Positions 1 through 14,635 of a stretch of 14,635 bases of DNA are shown here, one piece after another. Made by a program: the position numbers and the translations under genes. The stretch is from positions 1 to 14,635 of the IMG/VR virus record IMGVR_UViG_2693429762_000010. The stretch is one strand, 5' to 3'. The notes beneath the pieces were generated by a model, which was not told where the DNA came from, ran no database searches, and saw nothing but the letters and a program-made list of their open reading frames with translations. How positions within the stretch are numbered: position 1 is the stretch's first letter; every line of letters starts with the position of its first letter. Origin of the DNA: a virus (Duplodnaviria; Heunggongvirae; Uroviricota; Caudoviricetes).

Positions 1-171
1 TCAATAAATCCCATCATTGCGATCAACCTCATCCTTAACCATTGATGCGAGCAGTTCTTCCAGTTTCTGCGCTGATAGCTTTACCTGGTGATCTTCAGCA
101 TCTTCCCGGGCTATTGTGGTTCGCGCAGTGGCTGATTTTGCTGACATCACCACAGGGGGCAGACGGACCAT
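1..171 (-). CDS. hypothetical small protein (48-56 aa; ORF could extend to 282)
   Basis: Minus-strand ORF ending in TGA at 1-3 (window starts on its stop). In-frame ATGs at 145-147 and 169-171, the latter preceded by GGAGG about 10 nt upstream. No recognisable motif; product not recognised. Confidence 0.3.
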   Translation of the reverse strand: MVRLPPVVMSAKSATARTTIAREDAEDHQVKLSAQKLEELLASMVKDEVDRNDGIY

Positions 172-235
172 TGAACCATGGCCTCCGGAACAAATAAGGG
201 CAAAAATAACAACCACTATCGAAAGCTCACAAACT

Positions 236-475
236 AACCGCAGCACGTTCCTGCATACGACGTGTCTGCGGCATAATCCCAATGATTACTCCCTGACAGG
301 ATTTGCAGGCCACTCAATATCAGGTGCAGTTGATGTATCAACACGATTCAACAATACCCGATATTTATTCCATGCCTCCAGCAACGATCTTTCTTCCTCC
401 GTTGCGATTTCCAGATCTACAGCATCCTGCAGTGACGCAATATACTCACTGAATTCCTGGATGTAGAACTGTGTG
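236..475. repeat. direct repeat copy A (3' end of tfa plus downstream stem-loop)
   Basis: About 240 bp aligns by eye with 1284-1524 at roughly 85-90% identity, same orientation. Includes a degenerate copy of the GC-rich hairpin CCGCAGCACG...CGTG(T)CTGCGG. Confidence 0.7.
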
Positions 476-555
476 GTGACGGTCTTCCAGCCATTCGGCT
501 CCTGCTGTATCGAAGCATACCAGGCTATTTCAATATCGCTATGCTGCGGCAGCAT
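286..555 (-). pseudogene. tfa: tail fibre assembly protein C-terminal fragment (tfa', TfaX-like)
   Basis: 89-aa ORF whose last ~55 aa ([48 protein letters not shown]) nearly duplicate the C-terminus of the full Tfa at 1335-1919. The N-terminal ~35 aa are unrelated and the ORF is far shorter than the ~194-aa full protein. Confidence 0.6.
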
Positions 556-582
556 TTAACCCCTTGTAATTCATCGCCATAA

Positions 583-611
583 TTGATTTAATTCACAAAT
601 AAAACTATAAC
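583..611 (+). promoter_or_regulatory. putative sigma70 promoter for the methyltransferase gene
   Basis: TTGATT (583-588), 17-bp spacer, TATAAC (606-611) directly upstream of the ORF. Sequence match only. Confidence 0.3.
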
Positions 612-623
612 ATGGTGAAATCA

Positions 624-1280
624 ATGAAAAAAAACACAGATGATGGGGCTAAAATTTACACACCACTTACCCTAAAGCTTTATGACTGGTGGGTTTTGGG
701 AGTATCAAATCGGCTTGCATGGGGATGTCCTACAAAGGAACACCTTCTTCCACACTTTCTGGAACATGTAGGTAACAACCATCTGGATATTGGTGTTGGA
801 ACTGGGTTTTACCTTACTCACGTACCTGAGAGTAGTCTGATATCTTTAATGGATTTGAACGAAGCTAGCCTGAACGCGGCATCTACAAGGGCTGGGGAAT
901 CAAAAATTAAACATAAAATTAGCCATGATGTTTTTGAACCTTATCCCGCGGCGTTACATGGTCAATTTGATTCCATTTCCATGTTTTACCTTCTTCACTG
1001 CCTGCCTGGAAATATATCTACAAAAAGCTGTGTAATACGCAATGCGGCGCAGGCCTTAACTGACGATGGAACTCTATACGGAGCCACAATTCTTGGCGAT
1101 GGAGTTGTGCACAATAGCTTCGGTCAAAAACTGATGCGCATTTACAATCAGAAAGGCATCTTTTCAAACACAAAAGATTCCGAAGAAGGCTTAACACATA
1201 TACTCTCAGAGCATTTCGAGAATGTTAAAACCAAGGTTCAAGGTACTGTAGTAATGTTTTCCGCTTCAGGGAAAAAATAG
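624..1280 (+). CDS. class I SAM-dependent methyltransferase (YbcY-like by synteny)
   Basis: 218-222 aa ORF on the strand opposite the late genes. Glycine-rich motif I DIGVGTG plus hydrophobic YLLHCLPG block typical of Rossmann-fold SAM methyltransferases. GGTGA 5 nt upstream of the ATG at 624; an alternative ATG at 612 has no SD. Sits between tfa and tfa' as ybcY does in E. coli K-12 DLP12 (from memory). Confidence 0.75.
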   Translation: MKKNTDDGAKIYTPLTLKLYDWWVLGVSNRLAWGCPTKEHLLPHFLEHVGNNHLDIGVGTGFYLTHVPESSLISLMDLNEASLNAASTRAGESKIKHKISHDVFEPYPAALHGQFDSISMFYLLHCLPGNISTKSCVIRNAAQALTDDGTLYGATILGDGVVHNSFGQKLMRIYNQKGIFSNTKDSEEGLTHILSEHFENVKTKVQGTVVMFSASGKK

Positions 1281-1283
1281 CAT

Positions 1284-1524
1284 CCAACCGCAGCACGTTC
1301 TTGCTTAAGACGTGCTGCGGCATAATCCCAATGATTACTCCCTGACAGGGTTCGTAGGCCACTCAATATCAGGTGCAGTTGATGTATCAACACGGTTCAG
1401 CAACACCCGATACTTTTTCCAGGCTTCCAGCAATGAGGTTTCTTCCTCCGTTGCAATTTCCAGATCTGCAGCATCCTGAAGCGGCGCAATATGCTCACTG
1501 GCTACCTGCATCAGGTTGTTTTTT
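1284..1524. repeat. direct repeat copy B (3' end of tfa plus downstream stem-loop)
   Basis: Partner of 236-475; the two copies bracket the methyltransferase gene. Confidence 0.7.
1288..1320. terminator. GC-rich stem-loop between convergent methyltransferase and tfa genes
   Basis: CCGCAGCACGTTCTT / AAGACGTGCTGCGG forms a ~14-bp stem with one bulge and a 4-nt loop, 8 nt after the methyltransferase stop and 15 nt after the tfa stop. No immediately adjacent U-tract on either strand, so terminator function is uncertain. Confidence 0.4.
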
Positions 1525-1919
1525 GTTTCTTCCGCCTCCCGGATCCGGAACATTTTTTCTGCTTCCGTATCCTTCACCCAGGCTGTGCCGTTCCACTTCT
1601 GAAACTCCCCTTCCGGCGATAACCAGGTAACATTTTCCGGTAACGGACCGAGTTCAGAAATAAATAACTCGTCCCCTGACGCTACGTCATAAACCGTTTT
1701 ACCCCGATGGTCTTCAACGAGATGCCACGATGCCTCATCACTGTTGAAAACAGCCACAAAGCCAGCAGGAATATCTGGTGGTGCAATATCGGTACTGTTT
1801 GCTGGCAGACCTGTATGAGGCGGAATATATGCGTCACCTTCACCAATAAATTCATTAGTTCCGGCCAGCAGATTATAAATTTTTATGGTCCGTGCTTGTT
1901 CACTCATTCTGAATGCCAT
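1335..1919 (-). CDS. tfa: tail fibre assembly protein Tfa (lambda Tfa / TfaE / TfaQ family)
   Basis: 194-aa ORF starting [39 protein letters not shown] and ending [11 protein letters not shown], closely matching remembered E. coli prophage Tfa proteins. Its ATG overlaps the stop of the upstream tail-fibre ORF (TAATG). Confidence 0.92.
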
Positions 1920-2850
1920 TATGCAAGCCTCACAATATAGTTAAATGCGATGTTTTTGACGGTGTTTTCCGCGTTACCAGCAGCGTTAACGGTGATGGTG
2001 TGTCCATGTGAACCAATCGCAACGGAGTGCGTATGCGCACCAATACCTACAGTATGTGCATGTGCGCCAGAACTTGCTGCAGTACCAGACAGCGAGTGGG
2101 TATGAGCACCTGCTGACTGTGTCTGAATACGTTGATAATACGATCTACGGGAAGAAGTCCCCGGGCTTACTTGATACTGTGAATCCTGGACATAAGTGAA
2201 CCCACCGCCATCATAAAATGCTAACGCAGAACCGCCGCCTCCTGGCCAACGAATACCATTACCATGAGTATGATCACCGGCAGACCCCGTAGCAAGGTCA
2301 TAGGCTGCCTTTACCGACTTTGGCGTTGCCGCCAGCATTTCAGATGTGCTGTTGGTCGCGTTGCTAAGCTGAACTATCCCTTTCTGTGCTGTCGTTGCAT
2401 CCTGTGCGGTGTATTTCCCGTTAGCCAGCTCATACGCGGCCTTAACGGCTTTTGGCGTTGCCGCCAGTGACTCGGAAGTGCTGTTAGTCGCACTGCTGAG
2501 CTGAACTATCCCCTTTTTCGTCGTGCTCGCATCCTCAAGCGCCACGGCGGATGCAATATCCTCTGCCCGTTTTGCCGCTGTCTCAGCGCGCGTTGCCGCG
2601 GATTCCGCCGTACTTTTGCTCTGAGCTGCCGCCGTCGCACTGCCAGCTGCCTCTGTCGCCTTCGTGGATGCCGTCGTGGCGCTGCCCTTCGCTGCTGACG
2701 CCTGTCTGGTCGCCTCATCTTTTGAAGCAGACGCAGATGATGCCGATGACGCCGCCGAACTGGCGGACGATGCGGCAGCCGTTTTTGAGGATTCTGCGCT
2801 GGTTTCCGACGCTTTCGCGTTCGTCTCGGATGTCTTCGCTGCGGAATCCC
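1919..2850 (-). pseudogene. stf: side tail fibre (Stf) C-terminal remnant, 5' part deleted
   Basis: Frame ends ...[31 protein letters not shown] with the His-rich HTHS repeats and duplicated KGIVQLS(S/N)ATNSTSE motif of lambda Stf. Homology ([12 protein letters not shown]...) runs upstream in-frame to a stop at 2879-2881 with no credible start; the natural N-terminal ~2/3 is missing. Confidence 0.75.
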
Positions 2851-2859
2851 GCTGCTGCC

Positions 2860-2937
2860 TGTGGCGGTGTGAGCCGGATCATTACCGGCAAAAATATGTA
2901 CTTCCGCACGCTGTTCAGTGATGGTTTTCGTCACCAT
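2860..2937 (-). pseudogene. D: head decoration protein D N-terminal fragment (D'), fused out of frame to stf'
   Basis: ATG at 2935-2937 opens [26 protein letters not shown], matching the lambda gpD N-terminus (…GNSDPAHTAT…) from memory. Homology stops after ~26 codons and the stf frame takes over near 2850-2860. Confidence 0.5.
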
Positions 2938-2973
2938 ATTGTTAAAACCTCGTATTGATGTTCAGCACTGACT

Positions 2974-4425
2974 TCATGGCATGGCCATGAGCATTTTCAC
3001 GTCCGCATCACCGTCTTCTGACGCCTGTGACACGCCCCCCTGGACCGCAGCCGGTGAATGGTTCGCCATGAAATGTTCAAACAGGGCGGTTGTGGATGCA
3101 GAGACCGGTTCTGCCTTACCTGATCCCGCAGCCAGCACAGCCCGGGCGCTCTCCACGGTCATTCCCGGGCAGGCAGCCAGCTGTTCAGCCTGCGCCTCAG
3201 CCCCTTTTGCCTCATCCAGGGCCATGATCTGATCACGGAGTGATGGTCCGGCATTCGCCTGCGGTGAAGCAGCCAGGATCGGGCGGGCTTTTTCCACCGT
3301 CATCTCCGGCATCGCCGCCAGCGTTACTGCCAGTTGTTCACGACCGTTCGCTTCTTCACACGCCATAATGCGATCGGCTTCACTCTGCGCGGATGCCACC
3401 GGCTGCTGCGGTGCCGCCGCGGCCAGAATCGCCCGGGCCTGTTCAACGCTCATGCCCTGTTGCCCTGCCAGCATCGTGGCAAGCTGTTCACGTCCTTTCG
3501 CTTCCTGGCATGTCAGGATCCCCATCACTCGCTGGTTCTCCTGCACGGCGGCTTCCGTTGCAGTTAATTGCGGCATAGTGCCTCCTCTGACATTACTGTT
3601 CAGCGCCGTGGCCATCACACTGATGGCATCCGACGCATTGATTAATTCATCCGCCAGCCCGGCCTCAATGCCGGACTGACCTTCAAAAACGGCGGCCTCT
3701 GTTCCCGTGACCGCATCCACAGACAACCCGGTATACATCGCCACTTTTTCGGCAAACATCCGGTGCGCCGCATCAATCCGCTGCTGCATATCCTGGCGAA
3801 CCTCTGCCGGCAACGCTTCAAACTGATTGCCATCCACCTTGTGCGCCCCGGCATAAATCAGCGTGATATCCACACCGGCCTGCGCCAGATGACCGGCATA
3901 GCTGACATGGCTCATCATCACGCCAATGGAGCCGATACGGGATGTCTGGGTAACCAGCCGTCGGGAGCAGGCCGACGCCAGCAGCATGGCTGCAGAACAG
4001 GCCGTGTCATTGCACAGTGCCCAGACCGGCTTCTGCTGACGGAGGCGGTAAATCATGTCAGCGCAGTCAAACGCGCCGGCGGCCTGCCCGCCCGGACTGT
4101 CAATGTCCAGCAGTATGCCCCGCACCTGGCTATCTGCCATTGCCTGCTGAAGACAGGCGACAATGCCGTCATAGCCAGTCATTCCGGAAAATGGCCGCAT
4201 CCCCCCCAGCCGGTGCACCAGCGTGCCGCTCACCGGCAGTACCGCAATACCGTTCACCACCCGGTAAACACGGGCCGGTCGTTTACCTCCGGCCATGTAC
4301 TCGTCCGTTTCAGCCAGCATTCCGGGAGCATCAAGCTGTACCTGCTGTTGTGGTACCGAAAGACTTGCTGCCCCCATCTCGCGCCCGAGCGCGCAAAAGA
4401 AAACCCGCGCATAGCAGGGCCGCAT
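2974..4425 (-). CDS. C: lambda gpC-like head maturation protease/scaffold (S49 ClpP-like), natural N-terminus deleted
   Basis: YARVFFCAL…NGIAVLPVSGTL…GILLDIDSPGG…AFDCADMIYR…PVWALCNDTACSAAMLLASACSRRLVTQTSRIGSIGVMM aligns with remembered lambda gpC, with a repeated C-terminal EEA(K/N)GREQLA motif. Homology begins at YARVFF; the first in-frame ATG (4423-4425) lies in out-of-frame portal-derived sequence, so expression is doubtful. Confidence 0.7.
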   Translation of the reverse strand: MRPCYARVFFCALGREMGAASLSVPQQQVQLDAPGMLAETDEYMAGGKRPARVYRVVNGIAVLPVSGTLVHRLGGMRPFSGMTGYDGIVACLQQAMADSQVRGILLDIDSPGGQAAGAFDCADMIYRLRQQKPVWALCNDTACSAAMLLASACSRRLVTQTSRIGSIGVMMSHVSYAGHLAQAGVDITLIYAGAHKVDGNQFEALPAEVRQDMQQRIDAAHRMFAEKVAMYTGLSVDAVTGTEAAVFEGQSGIEAGLADELINASDAISVMATALNSNVRGGTMPQLTATEAAVQENQRVMGILTCQEAKGREQLATMLAGQQGMSVEQARAILAAAAPQQPVASAQSEADRIMACEEANGREQLAVTLAAMPEMTVEKARPILAASPQANAGPSLRDQIMALDEAKGAEAQAEQLAACPGMTVESARAVLAAGSGKAEPVSASTTALFEHFMANHSPAAVQGGVSQASEDGDADVKMLMAMP

Positions 4426-4552
4426 CGGCACTCTGCGCCGGTGGCAACCACTCCGCCATTTGCCCGCCAAATCCTGCGCCGCCCCCGTTGTAGCTGAGAC
4501 TCTCACGAAGCGGAACGCCGTTCACATCAATCAGGACAGGCGTTCGTTTCAT
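4406..4552 (-). pseudogene. B: portal protein B N-terminal fragment (B'), ~49 codons
   Basis: MKRTPVLIDVNGVPLRESLSYNGGGAGFGGQMAEWLPPAQSADAALL matches the lambda gpB N-terminus (…GGGSGFGGQLRSWNPPSESVDAALL…). Sequence then switches to gpC homology in another frame; start overlaps the W stop in the usual ATGA arrangement. Confidence 0.6.
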
Positions 4553-4755
4553 AACCTCACTCCCAGCGGACGACGGCGACGTCGGGTTGTCCCCAGTACC
4601 GACTCCGCATCATTGATCGCCCGGTTAAGCTCATCCAGAGAAGCCGCCGTATATTCAATTCTGCGACCATCTTTCTGGACAGACACCACCCGTTTACCGG
4701 TTAATAAATCAAGGCGCGCCTGACGCAGCGCCTGTAGTTCAGCGACTGTAACCAT
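4549..4755 (-). CDS. W: head-tail joining protein W
   Basis: 68-aa [42 protein letters not shown]… aligns along its length with lambda gpW (…[23 protein letters not shown]…). Confidence 0.85.
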   Translation of the reverse strand: MVTVAELQALRQARLDLLTGKRVVSVQKDGRRIEYTAASLDELNRAINDAESVLGTTRRRRRPLGVRL

Positions 4756-6379
4756 TCACTCCTCCGGACAGCTTCGCTGCCAGTTCTTTAAGGGTTGGCC
4801 GGGTCGTCTCTTCTTCCCGGGATTTTGCCAGTACAGCCAGATCAAGCTGCCAGCGTTGCACGGACACACGTAATGCCGCGTAGGCATACACCAGGCAGTC
4901 CAGCGCTTCGTTACGCCGCTTTTTGTTATCCCACAGCAGACGCATCTTTCCTTTTTCCCACTTCTCCACAAGCTCTTCCGCGACCAGTTGCTGCGCCTCT
5001 GTCTGCGAAAAAATCTCCGGATCATCAGGAAAACGGATGGCATACGACGTGGCTTCATCCGCAGACGTGGGATCGGCTTTCATACGGGCATAGAGAATTT
5101 CTTTTGCGGTGTCCGTCCCCACTTCACACAGATACACGCCCCGCTGATTGCGGGTTTTCGGCATGGTGATCACCGGCTTGCCATAGACAGATGCGCCTTT
5201 TACCGGCAGCACCCGGAAAACACCGTGTTTTTTTGACCTCTGATAGACAATTTCACCATCGATCCCCCCGGTGTCCCAGCAGACACGGGAAATGGTCATT
5301 TCGGTTCCGTCTGCATGGCAGTATTTTTTGTTGATCGCCGCATCCACACGTAACAGCGTCTCTTCCTCATCGGGACGGCCCATAATGATGATTTTATCCA
5401 CCAGAAAAGCTTCCTCTCCCGGTGCCCATCCCCAGACATACATCTCAAAACGGTTTCGCTGCGAGTCAATGCCCGCCGTCAGATAAACCACCCGGGCTGG
5501 CACCGCCGCCGTGTAATGCACGACCTTATCCATCAGTACCTGGTGATCGAGTTTTTCGCCCACGGCCTCTTCCCAGGTCTCGCCCAGCGTGGTGTTCACA
5601 AAGGTTTTCAGGCCGTTGGGATCTTTCAGTGCATCCAGCCAGTCATAGACTATCTGTACCCAGGTGGTGAACGGACTGTACGCCGTCCAGATATGGAACG
5701 TGATGGAGCGCGGCGGCGGAATTTCATTATCCGCGGCGCTGAAAAACGTCAGACCGTCACGGGTCCACATCCCCGTGTTTTCACAGATCCACCGCCCGTT
5801 GCTCTGGTCAAGCTCAGACTGATGGATCACGCAGCCATGATGTTCACAGAGGTAGAAAACGCTTTCGGGGCTGTCCTTCTCCCATTTAAGGCCAAAAGGC
5901 GTGGATTCATCGCCAAATTTCAGATACTGCTCCTCCCCACAGTGTGGGCAGGGCACATAAAAACGCATGAAATGCGCCGACTCGTTGGCCGCTTTTTCGA
6001 TCTGGCAGGTGCCTTTGATTTTAGGCGTCGAGCCGCGAATGGATTTGGGCCATACAGAGCCCTCAATACGTTTATCCCCAAGCAGGGTTGGCGAACCCTC
6101 TTTTTCGACATCCGGTTCGAACGAGGAAAGTTCGTCATAGCAGACCACGTCCACGGATTTTTCACGGTAGTTTTTAGCGGCAGCCCCGCCCAGGCACCAG
6201 AAGCCCACGCCCGATGAAAAACGTTTCAGCGTGAGGGTATTATCACGATGTTTACGCCCAAACCACGGTGCAAGATCGAGTAAAACCGGCACATCCCTGA
6301 TCGTGGGTTCCACATGAGATTTCATAAAATCTTCAGCAGCAGAACCCCTGACTCTGCCAGGCGGTGATGGTCCTGACAT
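4739..6379 (-). CDS. A: terminase large subunit gpA homolog lacking the N-terminal ~90 residues (Nu1'-'A deletion fusion; probably non-functional)
   Basis: [17 protein letters not shown]…[18 protein letters not shown]…[16 protein letters not shown]…[10 protein letters not shown]…[12 protein letters not shown] closely matches lambda gpA from about residue 95 onward. The N-terminal region, including the Walker A segment remembered near residue 80, is absent. In-frame ATGs at 6379 and 6325. Confidence 0.85.
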
Positions 6380-6422
6380 CAACGCCAAAAATATCGGCCA
6401 GTTTTTTCTTATTGACGTTCAT
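6333..6422 (-). pseudogene. nu1: terminase small subunit Nu1 remnant (first ~26 codons only)
   Basis: ATG at 6420-6422 opens [26 protein letters not shown] (lambda Nu1: MEVNKKQLADIFGASIRTIQNWQEQG…), then runs into a stop after 3 more codons where gpA-homologous sequence begins. Confidence 0.6.
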
Positions 6423-6559
6423 ACACTCCCCCGGGAACCAGAAAGGATCTGAAAATGGCGTTTTCTAACAAAAACAGCCTTTGTCAGATCCTTTTATATT
6501 TTTAAAATTCTATTGATAATCAATCAGTTAAAAAGAAGAAGAACGGATCTGATTTTTCC

Positions 6560-6620
6560 CTAAAAATTTTCATAAATAGCGAAAACCCGCGAGGTCGCCG
6601 CCCCGTAACCGGTCGGATCG
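6560..6620 (-). other. cos site (cosN cohesive-end sequence with flanking cosQ/cosB regions)
   Basis: Minus strand reads GGGGCGGCGACCTCGCGGGTTTTCGCTATTTATGAAAATTTT, matching the lambda left end. The 12-nt cohesive-end sequence GGGCGGCGACCT lies at 6592-6603, about 170 bp upstream of the Nu1' start. Confidence 0.8.
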
Positions 6621-6639
6621 CCGGAAAGGACCCACGAAA

Positions 6640-6654
6640 TGATAATGATTATCA
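6640..6654. promoter_or_regulatory. perfect 7-1-7 inverted repeat TGATAATgATTATCA (Fur-box-like)
   Basis: Matches the TGATAATnATTATCA half-site model of the Fur box; about 37 bp from cosN and 155 bp upstream of the RHH-like ORF. Could be a coincidental AT-rich palindrome. Confidence 0.3.
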
Positions 6655-6809
6655 TCTATATAAGGTTTATCACAACATGTGTGTACGCCATCAAACCACG
6701 AGAAATAATCAATTATGACGCAGGTATCGTATTAATTGATCTGCGTCAAATTAACGTAAAAGCAACTTCAGATAATACAAATCAGCAACACTGAATATGG
6801 GGAAACATT

Positions 6810-6995
6810 ATGTCATCAAAGAACAGAACCCGCAGAACAACAACCCGCAACATCCGATTTCCAAACCAGATGATTGAACAAATTAACATCGCTCTTGATC
6901 TGAAAGGTTCAGGAAACTTTTCAGCGTGGGTTATTGAAGCCTGCAGAAGAAGGCTGTCAACAGAGAGTTCGGGTATGAATTACATAATTAAGTAA
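6810..6995 (+). CDS. small predicted ribbon-helix-helix DNA-binding protein
   Basis: 61-aa ORF with GGGGAA upstream. Pattern RNIRFPNQMIEQINIALDLKGSGNFSAWVIEACRRRL fits the beta-strand/helix/turn/helix layout of Arc/MetJ/CopG proteins. Equivalent small ORF remembered at the lambda right end. Confidence 0.55.
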   Translation: MSSKNRTRRTTTRNIRFPNQMIEQINIALDLKGSGNFSAWVIEACRRRLSTESSGMNYIIK

Positions 6996-7127
6996 CATGG
7001 TGTTCACAGAACACGCAGTTACCGGACACATCAGTTTTCCATTCGCTCCCCGGCAGTACAGGCTTCCCCTCTGACGGGATAGCCTGAAAAAATAACACAG
7101 AAAATTATTTGTTATAATTAATATAAC

Positions 7128-7268
7128 TTACTCAAAAAAAAGCGACGAGAAAATCAGCATCAACGAACAATAAGCGCCAATACGTGATAACAAATGGCAG
7201 CCATATTTATCTGCAGTATAAGCAATGGACAGGATAACCACACCAGAAACCGTCAGCATAAAATCCAT
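7128..7268 (-). CDS. hypothetical small hydrophobic protein (46 aa)
   Basis: ORF below the track's size cut-off found by manual translation: MDFMLTVSGVVILSIAYTADKYGCHLLSRIGAYCSLMLIFSSLFFE, with GGGGAAG 6 nt upstream. One or two predicted TM segments. Could be chance. Confidence 0.3.
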   Translation of the reverse strand: MDFMLTVSGVVILSIAYTADKYGCHLLSRIGAYCSLMLIFSSLFFE

Positions 7269-7618
7269 TTGAACTTCCCCGGACAAAATCGACTCATCTA
7301 AAGATTTACAGCTCTTTTTATTATCAATATGTTAAAAGTAAAATAAACAGATGTTCAATAACACGAATACAAAAACGTGCTGAAATTCAATGAATCCATT
7401 TCTGTGTCATCAATTAATAGTGATAAACATCCGGCTTCTTCCACCATCGCACCGGACAGGCGACTATGAGGGGACAACGCCGCGCTCCGTTAACGCGGTA
7501 AACCCCGGTGTGTATCGTTTTTGATTATCCCCGCACACTCGCGCAGAGGAGTCTCCCTGTCGGGCTGCGGTCTCTGTTAATGAGGGAATACAGCGACGAT
7601 ACGGCGCATCAACAAAAC

Positions 7619-8077
7619 TTATTTCAGGCACTGAGTGCGGATATAGTCCTGTGCCCCTTCCAGTTGCTTGTGCATCGTCATCAGCCGCTCTCTGAGGGTG
7701 AAATAATCCCGTGTAACGGTGTCTGCCAGTTGGGGGCCGGTTGCATTATCCACGCCGGAGGTGGTGGGGGCTTCACGCACGGAGCCTGGACAGGTGGCGT
7801 TGATCCGCAGGCGCTTACGACCAGCGGCAACATCAGCGCGCAGAGTTTCATTTTCAGCTCTCGCATCGGATAATTCCCTCGAGTATTTTGCATCGAGCGC
7901 AGCAACATCGCGCTGGCGCACCTGCATATCAGTAATGGTTGCGTTCGCCAGCTTCAGTTCACTGGCTTTGTTATCGCGCTGCGCTTTGTAGGTAATCGCG
8001 TTATCACGGTAATGGTCTGTTGCCATCCACAGCGCACCACAGGCCACCAGCAGAATAACGATAAACGCGGAAAGCAT
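7619..8077 (-). CDS. Rz: i-spanin Rz
   Basis: N-terminal TM segment [17 protein letters not shown] followed by [45 protein letters not shown]…, aligning with lambda Rz. ATG at 8075-8077; an in-frame GTG at 8092 is an alternative start. Confidence 0.85.
7681..7866 (-). CDS. Rz1: o-spanin Rz1 lipoprotein embedded in the +1 frame of Rz
   Basis: [61 protein letters not shown] has lipobox VVSAC with Cys at position 20 and the proline-rich core, as in lambda Rz1. Confidence 0.8.
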
Positions 8078-8088
8078 TCGGTTTATGT

Positions 8089-8220
8089 TCACCCCAGCAA
8101 CCCCGACGAAGACAACATCATCCAGGCCATGGAAAGAAAAAGAGCAACCAGCATTAGTGAAAATGAAATGCCGACAATTACACAGAGGATCTTCGCCAGC
8201 GTTATGAGTTTGTCTGACAT
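8089..8220 (-). CDS. hypothetical small membrane protein (43 aa)
   Basis: [43 protein letters not shown], single predicted TM helix. Strong SD GGGAGGA 7 nt upstream; stop abuts the Rz start region. Confidence 0.4.
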
Positions 8221-8234
8221 GCTTAATCCTCCCT

Positions 8235-8417
8235 TCACGATTTCAACGCAATGACCAGTTTTGCCAGCCCATACAGCATCGGGGACACAGCAACACCGAC
8301 CGCCACCCACTTAATGGCAAAAGCCAGTGCTCTGCTGATGTCATCAGTTACAGGCGCTTTCAGTTCAAGGCCATTTTTCATAGTCAACCTCAACAGAATT
8401 CGTTTATACTTCGCCAT
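8235..8417 (-). CDS. hypothetical small membrane protein (60 aa; alternative start at 8381 gives 48 aa)
   Basis: [60 protein letters not shown]: charged N-terminus, C-terminal TM segment. AGGGAGA immediately upstream of the ATG at 8417. Confidence 0.4.
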
Positions 8418-8450
8418 GTTCTCCCTTGCCTTACTCAAGGTCAGAAACAC

Positions 8451-8483
8451 AAAACCCCGCTTGGTGCCAACAAACGGGGTTTT
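8451..8483. terminator. candidate bidirectional intrinsic terminator between endolysin and downstream small ORFs
   Basis: AAAACCCCG…CGGGGTTTT inverted repeat with a ~15-nt loop, flanked by T-runs on both strands (TTTTACTTTT on plus, TTTTGTGTTT on minus). Only a 5-bp GC core, so weak. Confidence 0.3.
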
Positions 8484-8573
8484 TACTTTTATTCACTTAC
8501 GTTTCGCCAGTTCGCAGGATTTCGTGTTATCCGCCCGCGTGGCCATACCTTATTTTTCAGCAAAATATTCTGC

Positions 8574-9107
8574 TTATCTGTCGATTCCCCAGCACGCCAG
8601 CGCGCTCTCCTGGTCACGACGGGATACCTGACCATAACAGTTATTTGAGCGGATACGGCAGTCTCTGCCACCGTCCTTAATCCACCAGCGAATCGCCTCA
8701 CACGCTCCCCTGCGGTCACCAGCATTCAGCCGCTTATAAAACGTCGACGGGAAACACTTACCGGGGCCAATGTTATAGGGACAGAATGACGCTATACCCG
8801 CTTTCTGTGGTTCGGTCAGTGGAACTTTAATATTGCGCTCCACCCATGCCAGCGCCTTATCCCGTTCAATGGCATTAACCTGGTCGCATTTTTCCTTCGA
8901 CAGTTTCATGCCCGGAATAACAGGTTTACCATCCACCATTGTGGCACCGCGGCAGATGGTCCAGATACCCGCACCATCACGGTATGCCGTTGTGTGGTTA
9001 CCTTCTTTTTCATCCAGAAACTGGTCGAGAATATCAGGCGCAGGCGCACCGATGGCAATCAACGCCAGAACGGCAGCCGACAGGCCATATTTGATTTTGG
9101 TGTTCAT
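8574..9107 (-). CDS. R: SAR endolysin (GH24 lysozyme R, phage 21 / 933W type)
   Basis: 177 aa. N-terminal Ala/Gly-rich signal-anchor-release segment LSAAVLALIAIGAPAP followed by DEKEGNHTTAYRDGAGIWTICRG carrying the E…D…T triad arrangement of T4-lysozyme-like enzymes. Confidence 0.9.
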   Translation of the reverse strand: MNTKIKYGLSAAVLALIAIGAPAPDILDQFLDEKEGNHTTAYRDGAGIWTICRGATMVDGKPVIPGMKLSKEKCDQVNAIERDKALAWVERNIKVPLTEPQKAGIASFCPYNIGPGKCFPSTFYKRLNAGDRRGACEAIRWWIKDGGRDCRIRSNNCYGQVSRRDQESALACWGIDR

Positions 9108-9163
9108 GGATATTTATCAGGATTTATCGGTTCCGAATCCCTGGATATGTTAAATCTTCAGCC

Positions 9164-9190
9164 CGCCAGCGGTAGGACACTGGCGTTTTT
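9164..9190 (+). terminator. small hairpin plus T5 tract upstream of the 104-aa plus-strand ORF
   Basis: CGCCAG-(10 nt)-CTGGCG followed by TTTTT on the plus strand. Modest 6-bp stem. Confidence 0.25.
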
Positions 9191-9235
9191 CCTGATGGCT
9201 GAAATATATCTGACAATTTCAGTAGAGGATTAACC

Positions 9236-9550
9236 ATGCATAACGATCAACATAATTATGATTTATGCCTGCAAGCCATAAATGAGCGGGTAAAATCAGA
9301 GTGCCTCTTACTCCTCCCACAAGAACACGATGCAGTAAAATCCATTCAGGCTGAGCCGTATGGACATCTCACACCTGTGACTCTCGGCATTATCGCCAGA
9401 GCATTAACACAGCCCATGCTTATGCGTATTAAGACCAATATAAATAACTGGTTGAATGAAGAATTAAGCTACCTTGATTGTGAGTGGGACAATCATTACG
9501 CAAAAACACAAAAAGAACGCATCTTCAGTCGATTATCCAGCAACAGATAA
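9236..9550 (+). CDS. hypothetical protein (104 aa), opposite strand to the lysis genes
   Basis: ORF MHNDQHNYDLCLQAINERVKSECLLLLPQEHDAVKSIQAEPYGH… with good SD GAGGA 7 nt upstream. No motif recognised. Its stop lies 9 bp from the stop of the convergent 268-aa gene. Confidence 0.55.
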   Translation: MHNDQHNYDLCLQAINERVKSECLLLLPQEHDAVKSIQAEPYGHLTPVTLGIIARALTQPMLMRIKTNINNWLNEELSYLDCEWDNHYAKTQKERIFSRLSSNR

Positions 9551-9559
9551 CGAGCCACC

Positions 9560-10366
9560 TTATATACGCCCTTTCAGATAAGTCATCCCCGGCTGCATCC
9601 AGTCAACAGGTGCTTTCTTAAAGGGCGTATTATCAAAATCACGCAGAAGAGCCTCCAGCACAACTGCATCATTGTCAGCACCACTGGCCATCATTTCAAT
9701 CTCAGCTGCTACCTGCAGATATCCCATGCAACGACCAATGCGCTTCATCAGCCCCTGCTTTTTATTGTTCTTCAGGTAATCAATGGCAAATTCAATGAGC
9801 GCCTCACTATGCTGGTGCGATGGCGGTGTTAATTTCCCATTTTCTGAGATGGTTATTTTCCCGCCATCTCCGTATACAACAAAGGATGGCCGGTTACACT
9901 CCCATTCCTGATCTTTATCAGGTGCAGACGCAATAAAATAACGTTTATTTCCTTCCTCTCCGGCACTTTTAACCGTAATGGAGTACTCAGACTGCAGACA
10001 AGACGCCTCTTTTTCTGACCGCAGTGTTGACGGCGGCATCTTCAGAGAACCAGTAATTCTTCCCGGTAGCTTTCCTTTGTAGGTTATCAACACATCCTGC
10101 GCCTCTAAAATTATGGGGCGCTTTTCCGGCAACGGTTCGTTCCCTTCACATAACCCGGCAGCAACATCCATGAAAAACTGCTTCGCCTGCTTTTTCGCCT
10201 CAGCTTCGTAAAACTCCAGCGTGGCACCTTCAGTACGGTCAAGACTAATCGCCACATTTGGCAACAACAGTGACGGATACCCACCAATTTCCAGTACCAC
10301 AGTAACAGTAATCTTATCCGGGTAATTATTTATCCCTTTAACAACCAGTTCGTATTTTTTCTTCAT
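9560..10366 (-). CDS. hypothetical protein (268 aa) inserted between holin and endolysin
   Basis: Long ORF starting 4 nt after the holin stop, with GGGGAGAG SD inside the holin 3' end (translational coupling). Soluble, Lys/Glu-rich, no TM segments, no Walker or other catalytic motif recognised. Confidence 0.7.
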   Translation of the reverse strand: MKKKYELVVKGINNYPDKITVTVVLEIGGYPSLLLPNVAISLDRTEGATLEFYEAEAKKQAKQFFMDVAAGLCEGNEPLPEKRPIILEAQDVLITYKGKLPGRITGSLKMPPSTLRSEKEASCLQSEYSITVKSAGEEGNKRYFIASAPDKDQEWECNRPSFVVYGDGGKITISENGKLTPPSHQHSEALIEFAIDYLKNNKKQGLMKRIGRCMGYLQVAAEIEMMASGADNDAVVLEALLRDFDNTPFKKAPVDWMQPGMTYLKGRI

Positions 10367-10370
10367 CGCT

Positions 10371-10586
10371 TTACTCTCCCCGCGCCGCCTTACGCCGGTC
10401 CTCTCTGATTTTGAAATACAGGTTAGTCAGATATGTCAGCAGCCCAAACAGCAGACTCCCCAGCACGCCTATTGCCGCCCACTGAGACGGGGAAACCCTG
10501 TCCAGCAACTGCAGGAACCAGTAGCCCGTTCCCACCGCTGACGTGGTGTATGACACACCTGTTGTGATTTTTTCCATCTGGTACAT
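10371..10586 (-). CDS. S: pinholin S (S21 / 933W S family), dual-start
   Basis: 71 aa: [71 protein letters not shown], two TM segments and a charged C-terminus. Met1 and Met4 give the usual antiholin/holin dual start. The ORF-track N-terminal extension to 10691 is not part of the protein. Confidence 0.9.
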
Positions 10587-10621
10587 ACCCCGTCTCCCGT
10601 TATCCGGAAGCTGACAACAAT

Positions 10622-10650
10622 AAAAAAGCCACCAGTTAAGTACTGATGGC
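10622..10650 (-). terminator. rho-independent terminator downstream of nanS-p
   Basis: On the minus strand GCCATCAG-(7-nt loop)-CTGGTGGC (8-bp stem with one G.U pair) followed directly by TTTTTTATT. Lies between the nanS-p stop (10736) and the holin start (10586). Confidence 0.5.
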
Positions 10651-10735
10651 TCTGATAACTCATGCAGGCATCTCAGACGACCCACTGACACTACCGGTGA
10701 GTTTAACGATACCTTCCATTTGACTGGCTCACTTT

Positions 10736-12589
10736 TTATGATGATGCTGGTGCATTTATCTCCAGCACCAGACTTTCTATCTCAACGCCATACGCTGCAT
10801 TTTTGGTAATATCCGTCAGCGTCAGCGCATTCAGCCCCAGTGTCAGACTGTCTTTTATGACCTGGAATGCCGGGCCAGCCACTCCATTCAGTTTCGGAGT
10901 AACCGTGGCACTGCCGGCGGTGAACACCAGCTCCAGCGTCTGCCAGTCGTTACTGTAATTCCCGAACTCGCCCAACTTTGTGTTTCCTGCTTTCCTGTGA
11001 TGCATCAGATTCAGTTTGCCGTCTGTGGTCTGGGTGAAGAACGACATCAGGAACGGGTTACCAGTCCCGGTCATCGCCACGACGTCAGGTAACGCTACAT
11101 CGGTATACAGATAAATTCCCAGACCGAACTGGTTGTTGGTCAGTGCGCCTGACAGTCGAAACTTACAGCTCAGTCTGCCACCCCGTGTCAGCAGGGAGAC
11201 TGCGTCATCCACCGGGCGCGTCAGGGACCAGGCTTTATTGCTCTGCTTGGCGATCTTAAATACACCACCCGACAACTGAATTCCGCCGTCCTTAATGGTC
11301 CAGCCCTGCGCAGCAGCCTCTCCGGCTGTCGGCAGCAGGGAGATTGTGCGAACGGACGTATCTGCAGACGGACCCGATGGCGTGTCGCCGCCGGGCGAGG
11401 GTTTGATTTCCGGTGCCTTACCACTGATGAAGGCTGAGGTGCGCCCGGCTACGTTCAGAATAGCAGTTGCCATACGATCGGGAATAATGCCACGACGCGC
11501 CCATGAGCTGAAATGCGTCGGGCGATTTGATGATACCCAGTTTTTGTTCGTTCGGGATGCCGAACCGTAATAACCAGACCCGGCAATATCAGGATCTTCT
11601 GACGGGTTGTTTGTCGGTGTATTAACTCCGCTACCATCGGTCATAAAGGGAACAAAATAAATCTGCTGGGATTCTTTACCTTTATATGCACCATATACCA
11701 CTTCATATTGCGTACCGTGTTCTTGTTTCCACGCGTATGTCGTGTCGCCACAAATCCAGGGGACTGATGCCGGACTTCCACCGTGACACTGCGCTGCCAG
11801 CCCGGCAAGGTCAGCACGGAACTGCTGTACCATTGCAAGAAATGCTGCTGGCTGCTGGGCGTAACTGGCATTCGTCATATCGAATTCCCCCTGCATCCAG
11901 CATATCGCCAGCAAAACGTTTTTCGGGTTTTTCTGCAATGCTGCCTTCGTGCGGAAAAGCAGATCCTGATATAACGGCTTACCCACTCCCCAGCGAGCCG
12001 AATCCTGACTGGCCCCCGTGGACTCGCTGAATGTCCCCTCCGTGCCCTGGGTGAATGCCGAACCACCACGACAGCATGGTACCAGCAGGATCCCCGCATT
12101 ATTAGGGATATACGGAAGCAGTTTTTTGGCAATATGTAAGCCCTGGCCGACACAGCCGTACTGCCCTTTGCTCAGGTCAGCCCGGGGATGGTTAATCGTA
12201 CTCATATCCTGAACATCATGCAGACAATGGTCAGCAGGAATGATGTCGTTAAATACGCATACTTCACCACCGGGAGTCACTGTGTTACGACGGGCCAGTT
12301 GCTTAATGCGCGGATGGGGCGCATCGTATGAATCCGGAAGCGGAAGCCCTTCACCGTAAGCCATGGCATTGGACTGCCCGGCCAGTACGATGACGTAGTA
12401 CCACTCCGGCTCAGTTGCACCACTGACGACCACATCACCTTCTGCTGCAATCGCCTGCATCAGGGTATAAGGGGTTATGGCCACCGGACTACCAAACGGC
12501 TGCCAGCCCTCTTTCAGTTTATGTGTCAGCTTTTCCGCAAGATCTGACGGCGACGCCGCCCTGACAACATCATAGTGTTTAAATGCCAT
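10736..12589 (-). CDS. nanS: prophage sialate O-acetylesterase NanS-p (DUF1737 N-terminal domain plus SGNH/SASA esterase)
   Basis: 617-622 aa. Starts [22 protein letters not shown]…; esterase block [13 protein letters not shown] (GQSN nucleophile motif). Matches remembered NanS-p proteins found between stx/tRNAs and the lysis genes in EHEC prophages. Start placed at the second ATG (GGAAAG SD); the first ATG at 12604 lacks an SD. Confidence 0.88.
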
Positions 12590-12849
12590 GGTTCTTTCCA
12601 CCATCTGAAAAATGATTCTTTAAAATACCTGACATGTAATACAGAAAAAACACAAAACCATACCTTAATTAAAAACCTCATCATCAAGCAGATATGCATG
12701 GATAAACTACAAGACGAGATATAAACCACCCTGCATTTAAATAAACAATAAACAACATCAGAAAAATAATTCTGCTCTATGGTTTACAATCAAAAATATC
12801 ATTTATACTTTTCAGAACATCACCAGCAAGGCATAAACAAGGAAACTAA

Positions 12850-13185
12850 ATGAAGTGGATTGTGATTGATACAGTTATCCAGCCATCATGCGGAATATCT
12901 TTTTCAGTCATATGGAGTAAAATAAAATTAATAATCTGGTATCAATCGGATGCTTTCTTACCTCCTGAAAGTATATTTACACTGACTCACACAGGCATCA
13001 TGCTCAATAACAAAGTGCTGCCTGTAACCATTTACAACGTAGTACCATTCAATAAAACATTCTGGAATTTAATCAAAAACAGCCAGGAATGCCCTACAAA
13101 TACAGATAACGTATTGAATGAATGCTTTAATAACCGTTGCACTCTGCAAATATGTCCTTATGGGCTAAAACAACAAAGTCCATAA
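12850..13185 (+). CDS. hypothetical protein (111 aa), AT-rich cargo gene
   Basis: Uninterrupted ORF in AT-rich DNA with strong SD AAGGAAA 7 nt upstream. Hydrophobic N-terminus and a C-terminal four-Cys cluster (C-x9-C-x4-C-x4-C). 6 of 13 Ile codons are ATA. No family recognised. Confidence 0.55.
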
Positions 13186-13220
13186 GGAGTTTACTCACAT
13201 CTGACAAAATCAATATAAAC

Positions 13221-13240
13221 AGCCCCTCCGGAGAGGGGCT
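13221..13240. terminator. perfect 8-bp GC-rich stem-loop (AGCCCCTC-CGGA-GAGGGGCT)
   Basis: 35 nt after the 111-aa ORF stop. A U-rich tract follows on the minus strand only (GTTTATATTGATTTTG), so it is more plausibly a minus-strand terminator or an RNA-stabilising hairpin. Confidence 0.3.
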
Positions 13241-13632
13241 GGAGAGTGGCGCTATGTGCCATTGCATGGTGCCGGGTGCCTCCCGGTGAATTCAGTACCA
13301 GCACCTGAATCCGCGATTATCCCATATACCTACTCGCTGATTGCCCCTCCGCACAGGGGGATTCACCATGCCAGTTTCTTTTAACAAACTCCCCGCAAAC
13401 CAGACAACAGTCAACCGCCTGAATTGTGAAGTATTTAAAAATTTCTCCCGCTAACTGATACCCGGCTAACAGTCTGGCGTTTTCTTTTTCAGCAACGGGA
13501 AAGCAGCAACCACCACACCCGCCACCAGCACACCGTCAGCCAGCACTGACATTATCCGGCTGCTGCAATGCCATTCACAAAAACAGTAAGCAATCACTTT
13601 TTACCGTAACCGGTGATAATCCAGATATGTAT

Positions 13633-13989
13633 CTACCCCAGATGAGTAATCCGAAGTTCATCCATACCACAGGTCCTGGCTATTCTGTTGTACTCCTGAA
13701 CAAGAGCAAATAATTCTGAATTAGCCACCATGAACTCATCGCAAACCCTCTGTATAGCATCACTATTCAGAATAATAACGTCTCTTCCCGAAAGACGATC
13801 AGGAGTACAGAACAAAACTGTCAAACGGCTGAAGGCCTTTGCTCGTTCTGCATTGACTATATCAATACGCTGCCTAAGGATGAAACACCCCGACGCCTCA
13901 TCAATATTCACTCTACCCACACCATATGAATGATAAATATTTAATGCTGAAAAAACCATTAGACCGTATAACAAACACTCAATCAACAC
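13633..13989 (-). CDS. hypothetical protein (118 aa), AT-rich cargo gene
   Basis: Stop-free 357-nt frame in AT-rich DNA. GTG start without a clear SD; alternative in-frame ATG at codon 11. Rich in AGA/AGG/ATA codons. No family recognised. Confidence 0.4.
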   Translation of the reverse strand: MLIECLLYGLMVFSALNIYHSYGVGRVNIDEASGCFILRQRIDIVNAERAKAFSRLTVLFCTPDRLSGRDVIILNSDAIQRVCDEFMVANSELFALVQEYNRIARTCGMDELRITHLG

Positions 13990-14096
13990 TTAACAGAACT
14001 TTTATTTTTGACAAACATATAATATTTTCAACAATATCCTGAGCCAGGTATATTTCAGTATAAGGCTCTGCCGAAAGGAATCTGGAAGAATGAATA

Positions 14097-14173
14097 TGGC
14101 GCGCTGTACTGGATTCGAACCAGTGACCGATTGCTTAGAAGGCAATTGCTCTGTCCGGCTGAGCTAACAACGC
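14097..14173 (-). tRNA. tRNA-Arg (anticodon UCU)
   Basis: Minus strand GCGTTGTTAGCTCAGCCGGACAGAGCAATTGCCTTCTAAGCAATCGGTCACTGGTTCGAATCCAGTACAGCGCGCCA: 7-bp acceptor stem, D-arm, anticodon loop CUUCUAA, T-loop GGTTCGAATCC, encoded CCA. Resembles argU-type and Stx-phage arg tRNAs. Confidence 0.9.
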
Positions 14174-14273
14174 TGAATACCGATAATGGACCGCCATCGG
14201 GGACCCGCCCCCGCACCAACAACCCTGTTATCGTGTCGTCTGCTCTTCCTGATAAGCTAATGGCGGTTTGTGA

Positions 14274-14349
14274 TGGTGGCCCTTGCTGGATTTGAACCAG
14301 CGACCTGGCGATTATGAGTCGCTCGCTCTCACCACTGAGCTAAAGGGCC
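14274..14349 (-). tRNA. tRNA-Ile2 (anticodon CAU, ileX/ileZ-like, reads AUA after lysidine modification)
   Basis: Minus strand GGCCCTTTAGCTCAGTGGTGAGAGCGAGCGACTCATAATCGCCAGGTCGCTGGTTCAAATCCAGCAAGGGCCACCA: full cloverleaf, anticodon CAU. Much closer to remembered E. coli ileX than to elongator tRNA-Met. Confidence 0.88.
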
Positions 14350-14398
14350 GGAAGCAGAATAATAATGGTGCGTAATTAATTCTGCAATCTCATCCGTT

Positions 14399-14635
14399 TC
14401 AAACGATTAAATCCTGAACTTCCCTGACTGTCTGCTCAAAACGTCCGGTCTCCAGTTCAACGCCAATCGCACGACGCCCGAGCGCCAGTGCAGCTTTTAC
14501 CGTTGAACCTGAGCCCATAAAAAAATCTGCAACCAGGTCATCATCTGCATAGTACGTCAGCGCCGGCCACTGGTTCAGGGCGTATGCGAACGCTTTCGCC
14601 AGTTCTGAGTGTCGCGACAGGGTTTTCATCTTTTC
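14399..14635 (-). CDS. DNA methyltransferase (N6-adenine/N4-cytosine, beta-class), C-terminal part; gene runs off the window end
   Basis: C-terminal 76+ aa with FxGxG SAM-binding motif (DFFMGSGST) placed near the C-terminus as in beta-class DNA MTases. Frame stays open to the window edge. Position upstream of the tRNAs matches remembered Stx-phage layout. Confidence 0.75.
   Translation of the reverse strand, partial: EKMKTLSRHSELAKAFAYALNQWPALTYYADDDLVADFFMGSGSTVKAALALGRRAIGVELETGRFEQTVREVQDLIV

Follow-up and report, generated by a model that had tools for sequence, protein, structure and literature searches.

The 14,635-nt stretch of virus DNA analyzed here (the window) carries, near its start, an intact methyltransferase gene set between two tail fiber assembly (tfa) sequences. 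Judged by its sequence, this region represents the cargo module in the right arm of a lambda-like prophage, and is the same unit as tfaD-ybcY-tfaX in E. coli K-12 DLP12. The explanation that best covers the observations as a whole, and that we consider likely, is that a DLP12-type cargo module was imported through tfa 3' ends and can be deleted through them. The methyltransferase gene (624..1280, + strand; 218 aa from the ATG at 624) encodes a class I SAM-dependent enzyme orthologous to ybcY. It lies between full tfa (1335..1919, - strand) and a partial copy, tfa' (286..555, - strand), a layout first read from the sequence by itself and borne out by the open reading frames and alignments.

In the K-12 annotation, the order and strands of tfaD, ybcY, and tfaX agree with those of their counterparts in the window, and the K-12 locus matches the window's methyltransferase DNA with 98.9% identity over 725 nt. 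Annotation and alignments thus agree with the homology to DLP12 proposed earlier, and the likeness extends to internal junctions: the start of tfa', a near-identical spacer, and a hairpin past the methyltransferase stop are common to both loci. They differ in that the window's methyltransferase frame re-translates without interruption to 1280, as had been claimed, whereas K-12 ybcY, named earlier as a pseudogene and indeed annotated as one, aligns with 2 nt missing at the ATG equivalent to 624. The window's tfa' also has a longer 3' end bearing a second hairpin, and downstream lies a DUF4376-type remnant at the ompW site rather than the appY-ompT of K-12. Across five aligned loci (the window, K-12, ev243, Kati, and PhiR26_1), the stretch corresponding to 390-1320, which comprises the tfa' core, spacer, methyltransferase gene, and hairpin, is near-identical, and both flanks are mosaic. 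The gene order in PhiR26_1 is J-lom-stf-tfa-methyltransferase-tfa', and in ev243 a non-tfa tail module still has a second tfa 3' scar next to it.

Full tfa encodes a 194-aa protein (Caudo_TAP, 1.3e-44; phrog_105, 1e-100), annotated as WP_000885580.1 in near-identical genomes, and is a regular member of the Tfa chaperones, which include lambda Tfa and Mu U/TfaMu. It adjoins a remnant of stf, the side tail fiber gene (1919..2845, - strand), recognized by its Phage_fiber_2 repeats and by tblastn with the 991-aa Stf of L001, of which residues 356-542 and 869-991 aligned and no others. The N-terminal 355 residues are missing and there is an in-frame internal deletion, so the prophage is unable to make this fiber. 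On the other side of the module, a remnant of a DUF4376-type tail fiber module gene (1..282, - strand; matches to phrog_7703 and to phrog_1141, a tail fiber protein) runs off the window start and adjoins the right end of the prophage, which is the ompW site in related genomes; RefSeq annotates an identical stretch as a pseudogene beside ompW'. Two tfa-related sequences likewise stand behind one tail fiber gene in the invertible segments of Mu (G), P1 (C), and e14 (P region). The window differs from these in that its repeats are direct, a repeat search of positions 1-3000 returned no inverted repeats, and no invertase lies beside the module in the window or is annotated in the ompW-site loci. 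Phage Kati has an invertase, but it sits beside Kati's own stf-tfa.

Alignment upheld the claim that the methyltransferase gene is bracketed by repeats of the tfa 3' end. The distal copy (236..462) comprises a hairpin and the 3' coding end of tfa', and the proximal copy (1286..1511) a hairpin and the 3' coding end of full tfa, both delimited by repeat search, MAFFT, and blastn. The blastn match joins 236-451 to 1286-1500 (89.4% identity over 216 nt, one gap, E=5e-77), a similarity far beyond chance, and the repeat search pairs 266-462 with 1315-1511 (197 nt, 88%) and 236-264 with 1286-1314 (29 nt, 90%). The offset between copies is 1049 or 1050 because of a 1-nt indel within the hairpin, in agreement with the MAFFT alignment; similarity is weak out to about 475/1524 and absent beyond. 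The sequence-only reading was therefore right about the shared orientation, the degree of identity (88-89%), and the inclusion of the hairpin, and needs correction at the proximal start, which is 1286 and not 1284.

Each repeat does contain the GC-rich stem-loop ascribed to it. The distal hairpin (238..271) has a bulged T and folds at -17.9 kcal/mol on the + strand and -24.1 kcal/mol on the - strand; the proximal hairpin (1288..1320) has a perfect 11-bp stem, with values of -24.2 and -28.5 kcal/mol and a z of about -5. Taken together, RNA folds of the two hairpins range from -18 to -28 kcal/mol, with z from -3.1 to -5.3. A terminator-like site falls within the distal hairpin on the - strand at 255-239, with the tail GTTAGTTTGT. 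Given this U-rich tail on the tfa strand, the late operon probably has its native terminator in the distal hairpin. The proximal hairpin lies 7 nt past the methyltransferase stop and 14 nt past the tfa stop, and so is common to both convergent genes; on the methyltransferase strand it has no U-tract. The methyltransferase stop is followed by a hairpin in all five aligned loci, that of Kati being a variant form.

The 89-codon tfa' frame, of the tfaX type, matches phrog_2341 over its full length (6.5e-60). The conserved C-terminal domain of Tfa occupies its residues 27-89, which share 79% identity with residues 132-194 of Tfa; against the Pfam Caudo_TAP profile the frame aligns with positions 75-130 of 131 only, rather than with the full-length domain. 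This C-terminal domain is a conserved helical trimerization module (PMC9608196), and it is to this module that the repeat corresponds. Residues 2-37, by contrast, are homologous to the N-terminus of phrog_3893; a Klebsiella phage protein of 79 aa, itself a member of phrog_3893, is 53% identical to them over its first 36 residues, and stop codons lie immediately upstream of the tfa' ATG. By these homologies, tfa' is a fusion of the N-terminus of an unrelated small phage gene to the Tfa C-terminal domain, and lacks the fiber-binding N-terminal domain of Tfa. We rejected the possibility that it is a truncated variant Tfa, as its N-terminus belongs to a phrog_3893-type gene. The earlier description of a truncated tfa' hence stands insofar as this is a partial copy of tfa, and fails insofar as it implied plain truncation.

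The same right end also occurs without the methyltransferase gene. About 20 complete genomes have a tfa-hairpin-DUF4376' arrangement, and wherever the flank was read it lies at the ompW site, with a single exception. A synthetic deletion product gave a single contiguous match in four genomes, at the ompW site, with 98.4-99.5% identity. All nine methyltransferase-less alleles sampled have a distal-type hairpin together with the proximal-type state at 346 and 351, and several have tfa bodies absent from methyltransferase-bearing loci. In the window, the distal copy is of the native tfa 3' end type, as in the methyltransferase-less prophages, to about 345 and has the universal tfaX sequence from 346. 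The proximal copy is DLP12-type to about 391-405, with its hairpin and positions 301-306 of the DLP12/PhiR26_1 type. These haplotypes point to recombination as the means of acquisition and to a probable deletion in at least one case, with the join inside the repeat. Such exchange points, along with the 20 or so genomes lacking the gene, fit the earlier proposal of a cassette captured by recombination at the tfa 3' end and liable to loss through the repeats. We would refine that proposal in one respect: the cassette appears to have been imported ready-made from a DLP12-like phage, not assembled in this prophage.

An alternative is that the repeats are passive scars of tail fiber module replacements, that the methyltransferase-less loci are all ancestral, and that the repeats never moved or deleted the cassette. 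We think this unlikely, though several observations fit it. There is more diversity among the methyltransferase-less alleles than among those with the gene, and 8/9 of the former have native D-type bases, or a one-base variant of them, at 301-306; ev243 illustrates how replacement of a tail module leaves tfa 3' scars; and a third tail-module relic, DUF4376', lies downstream in the window. Most methyltransferase-less alleles do look ancestral, and for most of them a history of never having had the gene and one of deletion with a crossover at 307-345 fit equally well. Both copies in the window, however, are recombinant inside the repeat, the distal one passing from native to tfaX sequence after 345 and the proximal one from DLP12-type to native, which implies that the repeat was an exchange site at least once. 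The tfaX 3' end, moreover, exists in three versions joined to three downstream contexts. A further point against passive scars is the allele L016, where the distal hairpin occurs together with DLP12-type GCGT at 301-306. A crossover at 266-300 that deleted the cassette would leave precisely this recombinant, and the Tfa proteins of L016 and of L026, a methyltransferase-bearing locus, are identical. L016, alone among the methyltransferase-less alleles, looks like a true deletion product, and we consider this probable. Differing crossover points might be taken as proof of independent deletions, an argument weakened by L025, a methyltransferase-bearing locus with distal-type bases at 301-306 of its proximal copy: conversion between the copies thus blurs phasing. 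The flank haplotypes have too few variable sites for polarizing events.

Under the model of import and deletion, the direction of individual events is something we infer from these haplotypes. A phrog_3893-type gene would originally have followed the methyltransferase gene and been fused, by an illegitimate crossover, to the tfa 3' end of another phage, leaving two tfa 3' ends in direct orientation. Because tfa 3' ends encode the conserved trimerization domain, they are similar in many lambdoid phages and could act as homology arms. A block consisting of the tfa 3' end, hairpin, methyltransferase gene, and 5' part of tfa' would then have passed from a DLP12-like phage into this prophage family through a pair of crossovers, both within tfa 3' ends, and the reverse, an unequal crossover, would delete it. 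With a PhiR26_1-type donor, the left crossover would have had only about 12+4 nt of perfect identity, so the true donor may be a different allele.

A tandem duplication of tfa in place, followed by insertion of the methyltransferase gene between the copies and decay of the distal one, could also yield direct repeats 1,049 bp apart with no N-terminal domain in the distal copy, but we find this very improbable. The copies are 11% diverged, mostly at synonymous sites (dN/dS 0.12 over 54 codons), which is divergence as working genes rather than decay; they thus appear to be alleles from different phages and not products of an in-place duplication. Their closest relatives also differ, being of the native ompW-phage type for one copy and the DLP12 type for the other. 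In addition, the distal frame takes its 5' end, start codon included, from an unrelated gene, and the methyltransferase gene is conserved at 98% or more, against the 11% difference between the repeats.

Equally hard to credit is a reading of the repeats as two copies of a small-RNA gene, Rfam IS009 (RF02111), whose RNA would be the functional element. Both copies do match the model: with the cut-off at 117 bits, 1378..1576 (- strand) reaches 223.8 bits and 329-532, in the distal copy, falls just short at 113.4 bits. Only the proximal copy thus passes the gathering threshold, and even this does not establish an RNA gene, because the match is sense-strand tfa coding sequence, a location for which others have set IS009 aside (PMC5331693). 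About ten pairs of the model are broken, and not compensated, in the distal copy, and the substitutions follow a codon pattern. In our reading, the IS009 match is a fragment of coding sequence wrongly filed as RNA, and not an RNA gene.

The divergent spacer between tfa' and the methyltransferase gene (556..623) contains two candidate sigma-70 promoters on the + strand, identified by sequence match: TTGATT-17-TATAAC at 583-611, where it had been noticed earlier, and TTAACC-16-CATAAT at 556-583. A Shine-Dalgarno sequence, GGTGA, lies at 614-618. The spacer is near-identical in K-12, where the TTGATT-17-TATAAC site is identical and the same hexamers have been listed for ybcY; the K-12 ybcY spacer also has an in vitro genomic-SELEX peak for RNA polymerase sigma-70 holoenzyme and an H-NS mark (PMC3946193). 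A program promoter scan did not list TTGATT-17-TATAAC and returned no more promoter-like sites than in shuffled sequence. The methyltransferase gene runs counter to the late operon and is probably transcribed from a sigma-70 promoter of its own, bound by H-NS. Translation could begin at ATG 612 or, more likely, at ATG 624, and RefSeq gives a 222-aa protein from ATG 612. The proposed -10 ends at 611, so for its transcript ATG 624 would be the one usable start, preceded by a leader of 5-7 nt.

Lambdoid morons, such as lambda lom and bor, are extra genes with their own promoter and terminator that lie between conserved genes. The methyltransferase gene resembles them in standing on the opposite strand at the end of the late operon, bracketed by a candidate promoter and a hairpin, in having a lower G+C content than its flanks (0.38-0.45 vs 0.46-0.50), and in being present or absent among otherwise near-identical prophages. 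What we observe of promoter and terminator are the candidate hexamers at 583-611, the K-12 SELEX peak in vitro, and a hairpin without a U-tract. Unlike those morons, the gene has about 225 bp of direct homology on its flanks, which gives it a route of transfer and loss by homologous recombination. Of 5,426 complete E. coli genomes, 3,836 (about 70%) carry its DNA, all at 95% identity or more and some in as many as 4 copies; it also occurs in 14 records of lambdoid phages, of which 13 are whole genomes. Orthologs occur in chromosomes across Enterobacterales: homologs in Enterobacter, Erwinia, and Yersinia (56-65% identical) are stand-alone chromosomal genes, and others (68-90% identical) lie in apparent prophage or island cargo regions with DinI, SodC, SopA, and PerC as neighbors. 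A dN/dS of 0.11-0.21 points to purifying selection on the gene. We propose that the gene descends from bacterial chromosomes and is carried as moron-type cargo, placed just past the hairpin that would end the tail fiber operon.

The encoded enzyme has the class I features: a GxGxG motif I (D55-x-G57-x-G59-T-G61) that, with D77, the acidic residue after strand 2, is invariant in 28 homologs, and a seven-stranded alpha/beta fold. Pfam Methyltransf_12, 23, 25, and 11 all score above their cut-offs, and the fold is that of a generic small-molecule methyltransferase. Matches in the PDB were weak only, and identity to the small-molecule methyltransferases compared (juvenile hormone acid methyltransferase, 7ec0; bacterial phosphatidylethanolamine N-methyltransferase, 8ys9; UbiG; BelI/CysG; SgvM) is only 13-21%. 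Named NCBIfam equivalogs scored far under their cut-offs (PmtA, 15.7 of 390 bits; RquA, 16.9 of 175; CpaM, 18 of 180). The substrate in the lysogen is most likely a small metabolite or lipid, probably a hydrophobic one. Alpha/beta hydrolases near the gene in ev243, Erwinia, and Enterobacter were considered as a conserved functional partner and rejected, as they belong to unrelated families with no detectable similarity; no other gene emerged as a conserved partner.

We give almost no credence to a phage DNA methyltransferase serving restriction escape, or to a component of anti-phage defense, even though the gene is phage-borne and has the SAM-binding motif I: it matches no DNA methyltransferase family in Pfam or NCBIfam, 218 aa leave no room for a target-recognition domain, no DNA methyltransferase is among the top 50-60 structural neighbors, PADLOC returned just a marginal partial match to mad2 (E=0.0096, 12.8 bits), and the chromosomal orthologs stand alone in non-phage contexts.

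The ybcY cassette of the window is the intact form of an arrangement already known from E. coli K-12, and its gain and loss are ordinary phage mosaicism. We found no functional study of the ybcY/tfaX methyltransferase in the literature searched, and the frameshifted copy in the laboratory strain may be part of the reason. Matches to tfaX in that literature concern the appY promoter island. A more far-reaching and quite doubtful reading joins two claims, that ybcY is a homology-flanked 'portable moron' passing between prophages of one cell and that it is a true lysogenic-conversion factor. If so, the gene would hop among lambdoid prophages, and be lost from them, by way of RecA or phage recombinases, and its product would methylate a host metabolite or membrane lipid and change fitness or phage susceptibility; because K-12 has a broken copy, ybcY would have escaped notice. 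It is also possible that the chimeric tfa' protein, which is conserved and amounts to a bare trimerization domain, hinders competing phages in assembling their fibers. Neither the spread of the gene nor the linker role of tfa unsettles current views of phage mosaicism. The locus is also a clean natural example of a conserved chaperone domain, that of tfa, acting as a recombination linker through which tail fiber modules are swapped and cargo is carried along.

The methyltransferase gene lies between two same-orientation copies of the tfa 3' end, distal (tfa' side) and proximal (full tfa side). A repeat search of the window returned a 197-nt pair (266-462 versus 1315-1511, 88% identity) and a 29-nt pair (236-264 versus 1286-1314, 90% identity), the two families being parted by a 1-nt indel. 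A MAFFT alignment agreed, and blastn matched 236-451 to 1286-1500 at 89.4% over 216 nt (E=5e-77), with similarity fading out by ~475/1524. As the sequence-only reading had claimed, each copy includes a GC-rich hairpin, here placed at its start (238-271 distal, 1288-1320 proximal). Both hairpins have fold energies of -18 to -28 kcal/mol, well under shuffled controls; on the tfa strand a U-rich tail follows the distal one only, which fits a predicted role of this hairpin as the native late-operon terminator. The full tfa (1335-1919, minus strand; Caudo_TAP, 1e-44) lies to the right of the methyltransferase and tfa' (286-555, minus strand; 89 codons, matching only the last 56 positions of Caudo_TAP) to its left. 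Between them, the methyltransferase ORF (612/624-1280, plus strand), with class I methyltransferase domains, is uninterrupted, as first proposed. RefSeq also has a 45-aa 'hypothetical protein' (WP_001309429.1; 1225-1362, minus strand) that runs over the methyltransferase and tfa stop codons and the hairpin between them; this annotation is probably spurious.

Tfa proteins combine a variable N-terminal fibre-binding domain with a conserved C-terminal trimerisation domain (PMC9608196), and the repeat corresponds to the conserved C-terminal part. The description of tfa' as a truncated tfa copy holds in that it is partial and keeps only this part (residues 27-89, 79% identity to Tfa residues 132-194). 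Mere truncation is ruled out by its phrog_3893-type residues 2-37, which match residues 1-36 of a Klebsiella phage protein (79 aa; a full-length phrog_3893 member) at 53% identity. Because stop codons also lie upstream of its ATG, we infer that in tfa' the beginning of another small gene, along with its start codon, has been joined in frame to a tfa 3' end. This tfaX-type ORF (phrog_2341; compared with L030:3004-3243) has phrog_3893-type sequence in its first ~36 codons and Tfa C-terminal domain in the rest, and it is open in three versions whose 3' ends differ: 61 aa in K-12, 89 aa in the window and 101 aa in phages ev243 and PhiR26_1.

The 54 codons shared by the copies carry 12.5 synonymous and 6.5 non-synonymous differences (dN/dS 0.12), a pattern that rules out a recent duplication in place with later decay. 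Since the ratio is so low, we infer that the copies diverged as working genes in different phages. Rfam IS009 (RF02111) matches the proximal copy (1378-1576, minus strand; 223.8 bits) and, slightly below cut-off, the distal copy (329-532, minus strand; 113.4 bits). These matches are sense-strand tfa coding sequence in which substitutions follow the codon pattern, and IS009 has been left out by others as coding sequence (PMC5331693); the family looks like a tfa coding fragment, not an RNA gene.

The comparison with the K-12 cryptic prophage DLP12 came out as anticipated: tfaD, ybcY and tfaX have the window's layout, and ybcY, annotated as a pseudogene, is 2 nt short at the start codon equivalent to ATG 624. 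Window 390-1320 (tfa' core, spacer, methyltransferase and hairpin) is near-identical in K-12, ev243, phage Kati and PhiR26_1, with both flanks different. PhiR26_1 has the order J-lom-stf-tfa-methyltransferase-tfa'-hydrolase-ompT; ev243 has another, non-tfa tail module, yet keeps a 150-nt tfa 3' scar beside the methyltransferase gene; in Kati, homology stops directly after the hairpin. There (L004, 5670-7500), ~1.1 kb and a DNA invertase gene separate the methyltransferase gene from stf-tfa, a possible remnant of an invertible tail-fibre segment. Methyltransferase DNA is present in 3,836 of 5,426 complete E. coli genomes, every match at least 95% identical, and single genomes hold as many as four copies; plasmids account for nine of the matches. 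Of 40 records sampled at even spacing, 34 have the full 725-nt span and five lack 1-2 nt, four of these being of K-12 lineage. Fourteen phage records carry this DNA; 13 are complete genomes of lambdoid phages and the other is a 1.7-kb fragment.

A synthetic recombination product (window 1-350 joined to 1400-2000) was used as a query and found a contiguous match in four complete genomes (98.4-99.5%), all at the ompW site and all reading stf-tfa-DUF4376' without the methyltransferase; a DUF4376-type relic also lies left of tfa' in the window. The junction query found ~20 genomes of this type. One of them (L035; NZ_CP121356.1, 2846088-2848898) has the tfa-hairpin-DUF4376' right end, without methyltransferase, beside uspF instead of ompW, so this end moves with the phage and is not bound to one integration site. 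Alleles were phased on sites where the window's two copies differ. The nine methyltransferase-less alleles share the distal-type hairpin and, at 346 and 351, the proximal-type state, and at 301-306 eight of them carry the distal-type bases or a form differing by one base; four (L031-L034) have tfa-body haplotypes absent from the homogeneous set of methyltransferase-bearing loci. The window's distal copy is the native (methyltransferase-less) end until ~345 and universal tfaX sequence beyond, and its proximal copy has a DLP12/PhiR26_1-type hairpin and GCGT at 301-306, with native body again by ~406.

On the simplest reading of these junctions, a native stf-tfa-hairpin-DUF4376' prophage would have taken the block running from tfa 3' end through hairpin and methyltransferase to the tfa' 5' part from a DLP12-like phage, by two exchanges both within tfa 3' ends. 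A DLP12-like donor is present in most E. coli by complete-genome count. Capture by recombination at the tfa 3' end, as originally suggested, is thus supported by the mosaic copies and the ~20 methyltransferase-less genomes. The companion suggestion, loss through the repeats, fits one allele: methyltransferase-less L016 joins a native hairpin to DLP12-type GCGT and encodes a Tfa identical to that of methyltransferase-bearing L026, the pattern that a deletion with crossover at 266-300 would give, but the direction of gain or loss is not settled for the other alleles. Conversion between copies is seen in another locus (L025).

For the methyltransferase, ATG 624 is the preferred start codon because the PHROG profile and all homologues start there and GGTGA lies 5 nt upstream. 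The proposed promoter TTGATT-17-TATAAC is present at 583-611 and remains a candidate. The K-12 spacer is near-identical to the window's and identical over both hexamers, and a published listing (PMC3946193) gives these hexamers for ybcY at an RNA polymerase sigma-70 SELEX peak bearing an H-NS mark. The -10 of this candidate ends at 611, so ATG 624 alone would be usable, and the leader would be very short; the other candidate promoter (556-583) would allow a normal one.

Homologues at 68-90% identity (Citrobacter, Salmonella) lie in apparent prophage or island cargo regions, and those at 56-65% (Enterobacter, Erwinia, Yersinia) occur singly on the chromosome in a non-phage context. Four of these homologues give dN/dS values of 0.11-0.21 against the window's gene, with saturation of synonymous sites in the two most distant comparisons. 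The SAM motif DxGxGTG, D77, H101-D102 and an aromatic N-terminal helix (Y20-D-W-W) are among the positions that do not vary. AlphaFold2 predicts the structure with high confidence (pLDDT 90.8), the best sequence-profile match is juvenile hormone acid methyltransferase (E=4e-6), and none of the NCBIfam named families or defence families searched fits. Together these argue that the protein is most likely a cytoplasmic enzyme that methylates a small molecule, a hydrophobic metabolite or lipid. Alpha/beta hydrolases are encoded close to the gene in ev243 (L003:2971-4455), Erwinia (L010:4281-5813) and Enterobacter (L006:7584-8414). They belong to unrelated families, with no similarity detectable between the ev243 and Erwinia proteins, so their proximity to the gene is probably coincidental.

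The window is a defective lambda-like prophage, and in near-identical loci of complete genomes ompW'-yciE-trp adjoin its tfa' end. Of a 991-aa relative, the side tail fibre remnant (1919-2845, minus strand) retains just residues 356-542 and 869-991: the first 355 codons are gone, and an internal deletion that keeps the frame has removed residues 543-868. The remnant directly adjoins the head-protease gene (junction 2846-2974), so the prophage lacks the tail genes and most of the head genes (D to J). Across 2974-6388 (minus strand), the gpA terminase ORF (4739-6388; 549 aa, ATPase domain cut at the N-terminus) and a 68-codon ORF of lambda W size are followed directly by the S49 protease, a head gene (2974-4506; 510 aa), with no full-length portal ORF seen between. 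Also on the minus strand are a 622-aa protein (10736-12604) with DUF1737, SASA (sialate O-acetylesterase-like) and DUF6645 domains, annotated in related prophages as a SASA family carbohydrate esterase, and, at the far end, the prophage sRNA STnc100 (13211-13400; 132 bits) and tRNA genes Arg-TCT (14097-14173) and Met-CAT (14274-14349).

We conclude that the locus is one more example, here intact, of a prophage cargo module that is already known and very common. Unsurprising as such, it is worth noting for its unstudied enzyme and its clear recombination footprint.

Follow-up and report, generated by a model that had tools for sequence, protein, structure and literature searches.

Among the known prophages of Escherichia coli K-12, DLP12 (essD-rrrD-rzpD-...-ylcI-nohD-aaaD-tfaD-ybcY-tfaX) is a lambdoid remnant from which the head and tail genes have been deleted, and Qin (essQ-ydfR-rrrQ-rzpQ-...-ynfO-nohA-stfQ-tfaQ-pinQ) carries a packaging-gene fragment fused straight to a 3' fragment of stf, followed by tfa. 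The element described here, which lies in a window of 14,635 nucleotides (the whole stretch of DNA analysed), is likewise a lambdoid remnant without most of its head and tail genes, and its gene order is shared with DLP12. Common to both are a class II holin, a lysozyme, Rz/Rz1, an opposite-strand DUF3950 (YlcI/YnfO) gene, cos/Nu1 and an A fragment, and the shared order continues with tfa, an opposite-strand SAM methyltransferase and a second tfa fragment.

Unlike DLP12, the element has head genes of the phage 21 type. With 95-97% DNA identity, A, W, B', 'C and D' are collinear with genes 2, 3, 4, 5 and the decoration gene of phage 21 (OL657228.1; genes 1, 2, 3, 4, 5/6 and shp), with which the element also shares its holin type and nested scaffold gene. 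In contrast, Nu1' and the interval between cos and Nu1 have no phage 21 match at the megablast level (the match stops at window position 6343), whereas the prophages of E. coli CH4796 and TW14425 do match there; the stf/tfa arm bears no relation to its phage 21 counterpart. The closest complete-genome relative over the whole window is the defective lambdoid prophage of TW14425 (NZ_CP127265.1, 1-17302), which has the same tfa'-methyltransferase-tfa right end, head genes and lysis region (99.3% over 6343-8223).

The segment 1919-6422 is most probably (probability about 0.88) the morphogenesis end of a lambdoid prophage, now defective, whose head genes are of the phage 21 type and which lies in the E. 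coli chromosome. Its decay, within a narrow E. coli lineage, would have taken at least four separate deletions, each with 2-3 bp of microhomology at the join. We mapped the junctions against the intact prophage of CH4796 (L001), which is 99.8-99.9% identical with gap-free flanks, and stf against the stf gene of E. coli AZ155 (L004). On the minus strand the late operon reads S, R, Rz, cos, Nu1', 'A, W, B', 'C, D', 'stf, tfa, with the following features (window coordinates):

6592-6603, minus strand: cosN cohesive-end site, GGGCGGCGACCT, an exact single match
6343-6422, minus strand: Nu1', small terminase fragment, first 26 codons plus 2 nt
6343-6344: Nu1'-'A junction, 2-bp microhomology AA, 765 bp lost (L001 14010-14774)
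4739-6344, minus strand: 'A, large terminase without residues 1-108, resuming at residue 109
4549-4755, minus strand: W, head-tail joining / head completion gene, intact, its protein identical to the CH4796 copy
4412-4552, minus strand: B', portal fragment, first 46-47 codons
4412-4414: B'-'C junction, 3-bp microhomology TAG (coding strand CTA), 1,509 bp lost (L001 10571-12079)
2974-4414, minus strand: 'C, S49 prohead protease/scaffold gene without codons 1-22, its own start and its ribosome site
2974-3576, minus strand: nested Nu3-like scaffolding gene, 200 aa, intact, with its own GGAGG ribosome site
2845-2937, minus strand: D', head decoration gene fragment (phage 21 SHP type), first 31 codons
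2845-2846: D'-'stf junction, 2-bp microhomology AA, joining Stf at about codon 355 of 991
1919-2846, minus strand: 'stf, side tail fibre fragment, 308 codons, without its own start codon, with Phage_fiber_2 repeats
2290-2292: stf-internal junction (the fourth deletion), 3-bp microhomology TAG, 984 bp lost (L004 6444-7427)
1335-1919, minus strand: tfa, tail fibre assembly gene, intact, 194 aa

A first-pass annotation, made from the sequence alone, had proposed three of these junctions, Nu1'-'A, B'-'C and D'-'stf. Alignment to CH4796 and AZ155 yielded exact endpoints and microhomologies, and all three proved real and within a few bases of where they had been placed; against CH4796 the alignment is collinear and gap-free on both sides of each break. 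The N-terminal fragments are indeed homologous to Nu1, B and D, and the Nu1, A, W, B, C, D, Stf and Tfa homology of the fragments was confirmed by Pfam matches together with DNA identity (95-97% to phage 21, 99.8-99.9% to intact E. coli prophages). The count of three, however, was one short, since the junction within stf had been overlooked. That deletion removes 328 codons in frame relative to AZ155 stf, and because of it only 308 Stf codons (31%) are left.

At the Nu1'-'A junction, the annotated retention of about 26 Nu1 codons and the loss of the Walker A region both held, but A is joined at residue 109 rather than near 95. Since A resumes at residue 109, its Walker A loop is gone; in intact A this stretch (K76-SARVGYT-83) falls inside the deleted part, which also includes the Nu1-binding end, while what remains of the ATPase domain is open, as is the entire nuclease domain. 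Consistent with this, the Pfam match to GpA_ATPase covers only profile positions 67-247 of 247, and that to GpA_nuclease covers 3-286 of 294. 'A is thus a truncated member of the gpA-type large terminases (Walker A ATPase plus nuclease) and is predicted to be non-functional. Past the junction, the Nu1' frame reads three more codons (F-C-C) to a TGA at 6335-6333, giving a 29-aa peptide, and the first in-frame ATG of 'A, Met115 at 6325, lies 7 nt beyond this stop codon. On the lysis side, the CH4796 alignment is unbroken across window 6343-8053, and the collinearity of the region from cos to the Nu1 start with intact prophages indicates that cos survives.

For B'-'C, the restart of C at YARVFF (from Tyr23), out of frame with B', was as annotated, whereas B' keeps 46-47 codons instead of about 49. 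The CCTG suggested as microhomology was rejected, the exact common bases being CTA on the coding strand, embedded in an imperfect 11/15 match. The B' reading frame continues out of frame to a stop at 4331, and the resulting 73-aa ORF is found in four assemblies. Candidate new starts for 'C within B-derived sequence are GTG 4506 and ATG 4425, and gene callers picked 483- or 467-aa versions of it. The gene nested in 'C is also annotated in phage 21, at 5309-5911.

The D'-'stf junction was likewise real, but D' retains 31 codons and not about 26, and the break falls at 2845-2846 and not at 2850-2860. Here the D' reading frame runs out of frame through stf to 2506 as 143 aa of Arg-rich nonsense, found in eight contigs, and the 'stf frame is open from 2878. 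This deletion takes out E, FI, FII, Z, U, V, G, T, H, M, L, K, I, J and lom as well as the first ~355 stf codons, a loss of ~15 kb (15.4 kb by extrapolation on CH4796). AZ155 was rejected as an intact parent at the same locus, in that only its stf-tfa-methyltransferase end is shared (99.5-99.8%) and its heads are lambda/Qin-type; the size of the D'-'stf deletion can therefore only be estimated. The head genes resemble those of CH4796/TW14425 and stf-tfa resembles that of AZ155, and the loss could exceed 15 kb, for example through a deletion across tandem prophages.

The reading frame is lost at every one of the three inter-gene junctions, and no meaningful chimera is therefore made. On the same ground, in-frame chimeras of Nu1 with A, B with C and D with Stf were rejected, and the annotated fusion of gene fragments does not hold as an in-frame fusion in any of the three cases. 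The predicted junction products would instead be the 29-aa Nu1', 73-aa B' and 143-aa D'-nonsense peptides. Microhomology of at least 2 bp was present at four of four junctions, for which the chance expectation under random blunt joining is p ~6e-4. As a separate observation, each of the three deletions that can be measured exactly has a length divisible by 3 (chance 1/27).

We compared the gene content with that of intact relatives, which carry the full Nu1-A-W-B-C-D-E...J-lom-stf-tfa set. Absent from the element are Nu1 residues 27-182, A 1-108, B 48-530, E through J and the 5' part of stf. The first-pass list of losses (the terminase ATPase N-terminus, portal, capsid and tail) was accordingly upheld, with the small terminase to be added. 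Its list of survivors (W, tfa, the lysis cassette, nanS-p and the tRNAs) was also recovered in the window; cos and the nested scaffold gene are intact, as are W, tfa and the lysis cassette. The retained genes are homologous to and collinear with a lambdoid late operon in the order lysis, cos, terminase, head, tail fibre. Integration into the chromosome is evident from window-identical contigs that run into yciE, yciF, yciG and trpA-E on the tfa side; in the other direction the window ends at an IS66-like fragment. Only 26 residues of the DNA-binding domain remain of the small terminase, the large terminase is truncated, and the portal, capsid, decoration protein and tail are gone; virion production is predicted to be impossible, and this loss of virion-essential genes supports the annotated status of a defective (cryptic) prophage.

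Junction-specific ORF look-ups among NCBI drafts returned identical junctions in GCA_001283665.1, GCA_001265625.1, GCA_001283785.1 and GCA_001285345.1. The first of these matches the whole window at 99.986%, and the window differs from the aligned contigs by 0-2 bases each. Junction support here means independent assemblies rather than read pile-ups. Queries of 200-240 bp spanning the four junctions found none of them in any of 5,426 complete E. coli genomes, and the three inter-gene junctions had no exact 32-mer match in one-genome-per-species contigs and/or JGI metagenome contigs. The Logan assembly SRR18080539 carries the D'-'stf junction without the others; in contig L009 this junction is present while B, C and central stf are intact and part of the segment lost in the stf-internal deletion is kept. 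Since D'-'stf is seen alone in one sample, it is the oldest deletion. The first step was thus the large D'-'stf deletion, which took away the capsid, every tail gene and the 5' third of stf, and the Nu1'-'A (765 bp), B'-'C (1,509 bp) and stf-internal (984 bp) deletions followed later. RecA-independent illegitimate recombination or replication slippage may have produced all four, which matches the pattern of 2-3 bp microhomology. An apparent fifth rearrangement, an stf'-'C join in the scaffold L005 of GCA_001285345.1, was rejected as a scaffold artefact, an N standing exactly at the join.

That join, and a possibly chimeric contig (L016), show related drafts to be flawed nearby, and no complete (long-read) genome contains the junctions, as would be expected if the genes were truly full length and the junctions were collapsed repeats or misjoins. 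We give this explanation almost no credence. The same structure in four independent draft assemblies indicates that the junctions are not assembly artefacts; the accession prefixes, CYxx and JHRU, suggest at least two submitters, and Logan adds support for D'-'stf. Moreover, the junctions are free of Ns and lie outside repeats, their flanks being unique phage genes joined at 2-3 bp. An unlikely alternative is that Nu1'-'A, B'-'C and the stf-internal junction arose together by serial template switching in an already deleted prophage. Three microhomology junctions do lie within 4.1 kb of almost unmutated DNA; all four NCBI assemblies with any junction carry both B'-'C and Nu1'-'A; the stf-internal junction is present in the three assemblies aligned to 2290 and, on the separate scaffold L005, in GCA_001285345.1; and no intermediate carrying only part of this set of three was found. 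With only five samples, however, absent intermediates carry little weight, and L009 shows that the process had at least two steps. Inserted or inverted template snippets often go with template switching, and none occur at these junctions.

The first-pass annotation had also called the element domesticated, for which we found no support. Domestication, as reportedly framed by Bobay, Touchon and Rocha in 2014, entails vertical inheritance across diverged lineages, purifying selection and host benefit. The junction-specific ORF look-ups found the inter-gene junctions in only 4-5 samples, all near-identical drafts, and not across diverged host lineages. Compared with the intact relative there are 5 substitutions in 3.5 kb, with one amino-acid change in A (P to S), too few for dN/dS; with so few, long vertical retention and purifying selection are not demonstrable. 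Host selection might nevertheless keep useful pieces, candidates being the nuclease-bearing terminase, W, the Nu3-like protein, Tfa, the lysis genes and the methyltransferase. Defective fragments of the terminase or portal might, for instance, disturb packaging when phages of the phage 21 type infect the cell. The surviving frames are all open (A 534 codons, C 479, W, Nu3-like and tfa), the ATG of A 7 nt past the Nu1' stop would permit reinitiation, and loss of the tail block with tfa and the methyltransferase kept recurs in TW14425, DLP12 and Qin. Yet divergence from intact relatives is only ~0.14%, a span too short for frames to close anyway, the three inter-gene joins are all out of frame, and C and stf have no starts of their own. 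We consider selection by the host improbable. That all remaining reading frames are still open is expected from recent decay and equally from selection.

Two further readings would make the remnant active. A terminase without its P-loop and Nu1-binding end, reinitiated past the Nu1' stop, may poison phage-21-type packaging, and its nuclease and portal-binding parts could be helped in this by the B' stub, W, the Nu3-like protein and cos. If so, which we think very unlikely, the stepwise deletions would be a route to a prophage-encoded anti-phage function and not pure decay. The intact cosN, the intact region from cos to the Nu1 start and the intact lysis cassette would also suit a helper-dependent mobile element, in which a co-resident or infecting phage of matching cos/terminase specificity packages the remnant and adjoining host DNA in the manner of a cos satellite. 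We hold this to be extremely unlikely. Although cos is present, the window (the early region lies outside it) contains no integrase, primase-replicase, helper-derepression or capsid-redirecting genes, the hallmarks of a PICI-like cos-type satellite, and a single cos in the chromosome would need a second cos, or else excision and replication, to yield a unit that can be packaged.

Decay of a lambdoid prophage that has become defective is the explanation we favour. Its deletions are of recent date and restricted to a single lineage; we regard it as ordinary decay, and nothing so far points to use of the remnant by the host. The shortened A, perhaps translated anew from Met115, and the shortened C would be non-functional leftovers, as would the stf fragment, and cos, W, the Nu3-like gene, tfa and the lysis cassette probably persist through the recency of decay and not through selection. 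The significance is small beyond bookkeeping: the element shows, resolved to the base, the dismantling of a lambdoid prophage by a big deletion of the tail block and then small microhomology deletions, each costing another essential packaging function, at a small-deletion rate comparable to that of point substitution. It also carries a warning for annotation, the 528-aa "terminase", the 483-aa "S49 peptidase" and the 143-aa and 73-aa ORFs being truncation products. Greater importance would follow only if the truncated packaging proteins interfere with related phages.

DLP12 has a full-length Nu1 homologue, nohD, and has lost everything from early A to tfa as a single gap; the element, in contrast, retains W, the greater part of both A and C, Nu3 and a third of stf, and its losses are spread over four deletions. 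In K-12 ybcY is a pseudogene, whereas the element has an intact methyltransferase of 222 aa. DLP12 lies at ~565-586 kb of the K-12 chromosome, while the element adjoins yciE-yciG/trp, a site at which the AZ155 prophage abuts a truncated ompW. TW14425 has also lost the capsid-to-stf block, independently, from E codon 50 to the last ~35 stf codons at 6 bp of microhomology, but unlike the element it keeps Nu1, A, B, C and D intact. The head-to-stf deletion of Qin is of the same kind as D'-'stf here and E'-'stf in TW14425. Its left breakpoint lies in or just past Nu1, with no A, W, B, C or D remnants and with the pin invertase downstream, whereas that of the element lies in D. The element offers an analogue, at an earlier stage, of the architectures seen in DLP12 and Qin of K-12.

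The window carries the late arm of a lambdoid prophage. All genes concerned here lie on the minus strand, and the features of the arm are listed below from the highest coordinates to the lowest (X' denotes a retained 5' gene fragment, and 'X a retained 3' fragment).

Two tRNAs
nanS-p-type esterase (DUF1737 and SASA)
Class II holin, phage-21-type
DUF1327 gene
Lysozyme
Rz/Rz1
DUF3950 gene, on the strand opposite to the late genes
6592-6603, cosN
Nu1', 'A, W, B', 'C, D', 'stf and tfa, minus strand
612-1280, plus strand, intact class I SAM methyltransferase of 222 aa
Second tfa fragment, beyond the methyltransferase

Two copies of the tfa 3' end (236-451 and 1286-1500, 89% identity) flank the methyltransferase, which lies on the opposite strand. 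Two Rfam models scored above their gathering thresholds, both on the minus strand: IS009 within tfa coding sequence (1378-1576) and, between an iraM-like ORF and the tRNAs (13211-13400), the sRNA STnc100. Three ORFs embedded in the late region, at 9236-9550 (plus), 12850-13185 (plus) and 13633-13989 (minus), have no Pfam match and are possible moron cargo; the second is the counterpart of a gene annotated as anti-adapter IraM in the E. coli TW14425 prophage. At about 14174-14273 (minus), relatives carry three tRNAs (Ile/Met-CAT, Arg, Arg), of which two are callable in the window; in the middle one the acceptor ends survive but the anticodon arm is rewritten, and it is detected by neither ARAGORN nor Rfam. 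In a 76-aa ORF at the far end (14399-14635), part of an IS66-family transposase (Pfam profile positions 222-250) is fused with the final ~47 codons of a phage DNA methyltransferase. The window ceases to be homologous to intact prophages at 14540, and a matching draft contig terminates exactly at the window end; the breakpoint near 14540 is a fifth one, and conceals the prophage early region.

We set this arm against three reference sequences: E. coli CH4796, whose prophage is intact; TW14425 (NZ_CP127265.1), whose prophage is defective and differently deleted; and, for the stf-tfa arm, E. coli AZ155. A megablast search with positions 1300-6700 showed 95-97% identity to phage 21 and related phages across A-W-B-C-D, and 99.8-99.9% to many E. 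coli prophages, the latter invariably in several pieces over a longer subject stretch. Against CH4796, positions 2845-4414, 4406-6344 and 6343-8053 each aligned without gaps, with 1, 4 and 47 mismatches, respectively, and AZ155 stf matched 1-2292 at 99.8% and 2286-2846 at 99.5%. The first-pass annotation had proposed three deletion junctions and called for alignment to intact prophages. Such alignments, run against CH4796 and AZ155, mapped the endpoints and microhomologies; together with base-level displays and recurrence in other assemblies, the gap-free CH4796 alignments establish that all three junctions exist, within a few bases of the positions proposed. The set was incomplete, as AZ155 stf adds a fourth.

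6343-6344, Nu1'-'A junction, shared bases AA, 765 bp lost (base-level map against CH4796)
4412-4414, B'-'C junction, shared bases TAG (CTA on the coding strand) in an 11/15 imperfect match, 1,509 bp lost
2845-2846, D'-'stf junction, shared bases AA, ~15.4 kb lost, a size extrapolated on CH4796
2290-2292, stf-internal junction, shared bases TAG, 984 bp (328 codons, in frame) absent relative to AZ155 stf

At the Nu1'-'A junction, Nu1 ends after 26 codons plus 2 nt, matching the ~26 first estimated, and A restarts at residue 109 rather than 95. Since the P-loop KSARVGYT occupies residues 76-83 of the intact A protein, it has been deleted, as had been claimed for the Walker A region; by Pfam, the gpA ATPase domain is cut to profile positions 67-247, and the nuclease domain is complete. 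Past the junction, Nu1' reads three more codons (F-C-C) out of frame and stops at TGA 6335-6333 as a 29-aa peptide. In the A frame, ATG first occurs 7 nt downstream of this stop (Met115, at 6325), so that translation of A by reinitiation there is conceivable.

At the B'-'C junction, B keeps 46-47 codons (49 had been counted) and C resumes at Tyr23 (YARVFF), out of frame from B' as originally read; the B' ORF continues to 4331 and encodes 73 aa. The shared bases are the TAG listed here, not the CCTG first suggested. 'C has neither a start nor a ribosome site of its own, and gene callers in other assemblies chose 483- or 467-aa forms. The nested Nu3-like scaffold gene (2974-3576) retains its GGAGG site and ATG, and W is unchanged.

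The D'-'stf loss takes E, FI, FII, Z, U, V, G, T, H, M, L, K, I, J and lom together with the 5' part of stf, leaving 31 codons of D (26 had been estimated) and an Stf that restarts near codon 355 of 991. Beyond the junction, D' is read out of frame into alanine-rich stf sequence, and the resulting arginine-rich ORF, 143 aa in all, ends at 2506. No stop interrupts the 'stf frame from 2878 onward, and its first start codon is a GTG at 2545. With the stf-internal deletion, just 308 Stf codons are left. None of the three junctions first proposed makes an in-frame fusion. The exactly sizable deletions (765, 1,509 and 984 bp) are all multiples of 3, with a chance of 1/27; two of them join different frames.

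That the junctions are assembly artefacts is very unlikely, because the junction ORFs recur in NCBI and Logan assemblies and the matching contigs carry no Ns at the junctions. Exact-sequence look-up placed the 143-aa D' ORF on eight contigs, the 73-aa B' ORF on seven and the 528-aa 'A ORF on five, from GCA_001283665.1, GCA_001265625.1, GCA_001283785.1 and GCA_001285345.1 at NCBI and, for the D' ORF only, the Logan contig of SRR18080539. CYBX01000015.1 (GCA_001283665.1) matched the entire window with 2 mismatches, and JHRU01000012.1 carries positions 1-6964 in a single piece. Matching contigs place the element beside yciE-yciF-yciG and trpA-E. None of the four junctions occurs in 5,426 complete E. 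coli genomes, and exact-match scans of species-representative genomes and metagenome contigs for the three inter-gene junctions returned none. Two related draft contigs differ in structure. One (L005, from GCA_001285345.1) joins the stf 5' part to mid-C at position 9296 over a single N, a scaffold join that we rejected as a real structure. The other (L016) departs within W (window 4597), near its position 10026, into a J C-terminus-lom-fibre-NleB/SseK module; the contig is chimeric, or else it belongs to a second prophage that has A-W in common.

The SRR18080539 contig also bears on the order of events. It has the identical D'-'stf junction, yet its portal and protease are full-length (530 and 501 aa) and it retains stf sequence deleted in the window, so D'-'stf predates both B'-'C and the stf-internal deletion. 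Compared with AZ155, its stf is missing 273 bp (91 codons) of the tandem Phage_fiber_2 repeat region (contig positions 3713-3714 against 7284-7556 of the AZ155 arm), suggestive of variation in repeat copy number and not of a microhomology deletion. Exact microhomology at the four junctions is 2, 3, 2 and 3 bp; random blunt joining would give a mean of 0.67 bp, with a computed probability of ~6e-4 that all four reach at least 2 bp. Short-homology illegitimate recombination and replication slippage are established routes to deletion, and the microhomology fits an origin by either. Just 5 substitutions separate the junction flanks from the intact prophage over 3.5 kb, so the deletions are recent and accrued about as fast as substitutions.

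With essential head, tail and packaging genes deleted, the element is a cryptic prophage, as first proposed, and a well-known kind of ordinary prophage decay. Calling it domesticated is not justified: under criteria reportedly those of Bobay and colleagues (2014), it shows neither deep vertical distribution nor measurable purifying selection. It is highly improbable that the truncated terminase and portal fragments beside the intact cos interfere with packaging.

Unlike the window, the sister prophage of TW14425 keeps Nu1, A, W, B, C and D intact. It carries its own deletion, which begins at E codon 50 and extends as far as the final ~35 codons of stf across a 6-bp microhomology (1711-1716 of the TW14425 sequence); being independent of D'-'stf, this means that the tail block was lost twice in sister prophages. 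The head genes are of the same type as those of phage 21, whereas the Nu1 N-terminus and cos-to-Nu1 interval (positions 6343-6610) have no megablast match to phage 21: matching stops at 6343, and Nu1 starts ~7 bp farther from cosN than it does there. This sequence comparison suggests a cosB/Nu1 specificity module different from that of phage 21. The same architecture, further decayed, is found in K-12 in DLP12 (essD-rrrD-rzpD ... ylcI-nohD-aaaD-tfaD-ybcY-tfaX) and Qin (essQ-rrrQ-rzpQ ... ynfO-nohA-stfQ-tfaQ). The tfaD-ybcY-tfaX order of DLP12 is the tfa-methyltransferase-tfa layout of the window, although ybcY is a pseudogene in K-12 and the methyltransferase here is intact. The element is a less eroded analogue of DLP12 and Qin with phage-21-type head genes.

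What the first reader, a model, noticed from the sequence alone, without database searches (positions are those of the whole stretch)
6422..6660. Apparently intact cos site retained next to a crippled terminase
The 12-nt lambda cohesive-end sequence and flanking left-end sequence are preserved almost exactly, while the cognate terminase is defective (Nu1 reduced to a stub, gpA N-terminally truncated). A cos site without its own terminase could still be cut and packaged in trans by a co-resident or superinfecting lambda-type phage, mobilising the adjacent lysis and cargo genes by cos-dependent transduction.
Basis: partly seen in the sequence, partly recalled or inferred. Interest (0 to 1): 0.45.

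Follow-up and report, generated by a model that had tools for sequence, protein, structure and literature searches.

The report
Intact cos site beside deleted terminase
A decayed lambda-like prophage of E. coli still has a complete DNA-packaging start site (cos) although a recent 765-bp deletion destroyed its own packaging enzyme; this is an ordinary, already documented state of defective prophages, and the site could not by itself move the neighbouring lysis genes.

Summary
A complete lambda-family cos lies on the minus strand at 6439-6633. cosQ and the 16-bp cosN are identical to lambda, as are left-end bp 1-41. A four-part cosB follows (R3, IHF site I1, inverted R2, R1). A 765-bp deletion fuses nu1 codon 26 to gpA codon ~107. 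It leaves a 29-aa Nu1 stub and a gpA without its Walker A motif. cosB is not lambda's: its R core TCAGATCCKTT matches Salmonella phage Gifsy-1, not lambda or phage 21. The 278-bp cos stretch is 100% identical to E. coli prophages with intact terminase, so it is probably cleavable. The deletion allele is rare (5 contigs; absent from 5,426 complete E. coli genomes), so an undecayed cos needs no selective explanation. Trans-packaging of a nu1-defective prophage has a published precedent (O157 Sakai Sp4). But initiation would need a helper with Gifsy-1-type TerS. Packaging runs from cosN through cosB, away from the lysis and cargo genes and towards trp. Lambda-type terminases also need a second cos to finish. 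The lysis side could be packaged only if this cos served as the terminating site, or after excision and replication. Ordinary; low interest.

The parts
6627..6633 (-). cosQ (GGGTCCT), the packaging-termination element, 24-30 nt upstream of the cohesive end
   Evidence: 7/7 identical to lambda 48473-48479 in the alignment; its role is described in PMC4669245.
6590..6605 (-). cosN: the 12-nt cohesive-end sequence (6592-6603) plus the 2-bp flanks at each nick
   Evidence: Exact 12-mer; 16/16 identical to lambda and to phage 21.
6555..6591 (-). I2 spacer between cosN and cosB (left-end bp 13-49)
   Evidence: bp 13-41 are identical to lambda, with 5 changes in bp 42-48. The cosN-to-R3 spacing equals that of lambda, 21 and Gifsy-1. 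I2 is needed for termination (PMC4669245).
6539..6554 (-). cosB R3 (left-end bp 50-65, AATCAGATCCGTTCTT), presumed main TerS binding site
   Evidence: Same position as the annotated R3 of phage 21 and R3 of lambda (PMC9026076). Core TCAGATCCGTT, identical to the Gifsy-1 core.
6518..6530 (+). cosB I1, an IHF-binding consensus between R3 and R2
   Evidence: AATCAATCAGTTA is a perfect match to WATCAANNNNTTR. It lies at the same left-end position (bp 74-86) as the annotated I1 of phage 21.
6482..6497 (+). cosB R2, inverted relative to R3 and R1
   Evidence: Core TCAGATCCTTT on the + strand at 6484-6494; its position corresponds to phage 21 R2, bp 107-122.
6439..6454 (-). cosB R1
   Evidence: Core TCAGATCCTTT at 6442-6452; its position corresponds to phage 21 R1, bp 150-166.
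6333..6422 (-). nu1 (terminase small subunit) stub: 26 native codons, then FCC and a stop
   Evidence: Translation. Identical to TW14425 nu1 for 80 nt from the ATG, where the match ends.
6343..6344 (-). Junction of the 765-bp deletion, with 2-bp TT microhomology
   Evidence: The junction is absent from 5,426 complete E. coli genomes and from the species-representative genomes. It is present in 4 draft assemblies.
4739..6342 (-). gpA (terminase large subunit) remnant, lacking about residues 1-107 (TerS-binding N-terminus and Walker A); nuclease domain retained
   Evidence: Pfam GpA_ATPase positions 67-247 only, plus GpA_nuclease; Walker A KSARVGYT at residues 76-83 of the intact relative falls within the deleted part.
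4331..4552 (-). Portal gene stub (73 aa) left by a second deletion of ~1.5 kb that runs into the S49 prohead protease gene (junction at about 4406-4420)
   Evidence: TW14425 9761-11254 and H3 23204-24704 are missing; gene calls in L007.
6810..6995 (+). YlcI/YnfO-family (DUF3950) gene on the cosQ side, a usual neighbour of cos in these prophages
   Evidence: RefSeq annotation of the identical region in TW14425; Pfam DUF3950 in L007.

Best explanation
This is a structurally complete lambda-family cos site (cosQ, cosN, I2, and cosB made of R3-I1-R2-R1). It survives as a passive relic in a multiply deleted lambdoid prophage integrated at ompW, next to the trp operon. A recent 765-bp deletion removed the 3' part of nu1 and the 5' part of A, starting 94 bp beyond R1, so the element cannot cut or package its own DNA. 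The cos has not decayed because too little time has passed, not because it is demonstrably maintained. By inference from the lambda/21/N15 system, it remains a competent substrate in trans in two ways. (a) It could act as an initiation site, but only for a terminase whose small subunit has the matching Gifsy-1-type recognition helix (RT[IV]TAWQS). The DNA taken in would be the cosB side: prophage remnant, then yciE-yciG, trp and beyond. (b) It could act as a termination site for any lambda-like terminase arriving from an upstream cos. That is the only route by which the lysis and cargo side would be encapsidated. With a single chromosomal cos and no excision or replication, no mature transducing particle is expected.
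For: Anatomy and spacing match lambda, 21 and Gifsy-1. The cos is 100% identical over 278 bp to prophages with intact nu1 and A, and 207 of 5,426 complete E. coli genomes hold this cos type. Window versus TW14425 shows 12 mismatches in 1,878 bp of flank and none in the cos. About 1.8 would be expected in 278 bp (Poisson P of zero ~0.17), so there is no sign of either decay or special constraint. The deletion allele is rare and clonal: the exact truncated protein is on 5 contigs only, and the junction is in none of the complete genomes. The discriminating positions (R3 bp 56/59 = A/C; TerS residues 20/24 = T/S) match Gifsy-1 and differ from lambda (T/C; Q/E) and phage 21 (G/G; E/S). The rules for initiation, termination and direction come from PMC4669245. 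The need for a second cos comes from PMC6687093 and PMC12829572. Further deletions remove portal through protease and head-decoration gene through tail fibre, so the element is deeply defective.
Against: No functional test was possible. Cleavability is inferred from identity with cos sites that sit beside intact terminase genes, and many of those prophages are themselves defective (TW14425 lacks capsid through tail). No isolated E. coli phage in the phage collection carries this exact cosB; only Gifsy-1 of Salmonella is similar, at 73% over cosB. The same junction occurs in contigs with different flanks (L008, L010), so the allele has seen some recombination or rearrangement and is not extremely young. 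Whether the element can still excise and replicate is unknown, because the window and its contig end before the early region.
Confidence: 0.75

Rival explanations
1. One reading: a co-resident or superinfecting lambda-type phage cuts this cos and packages the adjacent lysis and cargo genes, giving cos-dependent transduction of that segment.
For: The cos is intact. O157 Sakai Sp4, with nu1 disrupted, is packaged, probably by Sp14 terminase acting on a near-identical cos (PMC2669165). Termination at a downstream cos is not cosB-specific. So if the element excises and replicates, or a cos lies 38-51 kb upstream (size range from my own knowledge of lambda), the lysis side would be packaged.
Against: Initiation at this cos packages the opposite side. 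cosB specificity is of the Gifsy-1 type, not lambda's. A single cos gives no terminal cut. Sp4 was excised and amplified before packaging, and nothing here shows that this remnant can do so. Its left arm is reduced to about 5 kb.
Confidence: 0.12
2. Mobilisation by recombination rather than by packaging in place. A superinfecting or co-resident lambdoid phage recombines with the homologous late region and picks up the lysis genes, cos and cosB as a cassette. This would resemble the lambda qsr' and lambda qin hybrids rescued from the DLP12 and Qin cryptic prophages of K-12 (recalled from memory, not checked here).
For: The region is strongly mosaic. E. coli H3 carries a prophage at the same ompW site that is 99% identical from window 7609 to 6554. 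It then switches, exactly at left-end bp ~50, to a phage-21-type cosB and TerS. The same nu1-A junction also sits between different flanks in L008 and L010. Parts of this 278-bp stretch match DNA in 4,239 of 5,426 complete E. coli genomes, mostly over its cosQ-cosN half, so homology for recombination is plentiful.
Against: A recombinant that took cosB together with the deleted nu1-A would be non-viable. Only crossovers between cosB and the deletion (about 90-170 bp) or on the cosQ side would yield viable phage, and a new cosB with an unmatched TerS would not package. Nothing here shows that this happened for this copy.
Confidence: 0.25
3. The cos is not functional despite its appearance, because a requirement outside the recognised subsites was lost with the deletion. 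One example would be an accessory TerS site inside nu1, like rR2 of phage N15.
For: N15 has an accessory inverted R sequence within its TerS gene, about 200 bp from R3 (PMC4669245). The deletion here begins about 210 bp from R3.
Against: rR2 is not critical even in N15. This cos has the complex three-R architecture, which needs no such site in lambda or 21. TCAGATCCKTT occurs only at the three cosB positions in the window. The deleted 765 bp of the intact relative was not scanned for a further copy.
Confidence: 0.05

Closest known systems
cos of bacteriophage lambda (cosQ-cosN-I2-cosB with R3-I1-R2-R1)
   Same: cosQ 7/7, cosN 16/16 and left-end bp 1-41 are identical. R3 sits at bp 50-65. There are three R sequences with R2 inverted, an IHF site between R3 and R2, and the TerS gene starts about 180-190 bp from the end (PMC9026076).
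   Different: R core CAGATCC instead of CGTTTCC, with R3 bp 51, 52 and 54-56 changed, including the discriminating bp 56. The cognate TerS recognition helix is RTITAWQS rather than RTIQNWQE, and TerS is 56% identical overall.
cos of Salmonella phage Gifsy-1
   Same: Same R core (CAGATCCGTTCTTCTT in R3, CAGATCCTTT in R2 and R1) at the same positions. The TerS N-terminus is 35/40 identical, with recognition helix RTVTAWQS and the same wing start.
   Different: The Gifsy-1 cohesive end differs from lambda at bp 8, 9 and 11 (PMC4669245), whereas this one is lambda-identical. The I1 region and the spacers differ, with 73% identity over cosB.
cos of phage 21, and the K-12-style cryptic prophages with Nu1 homologues
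   Same: Closest isolated E. coli phage TerS (82% identical). Identical cosQ and cosN and the same annotated R3-I1-R2-R1 layout. A 21-type module occupies the same ompW-site prophage in E. coli H3.
   Different: The 21 R core is C(G/A)TGTCGG, with bp 56/59 = G/G and TerS helix RTIERWQS. Lambda and 21 do not cross-package, so a third specificity is expected here.
O157 Sakai prophage Sp4 (nu1 disrupted by an IS, packaged in trans, probably by Sp14 terminase)
   Same: A lambdoid prophage with an inactivated terminase small-subunit gene and a retained cos; the published proposal is trans-packaging by a co-resident prophage with a near-identical cos (PMC2669165).
   Different: Sp4 is excised and amplified, through regional replication of Sp5, before packaging. 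Here both terminase genes are hit by a single deletion, most head and tail genes are gone, and neither excision nor a matching co-resident terminase could be examined.
cos sites of Gram-negative PICIs (EcCICFT073-type islands with Rpp)
   Same: A chromosomal element without its own terminase that carries a lambda-like cosN and depends on a helper's TerL (PMC9026076).
   Different: PICIs have an rpp gene starting about 100 bp from the end and a single proposed R3, and they redirect the helper TerS. Here there is a nu1 stub, a complex cosB, and phage lysis and head gene remnants, so this is a decayed prophage rather than a satellite.

Membership tests
lambda-like cos site (12-nt 5' cohesive ends, complex cosB) | 12-bp cohesive-end sequence with strong identity to lambda, and conserved CG at both nick positions | tested here: met
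   12/12, and 16/16 with flanks.
lambda-like cos site (12-nt 5' cohesive ends, complex cosB) | 7-bp cosQ upstream of cosN | tested here: met
   GGGTCCT at -30 to -24 (window 6627-6633), identical to lambda.
lambda-like cos site (12-nt 5' cohesive ends, complex cosB) | Three R sequences in the order R3-I1-R2-R1, with R2 inverted and R3 at about bp 50-65 | tested here: met
   TCAGATCCKTT three times in orientation -,+,-, chance expectation 0.01; positions match the annotated phage 21 sites.
lambda-like cos site (12-nt 5' cohesive ends, complex cosB) | IHF site between R3 and R2 | tested here: met
   Perfect WATCAANNNNTTR at 6518-6530. This is a consensus match only; binding was not tested.
lambda-like cos site (12-nt 5' cohesive ends, complex cosB) | Staggered nicking by a cognate terminase that produces cohesive ends | not testable with these tools
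   Needs an in vitro cos-cleavage assay, or end-mapping of virion DNA.
lambda packaging specificity (cosB-lambda / TerS-lambda) | R3 bp 56 = T and bp 59 = C, R core CGTTTCC; cognate TerS with Q20 and E24 | tested here: not met
   bp 56 = A and core CAGATCC; the TerS of intact relatives has T20 and S24 (criteria from PMC4669245, and PMC9026076).
phage 21 packaging specificity | R3 bp 56/59 = G/G, R core CRTGTCGG; TerS with E20 and S24 | tested here: not met
   bp 56/59 = A/C; TerS T20 and S24.
Gifsy-1-type cosB | R core CAGATCC(G/T)TT in all three R sequences; TerS helix RT[IV]TAWQS | tested here: met
   Shared packaging specificity is inferred, not tested; cosN differs from that of Gifsy-1.
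Defective prophage packaged in trans (Sp4-type) | Own terminase inactivated while the cos is retained | tested here: met
Defective prophage packaged in trans (Sp4-type) | A co-resident prophage with a near-identical cos and an intact terminase; excision or amplification of the defective element | not testable with these tools
   The source genome is available only as short stretches of draft contigs (L007-L010), and the early region and integrase lie outside the window.
PICI (phage-inducible chromosomal island) cos | An rpp gene directly after cos, island-type gene content, no phage lysis or head genes | tested here: not met
   A nu1 stub follows cos. Holin, lysozyme, Rz, gpA, W, protease and tail-fibre remnants flank it.

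The most novel reading that the evidence does not exclude
The relic cos might work as a fixed launch point for helper-driven, one-directional packaging of the host chromosome. A co-resident or infecting phage with Gifsy-1-type TerS would cut here and fill heads with the yciE-trp side (trpA is 8.8 kb from cosN). That would be a cos-phage counterpart of lateral transduction starting from a dead prophage, and it would need some non-canonical terminal cut. A second, even less supported reading is that the orphan cos and the ATPase-less gpA fragment (nuclease and C-terminal part retained) act as a decoy or dominant-negative against incoming phages of the same packaging specificity.
Probability: 0.05. 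Interest if true: 0.5.

Novelty: new member of a known kind. Interest (0 to 1): 0.15.

Why it matters
The finding matters little on its own. It is one more defective lambdoid prophage that keeps its cos after losing its terminase, a state already described and shown to allow trans-packaging in O157 Sakai. Two points are modestly useful. First, E. coli prophages carry a third cosB/TerS specificity module (Gifsy-1-type R sequences joined to a lambda-identical cosQ-cosN). It is exchanged as a unit with the phage-21-type module at a boundary right at R3. This bears on which prophages can help or parasitise one another. Second, the geometry (cos pointing at the trp operon, lysis genes behind it) shows why the orientation of cos and the need for a second cos must be considered before proposing cos-dependent mobilisation.

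Tried and rejected
(1) I looked for the deletion junction in 5,426 complete E. coli genomes and in the species-representative genome collection and found none. This raised the possibility of an artificial sequence. I rejected it after an exact-protein look-up found the same junction in four NCBI draft assemblies, one of them 99.986% identical to the whole window.
(2) I tried E. coli TW14425 as a proxy for the downstream chromosome, to look for a second cos. Its prophage sits at a different site (potB/potC side), so it says nothing about the window's locus.
(3) A paper search for 'docL' (single-cos lambda particles of the 1970s literature) returned only unrelated papers. That precedent therefore rests on my memory and is not used as evidence.
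(4) I looked for an isolated E. coli phage with this cosB in the phage collection. Lambda-like phages match only cosQ through R3, at about 82%. Only Gifsy-1 spans cosB, at 73%.
(5) I considered selection maintaining the cos. Zero changes in 278 bp against about 1.8 expected is not significant, so this was dropped.
(6) I considered a PICI satellite and rejected it on gene content.
(7) I did not use the large protein searches, structure prediction or RNA tools, because nothing in the question depended on them.

Full report
**What is in the sequence.** Phage genes in this window run on the minus strand, so lambda coordinates rise as window coordinates fall. The cohesive-end 12-mer GGGCGGCGACCT occurs once, at 6592-6603. 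I aligned the region with circularised lambda (right end L003 joined to left end L001) and with a prophage of E. coli TW14425 (L002).
- cosQ (GGGTCCT) is intact at 6627-6633.
- There are two substitutions between cosQ and cosN.
- cosN with its 2-bp flanks is 16/16 identical to lambda.
- Left-end bp 1-41 are identical to lambda.
- From bp 42 onward the sequence departs from lambda: 81% identity over bp 1-86, and lower beyond.

**cosB is complete but not lambda's.** The 11-mer TCAGATCCKTT occurs exactly three times in 14.6 kb, all within cosB. The orientations are minus, plus, minus. Chance expectation is 0.01, and none of 200 shuffles reached three. The three copies lie at left-end bp ~52-62, ~110-120 and ~152-162. 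These correspond to the annotated R3, R2 and R1 of phage 21 and to R3 of lambda at bp 50-65 (PMC9026076). Between R3 and R2, at 6518-6530, is a perfect IHF consensus, AATCAATCAGTTA. It sits where phage 21's I1 is annotated. The R3-I1-R2(inverted)-R1 architecture and the critical cosN-to-R3 spacing are therefore both preserved.

**Which packaging specificity.** The table compares the four systems.

| System | R core | R3 bp 56/59 | TerS residues 17-24 | TerS residues 20/24 |
|---|---|---|---|---|
| lambda | CGTTTCC | T/C | RTIQNWQE | Q/E |
| phage 21 | C(G/A)TGTCGG | G/G | RTIERWQS | E/S |
| Gifsy-1 | CAGATCC | A/C | RTVTAWQS | T/S |
| this window (TerS read from the intact relative TW14425) | CAGATCC | A/C | RTITAWQS | T/S |

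R3 bp 56 and 59, and TerS residues 20 and 24, are the positions reported to discriminate lambda from 21 (PMC4669245). At all of them this system matches Gifsy-1 and differs from lambda and 21. The first 26 residues of the window's Nu1 stub are identical to the intact relative. The intact relative's TerS is 56% identical to lambda Nu1, 82% to phage 21 gp1 and 81% to the Gifsy-1 TerS. This is therefore a lambda-identical cosQ-cosN joined to a Gifsy-1-type cosB and TerS DNA-binding module. Lambda and 21 terminases do not package each other's DNA (PMC4669245), so lambda itself is not expected to initiate here. That expectation is inferred, not tested.

**The terminase defect.** Against TW14425, which has an intact 182-aa TerS and a 642-aa TerL, the window lacks 765 bp. 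The junction is at 6343/6344 and has a 2-bp TT microhomology.
- The Nu1 frame gives 26 native residues, then FCC and a stop.
- The gpA remnant begins at about residue 107. It lacks the Walker A motif KSARVGY(S/T) at residues 76-83, which is present in both lambda gpA and the intact relative.
- Pfam GpA_ATPase matches only profile positions 67-247 of 247, while the nuclease domain is complete.
- The deletion starts 94 bp beyond R1, so it does not touch any recognised cos subsite.

**Is the sequence natural, and how old is the deletion?** The junction is absent from all 5,426 complete E. coli genomes. No complete genome holds 80% or more of the window, and the species-representative genomes lack the junction. 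An exact-protein look-up of the truncated gpA found it on five contigs in four NCBI draft assemblies. One of these (GCA_001283665.1, L007) is 99.986% identical to the whole window, and all carry the same junction. The allele is therefore natural, rare and clonal.

The 278-bp cos stretch is 100% identical to prophages with intact terminase, namely TW14425 and strain 266917_2. Some 207 complete genomes carry this cos type. In the flank shared with TW14425 there are 12 differences in 1,878 bp and none in the cos. About 1.8 would be expected in 278 bp, and zero is not a significant departure (Poisson P ~0.17). The intact state of the cos is what a recent deletion would leave, and it needs no selective explanation.

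**Context.** The element is a lambdoid prophage integrated in ompW. Next to it lie yciE, yciF, yciG and trpABCDE (L007; L012). Two more deletions were found by comparison with the more complete prophage at the same site in E. coli H3. One removes portal through protease (~1.5 kb). The other removes the head-decoration gene through the tail fibre (~7.6 kb). From cosN the remaining left arm is only about 5 kb, and trpA lies 8.8 kb from cosN. The lysis cassette lies on the cosQ side, at coordinates above 6633. It comprises holin, a DUF1327 protein, lysozyme and Rz. Further along that side are the SASA/NanS-type esterase, the IraM-like gene and the tRNAs.

**How it most likely works.** The established rules for lambda-like phages are as follows.
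- Initiation needs cosN and cosB.
- After nicking, terminase stays on the cosB-bearing end and translocates that DNA.
- Termination needs cosQ, cosN and I2 at a downstream cos, and it is not cosB-specific (PMC4669245).
- cos-type terminases need the second cos to cut. Uncut protruding DNA prevents tail attachment, and cos phages are stated not to perform lateral transduction (PMC6687093, PMC12829572).

Applied here, a helper with matching TerS could nick this cos. It would then pump in the gpA remnant, W, tail-fibre remnants and the trp side, not the lysis and cargo genes. No second cos lies in the 11.8 kb held downstream. The lysis side would be encapsidated only if this cos served as the terminating cos for packaging that began upstream, or if the element excised and formed concatemers of packageable length. 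The window cannot show either. These mechanistic steps are inferences from family knowledge; only the anatomy is shown directly.

**Comparison with what is known.** The closest functional precedent is prophage Sp4 of O157 Sakai. Its nu1 is disrupted by an IS, yet its DNA is packaged, probably by the Sp14 terminase acting on a near-identical cos. That happened after excision and amplification (PMC2669165). The site meets every sequence criterion of a complex lambda-like cos. It fails the criteria for lambda and for 21 specificity and meets those of the Gifsy-1-type cosB. It is not a PICI, because there is no rpp gene and phage lysis and head remnants are present.

**Verdict.** Action in trans is plausible and has precedent. 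The helper range, the direction of packaging and the need for a second cos all argue against the proposed mobilisation of the adjacent lysis and cargo genes. I rate it a new member of a known kind, with low interest (0.15).

Noticed in passing
window 6554 (left-end bp ~50); L012 20242-20450: E. coli H3 carries a prophage at the same ompW site that is 99% identical to the window from 7609 down to 6554. It then switches, exactly at the start of R3, to a phage-21-type cosB and TerS. So cosB and the TerS DNA-binding end appear to be exchanged as one module while cosQ-cosN-I2 stays constant.
   Followed up: partly
L008 (GCA_001283785.1) and L010 (GCA_001285345.1) versus window 4597 and 6964: The identical nu1-A deletion junction sits between different flanks. 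In L008 the match ends inside gene W and continues into a gpJ C-terminal fragment, Lom, tail fibre and an NleB/SseK-type effector gene. In L010 the lysis side is only 87-94% identical. This points to later rearrangement or recombination, or to contig mis-joins.
   Followed up: partly
window 4406-4420 and about 2845: There are two further deletions in the morphogenesis module. One removes portal through prohead protease (~1.5 kb, leaving a 73-aa portal stub at 4331-4552). The other removes the head-decoration gene through the tail fibre (~7.6 kb relative to E. coli H3).
   Followed up: partly
window 236-451 and 1286-1500: A ~216-bp direct repeat (89% identical) made of tail-fibre-assembly gene fragments flanks a class I SAM-dependent methyltransferase gene on the opposite strand (612-1280). 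The gene looks like an insertion or shuffling within the tail-fibre region.
   Followed up: no
window 9560-10366 (- strand): The gene after the holin encodes a 268-aa DUF1327 protein. The corresponding gene in TW14425 and H3 is a 114-aa YdfR-family protein, and this part of the lysis cassette is not matched in those relatives.
   Followed up: no
window 14097-14349 (- strand): ARAGORN finds two tRNA genes here, CAT (called Met) and Arg-TCT. The related prophages are annotated with three at this place (Ile, Arg, Arg), so the middle one may be degenerate or lost.
   Followed up: no
window 10736-12604 and 12850-13185: Typical lambdoid cargo lies upstream of the lysis genes: a SASA-family (NanS-type) carbohydrate esterase, and an IraM/PmrD-family anti-adaptor-like gene on the opposite strand.
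   Followed up: no
L006 (KU052038.1, phage SerU-LTIIb) 235-920: This LT-IIb enterotoxin prophage fragment also has a broken terminase region. A 'NU1-like' 72-aa ORF and a 139-aa TerS fragment (82% identical to the relative's TerS) are followed directly by a side tail-fibre gene. No GGGCGG, the start of the cosN 12-mer, was found on the scanned (+) strand of the stretch fetched.
   Followed up: no

Follow-up and report, generated by a model that had tools for sequence, protein, structure and literature searches.

The closest described relatives of the element we discuss here are two Fur sites in cryptic prophages of Escherichia coli K-12. One is in Qin, upstream of nohA, the other in DLP12, upstream of nohD (formerly nohB), and both genes are homologues of Nu1, the small terminase subunit. 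The nohB site was first isolated by Fur titration (FURTA; Stojiljkovic, Baumler and Hantke 1994), and nohA was recovered by in vivo selection of Sau3A fragments (Vassinova & Kozyrev 2000). Chen et al. (2007; PMC2189734) scored the nohB and nohA site clusters at 25.3 and 22.3 bits, respectively, ranking both within the ten strongest Fur sites of the genome, and a nohA oligonucleotide was gel-shifted by 150 nM purified Fur. Myers et al. (2013; PMC3688515) reported an FNR ChIP-seq summit at 1634625, in the class 'repressed by Fur'. The main texts of the other Fur-regulon papers examined make no mention of the nohA/nohB loci.

Other systems offer parallels. In Stx1-converting lambdoid phages, the stx1 promoter is repressed by Fur, so there too a host Fur operator sits on a lambdoid phage. 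The stx1 box is far from cos and overlaps a toxin promoter that has been defined, whereas the box described here lies beside cosQ without a defined target promoter. Another parallel is IHF site I1 in lambda cosB, where a host DNA-binding protein has its site within the cos region (PMC4669245). I1 lies toward cosB, and its part in the initiation of packaging has been demonstrated; for the Fur box, which lies toward cosQ, no role in packaging has been.

The subject of our analysis is a stretch of 14,635 nucleotides, which we call the window. It is a decayed E. coli lambdoid prophage, given on the other strand from the lambda map, and its cos region carries a Fur box that is almost certainly already known, as another prophage copy of the K-12 nohA/nohB sites. 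Our preferred reading, to which we give a probability of about 0.6, is that the box is a high-affinity operator for iron-loaded Fur, a widespread but optional accessory of lambda-type cos regions; its target may be transcription toward the small-terminase gene, terS.

The Fur box beside cosQ

The initial annotation drew attention to a perfect 7-1-7 inverted repeat of the Fur-operator type. Both the repeat and its place hold up: TGATAATGATTATCA, read from the letters of the window, lies exactly at 6640-6654 and agrees at 14 of 14 positions with TGATAATnATTATCA, the 7-1-7 repeat at the heart of the 19-bp Fur consensus. At zero mismatches, the window has it once and 200 dinucleotide-preserving shuffles do not have it at all. 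When up to three mismatches are allowed, the window has two Fur-box matches against 0.78 expected, so only the exact match is noteworthy. The box stands 6 bp past cosQ and 36 bp past cosN, on the cosQ side of cos (Table 1). The cosN sequence is the same in lambda, Qin and DLP12, and cosQ is the signal for the termination of packaging (PMC4669245).

Table 1. Features of the window, with positions counted from its first letter
Feature	Position	Strand	Basis
Terminase large-subunit ORF	4739-6388	-	
terS (Nu1 homologue) remnant: ~27 native codons, then out of frame to stop	6333-6422	-	
cosN cohesive-end sequence AGGTCGCCGCCC, reverse complement of lambda GGGCGGCGACCT	6592-6603	.	read directly
cosQ GGGTCCT, packaging-termination signal	6627-6633	-	sequence and 23-nt distance from cosN, as in lambda
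Fur box TGATAATGATTATCA, perfect 7-1-7 palindrome	6640-6654	.	homologous to published Qin nohA site
Candidate sigma-70 promoter TTGTGA-16 nt-GATAAT toward cos/terS	6648-6675	-	consensus scan 9/12, -10 inside box
FNR/CRP-type palindrome TTGATCTGCGTCAA, one mismatch to TTGAT-N4-ATCAA	6736-6749	+	
GATAAT, -10-like hexamer, exactly 21 nt past FNR-type site	6771-6776	+	predicted start ~6783
61-aa DUF3950 / YlcI-YnfO gene	6810-6995	+	PF13132, NF041551, phrog_949, RefSeq
Rz-like lysis gene	7619-8092	-	
Lysozyme gene	8574-9107	-	

The Qin prophage carries the identical TGATAATGATTATCA, and DLP12 carries TGATAATTATTATCA, which differs in the centre base alone. Each lies between cos and the ylcI/ynfO gene, and the DLP12 box, at 580594-580608, keeps the same place relative to cosN and cosQ. 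That these are the published sites follows, for Qin, from the coordinates. The nohA gene is at 1634391-1633822 in PMC2189734 and at 1636367-1635798 in RefSeq, an offset of +1976, so the published site at 1634624 corresponds to 1636600, which is precisely the middle of TGATAATGATTATCA in Qin. The ChIP-seq summit of Myers et al. is 1 bp off this centre. The published nohB site would coincide with the palindrome of DLP12 given an offset of 777 in that region, a figure that is itself deduced.

The palindrome of the window is thus very probably a true Fur operator, since its homologous copies in the K-12 prophages bind Fur and one of them has the identical 15-mer. The assays that had been suggested for it, Fur titration and a gel shift with purified Fur, are already in the literature and were positive for the K-12 homologous copies, of which Qin has the same 15-mer. 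What the window shares with the nohA/nohB sites is the 15-mer, save for the centre base in DLP12, its placement against cosN and cosQ, the Nu1 homologue and the ylcI/ynfO gene. What differs is the linker (ACGAAA in the window versus GTAAAG), 7 extra bp on the distal side of the box and the deletion in terS; otherwise, there is essentially no difference.

That deletion is part of a wider decay. Compared by blastn with an intact relative (L002), the window is missing 763 bp, with the junction at ~6343/6344, which takes all but ~27 codons of terS and the first ~107 codons of terL. The 549-aa large-subunit ORF is thus terL without its N-terminal part, opened by a TTG that lies upstream. The portal gene has a further deletion, of ~1.5 kb, at ~4406-4414. 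With terS, terL and portal all affected, the prophage of the window is packaging-defective and its cos module a relic. The cos site, the Fur box and the ylcI-type gene persist nonetheless, as they do in the K-12 cryptic prophages. Two tRNA genes, at 14097-14173 and 14274-14349 (both minus strand), lie in the upstream part of the late region, a placement typical of Stx-like lambdoid phages; one is Arg-TCT and the other has a CAT anticodon, its homologue in a related genome being annotated as tRNA-Ile.

An ORF of 51 aa at 6639-6794 (plus strand) has its ATG inside the Fur box. We do not regard it as a gene, and it has no family match. Three database 'proteins' (P0165, P0196 and P0219) resemble frameshift fusions of this frame with DUF3950, which suggests that they are gene-calling artefacts.

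The box across lambda-type cos regions

Phage lambda itself carries the same 15-mer at its right end, at 48452-48466 and 6 bp from cosQ at 48473-48479 (counted from the right end), with a homologous 64-aa DUF3950 ORF downstream. Lambda is packaging-proficient, unlike the prophage of the window. In the cos literature examined, PMC4669245 included, the sequence at 48452-48466 is neither named nor discussed.

The initial annotation had proposed a search for the palindrome in other lambdoid cos regions, and it is conserved well beyond lambda. Our probes were the cosN 14-mer against viral contigs and the 14-mer plus CGTA against species-representative genomes, with no selection on the palindrome. 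Chance matches to the 14-mer are frequent in GC-rich genomes; matches were kept only where cosQ lay at the lambda distance. The resulting set was 48 loci with at least 700 nt downstream, and a box was scored at two mismatches or fewer. By this measure, 36 of the 48 loci have a box 35-37 nt past cosN, and in one genome locus (L220) it is 34 nt past cosN. A DUF3950 ORF is found in 25 of the 36 box-bearing loci, ~185-190 nt beyond the box, and none is present within 1.5 kb in the other 11. The reverse arrangement, DUF3950 without a box, was seen in none of the 48.

Many of these loci are close kin, and we merged those that were at least 70% identical over the 30 nt distal to the box. After this step, 14 lineages with the box and 12 clusters without it remained; several of the 12 are variants of one element, which brings the real box-less number to about 9. 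In the 14 lineages, the box sits 4-7 bp beyond cosQ, next to several terminase types and different right-end genes. It accompanies a Pfam Phage_Nu1 small terminase, as in the intact relative L002 and in loci with a lambda-type Nu1, and also a cos-adjacent ORF without a Pfam match (L007, L009 and L083). Over the 14 lineages, the 14 specified positions of the box are 90-100% conserved. The arms are kept while the centre base varies (G, A or T), the 4-7-nt linker between cosQ and the box varies from lineage to lineage, and beyond the box, conservation decays fast into flanks that cannot be aligned.

The ~9-12 lineages without a box have the same cosN, cosQ and spacing. Three box-less loci (L037, L077 and L093) encode a lambda-type Nu1 with at most one difference from box-bearing loci over the first 70 residues, and whatever the box does is therefore dispensable. 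Since the box is kept with or without the ORF and is absent from these lineages, it belongs with cos and not with the ORF. Judged on these alignments, the box is a module attached to cosQ-cosN, under some constraint, independent of DUF3950 and not essential.

Among genera other than Escherichia and Shigella, Citrobacter and Trabulsiella have a degenerate box, and Kluyvera and some others have none; degenerate versions of the box retain the Fur-critical GATAAT/ATTATC cores. Within E. coli, the 701 bp around the finding are 100% identical in several complete genomes, and this cos-ylcI region is matched in 4573 of 5426 complete E. coli genomes, at a median of 2 and at most 14 places per genome.

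The search also returned some oddities. Five viral contigs (L006, L021, L033, L075 and L109) have two inverted copies of cosN plus cosQ, ~500-900 bp apart, with no Fur box; in L006, for example, they are at 348-361 and 1085-1098. These double-cos contigs adjoin an HTH/Nu1-like gene and may be PICI-type satellites. In L123 (minus orientation), a perfect TGATAATAATTATCA lies ~32 nt past a cosN-like 14-mer that has no lambda-type cosQ, and it adjoins a homologue of DNA polymerase III theta. This may be a different type of cos that also bears the box, or it may be coincidence. Finally, lambda-identical cos plus the Fur box turned up in assemblies labelled Raphidiopsis, Aeromicrobium and Alicyclobacillus plasmid (L178, L182 and L190), where the cos sequence is most likely contamination from lambda or a cosmid vector.

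The DUF3950 gene and its putative promoter

The small gene beyond the box lies, as had been described, on the strand opposite to its neighbours: it is on the plus strand, against the minus strand for the terminase and lysis genes. By profile matches, its 61-aa product is a clear member of the uncharacterised YlcI/YnfO (DUF3950) family. It matches Pfam PF13132 (E 9e-19; 67.5 bits, cut-off 25), NCBIfam NF041551 (YlcI_YnfO_N; 35.2 bits, cut-off 30) and phrog_949 (E 9e-32), and the RefSeq entry for the ORF, WP_001329960.1, is named 'YlcI/YnfO family protein'. The family is small and tight: in a set of 1.84 billion representatives it accounts for 106 clusters at 50% identity, largely from Escherichia and close relatives where an organism is named. 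Its members hardly differ over the first ~50 residues, and the variation is in the C-terminal tail.

The initial annotation predicted a ribbon-helix-helix (RHH) fold for this protein and noted that proteins of this kind are usually operator-binding repressors or antitoxins. The fold is likely. The AF2 monomer model (mean pLDDT 71, rising to 84-88 for residues 21-50) has an extended segment at residues 13-18, a helix at 19-32, a GSGN turn and a second helix at 37-59. An hhalign comparison placed the protein on Arc in the correct register (E 0.0026, probability 12%), and the NIRFP motif falls on the beta-strand and the start of helix A of Arc, Mnt and CopG. Searches of PHROGs gave the protein of the window a weak match (E 0.012) to the DNA-binding part of HicB-like antitoxins, and gave a divergent relative, P0193, matches to HicB-like proteins (8e-5) and Arc-like repressors (7e-4 and 0.02). 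On the other side of the ledger, no Pfam RHH family appeared at E < 1 for 30 DUF3950 members, no RHH chain came up when PDB sequences were searched with phmmer or with profiles, and Foldseek, run with the AF2 model on PDB and BFVD, gave no significant match. On balance, we think that the protein is probably an RHH DNA binder. It differs from the known RHH repressors and antitoxins (P22 Arc and Mnt, ParD and the C-terminal domain of HicB) in having neither a Pfam RHH match nor a toxin partner.

The antitoxin role fared less well. It had been noted that no partner toxin ORF was to be found, and this is correct: the ORF at 7128-7286, the sole small ORF close by, is convergent with the DUF3950 gene, lies outside any operon with it and has no family match. 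As there is no adjacent co-directional partner gene, we reject the toxin-antitoxin reading. A type II module is further discounted by the neighbouring ORF being on the opposite strand and by the K-12 and lambda homologues, which also have no toxin neighbour. The convergent ORF (minus strand) would encode 46-52 aa, strongly hydrophobic, and is hypothetical in RefSeq.

The divergent relative P0193 (L224, 4714-5103) deserves a word of its own. It is a 129-aa protein in which DUF3950 is joined to a small-terminase DNA-binding domain of the N-terminal kind (phrog_641 positions 2-54, E 2e-17), and its gene stands alone on its strand, between the integrase and the primase-helicase operon of a satellite-like element. 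We considered this fusion as evidence for a role in packaging and set it aside, because it has only the DNA-binding domain of TerS and its position resembles that of a regulator.

The DUF3950 gene appears to have a promoter of its own. The FNR consensus TTGAT-N4-ATCAA lies 73-74 nt before the ATG in all 33 DUF3950 loci; the palindrome is perfect in 27 (two of them differing solely in the spacer) and has one mismatch in six, the window included. Exactly 21 nt after it comes GA(C/T)AAT, a spacing that window-type and lambda-type sequences share with the divergent L098. The FNR-type site would be near -40.5 of the predicted start, which is class II activator geometry, with no -35. This signature suggests that the DUF3950 gene is a separate unit with its own anaerobically activated, FNR-type class II promoter. 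The predicted start is ~135 nt from the centre of the Fur box, which lies upstream, and this distance argues against simple Fur control of the ORF.

The published FNR ChIP-seq peak assigned to nohA lies in the Qin intergenic region homologous to the FNR-type site (PMC3688515), and the DUF3950 promoter may explain it. The summit of that peak coincides with the Fur box, the FNR consensus is 90 bp away, and reads from paralogous copies may distort the picture, so we take the link as a lead and not a result.

What Fur might control

In the mechanism that we favour, iron-loaded Fur of the host would occupy the box 4-7 bp outside cosQ. Weak transcription starting in or beside the box, with its GATAAT hexamers serving as -10 elements, would be repressed by Fur. 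Transcripts released from this repression would cross cos into the small-terminase gene (Nu1/noh), and the outcome would be a terminase kept silent in the iron-replete lysogen. Transcription toward cos and terS is the leading candidate for the target of Fur, although we put it forward tentatively. The minus-strand TTGTGA of the candidate promoter in Table 1 is conserved, but a 7-bp indel shifts the spacing in lambda-type sequences, where the -10 options within the box are weaker. No single canonical promoter is conserved, in consequence, and we keep the TTGTGA-16-GATAAT arrangement as a weak candidate. The consensus scan found no plus-strand promoter overlapping the box. There is also a point against the favoured mechanism: when the phage is intact, late transcription from pR' passes through the site of the box anyway.

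Published expression data bear on this. Hou et al. (2023; PMC10219339, Table S2) found nohA, nohD and nohD2 up by 3.2-3.6 log2 in a fur deletion, and the effect on nohD2 fell to 1.6 log2 without iron, as expected of a target of Fur-Fe. This resembles direct proof that Fur represses noh, but the data are confounded. The K-12 nohA and nohD genes are 99% identical, the fur mutant used there derepresses an entire third prophage, and the noh loci are absent from its ChIP and direct-target tables. With paralogues this similar and co-induction of an entire prophage, the RNA-seq data are suggestive only. In the same data, ylcI is not annotated as a gene (the locus tags of ybcW and nohD are consecutive).

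Other explanations of the box have to be weighed against repression of transcription toward terS. One is that the box is the operator of the DUF3950 gene, the two forming one iron-responsive unit. The box does lie upstream of the gene on a shared intergenic stretch, and in our sample DUF3950 was seen with a box 25 times and without one never, a count drawn mostly from close relatives. Against the idea are the 11 loci, of at least seven lineages, in which the box stays next to cosQ with no DUF3950 within 1.5 kb. The gene, moreover, has its own conserved FNR-type signature, which with its -10 puts the likely start beyond the range at which Fur on the box could occlude it, and no plus-strand promoter overlaps the box. 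Shared control is therefore not upheld, and we consider it unlikely that the box is the operator of DUF3950. A role in packaging itself is hardly better placed, and we hold it to be unlikely too. Here the box would be a subsite of cos, with Fur acting as an architectural factor or a roadblock for the motor that improves termination or couples it to iron. Fur typically has a footprint of ~30 bp, which would extend from the box to cosQ, and the strict spacing of 4-7 bp holds across 14 lineages with differing terminase types and right-end genes. The packaging motor would reach the box immediately before cosQ and cosN (the direction is given in PMC4669245), and the cos literature examined does not treat the box sequence. 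Nature has, however, provided elements with the same cosQ, cosN and spacing and no box, among them PICI-like satellites and phages with a lambda-type Nu1; a short cosQ with cosN and I2 is treated as sufficient for termination (PMC4669245); and no experiment ties Fur to the growth of lambda. A broader claim, that the box is a selectively maintained accessory subsite of cos through which Fur either acts on packaging or couples terminase expression to iron, we regard as unlikely.

Two further readings do without any local function for Fur. Phage and prophage copies of the box might be decoys that titrate Fur and so derepress iron uptake by the host. On a multicopy plasmid the fragment does titrate Fur, and this led to its discovery; its scores of 25.3 and 22.3 bits are among the strongest predicted for K-12 (PMC2189734); and a single E. 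coli genome can hold up to 14 places with the cos-ylcI region. Data on expression of the Fur regulon during lambda growth were not found, and a decoy has no need of a fixed place beside cosQ, which makes this reading the least probable that we weighed. Scarcely more probable is that the box is a functionless AT-rich palindrome that hitch-hikes with cosQ-cosN, a recombination hotspot of mosaic phages, its binding of Fur incidental. Its dispensability in ~9-12 lineages and the lack of any known phenotype would fit. What speaks against it is the pattern of conservation: the linker and the distal flank vary, yet 14 box positions are 90-100% conserved around a centre base that is free to change, and even the degenerate boxes hold on to their GATAAT/ATTATC cores.

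What is new in this work is modest. It consists of the conservation of the box beside cosQ, the observation that the box does not depend on the ORF, the putative FNR-type promoter of that ORF and the caveat on the RNA-seq data. The finding as filed is a rediscovery of the nohA/nohB Fur sites together with a member of a catalogued family, and as such it matters little. Some value remains in the setting. A Fur site that ranks with the strongest in E. coli adjoins cosQ in lambda and in at least 14 cos lineages, and in the cos and Fur literature examined the strong Fur site and the neighbourhood of cosQ are not connected. Prophage cos regions may contribute many high-affinity Fur sites in some strains and, given how many genomes carry the cos-ylcI region and in how many places, these boxes might affect the availability of Fur. 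Were it true that the box affects packaging or the expression of terminase, a host iron input would be added to a textbook system, one that decades of cos genetics had missed.

Follow-up and report, generated by a model that had tools for sequence, protein, structure and literature searches.

Two conserved small membrane-protein genes between the endolysin and Rz of a lambdoid Escherichia coli prophage: possible accessory lysis factors

Introduction

The textbook lysis cassette of lambdoid phages consists of four genes, S, R, Rz and Rz1. The holin genes of lambda (S107/S105) and phage 21 (S71/S68) each use two nearby starts, whose products differ in N-terminal positive charge, and in phage P2 the lysA gene, which affects lysis timing, lies between the endolysin gene K and the spanin genes lysB and lysC. 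Lambdoid phages also carry morons, among them lambda bor, located next to Rz, and HK97 gp15; by the definition reportedly given by Juhala et al. in 2000, a moron brings its own promoter and is followed by a terminator.

Further small membrane proteins take part in lysis. The releasin gp25 of phage Mu, a small, mostly cytoplasmic protein tethered to the membrane, assists the membrane step of lysis; its gene maps no more than five genes downstream of the endolysin, and it is found alongside several endolysin classes (PMC9239132). The holin step of the Shewanella prophage LambdaSo depends on Lcc6, a 65-aa single-TM protein that is harmless when expressed alone; LambdaSo itself is lambdoid and encodes a pinholin and a SAR endolysin (bioRxiv 10.1101/2024.01.23.576932).

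Here we analyze a stretch of viral DNA of 14,635 nt (IMG/VR record IMGVR_UViG_2693429762_000010, positions 1 to 14,635; hereafter the window), in which two ORFs of 60 and 43 codons, ORF60 and ORF43, separate the endolysin gene R from Rz.

Results

A gap of about 480 bp between R and Rz, holding two small ORFs and a hairpin, had been described in the first-pass annotation, and its coordinates proved exact; the length of the gap (481-496 nt) varies with the start chosen for Rz (Table 1). Both ORFs share the minus strand with the lysis genes, as had been read, and sequence inspection and Kyte-Doolittle analysis agree on an SD and one hydrophobic helix for each. The hairpin was likewise recovered upstream of the ORFs, at 8483-8451, with an A-run on its 5' side and a T-run on its 3' side. 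The premise that R normally abuts Rz holds in the K-12 prophages DLP12 and Qin, where R overlaps Rz directly and both ORFs are absent; to our knowledge, lambda and phage 21 also lack ORF60 and ORF43.

Table 1. Features in and around the gap between R and Rz in the window
Feature	Coordinates	Strand	Assignment or remark
Rz (i-spanin)	7619..8092	-	PF03245 6e-47; GTG start 8092 or ATG 8077 (PGAP)
Rz1 (o-spanin lipoprotein), embedded in Rz, other frame	7681..7866	-	Lipobox LVVSAC, proline-rich mature part
ORF43, 43 aa, one strongly hydrophobic helix	8089..8220	-	phrog_4906; PGAP WP_001280932.1
Exchangeable cassette, 267 bp	8221..8487	-	Hairpin, leader, ORF60, SD of ORF43; antirepressor module instead in Sakai Sp9
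ORF60, 60 aa	8235..8417	-	phrog_1115 / phrog_4493; PGAP WP_001151823.1
Candidate second start of ORF60	8379..8391	-	Internal SD GAGG 8388-8391 and Met13 ATG 8379-8381; 48-aa isoform
Antisense promoter-like site	8381..8410	+	-35 TAGTCA, 18-nt spacer, -10 TATACT; faces hairpin; predicted from sequence
Terminator-like hairpin	8451..8483	both	13-bp stem, 7-nt loop, A-run on one side, T-run on the other
Endolysin 3' trailer	8488..8573	-	Part of R segment, outside inserted cassette (blastn against Sakai Sp9)
Endolysin R, phage-21-type lysozyme, N-terminal SAR-like hydrophobic segment	8574..9107	-	PF00959 2.8e-25; phrog_7 endolysin

An identical copy of R is annotated as 'lysozyme' by PGAP. The candidate GTG start of Rz overlaps the ORF43 stop codon (GTGA), and the residues 'NR' conserved among Rz homologues lie upstream of the PGAP ATG, the ancestral ATG being ATA in the window. 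For Rz1 we assume a start position by analogy with lambda Rz1. The cassette is interrupted a second time, between holin and endolysin, by a DUF1327/YdfR-like gene and an opposite-strand ORF, an interruption that was absent from the first-pass annotation.

ORF60 and ORF43 are genuine genes for tiny membrane proteins, predicted to cross the inner membrane once. By length alone, ORFs of 43-60 codons could arise by chance, and the evidence beyond chance is comparative. The suggested check of conservation and Ka/Ks found both reading frames intact in all related loci examined, that is, in 147 of 147 loci for ORF60 (41 distinct DNA sequences) and in 132 of 132 for ORF43 (33 distinct sequences), with dN/dS values of 0.23 for ORF60, the lowest among the six frames, and 0.30 for ORF43 in its annotated frame. 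Conservation, intact frames and purifying selection together exclude the initial caveat that these might be chance ORFs. At least 80% of the region is present in 990 of 5426 complete E. coli genomes (~18%).

Both belong to PHROG families without an assigned function. Searches of Pfam, NCBIfam and PADLOC yielded no significant family for either protein (only a sub-threshold DUF3930 match in Pfam for ORF43, and none for ORF60), the PADLOC defence models gave no match at E <= 1, and the curated family libraries revealed no homology to characterised lysis proteins. We found neither gene named in the literature or the curated families.

The ORF60 ATG at 8417 follows the SD AAGGGAG (8421-8427), and the best 19-residue Kyte-Doolittle window scores 1.88 (residues 38-56). 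The AlphaFold2 model (mean pLDDT 75) contains helices at residues 3-14 and 22-59, corresponding to a layout of a basic N-terminal helix, a loop and a long C-terminal helix with the membrane segment. The residues F33 A34 I35 K36 W37, S45 P46 and L48 Y49 G50 are invariant, and the conservation of the membrane helix exceeds the needs of a plain anchor. Homologues occur in E. coli, E. marmotae and Salmonella, commonly in prophages and rarely in isolated phages (14 records). A profile search with the ORF60 alignment against 1.8 billion representative proteins returned 16 matches, all of them small proteins of the same family, with no bridge to any known family, and a profile scan of genome contigs for the family gave no confirmed match.

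A candidate second start lies within ORF60, with the spacing GAGG-N6-ATG. Among the distinct sequences, the codons AGG, TTG and ATG of this internal signal are kept in 32/33, 33/33 and 33/33, respectively, although AGG is a rare codon, and the SD and Met13 show no variation at synonymous positions. Many gene callers take Met13 as the start. The conserved internal signal suggests that ORF60 may be made in two forms of 60 and 48 aa. The RNA around Met13 forms only an 8-bp stem that is weak (-3.9 kcal/mol) and shows no covariation.

ORF43 starts at the ATG at 8220, 7 nt downstream of the SD GGGAGG (8228-8233), and an SD-like G-run precedes its ATG by 6-8 nt in all junction variants. Its best 19-residue Kyte-Doolittle window scores 2.89 (residues 11-29), its AlphaFold2 model is helical, and a hydrophobic helix of 25-30 residues is kept across homologues of 58-100% identity. 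About 7-10 residues extend beyond this helix, and 2 follow the helix of ORF60. Homologues of ORF43 were found across E. coli and, by tblastn, in 276 phage records, of which the majority belong to Stx-converting phages and many have no annotated feature at this position. The gene ends 5-11 nt before the next gene, Rz or a lipoprotein gene, or overlaps it. Because the wobble-aligned antisense frame is also open, with a dN/dS of 0.32 that is similar to that of the sense frame, the strand call for ORF43 rests on its SD, ATG, hydrophobicity and synteny. We also considered whether ORF43 is a duplicated Rz transmembrane domain, and rejected this origin because the scores were not significant against shuffled sequences (best z 2.7 in 9 comparisons).

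The gap is composed of three pieces, namely the endolysin trailer, the 267-bp cassette of hairpin and ORF60, and ORF43 contiguous with Rz. Blastn homology to the Sakai prophage Sp9 runs from R to 8488, where it stops, and restarts exactly at the ORF43 ATG, and ORF43 remains joined to Rz where the upstream cargo differs. The two ORFs and the hairpin had been treated as one unit; the Sp9 comparison instead resolves two independently assorting units, hairpin with ORF60 and ORF43 with Rz. With boundaries at 8487/8221, the insertion lies, as in morons, between genes that are adjacent in relatives, R abutting Rz in DLP12 and Qin. The cargo of the R-Rz gap is variable: Ant and other small TM ORFs are also found in it, and Stx phages have Ant together with an ORF43 homologue there.

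The hairpin has a folding energy of -22.1 kcal/mol (z = -3.0), which 2 of 200 shuffles match, and folds equally well on the + strand, a predicted shape that would allow termination in both directions. One terminator-like site was found in 2 kb, compared with 2.0 expected from shuffles. A DNA-motif scan located the hairpin 30-71 nt upstream of ORF60 homologues in 162 of 162 cases, and its inner stem varies among these homologues with compensatory changes.

Homologues of ORF60 directly follow endolysins of three unrelated folds and precede two spanin families or lipoproteins. The gene is immediately downstream of the endolysin in five contexts: between the R21-type lysozyme and Rz, as in the window; after a GH108 + PG_binding_3 endolysin, with Phage_holin_8 and a 3TM holin upstream and a lipoprotein following (locus L120); after the HP1-type holin and lysozyme of Salmonella and before Rz (L172, L181, L184); after a GH19-like + PG_binding_1 endolysin and before a lipoprotein (L176-178); and between an R21-type lysozyme and a DUF2514 spanin unrelated to DUF2730 (L182). 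Other homologues lie between the baseplate genes V and W (L179), between the major tail gene and the tail chaperone (L180) or after tail-fibre assembly genes (L175, L185). These tail and baseplate placements are moron-type slots, and they keep alive an interpretation of the genes as moron or exclusion cargo.

A consensus scan from the hairpin to the ATG in seven contexts, which weak non-consensus promoters might escape, identified no sigma-70-like sense promoter. A sense promoter built on an invariant TATAAA was discarded, as the -35 element is absent in every homologue. Gaps to the next gene measure 5-14 nt.

Discussion

We tentatively propose that ORF60 and ORF43 are late-expressed accessory inner-membrane proteins that modulate lysis. 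A late, lysis-linked role is favoured by the placement of ORF60 after endolysins and by the absence of a detectable sense promoter together with the tight packing with Rz. The analysis establishes that the genes are coding, conserved, membrane-protein-like and modular, and maps their genomic contexts; late expression, membrane topology and any effect on lysis are inferred. According to this model, the two genes would travel as accessory cargo of a lambdoid E. coli prophage, within its late lysis operon, and Q-antiterminated late transcription would read through the hairpin downstream of R, leading to production of both proteins. Because no promoter of their own was found, they would be expressed only upon such Q-dependent read-through. 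ORF43, packed against Rz, may be translationally coupled to it, and ORF60 may exist as 60- and 48-aa forms, in the manner of dual-start holin/antiholin genes. During the lytic cycle the two proteins might tune holin triggering, endolysin release or spanin action in the inner membrane, through helix-helix contacts like known accessory lysis proteins. Several observations count against a role in lysis: the ORFs are dispensable for this cassette type, being missing in DLP12 and Qin; the tail, baseplate and tail-fibre placements are distant from lysis genes; and outer-membrane lipoproteins follow in some contexts, a pattern known from exclusion genes.

The resemblance to described lysis proteins is partial. 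ORF60 is, as expected of a holin, a small TM protein adjoining the endolysin, but the charged C-terminal tail typical of holins is absent from both proteins, which end in ...LVIALKS (ORF60) and ...SSSGLLG (ORF43), and neither combines a TMD with a periplasm-spanning domain as spanins do. Like the Mu releasin gp25 (DUF2730), ORF60 is small, membrane-tethered and encoded soon after endolysins of several classes. However, gp25 is longer (99 aa) and joins an N-terminal TMD (N-out, C-in) to an acidic cytoplasmic domain of 73 aa, whereas ORF60 has 60 aa, a basic N-terminus, a C-terminal membrane helix and no DUF2730 match, and ORF43, unlike releasin, is almost devoid of a soluble part. Lcc6 is similar to the ORFs by description, but its TM segment is N-terminal and its gene lies near int/xis, far from the lysis genes. 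P2 LysA has several TMDs and no sequence similarity to ORF60. ORF60 has two conserved candidate starts, which recall those of dual-start holin genes, and its longer form would carry four additional basic residues; the starts of the holin genes, however, are 2-3 codons apart, compared with 12 codons in ORF60, which also lacks their charged C-terminal tail.

It is also possible, although we consider it rather unlikely, that the ORFs are moron cargo, encoding small envelope proteins that aid the lysogen, most plausibly through superinfection exclusion. Such proteins would prevent DNA entry or block a receptor pathway, in some cases jointly with an outer-membrane lipoprotein, and would have been inserted between R and Rz only because this junction tolerates insertions. 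Like morons and the Ant module of Stx phages, the ORFs are inserted between otherwise adjacent genes and assort independently, in a gap whose content varies, with hairpin and ORF60 behaving as an exchangeable cassette. The presence of this unit at tail, baseplate and tail-fibre operon junctions of other phage types, the lipoproteins that follow in L120 and L176-178, and the frequency of ORF60 in prophages compared with isolated phages are consistent with cargo of this kind. By contrast, a classical moron has its promoter upstream and its terminator downstream, whereas the hairpin of ORF60 lies upstream and a sense promoter was found in none of the contexts; the absence of a PADLOC match and the close packing with Rz, which suggests co-expression with the late genes, also argue against it.

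In a different and unlikely alternative, hairpin and ORF60 would act in the manner of type I toxin-antitoxin loci. An RNA of ~70-75 nt, made constitutively and running from a promoter within ORF60 codons 3-13 to the hairpin, would pair with the SD and leader of ORF60 and silence a leaky, membrane-damaging peptide until late transcription finally overwhelmed it. Like hok/sok and symE/symR, the locus encodes a hydrophobic peptide of at most ~60 aa; a candidate cis-antisense RNA would cover its translation start region, and short antisense sRNAs are established in the late regions of lambdoid prophages (PMC4104026). The promoter-like site has the same geometry in 7 of 7 divergent homologues, including those whose leaders differ, and the codons beneath it do not vary; it has a -10 of TATACT or TATAAT and a -35 matching at 4-5 of 6 positions. 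Key -10 positions coincide with invariant synonymous sites, Tyr being encoded by TAT in 33/33 sequences, and the codon before it retains its middle A though the residue varies among K, N and Q. The hairpin accompanies ORF60 in every context and has a good T-run on the + strand, so that the predicted RNA would consist of a 5' stem-loop and a terminator. However, protein constraint confounds this pattern, because the same conserved nucleotides also encode a conserved peptide of ten residues. Promoter-like matches are at chance level (2 found, 2.3 expected), Rfam gives no match at 8000-8700, and, unlike in known type I loci, ORF60 lies in a phage late operon with no toxin promoter found by the consensus scan. 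In the Hfq-CRAC table of E. coli Sakai, no peak occurs at the R-proximal hairpin of the prophages checked, which carry the Ant version without ORF60, so that this negative says little about the model; the Hfq-CRAC sRNAs EcOnc12 and EcOnc33 map elsewhere in Sakai.

A more far-reaching proposal joins these elements, and we regard it as similarly improbable: hairpin and ORF60 would form a new, self-contained 267-bp mobile cassette that encodes a dual-isoform, holin/antiholin-like or toxic peptide under a lock of an upstream two-way terminator and a cis-antisense RNA that begins within the first codons and stops at this terminator, and that moves between late operons of temperate phages, lambdoid and P2-like ones among them, with ORF43 as a separate Rz-spanin partner. 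On the same proposal, ORF43 would be a widely missed small membrane protein, present in most Stx phage records.

We find it doubtful that ORF43 serves mainly as a translated leader, its peptide having little function of its own, that reconnects Rz with ribosomes arriving from upstream once insertions have split Rz from R. Its strong SD, its constant position 5-11 nt before or overlapping the next gene, its persistence beside Rz despite changes in upstream cargo and the direct overlap of R with Rz in DLP12 and Qin all fit such a leader, but the peptide is under purifying selection (dN/dS 0.30) and retains its hydrophobic helix over 58-100% identity, which a mere leader would not need. Finally, it is very improbable that one or both ORFs are chance frames, or that the real features are the + strand shadow ORFs 8012-8254 and 8251-8631, whose wobble-sharing frames are open in most homologues with lowish dN/dS (0.45 and 0.32), since an antisense frame aligned at the wobble positions should imitate a coding signal, the shadow ORFs cross the hairpin, extend into R and Rz, lack an SD and are not hydrophobic (Kyte-Doolittle 0.94), and the sense ORFs retain ATG, SD and stop in every variant.

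Phage burst size depends on lysis timing, as does, in Stx phages, the release of toxin, and Mu releasin and LambdaSo Lcc6 demonstrate that small membrane proteins beyond the four-gene set can be essential. The ORF60 and ORF43 families are uncharacterised, common and frequently unannotated, and they are placed where an accessory lysis factor is expected. Should they change the timing of lysis or the function of spanins, a further component would have to enter models of prophage induction and Stx release; should they instead act in exclusion or as an antisense-gated toxin, the list of small proteins that hosts receive from their prophages would become longer.

ORF60 and ORF43 are conserved genes

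Between the endolysin gene R and Rz, the hairpin and the two small reading frames, ORF60 (60 aa) and ORF43 (43 aa), were all found where the first-pass annotation had described them, and in an identical RefSeq copy both ORFs are annotated as hypothetical proteins (WP_001151823.1 and WP_001280932.1). Taken alone, a single sequence could contain ORFs of such sizes and one terminator-like hairpin by chance. Of 5426 complete E. coli genomes, 990 carried the 571-bp region with at least 80% coverage, and approximately 160 related loci from IMG/VR were used for comparison. ORF60 was intact in 147/147 loci (41 distinct DNA sequences) and ORF43 in 132/132 (33 distinct). Among the six frames, that of ORF60 had the lowest pooled Nei-Gojobori dN/dS (0.23). 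ORF43 gave 0.30, and Rz and R on either side gave 0.42 and 0.09. The conservation and Ka/Ks check proposed earlier thus found both frames maintained, and this comparative evidence goes beyond the chance origin that had been left open; we consider it very improbable that the two ORFs are non-coding.

The wobble-sharing antisense frames are also open, with lowish dN/dS (0.45 and 0.32), and dN/dS alone cannot assign the strand of ORF43. Sense ORF43 keeps its ATG, SD-like G-run and stop in every junction variant, and is extremely hydrophobic, with a Kyte-Doolittle value of 2.89 versus 0.94 for the shadow ORF. The two long plus-strand shadow ORFs, antisense to ORF43 and ORF60, arise because the wobble-sharing antisense frame stays open; most homologues keep them open, and their dN/dS imitates that of coding sequence. 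ORF60 matched phrog_1115/4493 and ORF43 phrog_4906, all of unknown function, and neither matched Pfam, NCBIfam or PADLOC. Collectively, ORF60 and ORF43 are established as conserved genes for tiny membrane proteins.

Features of the lysis region and its surroundings (window coordinates; the minus strand is that of the lysis genes)
Feature	Coordinates	Strand	Remarks
tRNA-Arg(tct) and tRNA-Met(cat)	14097-14349	-	ARAGORN; upstream of late region
STnc100 sRNA	13211-13400	-	Rfam, 132 bits
Phage-21-type class II holin	10371-10691	-	PF04971
DUF1327/YdfR-like gene	9560-10366	-	268 aa
104-aa ORF	9236-9550	opposite to lysis genes	phrog_1853
Endolysin (R)	8574-9107	-	PF00959; N-terminal SAR-like segment
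R-Rz gap	8078/8093-8573	-	
R trailer	8488-8573		homology to Sp9
Hairpin+ORF60 cassette	8221-8487		267 bp; homology break versus Sp9
Hairpin	8483-8451		13-bp stem, 7-nt loop; A-run before, T-run after
ORF60	8235-8417	-	AAGGGAG 3 nt before ATG
ORF43	8089-8220	-	GGGAGG 7 nt before ATG, overlapping ORF60 stop
Shadow ORF, 126 aa	8251-8631	+	wobble-aligned frame
Shadow ORF, 80 aa	8012-8254	+	wobble-aligned frame
Rz with Rz1 embedded	7619-8077/8092	-	PF03245
Small hydrophobic ORF	7128-7286	-	downstream of Rz
IS009 RNA, two copies	329-532; 1378-1576	-; -	Rfam; one just below gathering score

Holin and endolysin are likewise apart, and with two intervening ORFs there (9236-10366) in addition to the R-Rz gap, the lysis cassette is interrupted at both junctions. 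The Rz start is ambiguous: a conserved N-terminal 'NR' lies upstream of the PGAP ATG (8077), the ancestral ATG is ATA in the window, and a GTG at 8092 overlaps the ORF43 stop (GTGA) and would couple translation of Rz to that of ORF43. In PhiR5_2 (L001, 2570-2977), Rz is annotated from an internal Met, without its transmembrane N-terminus, which probably reflects a similar problem of annotation or start codon. At the place equivalent to the small ORF downstream of Rz, RefSeq has a 46-aa hypothetical protein (WP_000347013.1); this ORF had no family match in PADLOC or NCBIfam.

Two independent modules occupy the gap

ORF60 and ORF43 are established as two independent modules. Compared with Sakai prophage Sp9, homology extends from R to 8488, where it is lost, and returns precisely at the ORF43 ATG (8220) to run on through Rz; ORF43 belongs with Rz. 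The expectation that R is followed directly by Rz holds for the K-12 prophages DLP12 and Qin, in which R overlaps Rz with nothing between. Stx-type prophages carry an antirepressor module in place of the hairpin+ORF60 cassette. ORF43 homologues were detected by tblastn in 276 phage records, mostly Stx-converting and often with no feature annotated, and ORF60 in only 14 isolated phage records. Salmonella prophages carry ORF60 directly before Rz, without ORF43. In other E. coli phages the gap contains as many as four small TM ORFs, among them a 31-aa ORF, ORF43, ORF60 in truncated form and a miniature, 28-aa counterpart of the ORF60 helix. One locus with four such ORFs is L004 (2403-2967), whose 28-aa ORF (MSAELIRAMAFAIRIVAIAVLVWAIRWW) resembles the ORF60-family membrane helix only and has a stop overlapping the Rz start.

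ORF60 lies immediately after the endolysin in five contexts, irrespective of endolysin fold: R21-type lysozyme followed by ORF60, ORF43 and Rz (the window); Phage_holin_8, a 3TM holin and GH108/PG_binding_3 followed by ORF60, ORF43 and a phrog_7528 lipoprotein (L120, L169-171); an HP1-type holin and lysozyme followed by ORF60 and Rz (Salmonella L172, L181, L184); GH19-like plus PG_binding_1 followed by ORF60, two lipoproteins and a tail sheath gene (L176-178); and R21-type lysozyme followed by ORF60 and a DUF2514 spanin (L182/183). In a P2-like phage (L088), the cassette is not next to an endolysin and is found some 0.9 kb downstream from the spanin genes. More distant ORF60 homologues occupy the junction of baseplate genes V and W (L179), the junction of the major tail gene with the tail chaperone (L180), and positions following tail-fibre assembly genes (L175, L185). 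Hence the unit is mobile, enriched beside endolysins and not restricted to them.

Small outer-membrane-type lipoproteins directly follow ORF43/ORF60 in the GH108 and GH19 contexts (L120 3340-3519, L176 5303-5646, L177 5156-5335; lipoboxes such as LVGC, LTGC and IAAC); one is phrog_7528, of unknown function, and the others had no match. In Salmonella, a 34-38-aa hydrophobic ORF with a weak phrog_14810 match overlaps the endolysin 3' end just upstream of ORF60 (L181 4708-4812, L184 4730-4846).

Protein features

The AlphaFold2 model of ORF60 (mean pLDDT 75) comprises helix 3-14, a loop and a long helix 22-59. The hydrophobic core of the protein spans residues 37-58. The N-terminus is basic (K3, K5, R6, R10, K14) and by the positive-inside rule should be cytoplasmic, which would make ORF60 a tail-anchored protein. 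Conservation of its membrane helix is unusually high, with FAIKW...SP.LYG.AKL invariant among closer relatives. Searching 1.8 billion representative proteins yielded a narrow family of 16 representatives, whose more distant members retain YKRIL(L/M)... and MYG(I/V)AKL. ORF43 consists almost entirely of a single long hydrophobic helix, preceded by a short N-terminal stretch, and a natural read-through fusion of ORF60 and ORF43 was modelled as two long helices.

Hairpin, transcription and signals within ORF60

A DNA-motif scan located an A-run/GC-stem/T-run hairpin 30-71 nt upstream of 162/162 ORF60 homologues. The outer stem (AAAACCCCG/CGGGGTTTT) is conserved among these hairpins, and the inner stem shows compensatory changes, such as GTTTG...CAAGC versus GGCTG...CAGTCC. 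The window hairpin (-22.1 kcal/mol, z = -3.0) folds just as well from the opposite strand, and its T-runs are usable either way. No sigma-70-like sense promoter was found between hairpin and start codon in seven divergent contexts. ORF60 and ORF43 are established as sitting within the late operon; on the simplest reading, ORF60 and the genes following it would be transcribed solely by read-through, which in lambdoid phages would involve Q-modified polymerase.

Within codons 4-14 of ORF60, several synonymous sites are (almost) invariant among 33 distinct sequences, with neighbouring codons free to vary (TAT AAA NNA ... AGG TTG ACN ATG AAA). The rare AGG and TTG create GAGG 6 nt ahead of Met13, a putative internal ribosome-binding site that suggests a second product of 48 aa; many gene callers choose this start. 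A stem able to mask the Met13 SD is weak and lacks covariation. The same nucleotides form an antisense promoter-like site (8381-8410, opposite strand; -35 T(A/G/T)GTCA, 18-nt spacer, -10 TATA(C/A)T), flagged by a generic scan and kept in 7/7 divergent homologues, a conservation confounded by protein constraint. A candidate antisense RNA of about 70-75 nt would be complementary to the ORF60 SD and leader and end at the hairpin. Rfam gave no match at this site or the hairpin, and the Sakai Hfq-CRAC table no peak at the hairpin site, the Sakai prophages checked being without ORF60. EcOnc12, an abundant Hfq-bound RNA (Tree et al. 2014), lies in Sp9 (L186 ~7023-7070; old coordinates 1779522-1779569) just downstream of Rz/Rz1 on the strand opposite the late genes, not at the ORF60 hairpin. 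The EcOnc10 and EcOnc11 peaks are near-equal in signal, suggesting repeats of the same sequence.

Function

We tentatively favour ORF60 and ORF43 as accessory proteins of lysis that act at the inner membrane. The grounds are that they neighbour unrelated endolysins and spanins, that no promoter of their own was found, the tight packing with Rz, the possible dual start, and the precedents of Mu releasin (gp25; PMC9239132) and LambdaSo Lcc6 (bioRxiv 10.1101/2024.01.23.576932). The main rival, a moron that serves exclusion or benefits the lysogen in some other way, draws on the occurrences among tail and baseplate genes and on the neighbouring lipoproteins; it is weakened by the failure to find a promoter and by the hairpin standing upstream of the gene, and we consider it rather unlikely. 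An antisense-gated toxic peptide appears improbable, and that ORF43 is a mere coupling leader is more doubtful still. No literature report, curated family or defence model was found naming ORF60 or ORF43, which databases already list as hypothetical proteins and as PHROGs without known function. We rate them among the small accessory membrane proteins of phage late/lysis regions.

Follow-up and report, generated by a model that had tools for sequence, protein, structure and literature searches.

Two genes lie between the holin and lysozyme genes in the stretch of E. coli prophage DNA analysed here (14,635 nucleotides, hereafter the window). They are best explained as separate transcription units, one for a late protein of the YdfR family and the other a separately transcribed moron, and the region as a single instance of a three-part accessory cassette that is met repeatedly. 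On the present evidence this explanation has about an even chance of being the right one. As judged from sequence comparisons, the cassette itself (a YdfR-related forward gene, a convergent and variable cargo gene, and an invariant element) recurs among temperate phages of enterobacteria, in their lysis and tail regions. No description of such a cassette was found in the literature searched; the same is true of studies of this particular gene pair, for which the searches included YdfR, phage 86, lysis-cassette morons and lambdoid hotspots.

The lysis cassette of the window is located on the minus strand, with a 104-aa ORF, here called p104, as the sole feature on the plus strand:

13211-13400, minus strand: STnc100 RNA (Rfam RF02076, 132 bits)
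10736-12604, minus strand: SASA/DUF1737 esterase, first gene in the order of the lysis cassette
10371-10586, minus strand: phage-21-type class II holin (pinholin) with an MYQM dual-start motif (PF04971, E 9e-33)
9560-10366, minus strand: 268-aa long-form YdfR-family gene (PF07041; phrog_1085)
9236-9550, plus strand: 104-aa opposite-strand cargo gene, p104 (phrog_1853)
8574-9107, minus strand: SAR-type lysozyme R (PF00959; phrog_7, endolysin)
7619-8092, minus strand: Rz, downstream of lysozyme R in the cassette

The holin also matches phrog_9876 and phrog_20 (holin). Upstream on the minus strand, together with STnc100, are two tRNA genes. The STnc100 hit is presumably the short leader transcript of a late promoter; read in this way, it would put a late promoter ahead of the entire minus-strand operon, and esterase, holin, 268-aa gene, R and Rz would all be parts of a late operon.

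The geometry reported in an earlier note on this DNA proved exact in every detail. The holin TAA and the ATG of the 268-aa gene are 4 nt apart (TAA-AGCG-ATG), with the Shine-Dalgarno sequence GGGGAGAG within the holin 3' end ahead of this ATG. On the other strand, GAGGA is found 6 nt 5' of the p104 ATG, and 9 nt (9551-9559) separate the two stop codons. Upstream of p104 there is a hairpin, CGCCAGCGGTAGGACACTGGCG, at 9164-9185, followed by five T residues at 9186-9190; this hairpin has a single copy in the window and none in 200 shuffles. The base composition of the two genes is also distinct: their G+C content is 41-49% against 53-55% for the flanking lysis genes, and p104 stands at 41% against 53-55% for holin, R, Rz and esterase.

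What are these two proteins? The earlier note could place no motif in either of them, and this assessment is right for p104, which has no Pfam, NCBIfam or PADLOC match and only phrog_1853 to its name, and wrong for its partner. Residues 1-100 of the 268-aa protein match PF07041 (DUF1327) at 147.2 bits (cut-off 25), phrog_1085 matches the protein end to end, and its identity with K-12 YdfR is 44% over aa 1-78. The gene is a long-form member of the annotated YdfR family: its length and an extra conserved C-terminal domain put it outside the single-domain form of ∼100-115 aa. Two domains are delimited:

10133-10366, minus strand: N-terminal DUF1327 domain (aa 1-78), modelled as three strands followed by a helix (pLDDT about 68-88)
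9563-9892, minus strand: conserved C-terminal domain of ∼110 aa (aa 159-268), with 17 invariant columns

The C-terminal domain is characterized by the motifs HxH, GRxMGxLQxAAExE, DFDNPPFK and WxxPGxxYLK, and its 17 columns are invariant among homologues down to 32% identity. It is also present in proteins that have no DUF1327, such as those of 213 aa. More generally, homologues of the 268-aa protein are highly mosaic, being built from the DUF1327 domain, a "PEKRPIILEAQDV..." segment, an optional coiled coil and the ∼110-aa C-terminal domain. Among 1.84 billion representative proteins, aa 119-268 have 21 relatives, some of them at 31-45% identity with the same overall architecture; scans of viral contigs for two distant homologues returned one locus for one and zero for the other.

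As for p104, it is modelled with confidence as a soluble five-helix bundle with no recognisable relatives (AlphaFold2: pLDDT 88, pTM 0.81), and it falls into 13 clusters, all of them from E. coli. A fold search with both models, as the earlier note had proposed, gave no specific match for p104 and no match for the 268-aa protein, whose model is poor outside the N-terminal domain. The profile of the C-terminal domain found nothing below E 0.02 among PDB sequences. Profile searches of Pfam, NCBIfam, PADLOC and PHROGs returned solely DUF1327 for the 268-aa protein, in addition to PHROGs of unknown function. No known lysis, defence or toxin family in these collections matches either protein, and no defence or toxin-antitoxin model of PADLOC or NCBIfam does so at E up to 1, nor does any in Pfam. 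Two other candidates were discarded. Repeated but weak hits of aa 130-182 in Ig-like repeat proteins (E 1e-5 to 3e-4) probably reflect composition, and the apparent alternative "C305" C-terminus seen in some YdfR forms is no domain but a read-through antisense to a 210-aa reverse gene.

The sole functional lead for the YdfR family is a 2026 report of RNase E binding (PMC13232886). In that work, residues 1-72 of K-12 YdfR bind residues 1-597 of RNase E, the catalytic half, in two-hybrid and pull-down assays; YdfR co-purifies with RNA, and its overproduction alters few transcripts (PMC13232886). K-12 YdfR is not known to affect the activity of RNase E.

Another question concerns how common the arrangement is. 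The earlier note took the holin of Qin to be followed almost directly by the endolysin; the order in E. coli K-12 Qin is instead essQ, a 4-nt gap, ydfR and rrrQ. This is the rule in the species, since all 73 E. coli phage-21-type cassettes sampled (IMG/VR loci with R at least 94% identical) carry a YdfR-family gene in the slot between S and R, which is never empty; the slot measures 399-1316 nt and comes in at least 10 architectures. A wider comparison, of 74 loci encoding an S21-type holin with one genome per species, gave a different picture: R directly follows S in ∼30 non-Escherichia loci (Enterobacter, Kluyvera, Kosakonia, Phytobacter, Klebsiella, Raoultella and others), and the 11 loci with a YdfR-type insert belong to Escherichia or Shigella, or are mis-binned contigs of that kind. 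The pair is therefore extra DNA with respect to the basic S21-R21 cassette, as the earlier note had supposed, and at the same time it is not a single unprecedented insertion.

Complete E. coli genomes offer the same view at larger scale: 3148 of 5426 match some part of 9108-10370, the C-terminal domain is found in 787 and p104 in 95. A YdfR-family gene is thus the ordinary occupant of the slot in E. coli, and the C-terminal domain and p104 are rarer additions. The entire arrangement is present in the Stx2-converting phage 86 (97% identical), and a non-Stx prophage of the O104:H4 outbreak strain has an identical p104 and a nearly identical 268-aa protein. Other phages depart from it in different ways. 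BP-4795 has a short ydfR and then R directly; relative to it, the extra DNA of the window spans about 9186-10037, and the final codons of that short ydfR are the counterpart of the hairpin's left arm. ST131 has a 296-aa long form without a reverse gene. At the R-proximal end of the slot, six alternative and mutually unrelated small cargo genes occur. Reverse ORFs of 79-84 aa lying wholly within the coding region of the C-terminal domain were rejected as antisense artefacts.

The hairpin, treated in the earlier note as an isolated feature, turned out to be one part of a conserved element of ∼125 nt upstream of p104, whose components are:

9112-9238, plus strand: the whole promoter-like/leader element (covariance model, 102.9 bits)
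9123-9129, plus strand: -35-like sequence
9146-9151, plus strand: -10-like sequence TATGTT, in which T-A-n-n-n-T is invariant
9157-9163, plus strand: TTCAGCC, invariant in 13 copies
9195-9233, plus strand: uORF of 12 codons
9197-9202, plus strand: GGCTGA, near-invariant, which can pair with TTCAGCC
9225-9229, plus strand: GAGGA, Shine-Dalgarno sequence of p104

The covariance model has its only match in the window at 9112-9238. Thirteen distinct copies of the element align over ∼125 nt, and in them the T-A-n-n-n-T, the TTCAGCC and both hairpin arms are invariant; the TAnnnT keeps a fixed distance 5' of TTCAGCC and the hairpin, even in two copies whose flanks are otherwise unalignable. In the loci examined, at least 12 unrelated cargo families lie downstream of it, in lysis and in tail-gene regions. 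The convergent forward genes are less diverse: 9 of 12 belong to one BLASTP network with the 268-aa protein and K-12 YdfR, and the remaining three encode short coiled-coil proteins starting with MTLEQRV. Within the S-R slots of other E. coli prophages, the hairpin and TTCAGCC precede genes of 86, 91, 105 and 210 aa, and a 90-aa reverse gene is preceded by the promoter-like part only. In a Salmonella diarizonae prophage, a distant homologue of the C-terminal domain is followed by a convergent DUF1883 gene with the same hairpin, ahead of an HP1-type holin. About 20 of the 31 IMG/VR loci with the exact pattern have no lysis genes nearby, and the five that were inspected are tail-gene regions.

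The association between element and cargo is close. The promoter-like segment is present in all 28 slots with a genuine reverse gene and in 1 of the 45 without one, a count that includes among the 45 the 21 slots whose only ORF is antisense to the C-terminal domain and was discounted as an artefact. The earlier note had argued that an opposite-strand gene implies its own promoter, and p104 does stand behind a conserved sequence that resembles one. Covariance scores at cargo loci are mostly 52-119 bits, with three at 36-45 bits, and two cargo-less cassettes with a short ydfR score 32-39 bits. The model matched neither K-12 Qin nor any cassette outside Escherichia, and it gave no match either in the remaining cargo-less cassettes searched, which are of the ST131 type and a second short-ydfR type. 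No cargo gene confidently matches a known defence model, the best match being a partial one of the 105-aa gene to PDC-S51 (E 1e-5).

Other searches on the element were less telling. Rfam 15 has no family that reaches its gathering score on 9080-9260 (best E-value 8), and RNAalifold detects covariation at 1 of 17 pairs, from which a folded RNA is plausible, not demonstrated. A generic scan of the plus strand for sigma-70 promoters and terminators gave nothing relevant; a relaxed promoter scan reached 7 of 12 at best, with a weak -35. In the window allele, the hairpin stem has a C-A mismatch on the cargo strand, which becomes a U-G wobble on the late strand.

Phage morons are extra genes with their own promoter or terminator placed between conserved late genes, such as bor and lom of lambda or gene 15 of HK97. 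In this respect, p104 lies between genes that are adjacent in related phages and has a differing base composition; no terminator-like site was found after 9550 on the plus strand.

From these elements the preferred explanation can be assembled. The 268-aa gene would be a long-form ydfR of the late operon, translated in step with the holin, and its product would be soluble and cytoplasmic. By analogy with K-12 YdfR, the N-terminal domain of this product probably binds RNA, the catalytic half of RNase E, or both, and the conserved C-terminal domain would add a further activity. For its part, p104 would be an AT-rich opposite-strand moron transcribed from a conserved sigma-70-like promoter of its own (-10 at 9146-9151), with an mRNA predicted to start near 9157 and to carry a conserved GC hairpin leader at the 5' end. 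With such a promoter, p104 could be expressed in the lysogen, at a time of silence for the late operon, as is proposed here; after induction, strong antisense read-through from the late operon should shut it off. Family, position, late-operon context (the genes are co-oriented), low G+C and the element-cargo association all speak for this explanation. Several facts speak against it: the hairpin and T5 just past the predicted start resemble a terminator, at which transcription could end prematurely; the -35 is weak, the generic scan was negative and the stem mismatch favours pairing on the late strand; and identity with YdfR is only 44%, K-12 YdfR changes few transcripts, and the fold searches came back empty.

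Do the C-terminal domain and p104 work together? They might be functional partners, for instance effector and antidote or sensor and regulator, with a convergent layout that would keep the pair co-inherited and set their ratio by antisense interference. All 41 IMG/VR loci encoding a relative of p104 have the C-terminal domain of the forward gene convergent beside it, while the N-terminal part of that gene ranges between 52 and 100% identity and is missing from the 213-aa forms. Moreover, the two have diverged to a similar extent (dS 0.43-0.52 vs 0.34-0.48), and next to the distant homologue of the domain in the Salmonella prophage there is likewise a small convergent gene preceded by this hairpin. 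However, with the genes only 9 nt apart, linkage alone can explain their co-occurrence. The domain is far more widespread than p104 (787 genomes vs 95) and exists in the ST131 form with no reverse gene; conversely, some forward genes next to a reverse cargo gene lack the domain, namely the short ydfR beside the 90-aa gene and the truncated forms beside the 86- and 91-aa genes. No toxin-antitoxin or defence model matches either protein. A partnership is accordingly considered rather unlikely, if worth keeping in mind.

A second alternative assigns the hairpin element to the late transcript, as a processing or stability site or as a translational control of the next late gene. It is true that the element sits directly upstream of the next late gene everywhere, be it R, an HP1-type holin or a gpM-like tail gene, that the stem variant of the window pairs as U-G on the late strand only, and that cargo-less cassettes of the BP-4795 type retain a weaker copy. 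Yet the promoter-like segment tracks the cargo (28/28 vs 1/45), the invariant TAnnnT points towards the cargo gene, and the Shine-Dalgarno sequences and start codons of the cargo follow at a similar short distance downstream. Furthermore, the element is missing from non-Escherichia and ST131-type cassettes that express the same R. With these points in the balance, a late-strand role appears unlikely.

Could one or both proteins instead be lysis regulators, tuning the triggering of the pinholin or the release of the SAR endolysin? Their location inside the cassette invites the idea, as does the translational coupling to the holin, which is conserved in Qin; in addition, a genetic screen tied ydfR to envelope integrity, as far as its citation in PMC13232886 conveys. 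Against this, hydropathy finds no transmembrane segment or signal sequence in either protein (maximum over 19 residues 1.31 for the 268-aa protein and 1.16 for p104), so that both appear soluble, and the membrane anchor, signal sequence and lipobox of lysis accessory proteins (antiholin, spanin, releasin) are absent from both. S21-R21 cassettes of other genera work without such a gene, cassettes of this type also occur away from the S-R junction, within tail-gene clusters and ahead of an HP1-type holin, and the reverse cargo genes at the site are mutually unrelated. A dedicated role in lysis is hence given a small chance.

A more ambitious proposal, which must be regarded as a long shot, unites the three parts of the cassette in a switch with which the prophage silences its own cargo genes. 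Cargo with a function in defence, exclusion or modification of the host would be expressed during lysogeny from the conserved promoter, with the hairpin as leader; the YdfR-family protein, made only late, would recognise the invariant leader RNA and pass it to RNase E; the prophage would thereby turn its own cargo off on entering lytic growth. The appeal of such a switch is that it would explain why the same leader precedes unrelated cargo, usually with a YdfR-related partner, in lysis or tail regions.

The 268-aa ORF and p104 are real genes. Between diverged alleles, dN/dS is 0.27-0.45 for p104 and 0.24-0.30 for the 3' (C-terminal) part of the 268-aa ORF, as expected under purifying selection. 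In four of the five remaining frames of this DNA the ratio is 0.8-2.7; the fifth, a reverse frame, comes near the coding frame at 0.38-0.52 but has 6 stops, and each of the five non-coding frames contains 5-10. The exact sequences of both proteins are present in hundreds of public contigs, as "YdfR family protein" and "hypothetical protein", so that p104 is already listed, if only under the latter name. The view that the 268-aa frame is a decaying pseudogene and the 104-aa frame a chance ORF, which could appeal to RefSeq labels of "incomplete; missing C-terminus" for the O104:H4 and ST131 genes, is refuted by these results together with the constant length of p104 among alleles down to 71% identity, its confident structure model, the deep conservation of the C-terminal domain and the intact ORFs in the same O104:H4 and ST131 genomes. 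A case in point is O104:H4 2011C-3493, in which the 268-aa ORF is intact and yet annotated as a truncated pseudogene; the labels are an annotation artefact, because the family model is short.

The implications reach beyond this single phage. Genes of the YdfR family reside in prophage lysis cassettes of more than half of the complete E. coli genomes, including K-12, O157, O104:H4 and ST131, and the family is modular: it has a further conserved domain, which genome annotation today frequently takes for a pseudogene. The slot is a cargo hotspot with one element, and it provides at least 12 uncharacterised small phage proteins as candidates for exclusion or defence screening. The element is a short piece of DNA with candidate promoter and leader functions that can be tested directly, and a concrete hypothesis is now at hand to connect a phage late protein, RNase E and the control of prophage accessory genes.

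Among known systems, the nearest is the K-12 Qin prophage. Its YdfR (b1555, PF07041) is of the same family, holds the same position between holin and lysozyme after the same 4-nt gap, and is 44% identical over the first 78 residues; it has 103 aa and overlaps rrrQ, whereas the protein of the window has 268 aa with a linker and a ∼110-aa C-terminal domain. Qin lacks both the convergent gene and the conserved element that the window possesses. Several phage proteins target RNase E, namely Srd of T4, Dip of phiKZ and gp0.7 of T7. No sequence or fold relation to them was found for the 268-aa protein, and the likeness lies in the fact that its closest characterised relative binds RNase E. That binding was shown for K-12 YdfR (PMC13232886), and for the 268-aa protein it is a probable property by analogy.

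The slot also resembles the cargo hotspots found at fixed positions in phages, in that unrelated small genes replace one another between S and R; unlike these, it is inside a lysis cassette, its cargo is antisense to the lysis genes, and there is no confident match to a defence model. Finally, p104 shares with morons the status of an extra gene between otherwise adjacent neighbours, a lower G+C and a promoter-like sequence of its own, and with lambda bor a strand opposite to the late operon. It differs from them in having no terminator after it, and in that one element of ∼125 nt serves at least 12 unrelated cargo genes and is mostly paired with a convergent, YdfR-related forward gene.

The position next to the lysozyme gene R, where the window carries the 104-aa cargo gene p104, holds five more opposite-strand genes in other E. 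coli prophages, and these are mutually unrelated. Each has a good Shine-Dalgarno sequence:

L146 2623-2895, minus strand: 90-aa gene
L184 2600-2875, minus strand: 91-aa gene
L197 2516-2833, minus strand: 105-aa gene
L168 2212-2844, minus strand: 210-aa gene
L173 2627-2887, minus strand: 86-aa gene

The 105-aa protein matches PDC-S51, a PADLOC candidate, weakly and in part (E 1e-5).

Is the cassette then a property of lysis regions only? The element, the conserved promoter-like leader with a hairpin found ahead of p104, also occurs at four IMG/VR loci (L285, L286, L293 and L297), where it is accompanied by two convergent genes and has tape-measure-like tail genes on one side and gpM/gpL-like ones on the other; therefore, the cassette is not specific to lysis regions. 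A further cargo gene lies behind the element hairpin in a prophage of Salmonella enterica subsp. diarizonae:

L281 4651-4941, minus strand: DUF1883 cargo gene

DUF1883 is named among the domains of TIR-containing proteins in a review's figure legend (PMC9153377). Farther upstream in the same prophage, after Q, there is a ParE toxin/HTH pair.

The leader itself includes a short reading frame, which starts at a conserved motif and whose stop lies 2 nt 5' of the p104 ATG:

Window 9195-9233, plus strand: 12-codon upstream ORF, MAEIYLTISVED, starting at the conserved ATGGCTGA

In one allele (L171), this ORF is joined in frame to the 104-aa gene, producing a 118-aa ORF, and ahead of other cargo types ATGGCTGAT is the start of ORFs of 3-9 codons. 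The ST131-type cassette (L121 2461-2500) lacks ∼35 nt present in window 9108-9160; these correspond to the promoter-like part of the element and are flanked by GGATAT direct repeats, and the gap looks like a deletion footprint.

As for the long-form YdfR genes, the intact copies of O104:H4 2011C-3493 (L120 6325-7131) and ST131 (L121 2497-3390) are called truncated pseudogenes "missing C-terminus" in RefSeq, and in many genomes the region of the C-terminal domain is without any annotated feature.

The remainder of the window contains the following features, all on the minus (late) strand:

1378-1576: Rfam IS009, matched over its full length (224 bits), within or beside ORF 1335-1919
8235-8450: small ORF of 71 aa, one of those in the R-Rz interval
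8451-8483: terminator-like hairpin and T run, directly after the endolysin
10625-10653: terminator-like hairpin and T run, between esterase and holin
13211-13400: STnc100 sRNA (Rfam, 132 bits), upstream of the esterase gene
14097-14173: tRNA-Arg(tct), upstream of the esterase gene
14274-14349: tRNA-Met(cat), upstream of the esterase gene

The best whole-window matches in E. coli start only from about 2845, and the left end is therefore a different mosaic segment. Late transcription past the two hairpins would need antitermination. Between the tRNAs and the esterase there is no ORF of at least 90 aa, and thus no stxA-sized gene at that place; the arrangement of STnc100 and the two tRNAs is the layout found downstream of Q in Stx-type prophages. 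The R-Rz interval (8093-8573) is a second variable slot: where the window has small ORFs, there is an ant gene in phage 86 and in BP-4795, and O104:H4 has two small hypothetical genes.

Follow-up and report, generated by a model that had tools for sequence, protein, structure and literature searches.

The locus examined here raises the question of whether nanS-p, a gene encoding a sialate O-acetylesterase, forms a transcription unit of its own or is simply one member of the phage late operon. It lies on the minus strand, which is the late-gene strand, of the window (the whole stretch of DNA that was analyzed, 14,635 nucleotides of a Caudoviricetes record). An earlier note on this DNA had proposed the former, with the gene being cargo expressed in the lysogen, preceded by an AT-rich intergenic region and closed by a strong intrinsic terminator. 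Such a unit would be a moron, defined as an ORF inserted between late genes together with a promoter and a terminator, with bor, lom and stx1 as examples (Juhala et al., 2000, as cited in Tree et al., 2014, PMC4104026). The best explanation of the results presented below is that nanS-p is not a self-contained promoter-gene-terminator unit and that the locus has an ordinary late-operon layout. The features concerned are given in Table 1.

Table 1. Features of the nanS-p locus, with positions in the window and the evidence for each.
Feature	Position	Strand	Evidence
STnc100-family sRNA, relative of PasD	13211..13400	-	Rfam RF02076, 132.4 bits vs threshold of 47
Predicted strong terminator of STnc100	13241-13220	-	-20.3 kcal/mol; no hairpin of this class in 100 shuffles
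iraM-like anti-adaptor gene, 111 aa	12850..13185	+	PGAP product name; 62% identity to K-12 IraM, E = 4e-53
AT-rich divergent spacer between iraM (plus) and nanS-p (minus)	12590..12849		GC 0.285-0.325
nanS-p, sialate O-acetylesterase, 617 aa	10736..12589	-	Domain matches, PGAP start, onset of similarity
nanS-p 3' untranslated spacer, "type A", 82 nt	10654..10735	-	Nearly invariant among relatives
Predicted intrinsic terminator adjoining the holin	10622..10653	-	Fold energy, shuffles, conservation with compensatory changes
Second, small hairpin CUUCCG-GAUAA-CGGGAG	10594..10610	-	-8.7 kcal/mol (centroid), not better than shuffles
Class II holin S, P21 type, 71 aa, first gene of the lysis cassette	10371..10586	-	PF04971, E = 9e-33
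Third strong terminator-like hairpin, between the lysozyme gene and Rz	8451..8483	-	-18.9 kcal/mol

The hairpin before the holin had been described as a strong intrinsic terminator with an 8-bp stem and a U6 tract at 10622-10650, and both the description and the coordinates were found to be essentially exact. The core stem, GCCAUCAGU/ACUGGUGGC at 10650-10628, consists of eight Watson-Crick pairs and one G-U pair (9 bp) around a loop of ACUUA, and an extended stem of 12 pairs is obtained when the three leading U residues of the tract pair with AGA (A-U/G-U extension). The U6 run occupies 10627-10622 and is followed by AUUG. A distance of 82 nt separates the nanS-p stop (10736) from the hairpin, with a further 35 nt between the end of the U-tract and the holin ATG (10586). 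The hairpin folds at -17 kcal/mol compared with -4.5 ± 1.9 in shuffled sequences (z = -6.7), with none of 200 shuffles equaling it. Three sites of the strong hairpin class (a stem of 9 or more pairs, 5 or more of them G-C, with 6 or more T among the 8 bases that follow) were identified in the window, all of them on the late-gene strand, compared with none in 100 dinucleotide shuffles. A looser scan of the window returned 21 terminator-like sites with 14.9 ± 3.9 expected, indicating that weak matches are common.

Conservation was assessed across 263 holin loci, comprising 86 distinct 300-nt upstream sequences and 40 distinct sequences in the last 85 nt. As this sample is skewed to closely related holins (protein identity of 97% or more), presence of the hairpin in all contexts is a statement valid for this holin type only. 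Every variant among these loci has the hairpin and a T-rich tail, the tail being weaker in GGGGC-type variants and consisting of U7 in many relatives compared with U6 in the window. In the covariation test, 96% of cells were paired, compared with 27–66% when the 3' arm was slid. Changes on both sides (compensatory changes) were observed in five of 11 hairpin pairs, and the covariation score was above that of all 500 shuffles. Selection acts on the structure of the hairpin. From its G+C-rich stem-loop, the U run directly 3' and the pairing kept in evolution, we infer that it is very probably a working intrinsic (Rho-independent) terminator.

With regard to the gene to which this terminator belongs, the hairpin was found ~36–50 nt before the ATG of the P21-type holin in the 263 loci whichever gene lies upstream. 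It is preceded by nanS-p with the type A spacer, by DUF826 genes or by the PasA/PasC modules of the enteropathogenic Escherichia coli (EPEC) prophages PP2 and PP5, and phage 933W itself possesses the same hairpin family with DUF826 upstream and a P21-type holin downstream. The hairpin goes with the holin module and not with nanS-p, and is thus not the terminator of its own that a nanS-p moron would carry. The assignment of the terminator to nanS-p in the earlier note is not supported, given its presence behind DUF826 and PasA/PasC. The two flanks of nanS-p were found in all four combinations, namely iraM upstream with type A downstream (30), iraM with a Pas-type flank (5), another upstream flank with type A (28) and another upstream flank with Pas-type (2). 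The upstream and downstream flanks reassort independently. With another strong terminator, the third of the window, situated within the lysis cassette (8483-8451), a terminator at a gene boundary is the norm in this operon and no mark of autonomy. A flanking terminator should not be taken to prove lysogenic expression of NanS-p.

The nanS-p ORF spans 12604-10736, with its conserved start being the second ATG at 12589. This is the start used by PGAP, the annotation pipeline of NCBI, in the closest genome and the point at which similarity to other loci begins, the in-frame upstream ATG at 12604 not being conserved. The product has DUF1737, SASA and DUF6645 domains. Different nanS-p loci resemble each other precisely from the ATG to the stop codon and not beyond. 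In other prophages the position of the type A spacer, between esterase and holin, is occupied by the antisense PasA/PasC sRNA modules (Pearl Mizrahi, 2021, PMC8550237; Zhu, Shabalina and Storz, 2026, bioRxiv). These lie on the other strand, converge on nanS-p and end in an intrinsic terminator abutting the nanS-p stop codon, and their loci keep the sense-strand hairpin before the holin. PasA and PasC probes had no match in the window at up to 3 mismatches, and the plus strand at the nanS-p stop carries a weak, interrupted 8-bp stem with U5 that is no better than shuffles. Identification of the hairpin with the PasA/PasC terminator was rejected, given the opposite strand of the latter (PMC8550237, Table S6) and the absence of these sequences from the window. 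HnrS (EcOnc10-12) was dropped as a sense RNA ending at the hairpin, its coordinates being several kilobases away and its strand being shared with sRNAs known to be antisense to late genes. Descent of the type A spacer from the 3' end of a DUF826 gene was also considered and is not claimed, as the two align unconvincingly upstream of the hairpin.

On the 5' side, the AT-rich intergenic region reported before the esterase gene was confirmed at 12605-12849 (28.5–32.5%, or ~29–33%, GC), with a length of 245 bp from the first ATG and 260 bp from the conserved one. The iraM homologue beyond it points against late transcription, an orientation left unremarked by the earlier reader. It forms part of an AT-rich block of ~630 bp (about 13220-12590; GC of 0.29–0.35 compared with ~0.5 in its neighbors) bounded by the terminator of STnc100 on one side and the ATG of nanS-p on the other. 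With its deviant composition, sharp boundaries and orientation independent of the operon, this cassette has the marks of a moron, and it resembles a classic inverted one (low GC, opposite strand). The spacer is accordingly best read, on its sequence, as the putative 5' (promoter) side of the inverted iraM cassette. Its top promoter-like sites, at 12742-12770 and 12783-12809, are on the iraM (plus) strand. A consensus scan of the nanS-p strand of the spacer detected no sigma-70-like site, and the best PWM score on that strand was 6.46, below 99.7% of shuffles, which amounts to a depletion of such sites, as judged by scans that may miss promoters that are activator-dependent, recognized by another sigma factor or silenced by H-NS. 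Nothing is conserved upstream of the nanS-p ATG across contexts. A PhoP-type or K-12-like iraM promoter was also sought there. At the DNA level, resemblance to K-12 is confined to the coding region and thus carries no information on the regulation of iraM in the window. The STnc100 terminator is predicted to shield nanS-p as well from unmodified upstream transcription.

Published expression data are available for several relatives. Mitomycin C raises nanS-p by 1–2.4 log units (10–250 fold), in parallel with stx2a (PMC10462455), and gp84 of phi24B, a NanS-p homologue, is a capsid decoration (virion) protein (bioRxiv 10.64898/2026.04.10.717836). Both observations point to nanS-p being mainly a late gene, which runs counter to the earlier suggestion that it is something other than a simple link in the late operon. 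In RNA-seq of uninduced EPEC, the DESeq2 baseMean of the esterase was 102 compared with 3.5 for the holin in PP2, and 46.7 compared with 3.0 in PP5, the latter prophage being 97.2% identical to window positions 13448-10733. The surplus of esterase over holin counts bears only indirectly on whether transcripts would end at the hairpin. Lysogens also display a growth phenotype on Neu5,9Ac2 (review PMC8065619), for which some expression must be needed without full induction.

It appears unlikely that nanS-p is a self-contained moron, transcribed in the lysogen from a promoter in the spacer, ended by its own terminator before the holin and read through under Q in lytic growth. This proposal draws on the presence of terminators on both sides of the gene, on the excess of esterase over holin reads in uninduced EPEC, on the usefulness of the enzyme to lysogens growing on Neu5,9Ac2 and on the frequency of promoters in AT-rich DNA. 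However, these reads are very low per kilobase, and they could come from ~0.1% read-through of the abundant upstream PasD/STnc100 sRNA (baseMean of 11017 compared with 102) or, alternatively, from spontaneous induction. The proposal fails to fit the lack of sigma-70-like sites on the nanS-p strand, a spacer that is part of the iraM cassette, similarity among nanS-p loci that stops at the ATG, and a terminator that is not specific to nanS-p, between flanks that reassort.

A role of the hairpin mainly as RNA is regarded as very unlikely, whether as the 3' end and Hfq module of an sRNA from the nanS-p 3' UTR or as a processing or stability element that determines where the lysis mRNA begins. Related prophages produce the Hfq-bound sRNAs PasA and PasC from the same intergenic slot, albeit from the opposite strand, the U6–7 tail is of the kind bound by the proximal face of Hfq, RIL-seq chimeras include sense-strand fragments from the spacer of EPEC PP2, immediately before its counterpart of the hairpin, and the distance from the hairpin to the holin ATG is conserved. 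Nevertheless, the examined portion of the Sakai table contains no Hfq-bound sRNA between nanS-p and the holin in Sp5, a prophage whose 933W-type relatives lack the type A spacer, and the Shine-Dalgarno region of the holin is already covered by a separate small hairpin. The 3' end of an sRNA would moreover itself need termination, so that this role would complement the terminator reading and not replace it. To the suggestion that the hairpin arose by chance as an inverted repeat and has no function we attach next to no probability. Although weak terminator-like matches are common, its fold energy, the absence of its class from shuffles and the compensatory pairing across unrelated upstream contexts stand against chance, which the covariation and shuffle results already refute.

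As a rule, tR' alone is held responsible for keeping the lysis genes silent in lysogens. We consider it reasonably probable that the hairpin is a Rho-independent terminator that delimits the P21-type lysis cassette on its 5' side, with nanS-p being a late-operon gene between two terminators. From its position before the holin, unmodified polymerase should stop at it and Q-modified polymerase should read on. In the lysogen, polymerase lacking Q modification and arriving from upstream (from leaky upstream terminators, moron or sRNA promoters, or spurious starts in AT-rich DNA) would be stopped at the hairpin, keeping the lethal holin-endolysin-spanin genes silent. After induction, Q-modified polymerase from pR' would pass the STnc100 terminator, the hairpin and the terminator at 8483-8451, and nanS-p, the lysis genes and the head genes would be transcribed as one late operon. 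A second conserved terminator before the holin would explain how accessory genes and sRNAs (stx, STnc100/PasD, iraM) can be active without lethal leakage into the holin. The point at which the basal esterase mRNA starts bears on whether it is the lysogen, the virion or each of them that benefits from the enzyme.

An extension of this model, which we regard as quite unlikely, holds that the hairpin is a conserved "lysis gate" and a recombination boundary, and that the type A 3' UTR together with the terminator gives rise to a sense Hfq-binding sRNA. The modules that lambdoid prophages swap upstream of the boundary would be nanS-p with a bare 3' UTR, DUF826 and the antisense PasA/PasC sRNAs, and expression of the esterase would be tied to host regulation in lysogens if such an sRNA were made.

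As a boundary terminator, the hairpin is closest to the intrinsic terminators in the Q-antiterminated late operons of lambdoid phages. These are expected to stop unmodified polymerase and to have no effect on the Q-modified form, and one operon has several of them. The hairpin resembles tR' of lambda, tR' of 933W and the further terminators annotated upstream of stx2 in that phage in its G+C-rich stem with U-tract, its location on the late strand and its position downstream of pR'. However, the hairpin of the window is not at pR' but several kilobases downstream, directly before the holin, and in the 933W record the holin-proximal hairpin is not among the annotated regulatory features. The closest genome has a tR'-like hairpin on the late strand 85 nt after Q. 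Locus L256 was considered as a bare pR'-tR'-S arrangement, in which the hairpin would be an ancestral tR'. This was rejected, since both a nanS-p of 654 aa and a Pas-like antisense module lie upstream in L256. Lambdoid morons are accessory genes between pR' and the lysis genes, as is the case in the window. Unlike them, nanS-p has a terminator common to the holin module, a virion protein as its phi24B product and, in the scans described above, no promoter half.

The small hairpin at 10610-10594 overlies a GGAG that resembles a Shine-Dalgarno sequence, directly ahead of the dual-start holin (Met1, Met4). Its stem arms are constant and its loop is variable in most variants, with PasA/PasC-type loci having a different leader, and it is a candidate translational control structure. 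Work from the Young laboratory has reportedly described the "sdi" stem-loop of lambda S and the dual-start control of the class II holin S21. As an RNA structure upstream of a dual-start holin, sdi fits the small hairpin over the Shine-Dalgarno region, whereas such a role does not suit the terminator hairpin, which is about 35–40 nt further upstream and has a U-tract. The K-12 holins essD and essQ have different leaders, and in DLP12 an unrelated terminator-like hairpin is found ~115 nt before essD, which is an analogy only.

The window corresponds to the late region of a lambda-like prophage that is partly deleted, and its features are listed in the table in minus-strand order. Its closest relatives were found in E. 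coli B19374 (99.3% identity) and in the O104:H4 outbreak lineage, where the prophage concerned is non-Stx (99.2%). The Q gene of B19374 lies ~3.5 kb upstream of nanS-p, i.e., beyond the window, and is followed 85 nt downstream by a tR'-like hairpin. The prophage looks deleted at 2974–6388 (-), where the match of the gpA-type terminase to its ATPase profile starts only at position 67 and the tail-fibre genes come almost directly after that of the gpC-type protease. Among the ORFs scanned in the window, none was found for a portal, a major capsid or a tail-tube protein. A SAM-dependent methyltransferase ORF of 222 aa (612–1280, +) sits amid the tail-fibre genes and runs counter to the late genes, and a full-length match to the Rfam IS009 RNA (224 bits) was observed at 1378–1576 (-), within the tail-fibre assembly gene region (ORF 1335–1919).

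Features of the window in late-strand order
Feature	Position	Strand	Remark
DNA methyltransferase gene	first in late-strand order	-	3' end only
tRNA-Ile(CAT)	14349–14274	-	
tRNA-Arg(TCT)	14173–14097	-	
Small DUF3927 gene	between tRNA-Arg(TCT) and STnc100 sRNA	-	name from nearest genome
STnc100-family sRNA	13400–13211	-	strong hairpin 13241–13220 at its end
iraM-like gene	12850–13185	+	opposite to late genes
nanS-p	12589–10736	-	
P21-type holin	10586–10371	-	
DUF1327 gene, then lysozyme gene	downstream of holin	-	
Strong hairpin	8483–8451	-	between lysozyme gene and Rz
Lambda gpA-type terminase, gpC-type protease, tail-fibre genes	after Rz	-	

A strong terminator-like hairpin is indeed present 3' of nanS-p, as the earlier note had described, with a stem GCCAUCAGU/ACUGGUGGC at 10650–10628 (-), a 5-nt loop and a U6 tract (10627–10622). 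Its fold has an energy of -17 kcal/mol (z = -6.7). The window has three hairpins of the same class, each of them on the late strand, and none arose in 100 dinucleotide shuffles. Loci for comparison were gathered as NanS-p relatives, as holin relatives and as exact copies of the hairpin, and the DNA before every holin gene was read. The 263 holin loci, a sample of close relatives, reduced to 86 different upstream sequences at 300 nt and to 40 when just the last 85 nt were considered, and every distinct variant had a hairpin and T-rich tail ~36–50 nt 5' of the holin ATG. In an alignment of 18 distinct hairpin variants, 96% of cells were paired compared with 27–66% when the 3' arm was slid, changes on both sides were seen in 5 of the 11 pairs, and the covariation score exceeded that of all 500 shuffles, on which basis the hairpin is under selection as a structure.

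The hairpin is tied to the holin rather than to nanS-p, as it is kept before the holin while the element preceding it differs by locus. In the window this element is nanS-p followed by the 82-nt spacer of type A; at other holin loci it is the gene of a small acidic DUF826 protein, and in prophages PP2 and PP5 of EPEC E2348/69 it consists of PasA/PasC antisense sRNA modules. Phage 933W is of the DUF826 kind, with the order nanS-p, antisense terminator, small ORF, DUF826 and hairpin GGCCAUCAGUAAACAGCUGCUGGCC-U5. In PP5 (locus L291, ~3590–5860), ISEc13 and IS200C are inserted right behind the hairpin U-tract, parting the terminator from the holin leader.

The AT-rich spacer 5' of nanS-p (28.5–32.5% GC) has the 245 bp previously reported when measured from the first ATG. 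Counted from 12589, the conserved ATG, it has 260 bp; PGAP places the start at this ATG, and similarity to other loci sets in there. An iraM-like anti-adaptor gene is inverted here in the late operon, within a cassette of ~630 bp (~12590–13220, 29–35% GC). Its product shares 62% identity with K-12 IraM (E = 4e-53), at the DNA level K-12 is similar only in the coding region, and an identical IraM-like protein is annotated in PP5. When the 700 nt upstream of nanS-p were compared across 156 loci, the whole iraM arrangement was common to 92. The remaining 64 resemble the window only as far as the nanS-p ATG (position 700, 701 or 708; in one exception similarity begins at 686) and then again in the last 26–69 nt of STnc100, whose end is ~160–290 nt from the ATG (commonest ~233 nt) compared with 630 nt. 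The AT-rich DNA is therefore a single cassette, with the terminator of STnc100 on one side of the insertion and the start codon of nanS-p on the other. In other prophages the slot is taken by antisense sRNAs such as AgvB, which was found in one non-iraM spacer; this AgvB-bearing spacer has the "convergent sRNA" arrangement of Tree et al. (PMC4104026). At three comparison loci (L018, e.g., 4349–6400, L024, and L042), nanS-p with its upstream iraM cassette is fused directly to Mu-/P2-type-looking virion and baseplate genes, and the spacer, hairpin and lysis cassette are all absent at the junction; this arrangement is recombinant or deleted.

Upstream and downstream flank types of nanS-p were found in all combinations, so that what is conserved as a block is the ORF of nanS-p rather than a unit of promoter, gene and terminator. 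The suggestion that nanS-p is autonomous, with its own promoter, was thus not supported, the ORF alone being conserved and the hairpin going with the holin. A consensus scan of the nanS-p strand (13220–12590) found no promoter, such motif scans being liable to miss activator-dependent ones, and the best PWM score on this strand of the spacer was only 6.46, below 99.7% of composition-matched shuffles. The top promoter-like sites of the spacer are on the iraM strand. The minus strand of 12590–12860 is depleted of sigma-70-like sites, one possible reading being avoidance of promoters firing into nanS-p and the holin gene.

Mitomycin C raises nanS-p mRNA by 1–2.4 log units in parallel with stx2a, from which its authors inferred Q control (PMC10462455). 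In uninduced EPEC, the DESeq2 baseMean in PP5 (97.2% identical to window 13448–10733) was 11.7 at iraM, 46.7 at the esterase gene and 3.0 at the holin gene; PP2 gave 102 (esterase), 3.5 (holin) and, for the sRNA PasD2 upstream, 11017. As esterase counts exceed holin counts in both prophages, weak uninduced esterase transcripts drop off before the holin, which fits a terminator there. The esterase level is low enough that it could stem from spontaneous induction or from ~0.1% read-through at the terminator of the upstream sRNA, a dedicated nanS-p promoter being unnecessary in either case. In phi24B the homologous protein, gp84, is abundant in the virion and decorates the capsid through its DUF1737 domain (bioRxiv 10.64898/2026.04.10.717836), a role which may not be transferable to the present lambda-like, partly deleted prophage.

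It is proposed that the hairpin would act as a gate, presumably protective, at the entrance to the lysis cassette. Polymerase lacking the Q modification, whatever its upstream source, would halt there, and Q-modified polymerase from pR' would pass it, as it would tR', the STnc100 terminator and the hairpin before Rz. nanS-p would then be a late gene between two terminators, a reading which retains the terminator and read-through logic of the earlier note, as predicted activities, and drops autonomy and promoter. Terminators are well known within Q-controlled late operons, as are morons inserted between pR' and S. The 933W record has four terminators annotated upstream of stx2 and none before S, and a literature search of limited reach found no published description of a holin-proximal terminator.

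A second small hairpin, CUUCCG-GAUAA-CGGGAG (10610–10594, -), overlaps the Shine-Dalgarno-like GGAG of the dual-start (Met1/Met4) holin and is a better candidate for its translational control than the terminator hairpin; it may set the holin:antiholin ratio. In most related loci its arms are constant and its loop variable (GAUUG, AGUA, UUGCG), and the leader in PasA/PasC-type loci differs from this type. In the gap between the lysozyme gene and Rz, a 13-bp hairpin AAAACCCCGUUUG...CAAGCGGGGUUUU (8451–8483, -) has an A-run on one side and a U-run on the other and may be a bidirectional terminator within the lysis cassette. An interrupted stem of 8 bp on the plus strand, followed by U5 (10700–10738), has its end precisely at the stop codon of nanS-p, its fold being no better than that of shuffles. 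PasA/PasC terminators of other prophages occupy this position, and the stem may be a decayed remnant of a terminator of that type.

Follow-up and report, generated by a model that had tools for sequence, protein, structure and literature searches.

iraL and a small-gene cassette at the stx position of a defective lambdoid prophage of Escherichia coli

Layout of the interval from the phage tRNAs to nanS-p

The window, by which we mean the whole stretch of 14,635 nucleotides that was analyzed, contains an interval located between phage tRNA genes and nanS-p, the position at which 933W has stx2AB. Here a defective lambdoid E. coli prophage carries its accessory genes ("morons"), in the place of stx in Stx phages, and the cargo is mainly iraL. 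The finding is real but ordinary, and already known, since iraL was characterized in 2014 and roughly one E. coli genome in four carries it. The features of the interval and its flanks, in window coordinates, are as follows.

10736–12589, minus strand: nanS-p (DUF1737, SASA sialate O-acetylesterase and DUF6645), placed by domain matches and the RefSeq start
12590–12849, unstranded: AT-rich (30% GC) intergenic part of the iraL module, holding promoter and 5'UTR
12783–12817, plus strand: iraL sigma-70 promoter (−35-like TTTACA at 12783–12788, −10 TATACT at 12804–12809, start at 12817)
12850–13185, plus strand: iraL, RssB anti-adaptor of 111 aa with an ATG start (NCBIfam, identity to CFT073, structure match)
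13211–13400, minus strand: predicted STnc100-family sRNA gene (RF02076; cmscan 132.4 bits against a gathering threshold of 47, E=2.4e-30)
13466–13597, minus strand: 5'-truncated DUF3927/TciB remnant of 43 aa with a GTG start (Pfam PF13064)
13633–13911, minus strand: 92-aa gene of PHROG_2873, GTG start, predicted two-helix hairpin (PHROG match, homologues)
13633–13989, minus strand: 118-aa ORF of the initial annotation, GTG start, over-extended
13912–14096, minus strand: AT-rich (31% GC) leader from tRNA-Arg to the 92-aa gene, holding 26 spurious N-terminal codons
14097–14173, minus strand: tRNA-Arg (UCU), homologue of 933W argO
14174–14273, minus strand: degenerate middle tRNA-Arg (argN) homologue, from alignment with CFT073 and 933W
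14274–14349, minus strand: tRNA-Ile2 (CAU), identical to 933W ileZ and printed as Met by ARAGORN
14399–14543, minus strand: C-terminal fragment of an N6/N4 DNA methyltransferase gene, before the tRNAs (PF01555 profile positions 180–219 of 221)

Both ORFs described in the initial annotation, of 111 aa on the plus strand and 118 aa on the minus strand, exist at these positions, and its proposal of an stx-type locus was borne out: tRNA-Ile2, tRNA-Arg, nanS-p, holin and lysozyme could all be placed, and the succession of tRNAs, cargo, STnc100, nanS-p, S and R matches 933W, in which the late region is followed by tRNA ileZ-argN-argO, stx2AB, STnc100, AsxR on the opposite strand, nanS-p, S and R. 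The tRNA blocks of the two are 86% identical, and beyond the cargo the sequences match again in STnc100 and then from the nanS-p start codon (window 12590); unlike 933W, the window lacks stxA and stxB, and its spacer between STnc100 and nanS-p holds iraL rather than the anti-sRNA AsxR. The interval is horizontally assorted prophage cargo in a Q-tRNA-cargo-nanS-p-S-R region, as had been suggested, but the two ORFs are not divergent. They are convergent, lying tail to tail 450 nt apart with the STnc100 gene and the DUF3927 ORF between them, neither of which figured in the earlier two-gene description, and it is from nanS-p that iraL diverges.

The RefSeq start of nanS-p (MAFKHYDV) lies at 12589, compared to 12604 for the mechanical ORF, and 3' of the gene are a P21-type holin and then a lysozyme. 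In the argN homologue the acceptor, D and T arms align and the anticodon arm is replaced; neither ARAGORN nor Rfam called it. Homology of the methyltransferase fragment to intact prophages ends at approximately 14540–14543. The prophage is rearranged, with the methyltransferase gene truncated near 14543 and Q/pR' outside the window.

The absence of toxin genes was upheld. StxA2 and StxB2 gave a best tblastn E value of 0.4 and zero blastn matches at word size 7, and the only StxB2 match touching the interval (16 residues, E=2.3, 12556–12603), which overlaps its first base, is at chance level, ruling out stx remnants as the contents of the slot. PADLOC returned no match for any of the three interval proteins, and a role in anti-phage defence was dropped. 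Base composition agreed in part with the AT-rich island proposed earlier: GC content is 30% in 12590–12849, 35% in iraL and 31% in 13912–14096, compared to 55% in STnc100, 52% in the DUF3927 ORF and 44% in the 92-aa gene, so that AT-richness is confined to the iraL module and the 185-bp leader. In E. coli O104:H4 the 1.5-kb interval is matched exactly, at 100% identity over its whole length, and it is found in this form in many other sequenced strains, while at least 80% of it was found in 863 of 5426 complete genomes.

The iraL module

The 111-aa protein is identical to the IraL of CFT073 at 111 of 111 residues by direct comparison, and a single RefSeq accession covers the proteins of CFT073 (C_RS06710) and O104:H4 under the label IraM-family anti-adapter. 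The initial annotation, which described an uncharacterized gene here, is therefore superseded. Residues 1–110 match NCBIfam NF007393 (IraM subfamily), scoring 162 bits where the cut-off is 121 (E=4.7e-48), and identity to K-12 IraM is 62%, in line with the published IraL-IraM value of 58.9% (PMC4045071). The gene is present in 1446 of 5426 complete E. coli genomes, and the copies compared differ by four synonymous and no non-synonymous variants.

Structural comparison gave a consistent picture. The sequence matched the IraM structure PDB 8TWD (E=9e-32), and the AF2 model superposed on 8TWD_A as the top Foldseek match (TM 0.90, rmsd 1.2 Å), followed by the PmrD entries 4HN7, 2JSO and 2RQX; the PmrD-like anti-parallel beta-barrel core comprises residues 1–79, with pLDDT values of about 76–91. 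Taking the RssB-contact residues of IraM (clusters I–III) from PMC10844676, we found that 10 of 13 are identical in IraL (I4, I6, C14, F18, W22, K26, W30, I42, I61 and Y62) and that the other three are conservatively changed (T13S, H63N and I64V). IraL thus resembles K-12 IraM (YcgW, solved with RssB in 8TWD) in its NF007393 membership, its fold, its four-Cys tail and most of its RssB contacts. The genomic context of K-12 iraM is different, adjoining prophage e14, and IraM is under PhoP control. The preprint on the IraM structure links IraM to Mg2+ starvation. The conditions under which the two anti-adaptors act are not the same, IraL acting in log phase from a sigma-70 promoter (PMC4045071). 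[quoted passage not shown] From the identity of the two proteins we infer that the IraL of the window would likewise bind RssB and stabilize RpoS.

The upstream region, 12590–12849, differs from CFT073 by a handful of mismatches, three of them within the last ~70 nt that include the promoter and 5'UTR, and it has no counterpart in 933W. The 5'RACE sequence reported for CFT073, ACATCACCAGCAAGGCATAAACAAGGAAACCA (PMC4045071), maps to window 12817–12848 with one mismatch, placing the transcription start at 12817, and the upstream 100 nt are at least 96% identical between the two genomes. The −35 and −10 hexamers were assigned by reading the sequence and are separated by a 15-nt spacer; a consensus promoter scan missed this promoter. 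The 5'UTR is 33 nt long and contains the strong Shine-Dalgarno (SD) sequence that had been noted previously, AAGGAA at 12839–12844, 5–6 nt ahead of the ATG. Divergent promoters had been predicted in this AT-rich region. The promoter of iraL is supported by the start mapped in CFT073, whereas the consensus scan found no minus-strand site in 12590–12849, and a promoter toward nanS-p was dropped.

The closest known counterpart is the iraL locus of CFT073, which was named the "potB genomic island" by Hryckowian et al. (2014, mBio, PMC4045071) and which by the CFT073 annotation is a lambdoid prophage. In addition to the identical protein, the promoter, start and 5'UTR are alike except for the three mismatches, the neighbors are the same (tRNA-Ile/Arg, a 43-aa DUF3927 ORF, the STnc100 region, a nanS-p/DUF1737 gene and holin), and the DNA is 97% identical over 14388–12370. 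The two loci differ in that CFT073 has nanS-p cut to a DUF1737 fragment, three intact tRNAs and an IS200 between Q and the tRNAs, while the window has a full-length nanS-p, a degenerate middle tRNA and a truncated methyltransferase gene before the tRNAs.

The C-terminal cysteine cluster described in the initial annotation is present, and its four residues, C81, C92, C97 and C102 (with ICPYG), are invariant across the IraM/IraL family. The tail (residues 80–111) is modeled with a pLDDT of less than 50, which speaks neither for nor against metal binding, and an ordered knuckle gains no backing from the model. The CX10CX4CX4C-PYG tail is missing from the IraM crystal structure, and we found no discussion of these cysteines in the IraM literature searched.

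The STnc100 gene and the tRNA-side cassette

The match to the STnc100/PasD prophage sRNAs (RF02076; bioRxiv 10.64898/2026.05.13.724894) spans the full covariance model (positions 1–206) and lies well above the gathering threshold. It occupies the site typical of these sRNAs, after the stx slot and a short way upstream of the gene for the sialate esterase. It scores below the 933W copy (132 versus 207–208 bits), which lies 75 nt 3' of stxB2 (see also PMC12370729), and it is parted from nanS-p by the inserted iraL module. The terminator hairpin CAGCCCCTCTCCGGAGGGGCTG at 13220–13241 runs into a U-rich tail. Taken by itself, the MFE z-score is only −1.5. Together, the covariance model and terminator identify this as a predicted sRNA gene. 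STnc100 was detected by RT-PCR in outer membrane vesicles of STEC (PMC12370729).

On the tRNA side of STnc100, the 43-aa ORF matches PF13064 at profile positions 7–53 of 53 (E=1.3e-26, 92.7 bits against a cut-off of 25) and also belongs to the TciB-like PHROG_1470. Compared to full-length TciB it keeps the second TM helix, and the first is replaced by 11 unrelated residues (MIAYCFCEWHC); DNA homology to the tciB of JLK-2012 begins only at window 13565, inside the gene. The tciA-tciB cassette of JLK-2012 and of prophages L016 and L017 occupies the same slot, from the tRNAs or methyltransferase gene to STnc100/nanS-p or holin, and the 3' two-thirds of tciB and the STnc100 region of JLK-2012 are 93% identical to the window. 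Unlike those cassettes, the window has no tciA beside its tciB, which lacks the first TM helix, and a full-length two-helix TciB translationally coupled to a TerB-like tciA upstream was not found here. The initial annotation had considered whether its two ORFs might be decayed fragments of known genes. Such a fragment is present in the interval in the DUF3927 ORF, a decayed tciB, but the 118-aa ORF has intact 92-aa homologues.

The 118-aa ORF itself is over-extended. Every relative starts at the 92-aa core, and in the diverged allele the first 26 codons fall in a different frame. The last ~75 nt of the leader are conserved in that allele. A signal or TM segment at the hydrophobic N-terminus was rejected, as the extension in L011 stops in another frame and distant relatives all begin at the core. 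No alignment was obtained with TciA, and a diverged TciA was likewise discarded. The PHROG_2873 profile matches the whole 92-aa protein (E=2.5e-58), and homologues occur at 54–64% identity and, with the same start and end, down to 22–41%. Against a 62%-identical allele the 92 codons contain no indels or stops and give a dN/dS of 0.27, with 42 differences at third positions and 24 and 21 at first and second positions, while the two shifted frames give a dN/dS of ~1 and 4–11 stops. Three alleles have the GTG start and the leader in conserved form, that of L016 with a GGAG SD, and the AF2 model is a helical hairpin (pLDDT 85). The frame was intact in each of eight near-identical copies, of which seven carry variants and one is identical. 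However, the recent variants number six non-synonymous and two synonymous, not far from the 3.4:1 site ratio expected under neutrality, and three of them fall at the family-invariant residues E5, L30 and C57; the SD is also weaker here (GTGGGT, compared to AGGAGT in L016).

The gene is carried by ~1,270 complete E. coli genomes; this allele accounts for 1186 of them and an AraC-linked allele for 80. For the 1186 genomes, the 40 records listed had no PGAP/RefSeq call, and RefSeq annotation of the PHROG_2873 gene was missing from every E. coli record inspected for either allele, indicating an annotation gap over a small conserved family. An exhaustive HMM search for PHROG_2873 gave 20 representatives among 1.84 billion, and a scan of species-representative genomes with a narrower alignment found only E. 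coli. An AraC-type (HTH_18) regulator is located directly upstream in L007–L012, L016 and L017: L011 has the pair, and L016 and L017 have a full cassette of AraC-like gene, 92-aa gene, TerB-like gene, DUF3927 and holin. Regulator and 92-aa gene co-diverge (64% and 62–64% identity, respectively). Because megablast found the AraC-linked allele only in 80 mostly non-O157 genomes, the STEC strain 2012C-4502 among the carriers of the pair, we name this neighbor only "AraC-type", rather than PsrA, PsrB or PatE. In the window the regulator is absent and tRNA-Arg lies upstream instead.

Two cargo slots and the alternative readings

We consider it very probable that the interval consists of two independently assorting cargo slots split by STnc100, one with iraL (slot B) and one with a reduced cassette (slot A). 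Slot B would comprise 12590–13210, from STnc100 to the nanS-p start codon, with iraL under its own sigma-70 promoter. Because of that promoter, and because it is transcribed against the late operon, iraL could be expressed from a repressed prophage. As in the CFT073 work, and here by identity, IraL would then bind RssB at its N-terminal receiver domain, and in this complex the adaptor RssB would no longer deliver RpoS to ClpXP, so that RpoS would be raised in logarithmic growth. Slot A (13401–14096, tRNA-Arg to STnc100) would be the true positional equivalent of stx2AB, with a cassette on the late-operon strand made up of the intact 92-aa gene and the 3' part of tciB. It is most likely a decaying remnant, because the AraC-type regulator and the TerB-like tciA of fuller cassettes are absent, a reading for which only eight variant codons could be drawn upon. 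Two phages each share one slot with the window: mEp460_ev081 has slot A in common with it, but not iraL, and vB_EcoS-640R1 has iraL in common, but not slot A.

The alternatives concern mainly the nature of the 118-aa ORF and its 92-aa core. The original reading of two uncharacterized morons with divergent promoters in the AT-rich intergenic region is correct that both ORFs exist and that they lie in prophage cargo at the stx position, and at E≤0.1 Pfam gives neither ORF a match apart from a chance-level RHIM. It is already refuted for the 111-aa ORF, which is the characterized IraL (PMC4045071), and the convergent arrangement, with an sRNA gene and another ORF in the 450 nt between, together with an AT-rich region that lies between iraL and nanS-p and has promoter support for iraL only, makes it extremely improbable as a whole. 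That the 118-aa ORF is no gene at all, but a chance open frame in an AT-rich spacer and for that reason blank in RefSeq, would accord with the missing PGAP calls, the GTG start and weak SD, and the 26-codon extension that is not conserved in frame. This too is very unlikely, given that the core has a PHROG family, homologues with shared ends at 22–41% identity, a third-position bias, and purifying selection in its own frame that disappears in the shifted ones.

A more substantial alternative is that the 92-aa gene is a working moron encoding a small coiled-coil protein, expressed from the late strand or from a promoter within the conserved 75-nt leader. The gene may still function, because its frame is intact in all eight near-identical copies and its dN/dS is 0.27 over 92 codons free of indels and stops, and the conserved start and leader, the co-divergence with the AraC-like neighbor and the confident model point the same way. 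It could act on AraC-type regulators encoded by prophages elsewhere in the genome, as their partner or modulator, or it could bind DNA in the manner of GapR. The latter role is suggested by profile matches to GapR/UPF0335 in the PDB at E=0.04–0.2, which are weak and, since they come from several constructs of one protein, not independent, and by an hhalign probability of 47% over 47 columns, for which the C-terminal part of the GapR query was approximate. Foldseek against the PDB and viral models returned only generic helical hairpins (E>0.4), with no GapR among them, and a Pfam scan of nine PHROG_2873 members gave only scattered chance matches and no DUF2312. Set against a working gene are also the missing AraC-type and TciA neighbors, the weakened SD, the near-neutral variants at family-invariant residues and the lack of a PGAP call in the records inspected, and we regard it as somewhat unlikely compared to a remnant undergoing decay. 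More speculative, and in our view improbable, are two bolder conjectures that are independent of each other: that the 92-aa gene is a functional late-region gene whose product works with AraC-type regulators of the Psr/PatE kind, and that the cysteine tail of IraL/IraM is a metal or redox switch on anti-adaptor activity. On the first of these, the 92-aa protein could possibly serve as a co-factor or anti-activator, or bind DNA as a small coiled coil, with the orphan copy acting in trans, and if AraC-type regulators of acid resistance and virulence do need such a partner, this would have a bearing on regulation in EHEC.

The identification of iraL matters little in itself, as the gene is a published RpoS-stabilizing anti-adaptor and the interval is common in sequenced strains. 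What the two-slot explanation would add is a clearer map of the cargo site in the stx region, with STnc100 as the division between the slots. On this map the slot on the nanS-p side would be the one for elements that are expressed in the lysogen from the opposite strand, with AsxR as the example in 933W and iraL as the example here.

Position and composition of the interval

The initial annotation had placed AT-rich cargo with two unknown genes and no toxin genes at 12605–14096, where Stx phages carry stx. The position was right, but the interpretation is outdated: the interval is already known, since its centrepiece, iraL, has been published and the arrangement is common. Points of remaining interest are the function of the 92-aa gene of family PHROG_2873 and how it is linked to AraC-type regulators of prophages, the four-cysteine tail shared by IraL and IraM, and the targets of the small RNA STnc100. 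Two of the features below, STnc100 and a DUF3927 ORF, were absent from the initial list. The phage late genes occupy the minus strand, and the order follows their direction.

Features in and around the interval
14399–14543, minus: methyltransferase gene fragment
14274–14349, minus: tRNA-Ile2 (CAU)
14174–14273, minus: degenerate tRNA-Arg
14097–14173, minus: tRNA-Arg (UCU)
14096–12605: interval under study
13912–14096: leader, 31% GC
13633–13911, minus: 92-aa gene, 44% GC
13466–13597, minus: DUF3927/TciB ORF, 43 aa, 52% GC
13211–13400, minus: STnc100 sRNA, 55% GC (Rfam full-length match, 132 bits, gathering threshold 47)
12850–13185, plus: iraL, 35% GC
12590–12849: intergenic, 30% GC
12589/12604–10736, minus: nanS-p
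After nanS-p in the late-gene direction, minus: P21-type holin, then a DUF1327 ORF, then lysozyme

Comparison with phage 933W bore out the assignment to the stx locus. The order there is Q, pR', ileZ-argN-argO, stx2A, stx2B, a 486-nt spacer, the SASA esterase gene (nanS-p), S and R, and the window aligned to it in only three pieces: the tRNA block (86%), 170 nt immediately past stxB2, and nanS-p from the initiation codon onwards. Searches of the interval with StxA2 and StxB2 (tblastn and sensitive blastn) returned nothing beyond a StxB2 match at chance level, 16 residues long (E=2.3), which overlaps the first base of the interval; this upholds the absence of toxin genes. Both proposed ORFs, of 111 and 118 aa, are present; they are convergent rather than divergent, and the divergent pair consists of the 111-aa ORF and nanS-p. 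The foreign composition held in part, as GC content is 39.7% in the interval compared to 49.9% in the window, but low GC is confined to two patches. The middle phage tRNA-Arg (argN of 933W; 14174–14273, minus) was not called by ARAGORN or Rfam; alignment covers the acceptor, D and T arms, with a longer unrelated stretch in place of the anticodon arm. The two-tRNA arrangement with a gap of about 100 nt also occurs in other E. coli prophages.

The anti-adapter gene iraL

The 111-aa ORF, described as unknown, is identified by its sequence as IraL, since direct comparison gave 111/111 identity to the protein characterised in uropathogenic E. coli CFT073, with which it shares RefSeq protein WP_000871291.1. 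Matching genomes annotate it as 'anti-adapter protein IraM'; it scored 162 bits against the curated NCBIfam IraM model (cut-off 121) and is 62% identical to K-12 IraM. The study that characterised this paralogue in CFT073 gave its identity to IraM as 58.9% and sited it in a 'potB island' (PMC4045071). By annotation that locus is a lambdoid prophage adjoining potC, where one flank of iraL consists of tRNA-Ile/Arg/Arg and a DUF3927 ORF, and the other of a DUF1737 fragment and a holin gene. The published iraL 5'RACE sequence (PMC4045071) maps to 12817–12848 with one mismatch, giving a 33-nt 5'UTR that exactly matches the '+33' of the complementation construct in that study, and upstream of it only a few positions distinguish the window from CFT073. 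The IraL mechanism described in that study may be carried over to the window copy by protein identity. In the AF2 model, a confidently predicted core (residues 1–79) superposes on IraM of the IraM-RssB crystal structure 8TWD (TM 0.90, rmsd 1.2 Å), and next on PmrD; 10 of the 13 IraM residues given as RssB contacts are identical in IraL.

Of 5426 complete E. coli genomes, 1446 carry iraL together with its promoter, and so do four vB_EcoS-type E. coli phages with sequence records; all four variant codons among the copies compared were synonymous. By megablast, the complete 1492-nt interval occurs at 100% identity in many complete genomes, including O104:H4 outbreak strains, and 863/5426 genomes match it over 80% or more of its length.

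The four-cysteine C-terminal cluster was correctly recognised: C81, C92, C97 and C102, along with an ICPYG motif, are invariant across the IraL/IraM family at identities as low as 54%. The tail (residues 81–105; window 13090–13160) is disordered in the IraL AF2 model too; the IraM-RssB crystal construct lacked it, and its authors call it less conserved and flexible (PMC10844676). We found no discussion of these cysteines in the IraM papers searched. Could the tail have a role in metal or redox sensing?

The 92-aa gene

The second proposed ORF exists, but the real gene is its 92-aa core (13633–13911). In a second allele (approximately 57% identity over the long form, 62% over the core), the stretch corresponding to the first 26 codons lies in another frame that runs into a stop, and the gene starts at a GTG aligned with V27 of the ORF in the window. 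That GTG recurs, with GGAG ahead of it, in a third allele (64% identical), and distant relatives (22–41% identical) start there too; together these starts set the length of the gene at 92 aa. A large protein database contains the second allele and many near-identical calls with varying start positions, and the segment is present in 1186/5426 E. coli genomes.

Comparison with the 62% allele shows a real coding family: there are zero indels, differences at codon positions 1/2/3 number 24/21/42, and dN/dS is 0.27, compared to approximately 1, with stops, in shifted frames. Despite this ratio, no annotated feature lay under the gene among the matches listed (40 RefSeq records, of 1186 genomes); PGAP likewise skips the AraC-linked allele (also at 4784–5062 of comparison locus L011) among its listed matches (40 records, of 80 genomes). 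The protein matches PHROG_2873 (E=2.5e-58), a very small family with 20 representatives in 1.84 billion; in a scan of species representatives, E. coli alone yielded close relatives. The AF2 prediction is a two-helix hairpin (pLDDT 85), for which fold searches returned only generic hairpins; resemblance to GapR/UPF0335 was sub-threshold (E=0.04, hhalign 47%), and a Pfam match was absent.

In other prophages the gene occupies the same slot of the late region and lies directly 3' of the gene for a 241-aa regulator of the AraC type, the fullest cassette being methyltransferase, AraC-type regulator, 92-aa gene, TerB-like, DUF3927 and holin; regulator (64%) and 92-aa gene (62–64%) have diverged alike. 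The window allele lacks its AraC-type and TerB-like partners and has a weaker SD. Among eight near-identical copies (seven variant, one identical) there were six non-synonymous and two synonymous variant codons, some at family-invariant positions, which is what neutral drift would give, although numbers are small and the frame is intact in every copy.

STnc100, two cargo slots and the state of the prophage

STnc100 ends in the window with a GC-rich hairpin and a U-rich tail. In 933W it scored 208 bits and lies 75 nt past stxB2, as published for stx2 (PMC12370729), with the anti-sRNA AsxR next, on the opposite strand, and nanS-p beyond it; published work relates STnc100 to PasD sRNAs adjoining the esterase gene (bioRxiv 10.64898/2026.05.13.724894). 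A partial 'hypothetical protein' pseudogene annotated antisense to it in RefSeq for related genomes (13256–13381, plus) is probably an annotation artefact. The 43-aa DUF3927 ORF, notwithstanding its PGAP annotation, is a 5'-truncated remnant, because 11 unrelated residues replace the first of the two hydrophobic helices of full-length TciB proteins, the TerB-like tciA that normally overlaps it upstream is missing, and DNA homology to phage JLK-2012 begins inside tciB.

STnc100 splits the region into slot A (tRNA-Arg to STnc100) and slot B (STnc100 to the nanS-p start codon).

Contents of the two slots
933W: A, stx2AB; B, AsxR (opposite strand)
JLK-2012: A, tciA-tciB; B, about 170 nt with only a 38-aa hypothetical ORF
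Loci L011 and L016, with other alleles of the 92-aa gene: A, AraC-type regulator and 92-aa gene, with or without tciAB; B, no entry
mEp460 and some E. coli: A, as window; B, TolA-like gene
Window: A, 92-aa gene and tciB remnant; B, iraL (opposite strand)

The slots assort independently: phage mEp460_ev081 shares slot A with the window at 98.7% identity and lacks iraL, and phage vB_EcoS-640R1 shares iraL at 96.7% with a different slot A. Because AsxR in 933W (L013 4485–4537, minus), opposite the late operon, has the same place and orientation as iraL in the window (12590–13210), the STnc100–nanS-p spacer may, by analogy, be a preferred site for lysogen-expressed cargo.

The prophage is defective. 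Approximately 1.5 kb containing most of the portal gene is deleted (2845–6388 region; junction near 4413–4420), leaving a portal-start/S49-protease fusion ORF followed directly by tail-fibre genes; the large terminase gene has lost its 5' end (roughly the first 100 codons) and the small terminase gene is missing. The methyltransferase gene is cut at ~14543, and its last ~45 codons are fused in frame (14399–14635, minus) to a piece similar to the central part of an IS66-family transposase (positions 222–250 of Pfam DDE_Tnp_IS66); homology with all complete E. coli genomes ends at 14540–14543. Because of these rearrangements, late transcripts starting at pR' may now stop short of the interval, which would favour genes with their own promoter, such as iraL, over slot A.

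Elsewhere, the stretch that separates the truncated terminase gene from the lysis region (6389–7500) is AT-rich (36–41% GC), with no ORF longer than 61 aa and only patchy similarity to the O104:H4 prophage. An Rfam IS009 RNA match (1378–1576, minus; 224 bits, gathering threshold 117) lies inside a tail-fibre assembly gene (1335–1919). Between holin and lysozyme, a 268-aa ORF (9560–10366, minus) has a DUF1327/YdfR domain in its first 100 residues only, with an extension of ~170 residues beyond, and its O104:H4 counterpart is annotated as a truncated YdfR pseudogene.

Follow-up and report, generated by a model that had tools for sequence, protein, structure and literature searches.

The iraL locus of a CFT073 potB-type prophage: rare codons beside phage tRNA genes as a probable outcome of low G+C content

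The ileZ-argN-argO tRNA cluster upstream of stx in 933W-type phages was reportedly described by Plunkett and colleagues in 1999. Its position upstream of stx in Stx phages is credited to Schmidt et al. 1997 in the passage of PMC3636060 that cites that work, and the idea that phage tRNAs compensate for codon usage is cited in both PMC3636060 and PMC4631060. Lambdoid phages with two or three tRNA genes, however, are no different in codon adaptation from those without (P = 0.93; PMC4631060), and in SfI, Sf6, ST64T, and phage 21 the position downstream of Q is occupied by tRNA genes of other specificities (PMC3636060). The second closely related system comes from uropathogenic E. coli CFT073, whose potB prophage contains an iraL locus (Hryckowian et al. 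2014, mBio, PMC4045071). The CFT073 IraL protein, which is identical to the one discussed here, was shown experimentally to bind RssB and to stabilize sigma-S; iraL has its own promoter with a mapped transcription start site, and a plasmid with only the region from -100 through the iraL coding region raises sigma-S in K-12 (PMC4045071). K-12 is without these phage tRNAs. It carries iraM (ycgW) beside the cryptic prophage e14, a gene of the same family and similar length with a GC content of 0.34 and ATA at 8 of 18 Ile codons, which differs from iraL in having no phage tRNA genes nearby and in its genomic context and regulation (PMC4045071).

The window analyzed here is the whole 14,635-nucleotide stretch of IMG/VR record IMGVR_UViG_2693429762_000010. 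The gene block at 12850 to 14349 is already known from strain CFT073, as positions 12600 to 14388 are collinear with its potB iraL locus (97.2% over 1.79 kb). Both loci have ORF118 and a DUF3927 gene, and the IraL protein and the tRNA-Ile gene are identical. They differ in the tRNA genes, of which CFT073 has three (CAU, UCG, and UCU, 7 to 13 nt apart) where argN has decayed in the window, and in the upstream neighbor, which is IS200 in CFT073 and a methyltransferase gene in the window. The prophage in the window is also far more degraded. It is clearly defective, with no portal gene, a truncated terminase (the ATPase domain of TerL is missing its start), and tail-fibre genes that abut an S49 protease gene; no long ORF lies between 6388 and 7600. 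The whole window has no full match among complete E. coli genomes, the best coverage being 79%.

The left boundary of the block is a gene for a SASA/DUF1737 carbohydrate esterase (10736 to 12604, minus strand; Pfam DUF1737, SASA, and DUF6645), labeled "SASA family carbohydrate esterase" by PGAP in near-identical records; downstream of the cargo slot, no late gene comes before it. Next comes the 111-aa ORF at 12850 to 13185, on the plus strand, opposite to the late operon, with a GC content of 0.35. Its product scores 162 bits against NCBIfam NF007393 (cutoff, 121), which places it in the IraM/IraL family of RssB anti-adaptors. The protein is 100% identical to CFT073 WP_000871291.1 and 59% identical to K-12 IraM; the window and CFT073 genes differ by 2 synonymous nucleotides, and 137 of the 140 nt upstream are identical to CFT073. 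Judged by this identity, the ORF is IraL, the RssB anti-adaptor published for CFT073 (PMC4045071). On the minus strand follow an STnc100-family prophage small RNA (sRNA) gene (13211 to 13400; Rfam RF02076, 132.4 bits against a gathering score of 47), a gene for a 43-aa DUF3927/TciB-like protein (13466 to 13597; Pfam PF13064, 92.7 bits; PHROG 1470, "TciB-like"; PGAP annotated), and the 118-aa ORF118 (13633 to 13989; PHROG 2873, phrog_2873, E = 1.7e-70). STnc100 is described as prophage encoded in bioRxiv 10.64898/2026.05.13.724894. Its gene ends in a G+C-rich hairpin (13220 to 13241) followed by a T run, a terminator-like site 35 nt beyond the iraL stop codon that could act as a terminator of both strands.

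Upstream of the tRNA genes, on the late strand, lies the 3' end of a phage DNA methyltransferase gene (14399 to 14635, minus strand; Pfam N6_N4_Mtase). The minus-strand order runs from the methyltransferase gene through tRNA(CAU), the argN remnant, and tRNA(UCU) to the esterase and holin genes. In two related prophage records the order is Q, a small ORF, the methyltransferase gene, and the tRNA genes, and Q stands further upstream in related prophages, beyond the edge of the window. The tRNA genes thus have the late-strand position, between Q/methylase and the lysis cassette, of a lambdoid late-region tRNA cluster. A promoter and terminator scan found 6 promoter-like sites where 4.4 were expected. 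A TTGCAG-17-TATTAT sequence directly upstream of the tRNA-Ile gene, below the threshold of the scan, is a candidate promoter element, which is speculation.

ARAGORN and Rfam confirmed the two tRNA genes of the initial annotation, one with a tct anticodon at 14097 to 14173 (argO type, 68 bits in Rfam) and one with a cat anticodon at 14274 to 14349 (ileX-like, ileZ type, 72.5 bits), both on the minus strand. The CAU tRNA is labeled "Met" by ARAGORN and tRNA-Ile by PGAP in identical records. Its sequence equals that of the CFT073 prophage copy (100% identity) and matches K-12 ileX at 68 of 76 positions; among the 8 differences are a compensated change in the stem, from C6-G67 to U6-A67, and a 27-43 pair that is A.C and not G.U. 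The anticodon loop, CUCAUAA, is that of K-12 ileX, and the pairs C4-G69 and C5-G68 are kept. The determinants of TilS, said to go back to work by Ikeuchi and colleagues in 2005, reportedly are C34-A35-U36 with an ileX-type anticodon loop, C4-G69, and C5-G68. Alignment to K-12 ileX finds every one of these in the CAU tRNA. The ileX likeness, the loop, the acceptor pairs, and the PGAP label make it reasonable to read this tRNA as an AUA-decoding Ile2 tRNA that is presumably lysidine modified. The claim that the two tRNAs decode AUA and AGA therefore holds for the anticodons, and its AUA part presumes lysidine. The other tRNA shares its anticodon loop with K-12 argU and aligns with the CFT073 prophage tRNA(UCU); as a tRNA-Arg(UCU), it would read AGA and, by wobble, AGG. 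Between the two genes, at 14174 to 14273 (minus strand), lies the remnant of a tRNA-Arg(UCG) gene, whose two ends align to the intact CFT073 argN and whose middle is scrambled; neither a tRNA match at E <= 1 nor an ARAGORN call was obtained for it. With argN of the ileZ-argN-argO cluster gone, the window is a two-tRNA derivative of the cluster. Of the forms in the loci sampled, the one with two tRNAs and a decayed argN is the most frequent, which suggests that argN is dispensable and that the Ile and Arg(UCU) tRNA genes are being kept.

In megablast comparisons, this region is 84 to 93% identical to Stx-phage tRNA regions annotated as ileZ/argN/argO or as tRNA-Arg (twice) and tRNA-Met. The two arrangements share the position after Q/methylase and before cargo and the esterase gene, the same strand logic, and the same rare-codon rationale. 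They differ in that the window is without stx, having ORF118, DUF3927, and STnc100 in its place, and in that it has apparently only two functional tRNAs. The initial annotation saw here the arrangement proposed for stx expression, serving different cargo. The slot is indeed that of stx and no stx is present, but dedicated service to the cargo, as proposed for stx, gained no specific support. The words "different cargo" also hold only in part: Stx2a phages have an IraM-family gene, with a product 70% identical to IraL, at this position, beside stx2AB and between stx2B and the esterase gene.

The rare-codon counts of the initial annotation are exact. ATA makes up 6 of 13 Ile codons in iraL, and AGA/AGG (AGR) 6 of 11 Arg codons in ORF118 (three AGA and three AGG), which also has three ATA among its 11 Ile codons; counted from the GTG at 13911 (92 aa), the ORF118 values are 5 of 10 for AGR and 3 of 9 for ATA. 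The only Arg codon of iraL is a CGT, with no AGA or AGG, so the Arg tRNA is irrelevant to IraL. In 80 K-12 genes (29,053 codons) sampled as the host reference, ATA is 8.1% of Ile codons and AGR 6.1% of Arg codons, both below the cargo shares, and the late genes of the window (ATA, 10/96; AGR, 21/133) are also lower than the cargo (Fisher P = 0.004 for ATA and 0.006 for AGR). The objection that these frequencies might be no higher than in the late genes or the host is answered by this count. In the pooled cargo, AGG, AGA, and ATA are enriched above all other rare codons, at 20, 11, and 9 times the host core-gene share, a numerically striking match, and ATA and AGR together reach 54 per 1,000 codons in iraL and 76 in ORF118 against about 8 in the host. 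The observation of a codon match is confirmed; its functional interpretation, that the tRNAs serve the cargo, is weakly supported, having found no specific support in the comparisons below.

The base composition of the genes accounts for much the same shares. ATA takes a share of 0.46 in iraL where 0.41 is expected from the gene's own composition (P = 0.47), and AGR a share of 0.55 in ORF118 where 0.46 is expected (P = 0.39), that is, no excess of cognate codons beyond composition in either gene, on counts (13 Ile and 11 Arg codons) small enough that a modest real excess could be missed. The positive control, stx2A, is well above composition (ATA, 15/20; 0.34 expected; P = 0.0002), unlike the cargo in the window. 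The AT-rich rfb (O-antigen) genes of K-12, with no tRNA nearby, have ATA at 60 of 217 Ile codons and AGR at 44 of 83 Arg codons and cannot be distinguished from the cargo (P = 0.20 and 1.0, respectively); AGA, AGG, and ATA are their top enriched rare codons as well, in the same ranking. Within the IraM family, K-12 iraM (8/18), the Stx2a-phage copy (7/15), and the window copy (6/13) all have about 45% ATA, whatever the number of linked tRNAs (two, three, or none), and the ATA codons that all three share at positions 16, 21, and 101 go back to shared descent. In the intact CFT073 prophage, the combined frequency of ATA and AGR per 1,000 codons is highest in the lysis genes (43), followed by the morons (30), the early genes (27), and the structural genes (12), with none in the major capsid gene; iraL is among 11 of 51 genes at >=45 per 1,000 and contributes 6 of about 215 such codons. 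As expected of codon-compensating phage tRNAs, the cognate codons are thus commoner in this related prophage (12 to 43 per 1,000) than in the host (about 8), but they are spread over the whole prophage and not focused on the cargo. The richness of iraL and ORF118 in ATA, AGA, and AGG is therefore probably an ordinary consequence of a low G+C content combined with weak selection on codons; such codons are typical of any AT-rich E. coli gene, which, with the block being known from CFT073, makes the finding ordinary.

The distribution of the genes was surveyed in 5,426 complete E. coli genomes. The tRNA pair occurs at 7,597 places in 3,061 genomes, iraL at 1,604 places in 1,446, ORF118 at 1,346 places in 1,185, and the whole block in 863. 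About 80% of the tRNA modules adjoin other cargo, and by these numbers the tRNAs do not co-occur specifically with iraL or ORF118. Among 74 IMG/VR loci with an identical IraL, 32 have the Ile and Arg(UCU) tRNAs, 22 all three, 9 Ile and Arg(UCG), 6 none, and 1 Asn and Gly. The linkage of tRNA-Ile2 to 66 of the 74 mostly reflects shared descent, as the loci are close relatives. The chromosome of strain 1579 matches the block only in iraL: the gene, with an identical product, immediately follows Q, and no tRNA gene accompanies it.

We consider it likely that the block at 12850 to 14349 belongs to a lambdoid prophage of the CFT073-potB type and is its iraL locus, made up of a standard late-region tRNA module and AT-rich morons, with no dedicated service to the cargo. 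The locus would sit in the "moron" slot, flanked by the Q/methylase region and the lysis cassette, where Stx phages have stx. Its two tRNA genes would be what remains of an ileZ-argN-argO cluster after decay of argN, the cluster being part of the backbone of the late-strand transcription unit and traveling, as a module, with many different cargoes, and the neighbors would be AT-rich accessory genes, iraL on the opposite strand with its own promoter and ORF118. We infer that the tRNAs are expressed; this would supply more tRNA-Ile2 and tRNA-Arg(UCU), two of the scarcest E. coli isoacceptors, and may modestly and non-specifically aid the translation of all phage genes rich in rare codons. That the tRNAs are instead kept beside the cargo because its translation needs them, a co-adaptation as proposed for stx, seems to us distinctly unlikely. 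The cargo is rich in exactly the codons that the tRNAs read, ORF118 lies immediately downstream of them on the same strand and contains the cluster AGA-ATA-GCC-AGG, and, in view of the ATA excess of stx2A in the homologous slot, it is in principle not implausible that tRNA-dependent codons are under selection at this locus. Yet the codons of iraL and ORF118 do not exceed composition, AT-rich genes without tRNAs look the same, and most of the tRNA modules stand beside other cargo. IraL, divergently transcribed from its own promoter and without an AGR codon, works in K-12 without the phage tRNAs, and identical iraL genes occur with no tRNA or with other tRNAs. Finally, a divergent ORF118 homologue has AGR at only 2 of 9 Arg codons and ATA at 1 of 7 Ile codons, and its locus, with tRNA(CAU) and tRNA(UCG), has no tRNA(UCU).

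The defects of the prophage and the loss of one of its three tRNA genes would also fit functionless hitchhikers, leftovers of the late-operon module in a decaying prophage that have not yet eroded. We regard this as unlikely, if somewhat less so than co-adaptation: both tRNAs score like genuine tRNAs, the stem change of the Ile tRNA relative to ileX is compensated and its gene is identical to the CFT073 copy, and the argN-decayed form is the one most often sampled. Two intact tRNAs in a defective prophage could even hint at a benefit to the host. Some phage tRNAs act in counter-defense, and colicin D acts on tRNA-Arg, so the pair might be spares that replace host tRNAs cut by anticodon nucleases. 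This is the most improbable of the readings, since both tRNAs have the anticodon loops of their host counterparts ileX and argU, without the changes by which loops elsewhere gain resistance to nucleases, and no defense-system model matched the neighboring proteins. A long shot, about on a par with co-adaptation, is that the prophage tRNA-Ile2 acts as a dosage gate on IraL, in which 46% of the Ile codons are ATA, with ORF118 similarly gated by tRNA-Arg(UCU) through its AGA-ATA-GCC-AGG cluster. The leuX tRNA, which controls virulence genes in uropathogenic E. coli, offers a parallel. If the gate existed, IraL output, and with it log-phase sigma-S and the stress resistance of uropathogenic strains, would depend on the presence and expression of a prophage tRNA. 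The general stress response of these strains would then be set by that tRNA, a neat case of lysogenic conversion under tRNA control. For now, the comparison is of mostly negative value: rare codons beside phage tRNAs are the default look of an AT-rich moron in this slot, and a composition-controlled test separates a real signal (ATA in stx2A) from a generic one (iraL and ORF118).

ORF118 itself, located directly downstream of the tRNA genes on their strand, has a GC content of 0.41 and a conserved core of 92 aa from the GTG at 13911. PGAP annotates it in none of the sampled records, and no match in Pfam, NCBIfam, or PADLOC points to a function. Its AlphaFold2 model, a two-helix hairpin with a pLDDT of 69, has no Foldseek match below E = 0.07 in BFVD and no informative fold match. 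Homologues, forming two clades about 57 to 60% identical, came from E. coli and Shigella alone, and the ORF is intact in CFT073. Three control frames have a dN/dS of about 1 and the frame of ORF118 has 0.28, but a low value (0.24) is also seen antisense, in the frame with the same third positions. ORF118 is apparently a real, widespread small gene. Separately, argN decay is recurrent within the tRNA cluster. Both are minor by-products of the analysis that may be useful.

The 111-aa ORF at 12850-13185 (+) encodes an IraM-family protein (162 bits with NCBIfam model NF007393, whose cutoff is 121). It is identical to WP_000871291.1 of the potB prophage in uropathogenic Escherichia coli CFT073, with 2 synonymous nucleotide differences in the gene, and shares 59% identity with K-12 IraM. 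Both figures agree with the published description of IraL, which acts as an anti-adaptor on RssB and stabilizes sigma-S in log phase (PMC4045071). Positions 12600-14388 have a collinear counterpart in CFT073 with 97.2% identity, and 137 of the 140 nucleotides 5' of iraL are the same. The block is the iraL locus, already sequenced and partly characterized, of a lambdoid prophage of the CFT073 type.

The gene order is Q, a small ORF, a DNA methyltransferase gene, tRNAs, ORF118, DUF3927, STnc100, iraL, esterase, holin, and lysis genes, all on the same strand except iraL, which is antisense. In lambdoid late operons, this Q-to-lysis interval serves as the cargo slot. In an Stx2a phage (LC567837), the slot reads methylase, three tRNAs, stx2A, stx2B, an antisense IraM-family gene, and esterase; in the window, ORF118, DUF3927, and STnc100 occupy the place of stx2AB. 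The IraM-family gene of that phage (2012-2335, +; product 70% identical to IraL; ATA at 7 of 15 Ile codons) lies antisense between stx2B and the esterase gene, in the position that iraL has in the window, and an IraM-family gene therefore belongs to the Stx phage layout too. The DUF3927/TciB-like gene between ORF118 and iraL encodes 43 aa. The STnc100-family prophage sRNA is at 13211-13400 (-) (Rfam, 132 bits), and its terminator hairpin (13220-13241), 35 nt beyond the iraL stop codon, may terminate transcription on both strands.

Family searches with ORF118 (118 aa, 13633-13989, -) returned PHROG 2873 as the sole match. Homologs were found only in E. coli and Shigella. They form two clades, about 57 to 60% identical, whose common core begins with V/M-N/D-IDE, corresponding to a GTG at 13911 in the window. 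Comparison with a divergent homolog gave a dN/dS of 0.28, with 43 third-position changes versus 25 and 22 at the others, while three other frames used as controls gave about 1. The antisense frame sharing third positions with ORF118 gave 0.24, as expected, and is open for just 67 codons. Because of this purifying selection, the controls, and the shortness of the antisense frame, we take ORF118 to be a real gene, likely a small one missed by annotation. No sampled record has a PGAP annotation at this place. A count over 5,426 complete genomes of E. coli placed the ORF in 1,185. AlphaFold models the product as a hairpin of two helices (pLDDT 69), for which a fold search gave no informative match. 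In a locus of the divergent clade (GCA_045757245.1 contig, 2762-4360), an IS3-family element directly upstream supplies a different N terminus; this locus also has AraC-type and TolA-like cargo and carries tRNA(CAU) and tRNA(UCG) but no tRNA(UCU).

ARAGORN placed a tRNA-Arg(UCU) gene at 14097-14173 (-) and a tRNA gene with anticodon CAU at 14274-14349 (-), scoring 68 and 72.5 bits with the Rfam tRNA model. The latter is identical to K-12 ileX at 68 of 76 positions, with the same anticodon loop, C4-G69 and C5-G68 kept, and a compensated stem change (C6-G67 to U6-A67); pair 27-43 is A27.C43 in the phage and G27.U43 in the host. As PGAP also labels the identical gene tRNA-Ile, we take it to be of the ileX/ileZ type, presumably reading AUA after lysidine modification. 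The 100 bp between the two genes (14174-14273, -) are a remnant of argN, the gene for tRNA-Arg(UCG): its two ends can be aligned to the intact CFT073 gene, the middle is scrambled, and a tRNA model search found no match there even at an E value of ≤1. The window holds the ileZ-argN-argO module in a form reduced to two tRNAs. A promoter-like TTGCAG-17 nt-TATTAT element (14359-14387, -) ends 9 nt ahead of the tRNA-Ile 5' end and is kept in CFT073, where the upstream gene is IS200, not the methyltransferase; scoring under the scan threshold, it gives only a hint of tRNA transcription independent of the late promoter.

The initial annotation had claimed that the phage tRNAs match rare codons enriched in the adjacent cargo, in an arrangement serving that cargo. 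Its counts were exact: ATA makes up 6 of 13 Ile codons in iraL, whose one Arg codon is CGT, and ORF118 has 3 AGA and 3 AGG among 11 Arg codons (AGA plus AGG, AGR) and 3 ATA among 11 Ile codons. These shares exceed those of the window's late genes (ATA 10/96, P=0.004; AGR 21/133, P=0.006) and of a reference of 80 K-12 genes (8.1% of Ile and 6.1% of Arg codons). The codon match thus stood against the comparison proposed to refute it. Its interpretation gained partial support, with composition and loose linkage making service dedicated to the cargo improbable. With the ATA share expected for a gene calculated from its third-position composition and the AGR share from its base composition, neither gene showed an excess (iraL ATA, expected 0.41, P=0.47; ORF118 AGR, 0.46, P=0.39, and ATA, 0.25, P=0.55). 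The positive control stx2A did (ATA 15/20, expected 0.34, P=0.0002), and the test is therefore able to reveal a genuine excess. Seven AT-rich K-12 O-antigen (rfb) genes with no tRNA gene nearby had ATA at 60 of 217 and AGR at 44 of 83, not distinguishable from the cargo (P=0.20 and 1.0). The most enriched rare codons of the pooled cargo, AGG (20-fold), AGA (11-fold), and ATA (9-fold), are enriched 9.6-, 18-, and 6.6-fold in the rfb genes, where the same three rank highest, and CTA, CGA, GGA, and TTA are enriched 2- to 4-fold in both. Since the rfb genes show the same enrichment, the codon match is a generic mark of E. coli accessory genes that are rich in A+T.

Of the 5,426 genomes, 3,061 carry the tRNA pair, at 7,597 places in all; iraL has 1,604 places and ORF118 has 1,346, and 863 genomes contain the whole block. 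At least about four-fifths of the modules therefore accompany other cargo, which includes stx2, TerB-family genes, and O157 hypothetical genes. In IMG/VR, 74 loci encode identical IraL and have sufficient flanking sequence; at these, the two-tRNA form, Ile plus Arg(UCU), is the commonest (32), followed by all three tRNAs (22) and Ile plus Arg(UCG) (9); the rest have Ile only (2), Arg(UCU) only (1), a duplicated set (1), Asn plus Gly (1), or none (6). The Asn(GUU) and Gly(UCC) genes lie downstream, replacing Ile and Arg. At 16 loci, the three tRNAs are just 250 to 450 bp from iraL, and the ORF118/DUF3927/STnc100 segment would therefore not fit there. Strain 1579 has identical iraL immediately after Q without a tRNA, and its chromosome has no other match to the iraL block. 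In the IraM family, two linked tRNAs go with an ATA share of 6/13, three with 7/15, and none (K-12 iraM) with 8/18.

We consider it probable that a backbone tRNA module adjoins AT-rich morons, whose rare codons would follow from base composition, and that translational help, if any, would be general, not dedicated to iraL and ORF118. Dedicated coadaptation of tRNAs and cargo, which the codon match would suit, is improbable given the composition test and the loose linkage. In the intact CFT073 relative, ATA plus AGR per 1,000 codons number 27 in early, 43 in lysis, 30 in moron, and 12 in structural genes; the major capsid gene has 0, and the host about 8. iraL, at 54, is among 11 of 51 genes at 45 or more and holds 6 of about 215 such codons; any benefit would be distributed over the whole prophage.

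The reading that IraL, and through it sigma-S, is gated by the dosage of tRNA-Ile2 would draw on the ATA codons of iraL, and we give it little credence. Published work mapped a transcription start site belonging to iraL itself, and a plasmid with just -100 through the coding region was enough to raise sigma-S in K-12, where these phage tRNAs are absent (PMC4045071). Codon adaptation of lambdoid phages with 2 to 3 tRNA genes did not differ from that of lambdoid phages without (P=0.93) (PMC4631060). In the window, argN has decayed beside two genes still recognized by tRNA models; that these two are inert leftovers is unlikely, if somewhat less so than gating or coadaptation. Phages SfI, Sf6, ST64T, and 21 carry tRNAs of other specificities (Asn, Thr) downstream of Q (PMC3636060). 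A role of the window tRNAs as anti-nuclease spares seems highly improbable.

The window prophage is defective at 2845-7600. The S49 protease gene (2974-4506), adjoined on its other side by tail-fiber and assembly genes, is followed directly by gpW (4549-4755), and the prophage has no portal gene. The TerL ORF (4739-6388) is without the first ~66 positions of the ATPase domain, and no long ORF lies between 6388 and 7600. An IS009 RNA was matched at 1378-1576 (-) (Rfam, 224 bits). In the 268-aa ORF at 9560-10366 (-), the DUF1327/YdfR domain spans just the first 100 residues. Relatives annotated as YdfR family have a total length of about 115 aa, and this ORF may be a fusion or read-through.
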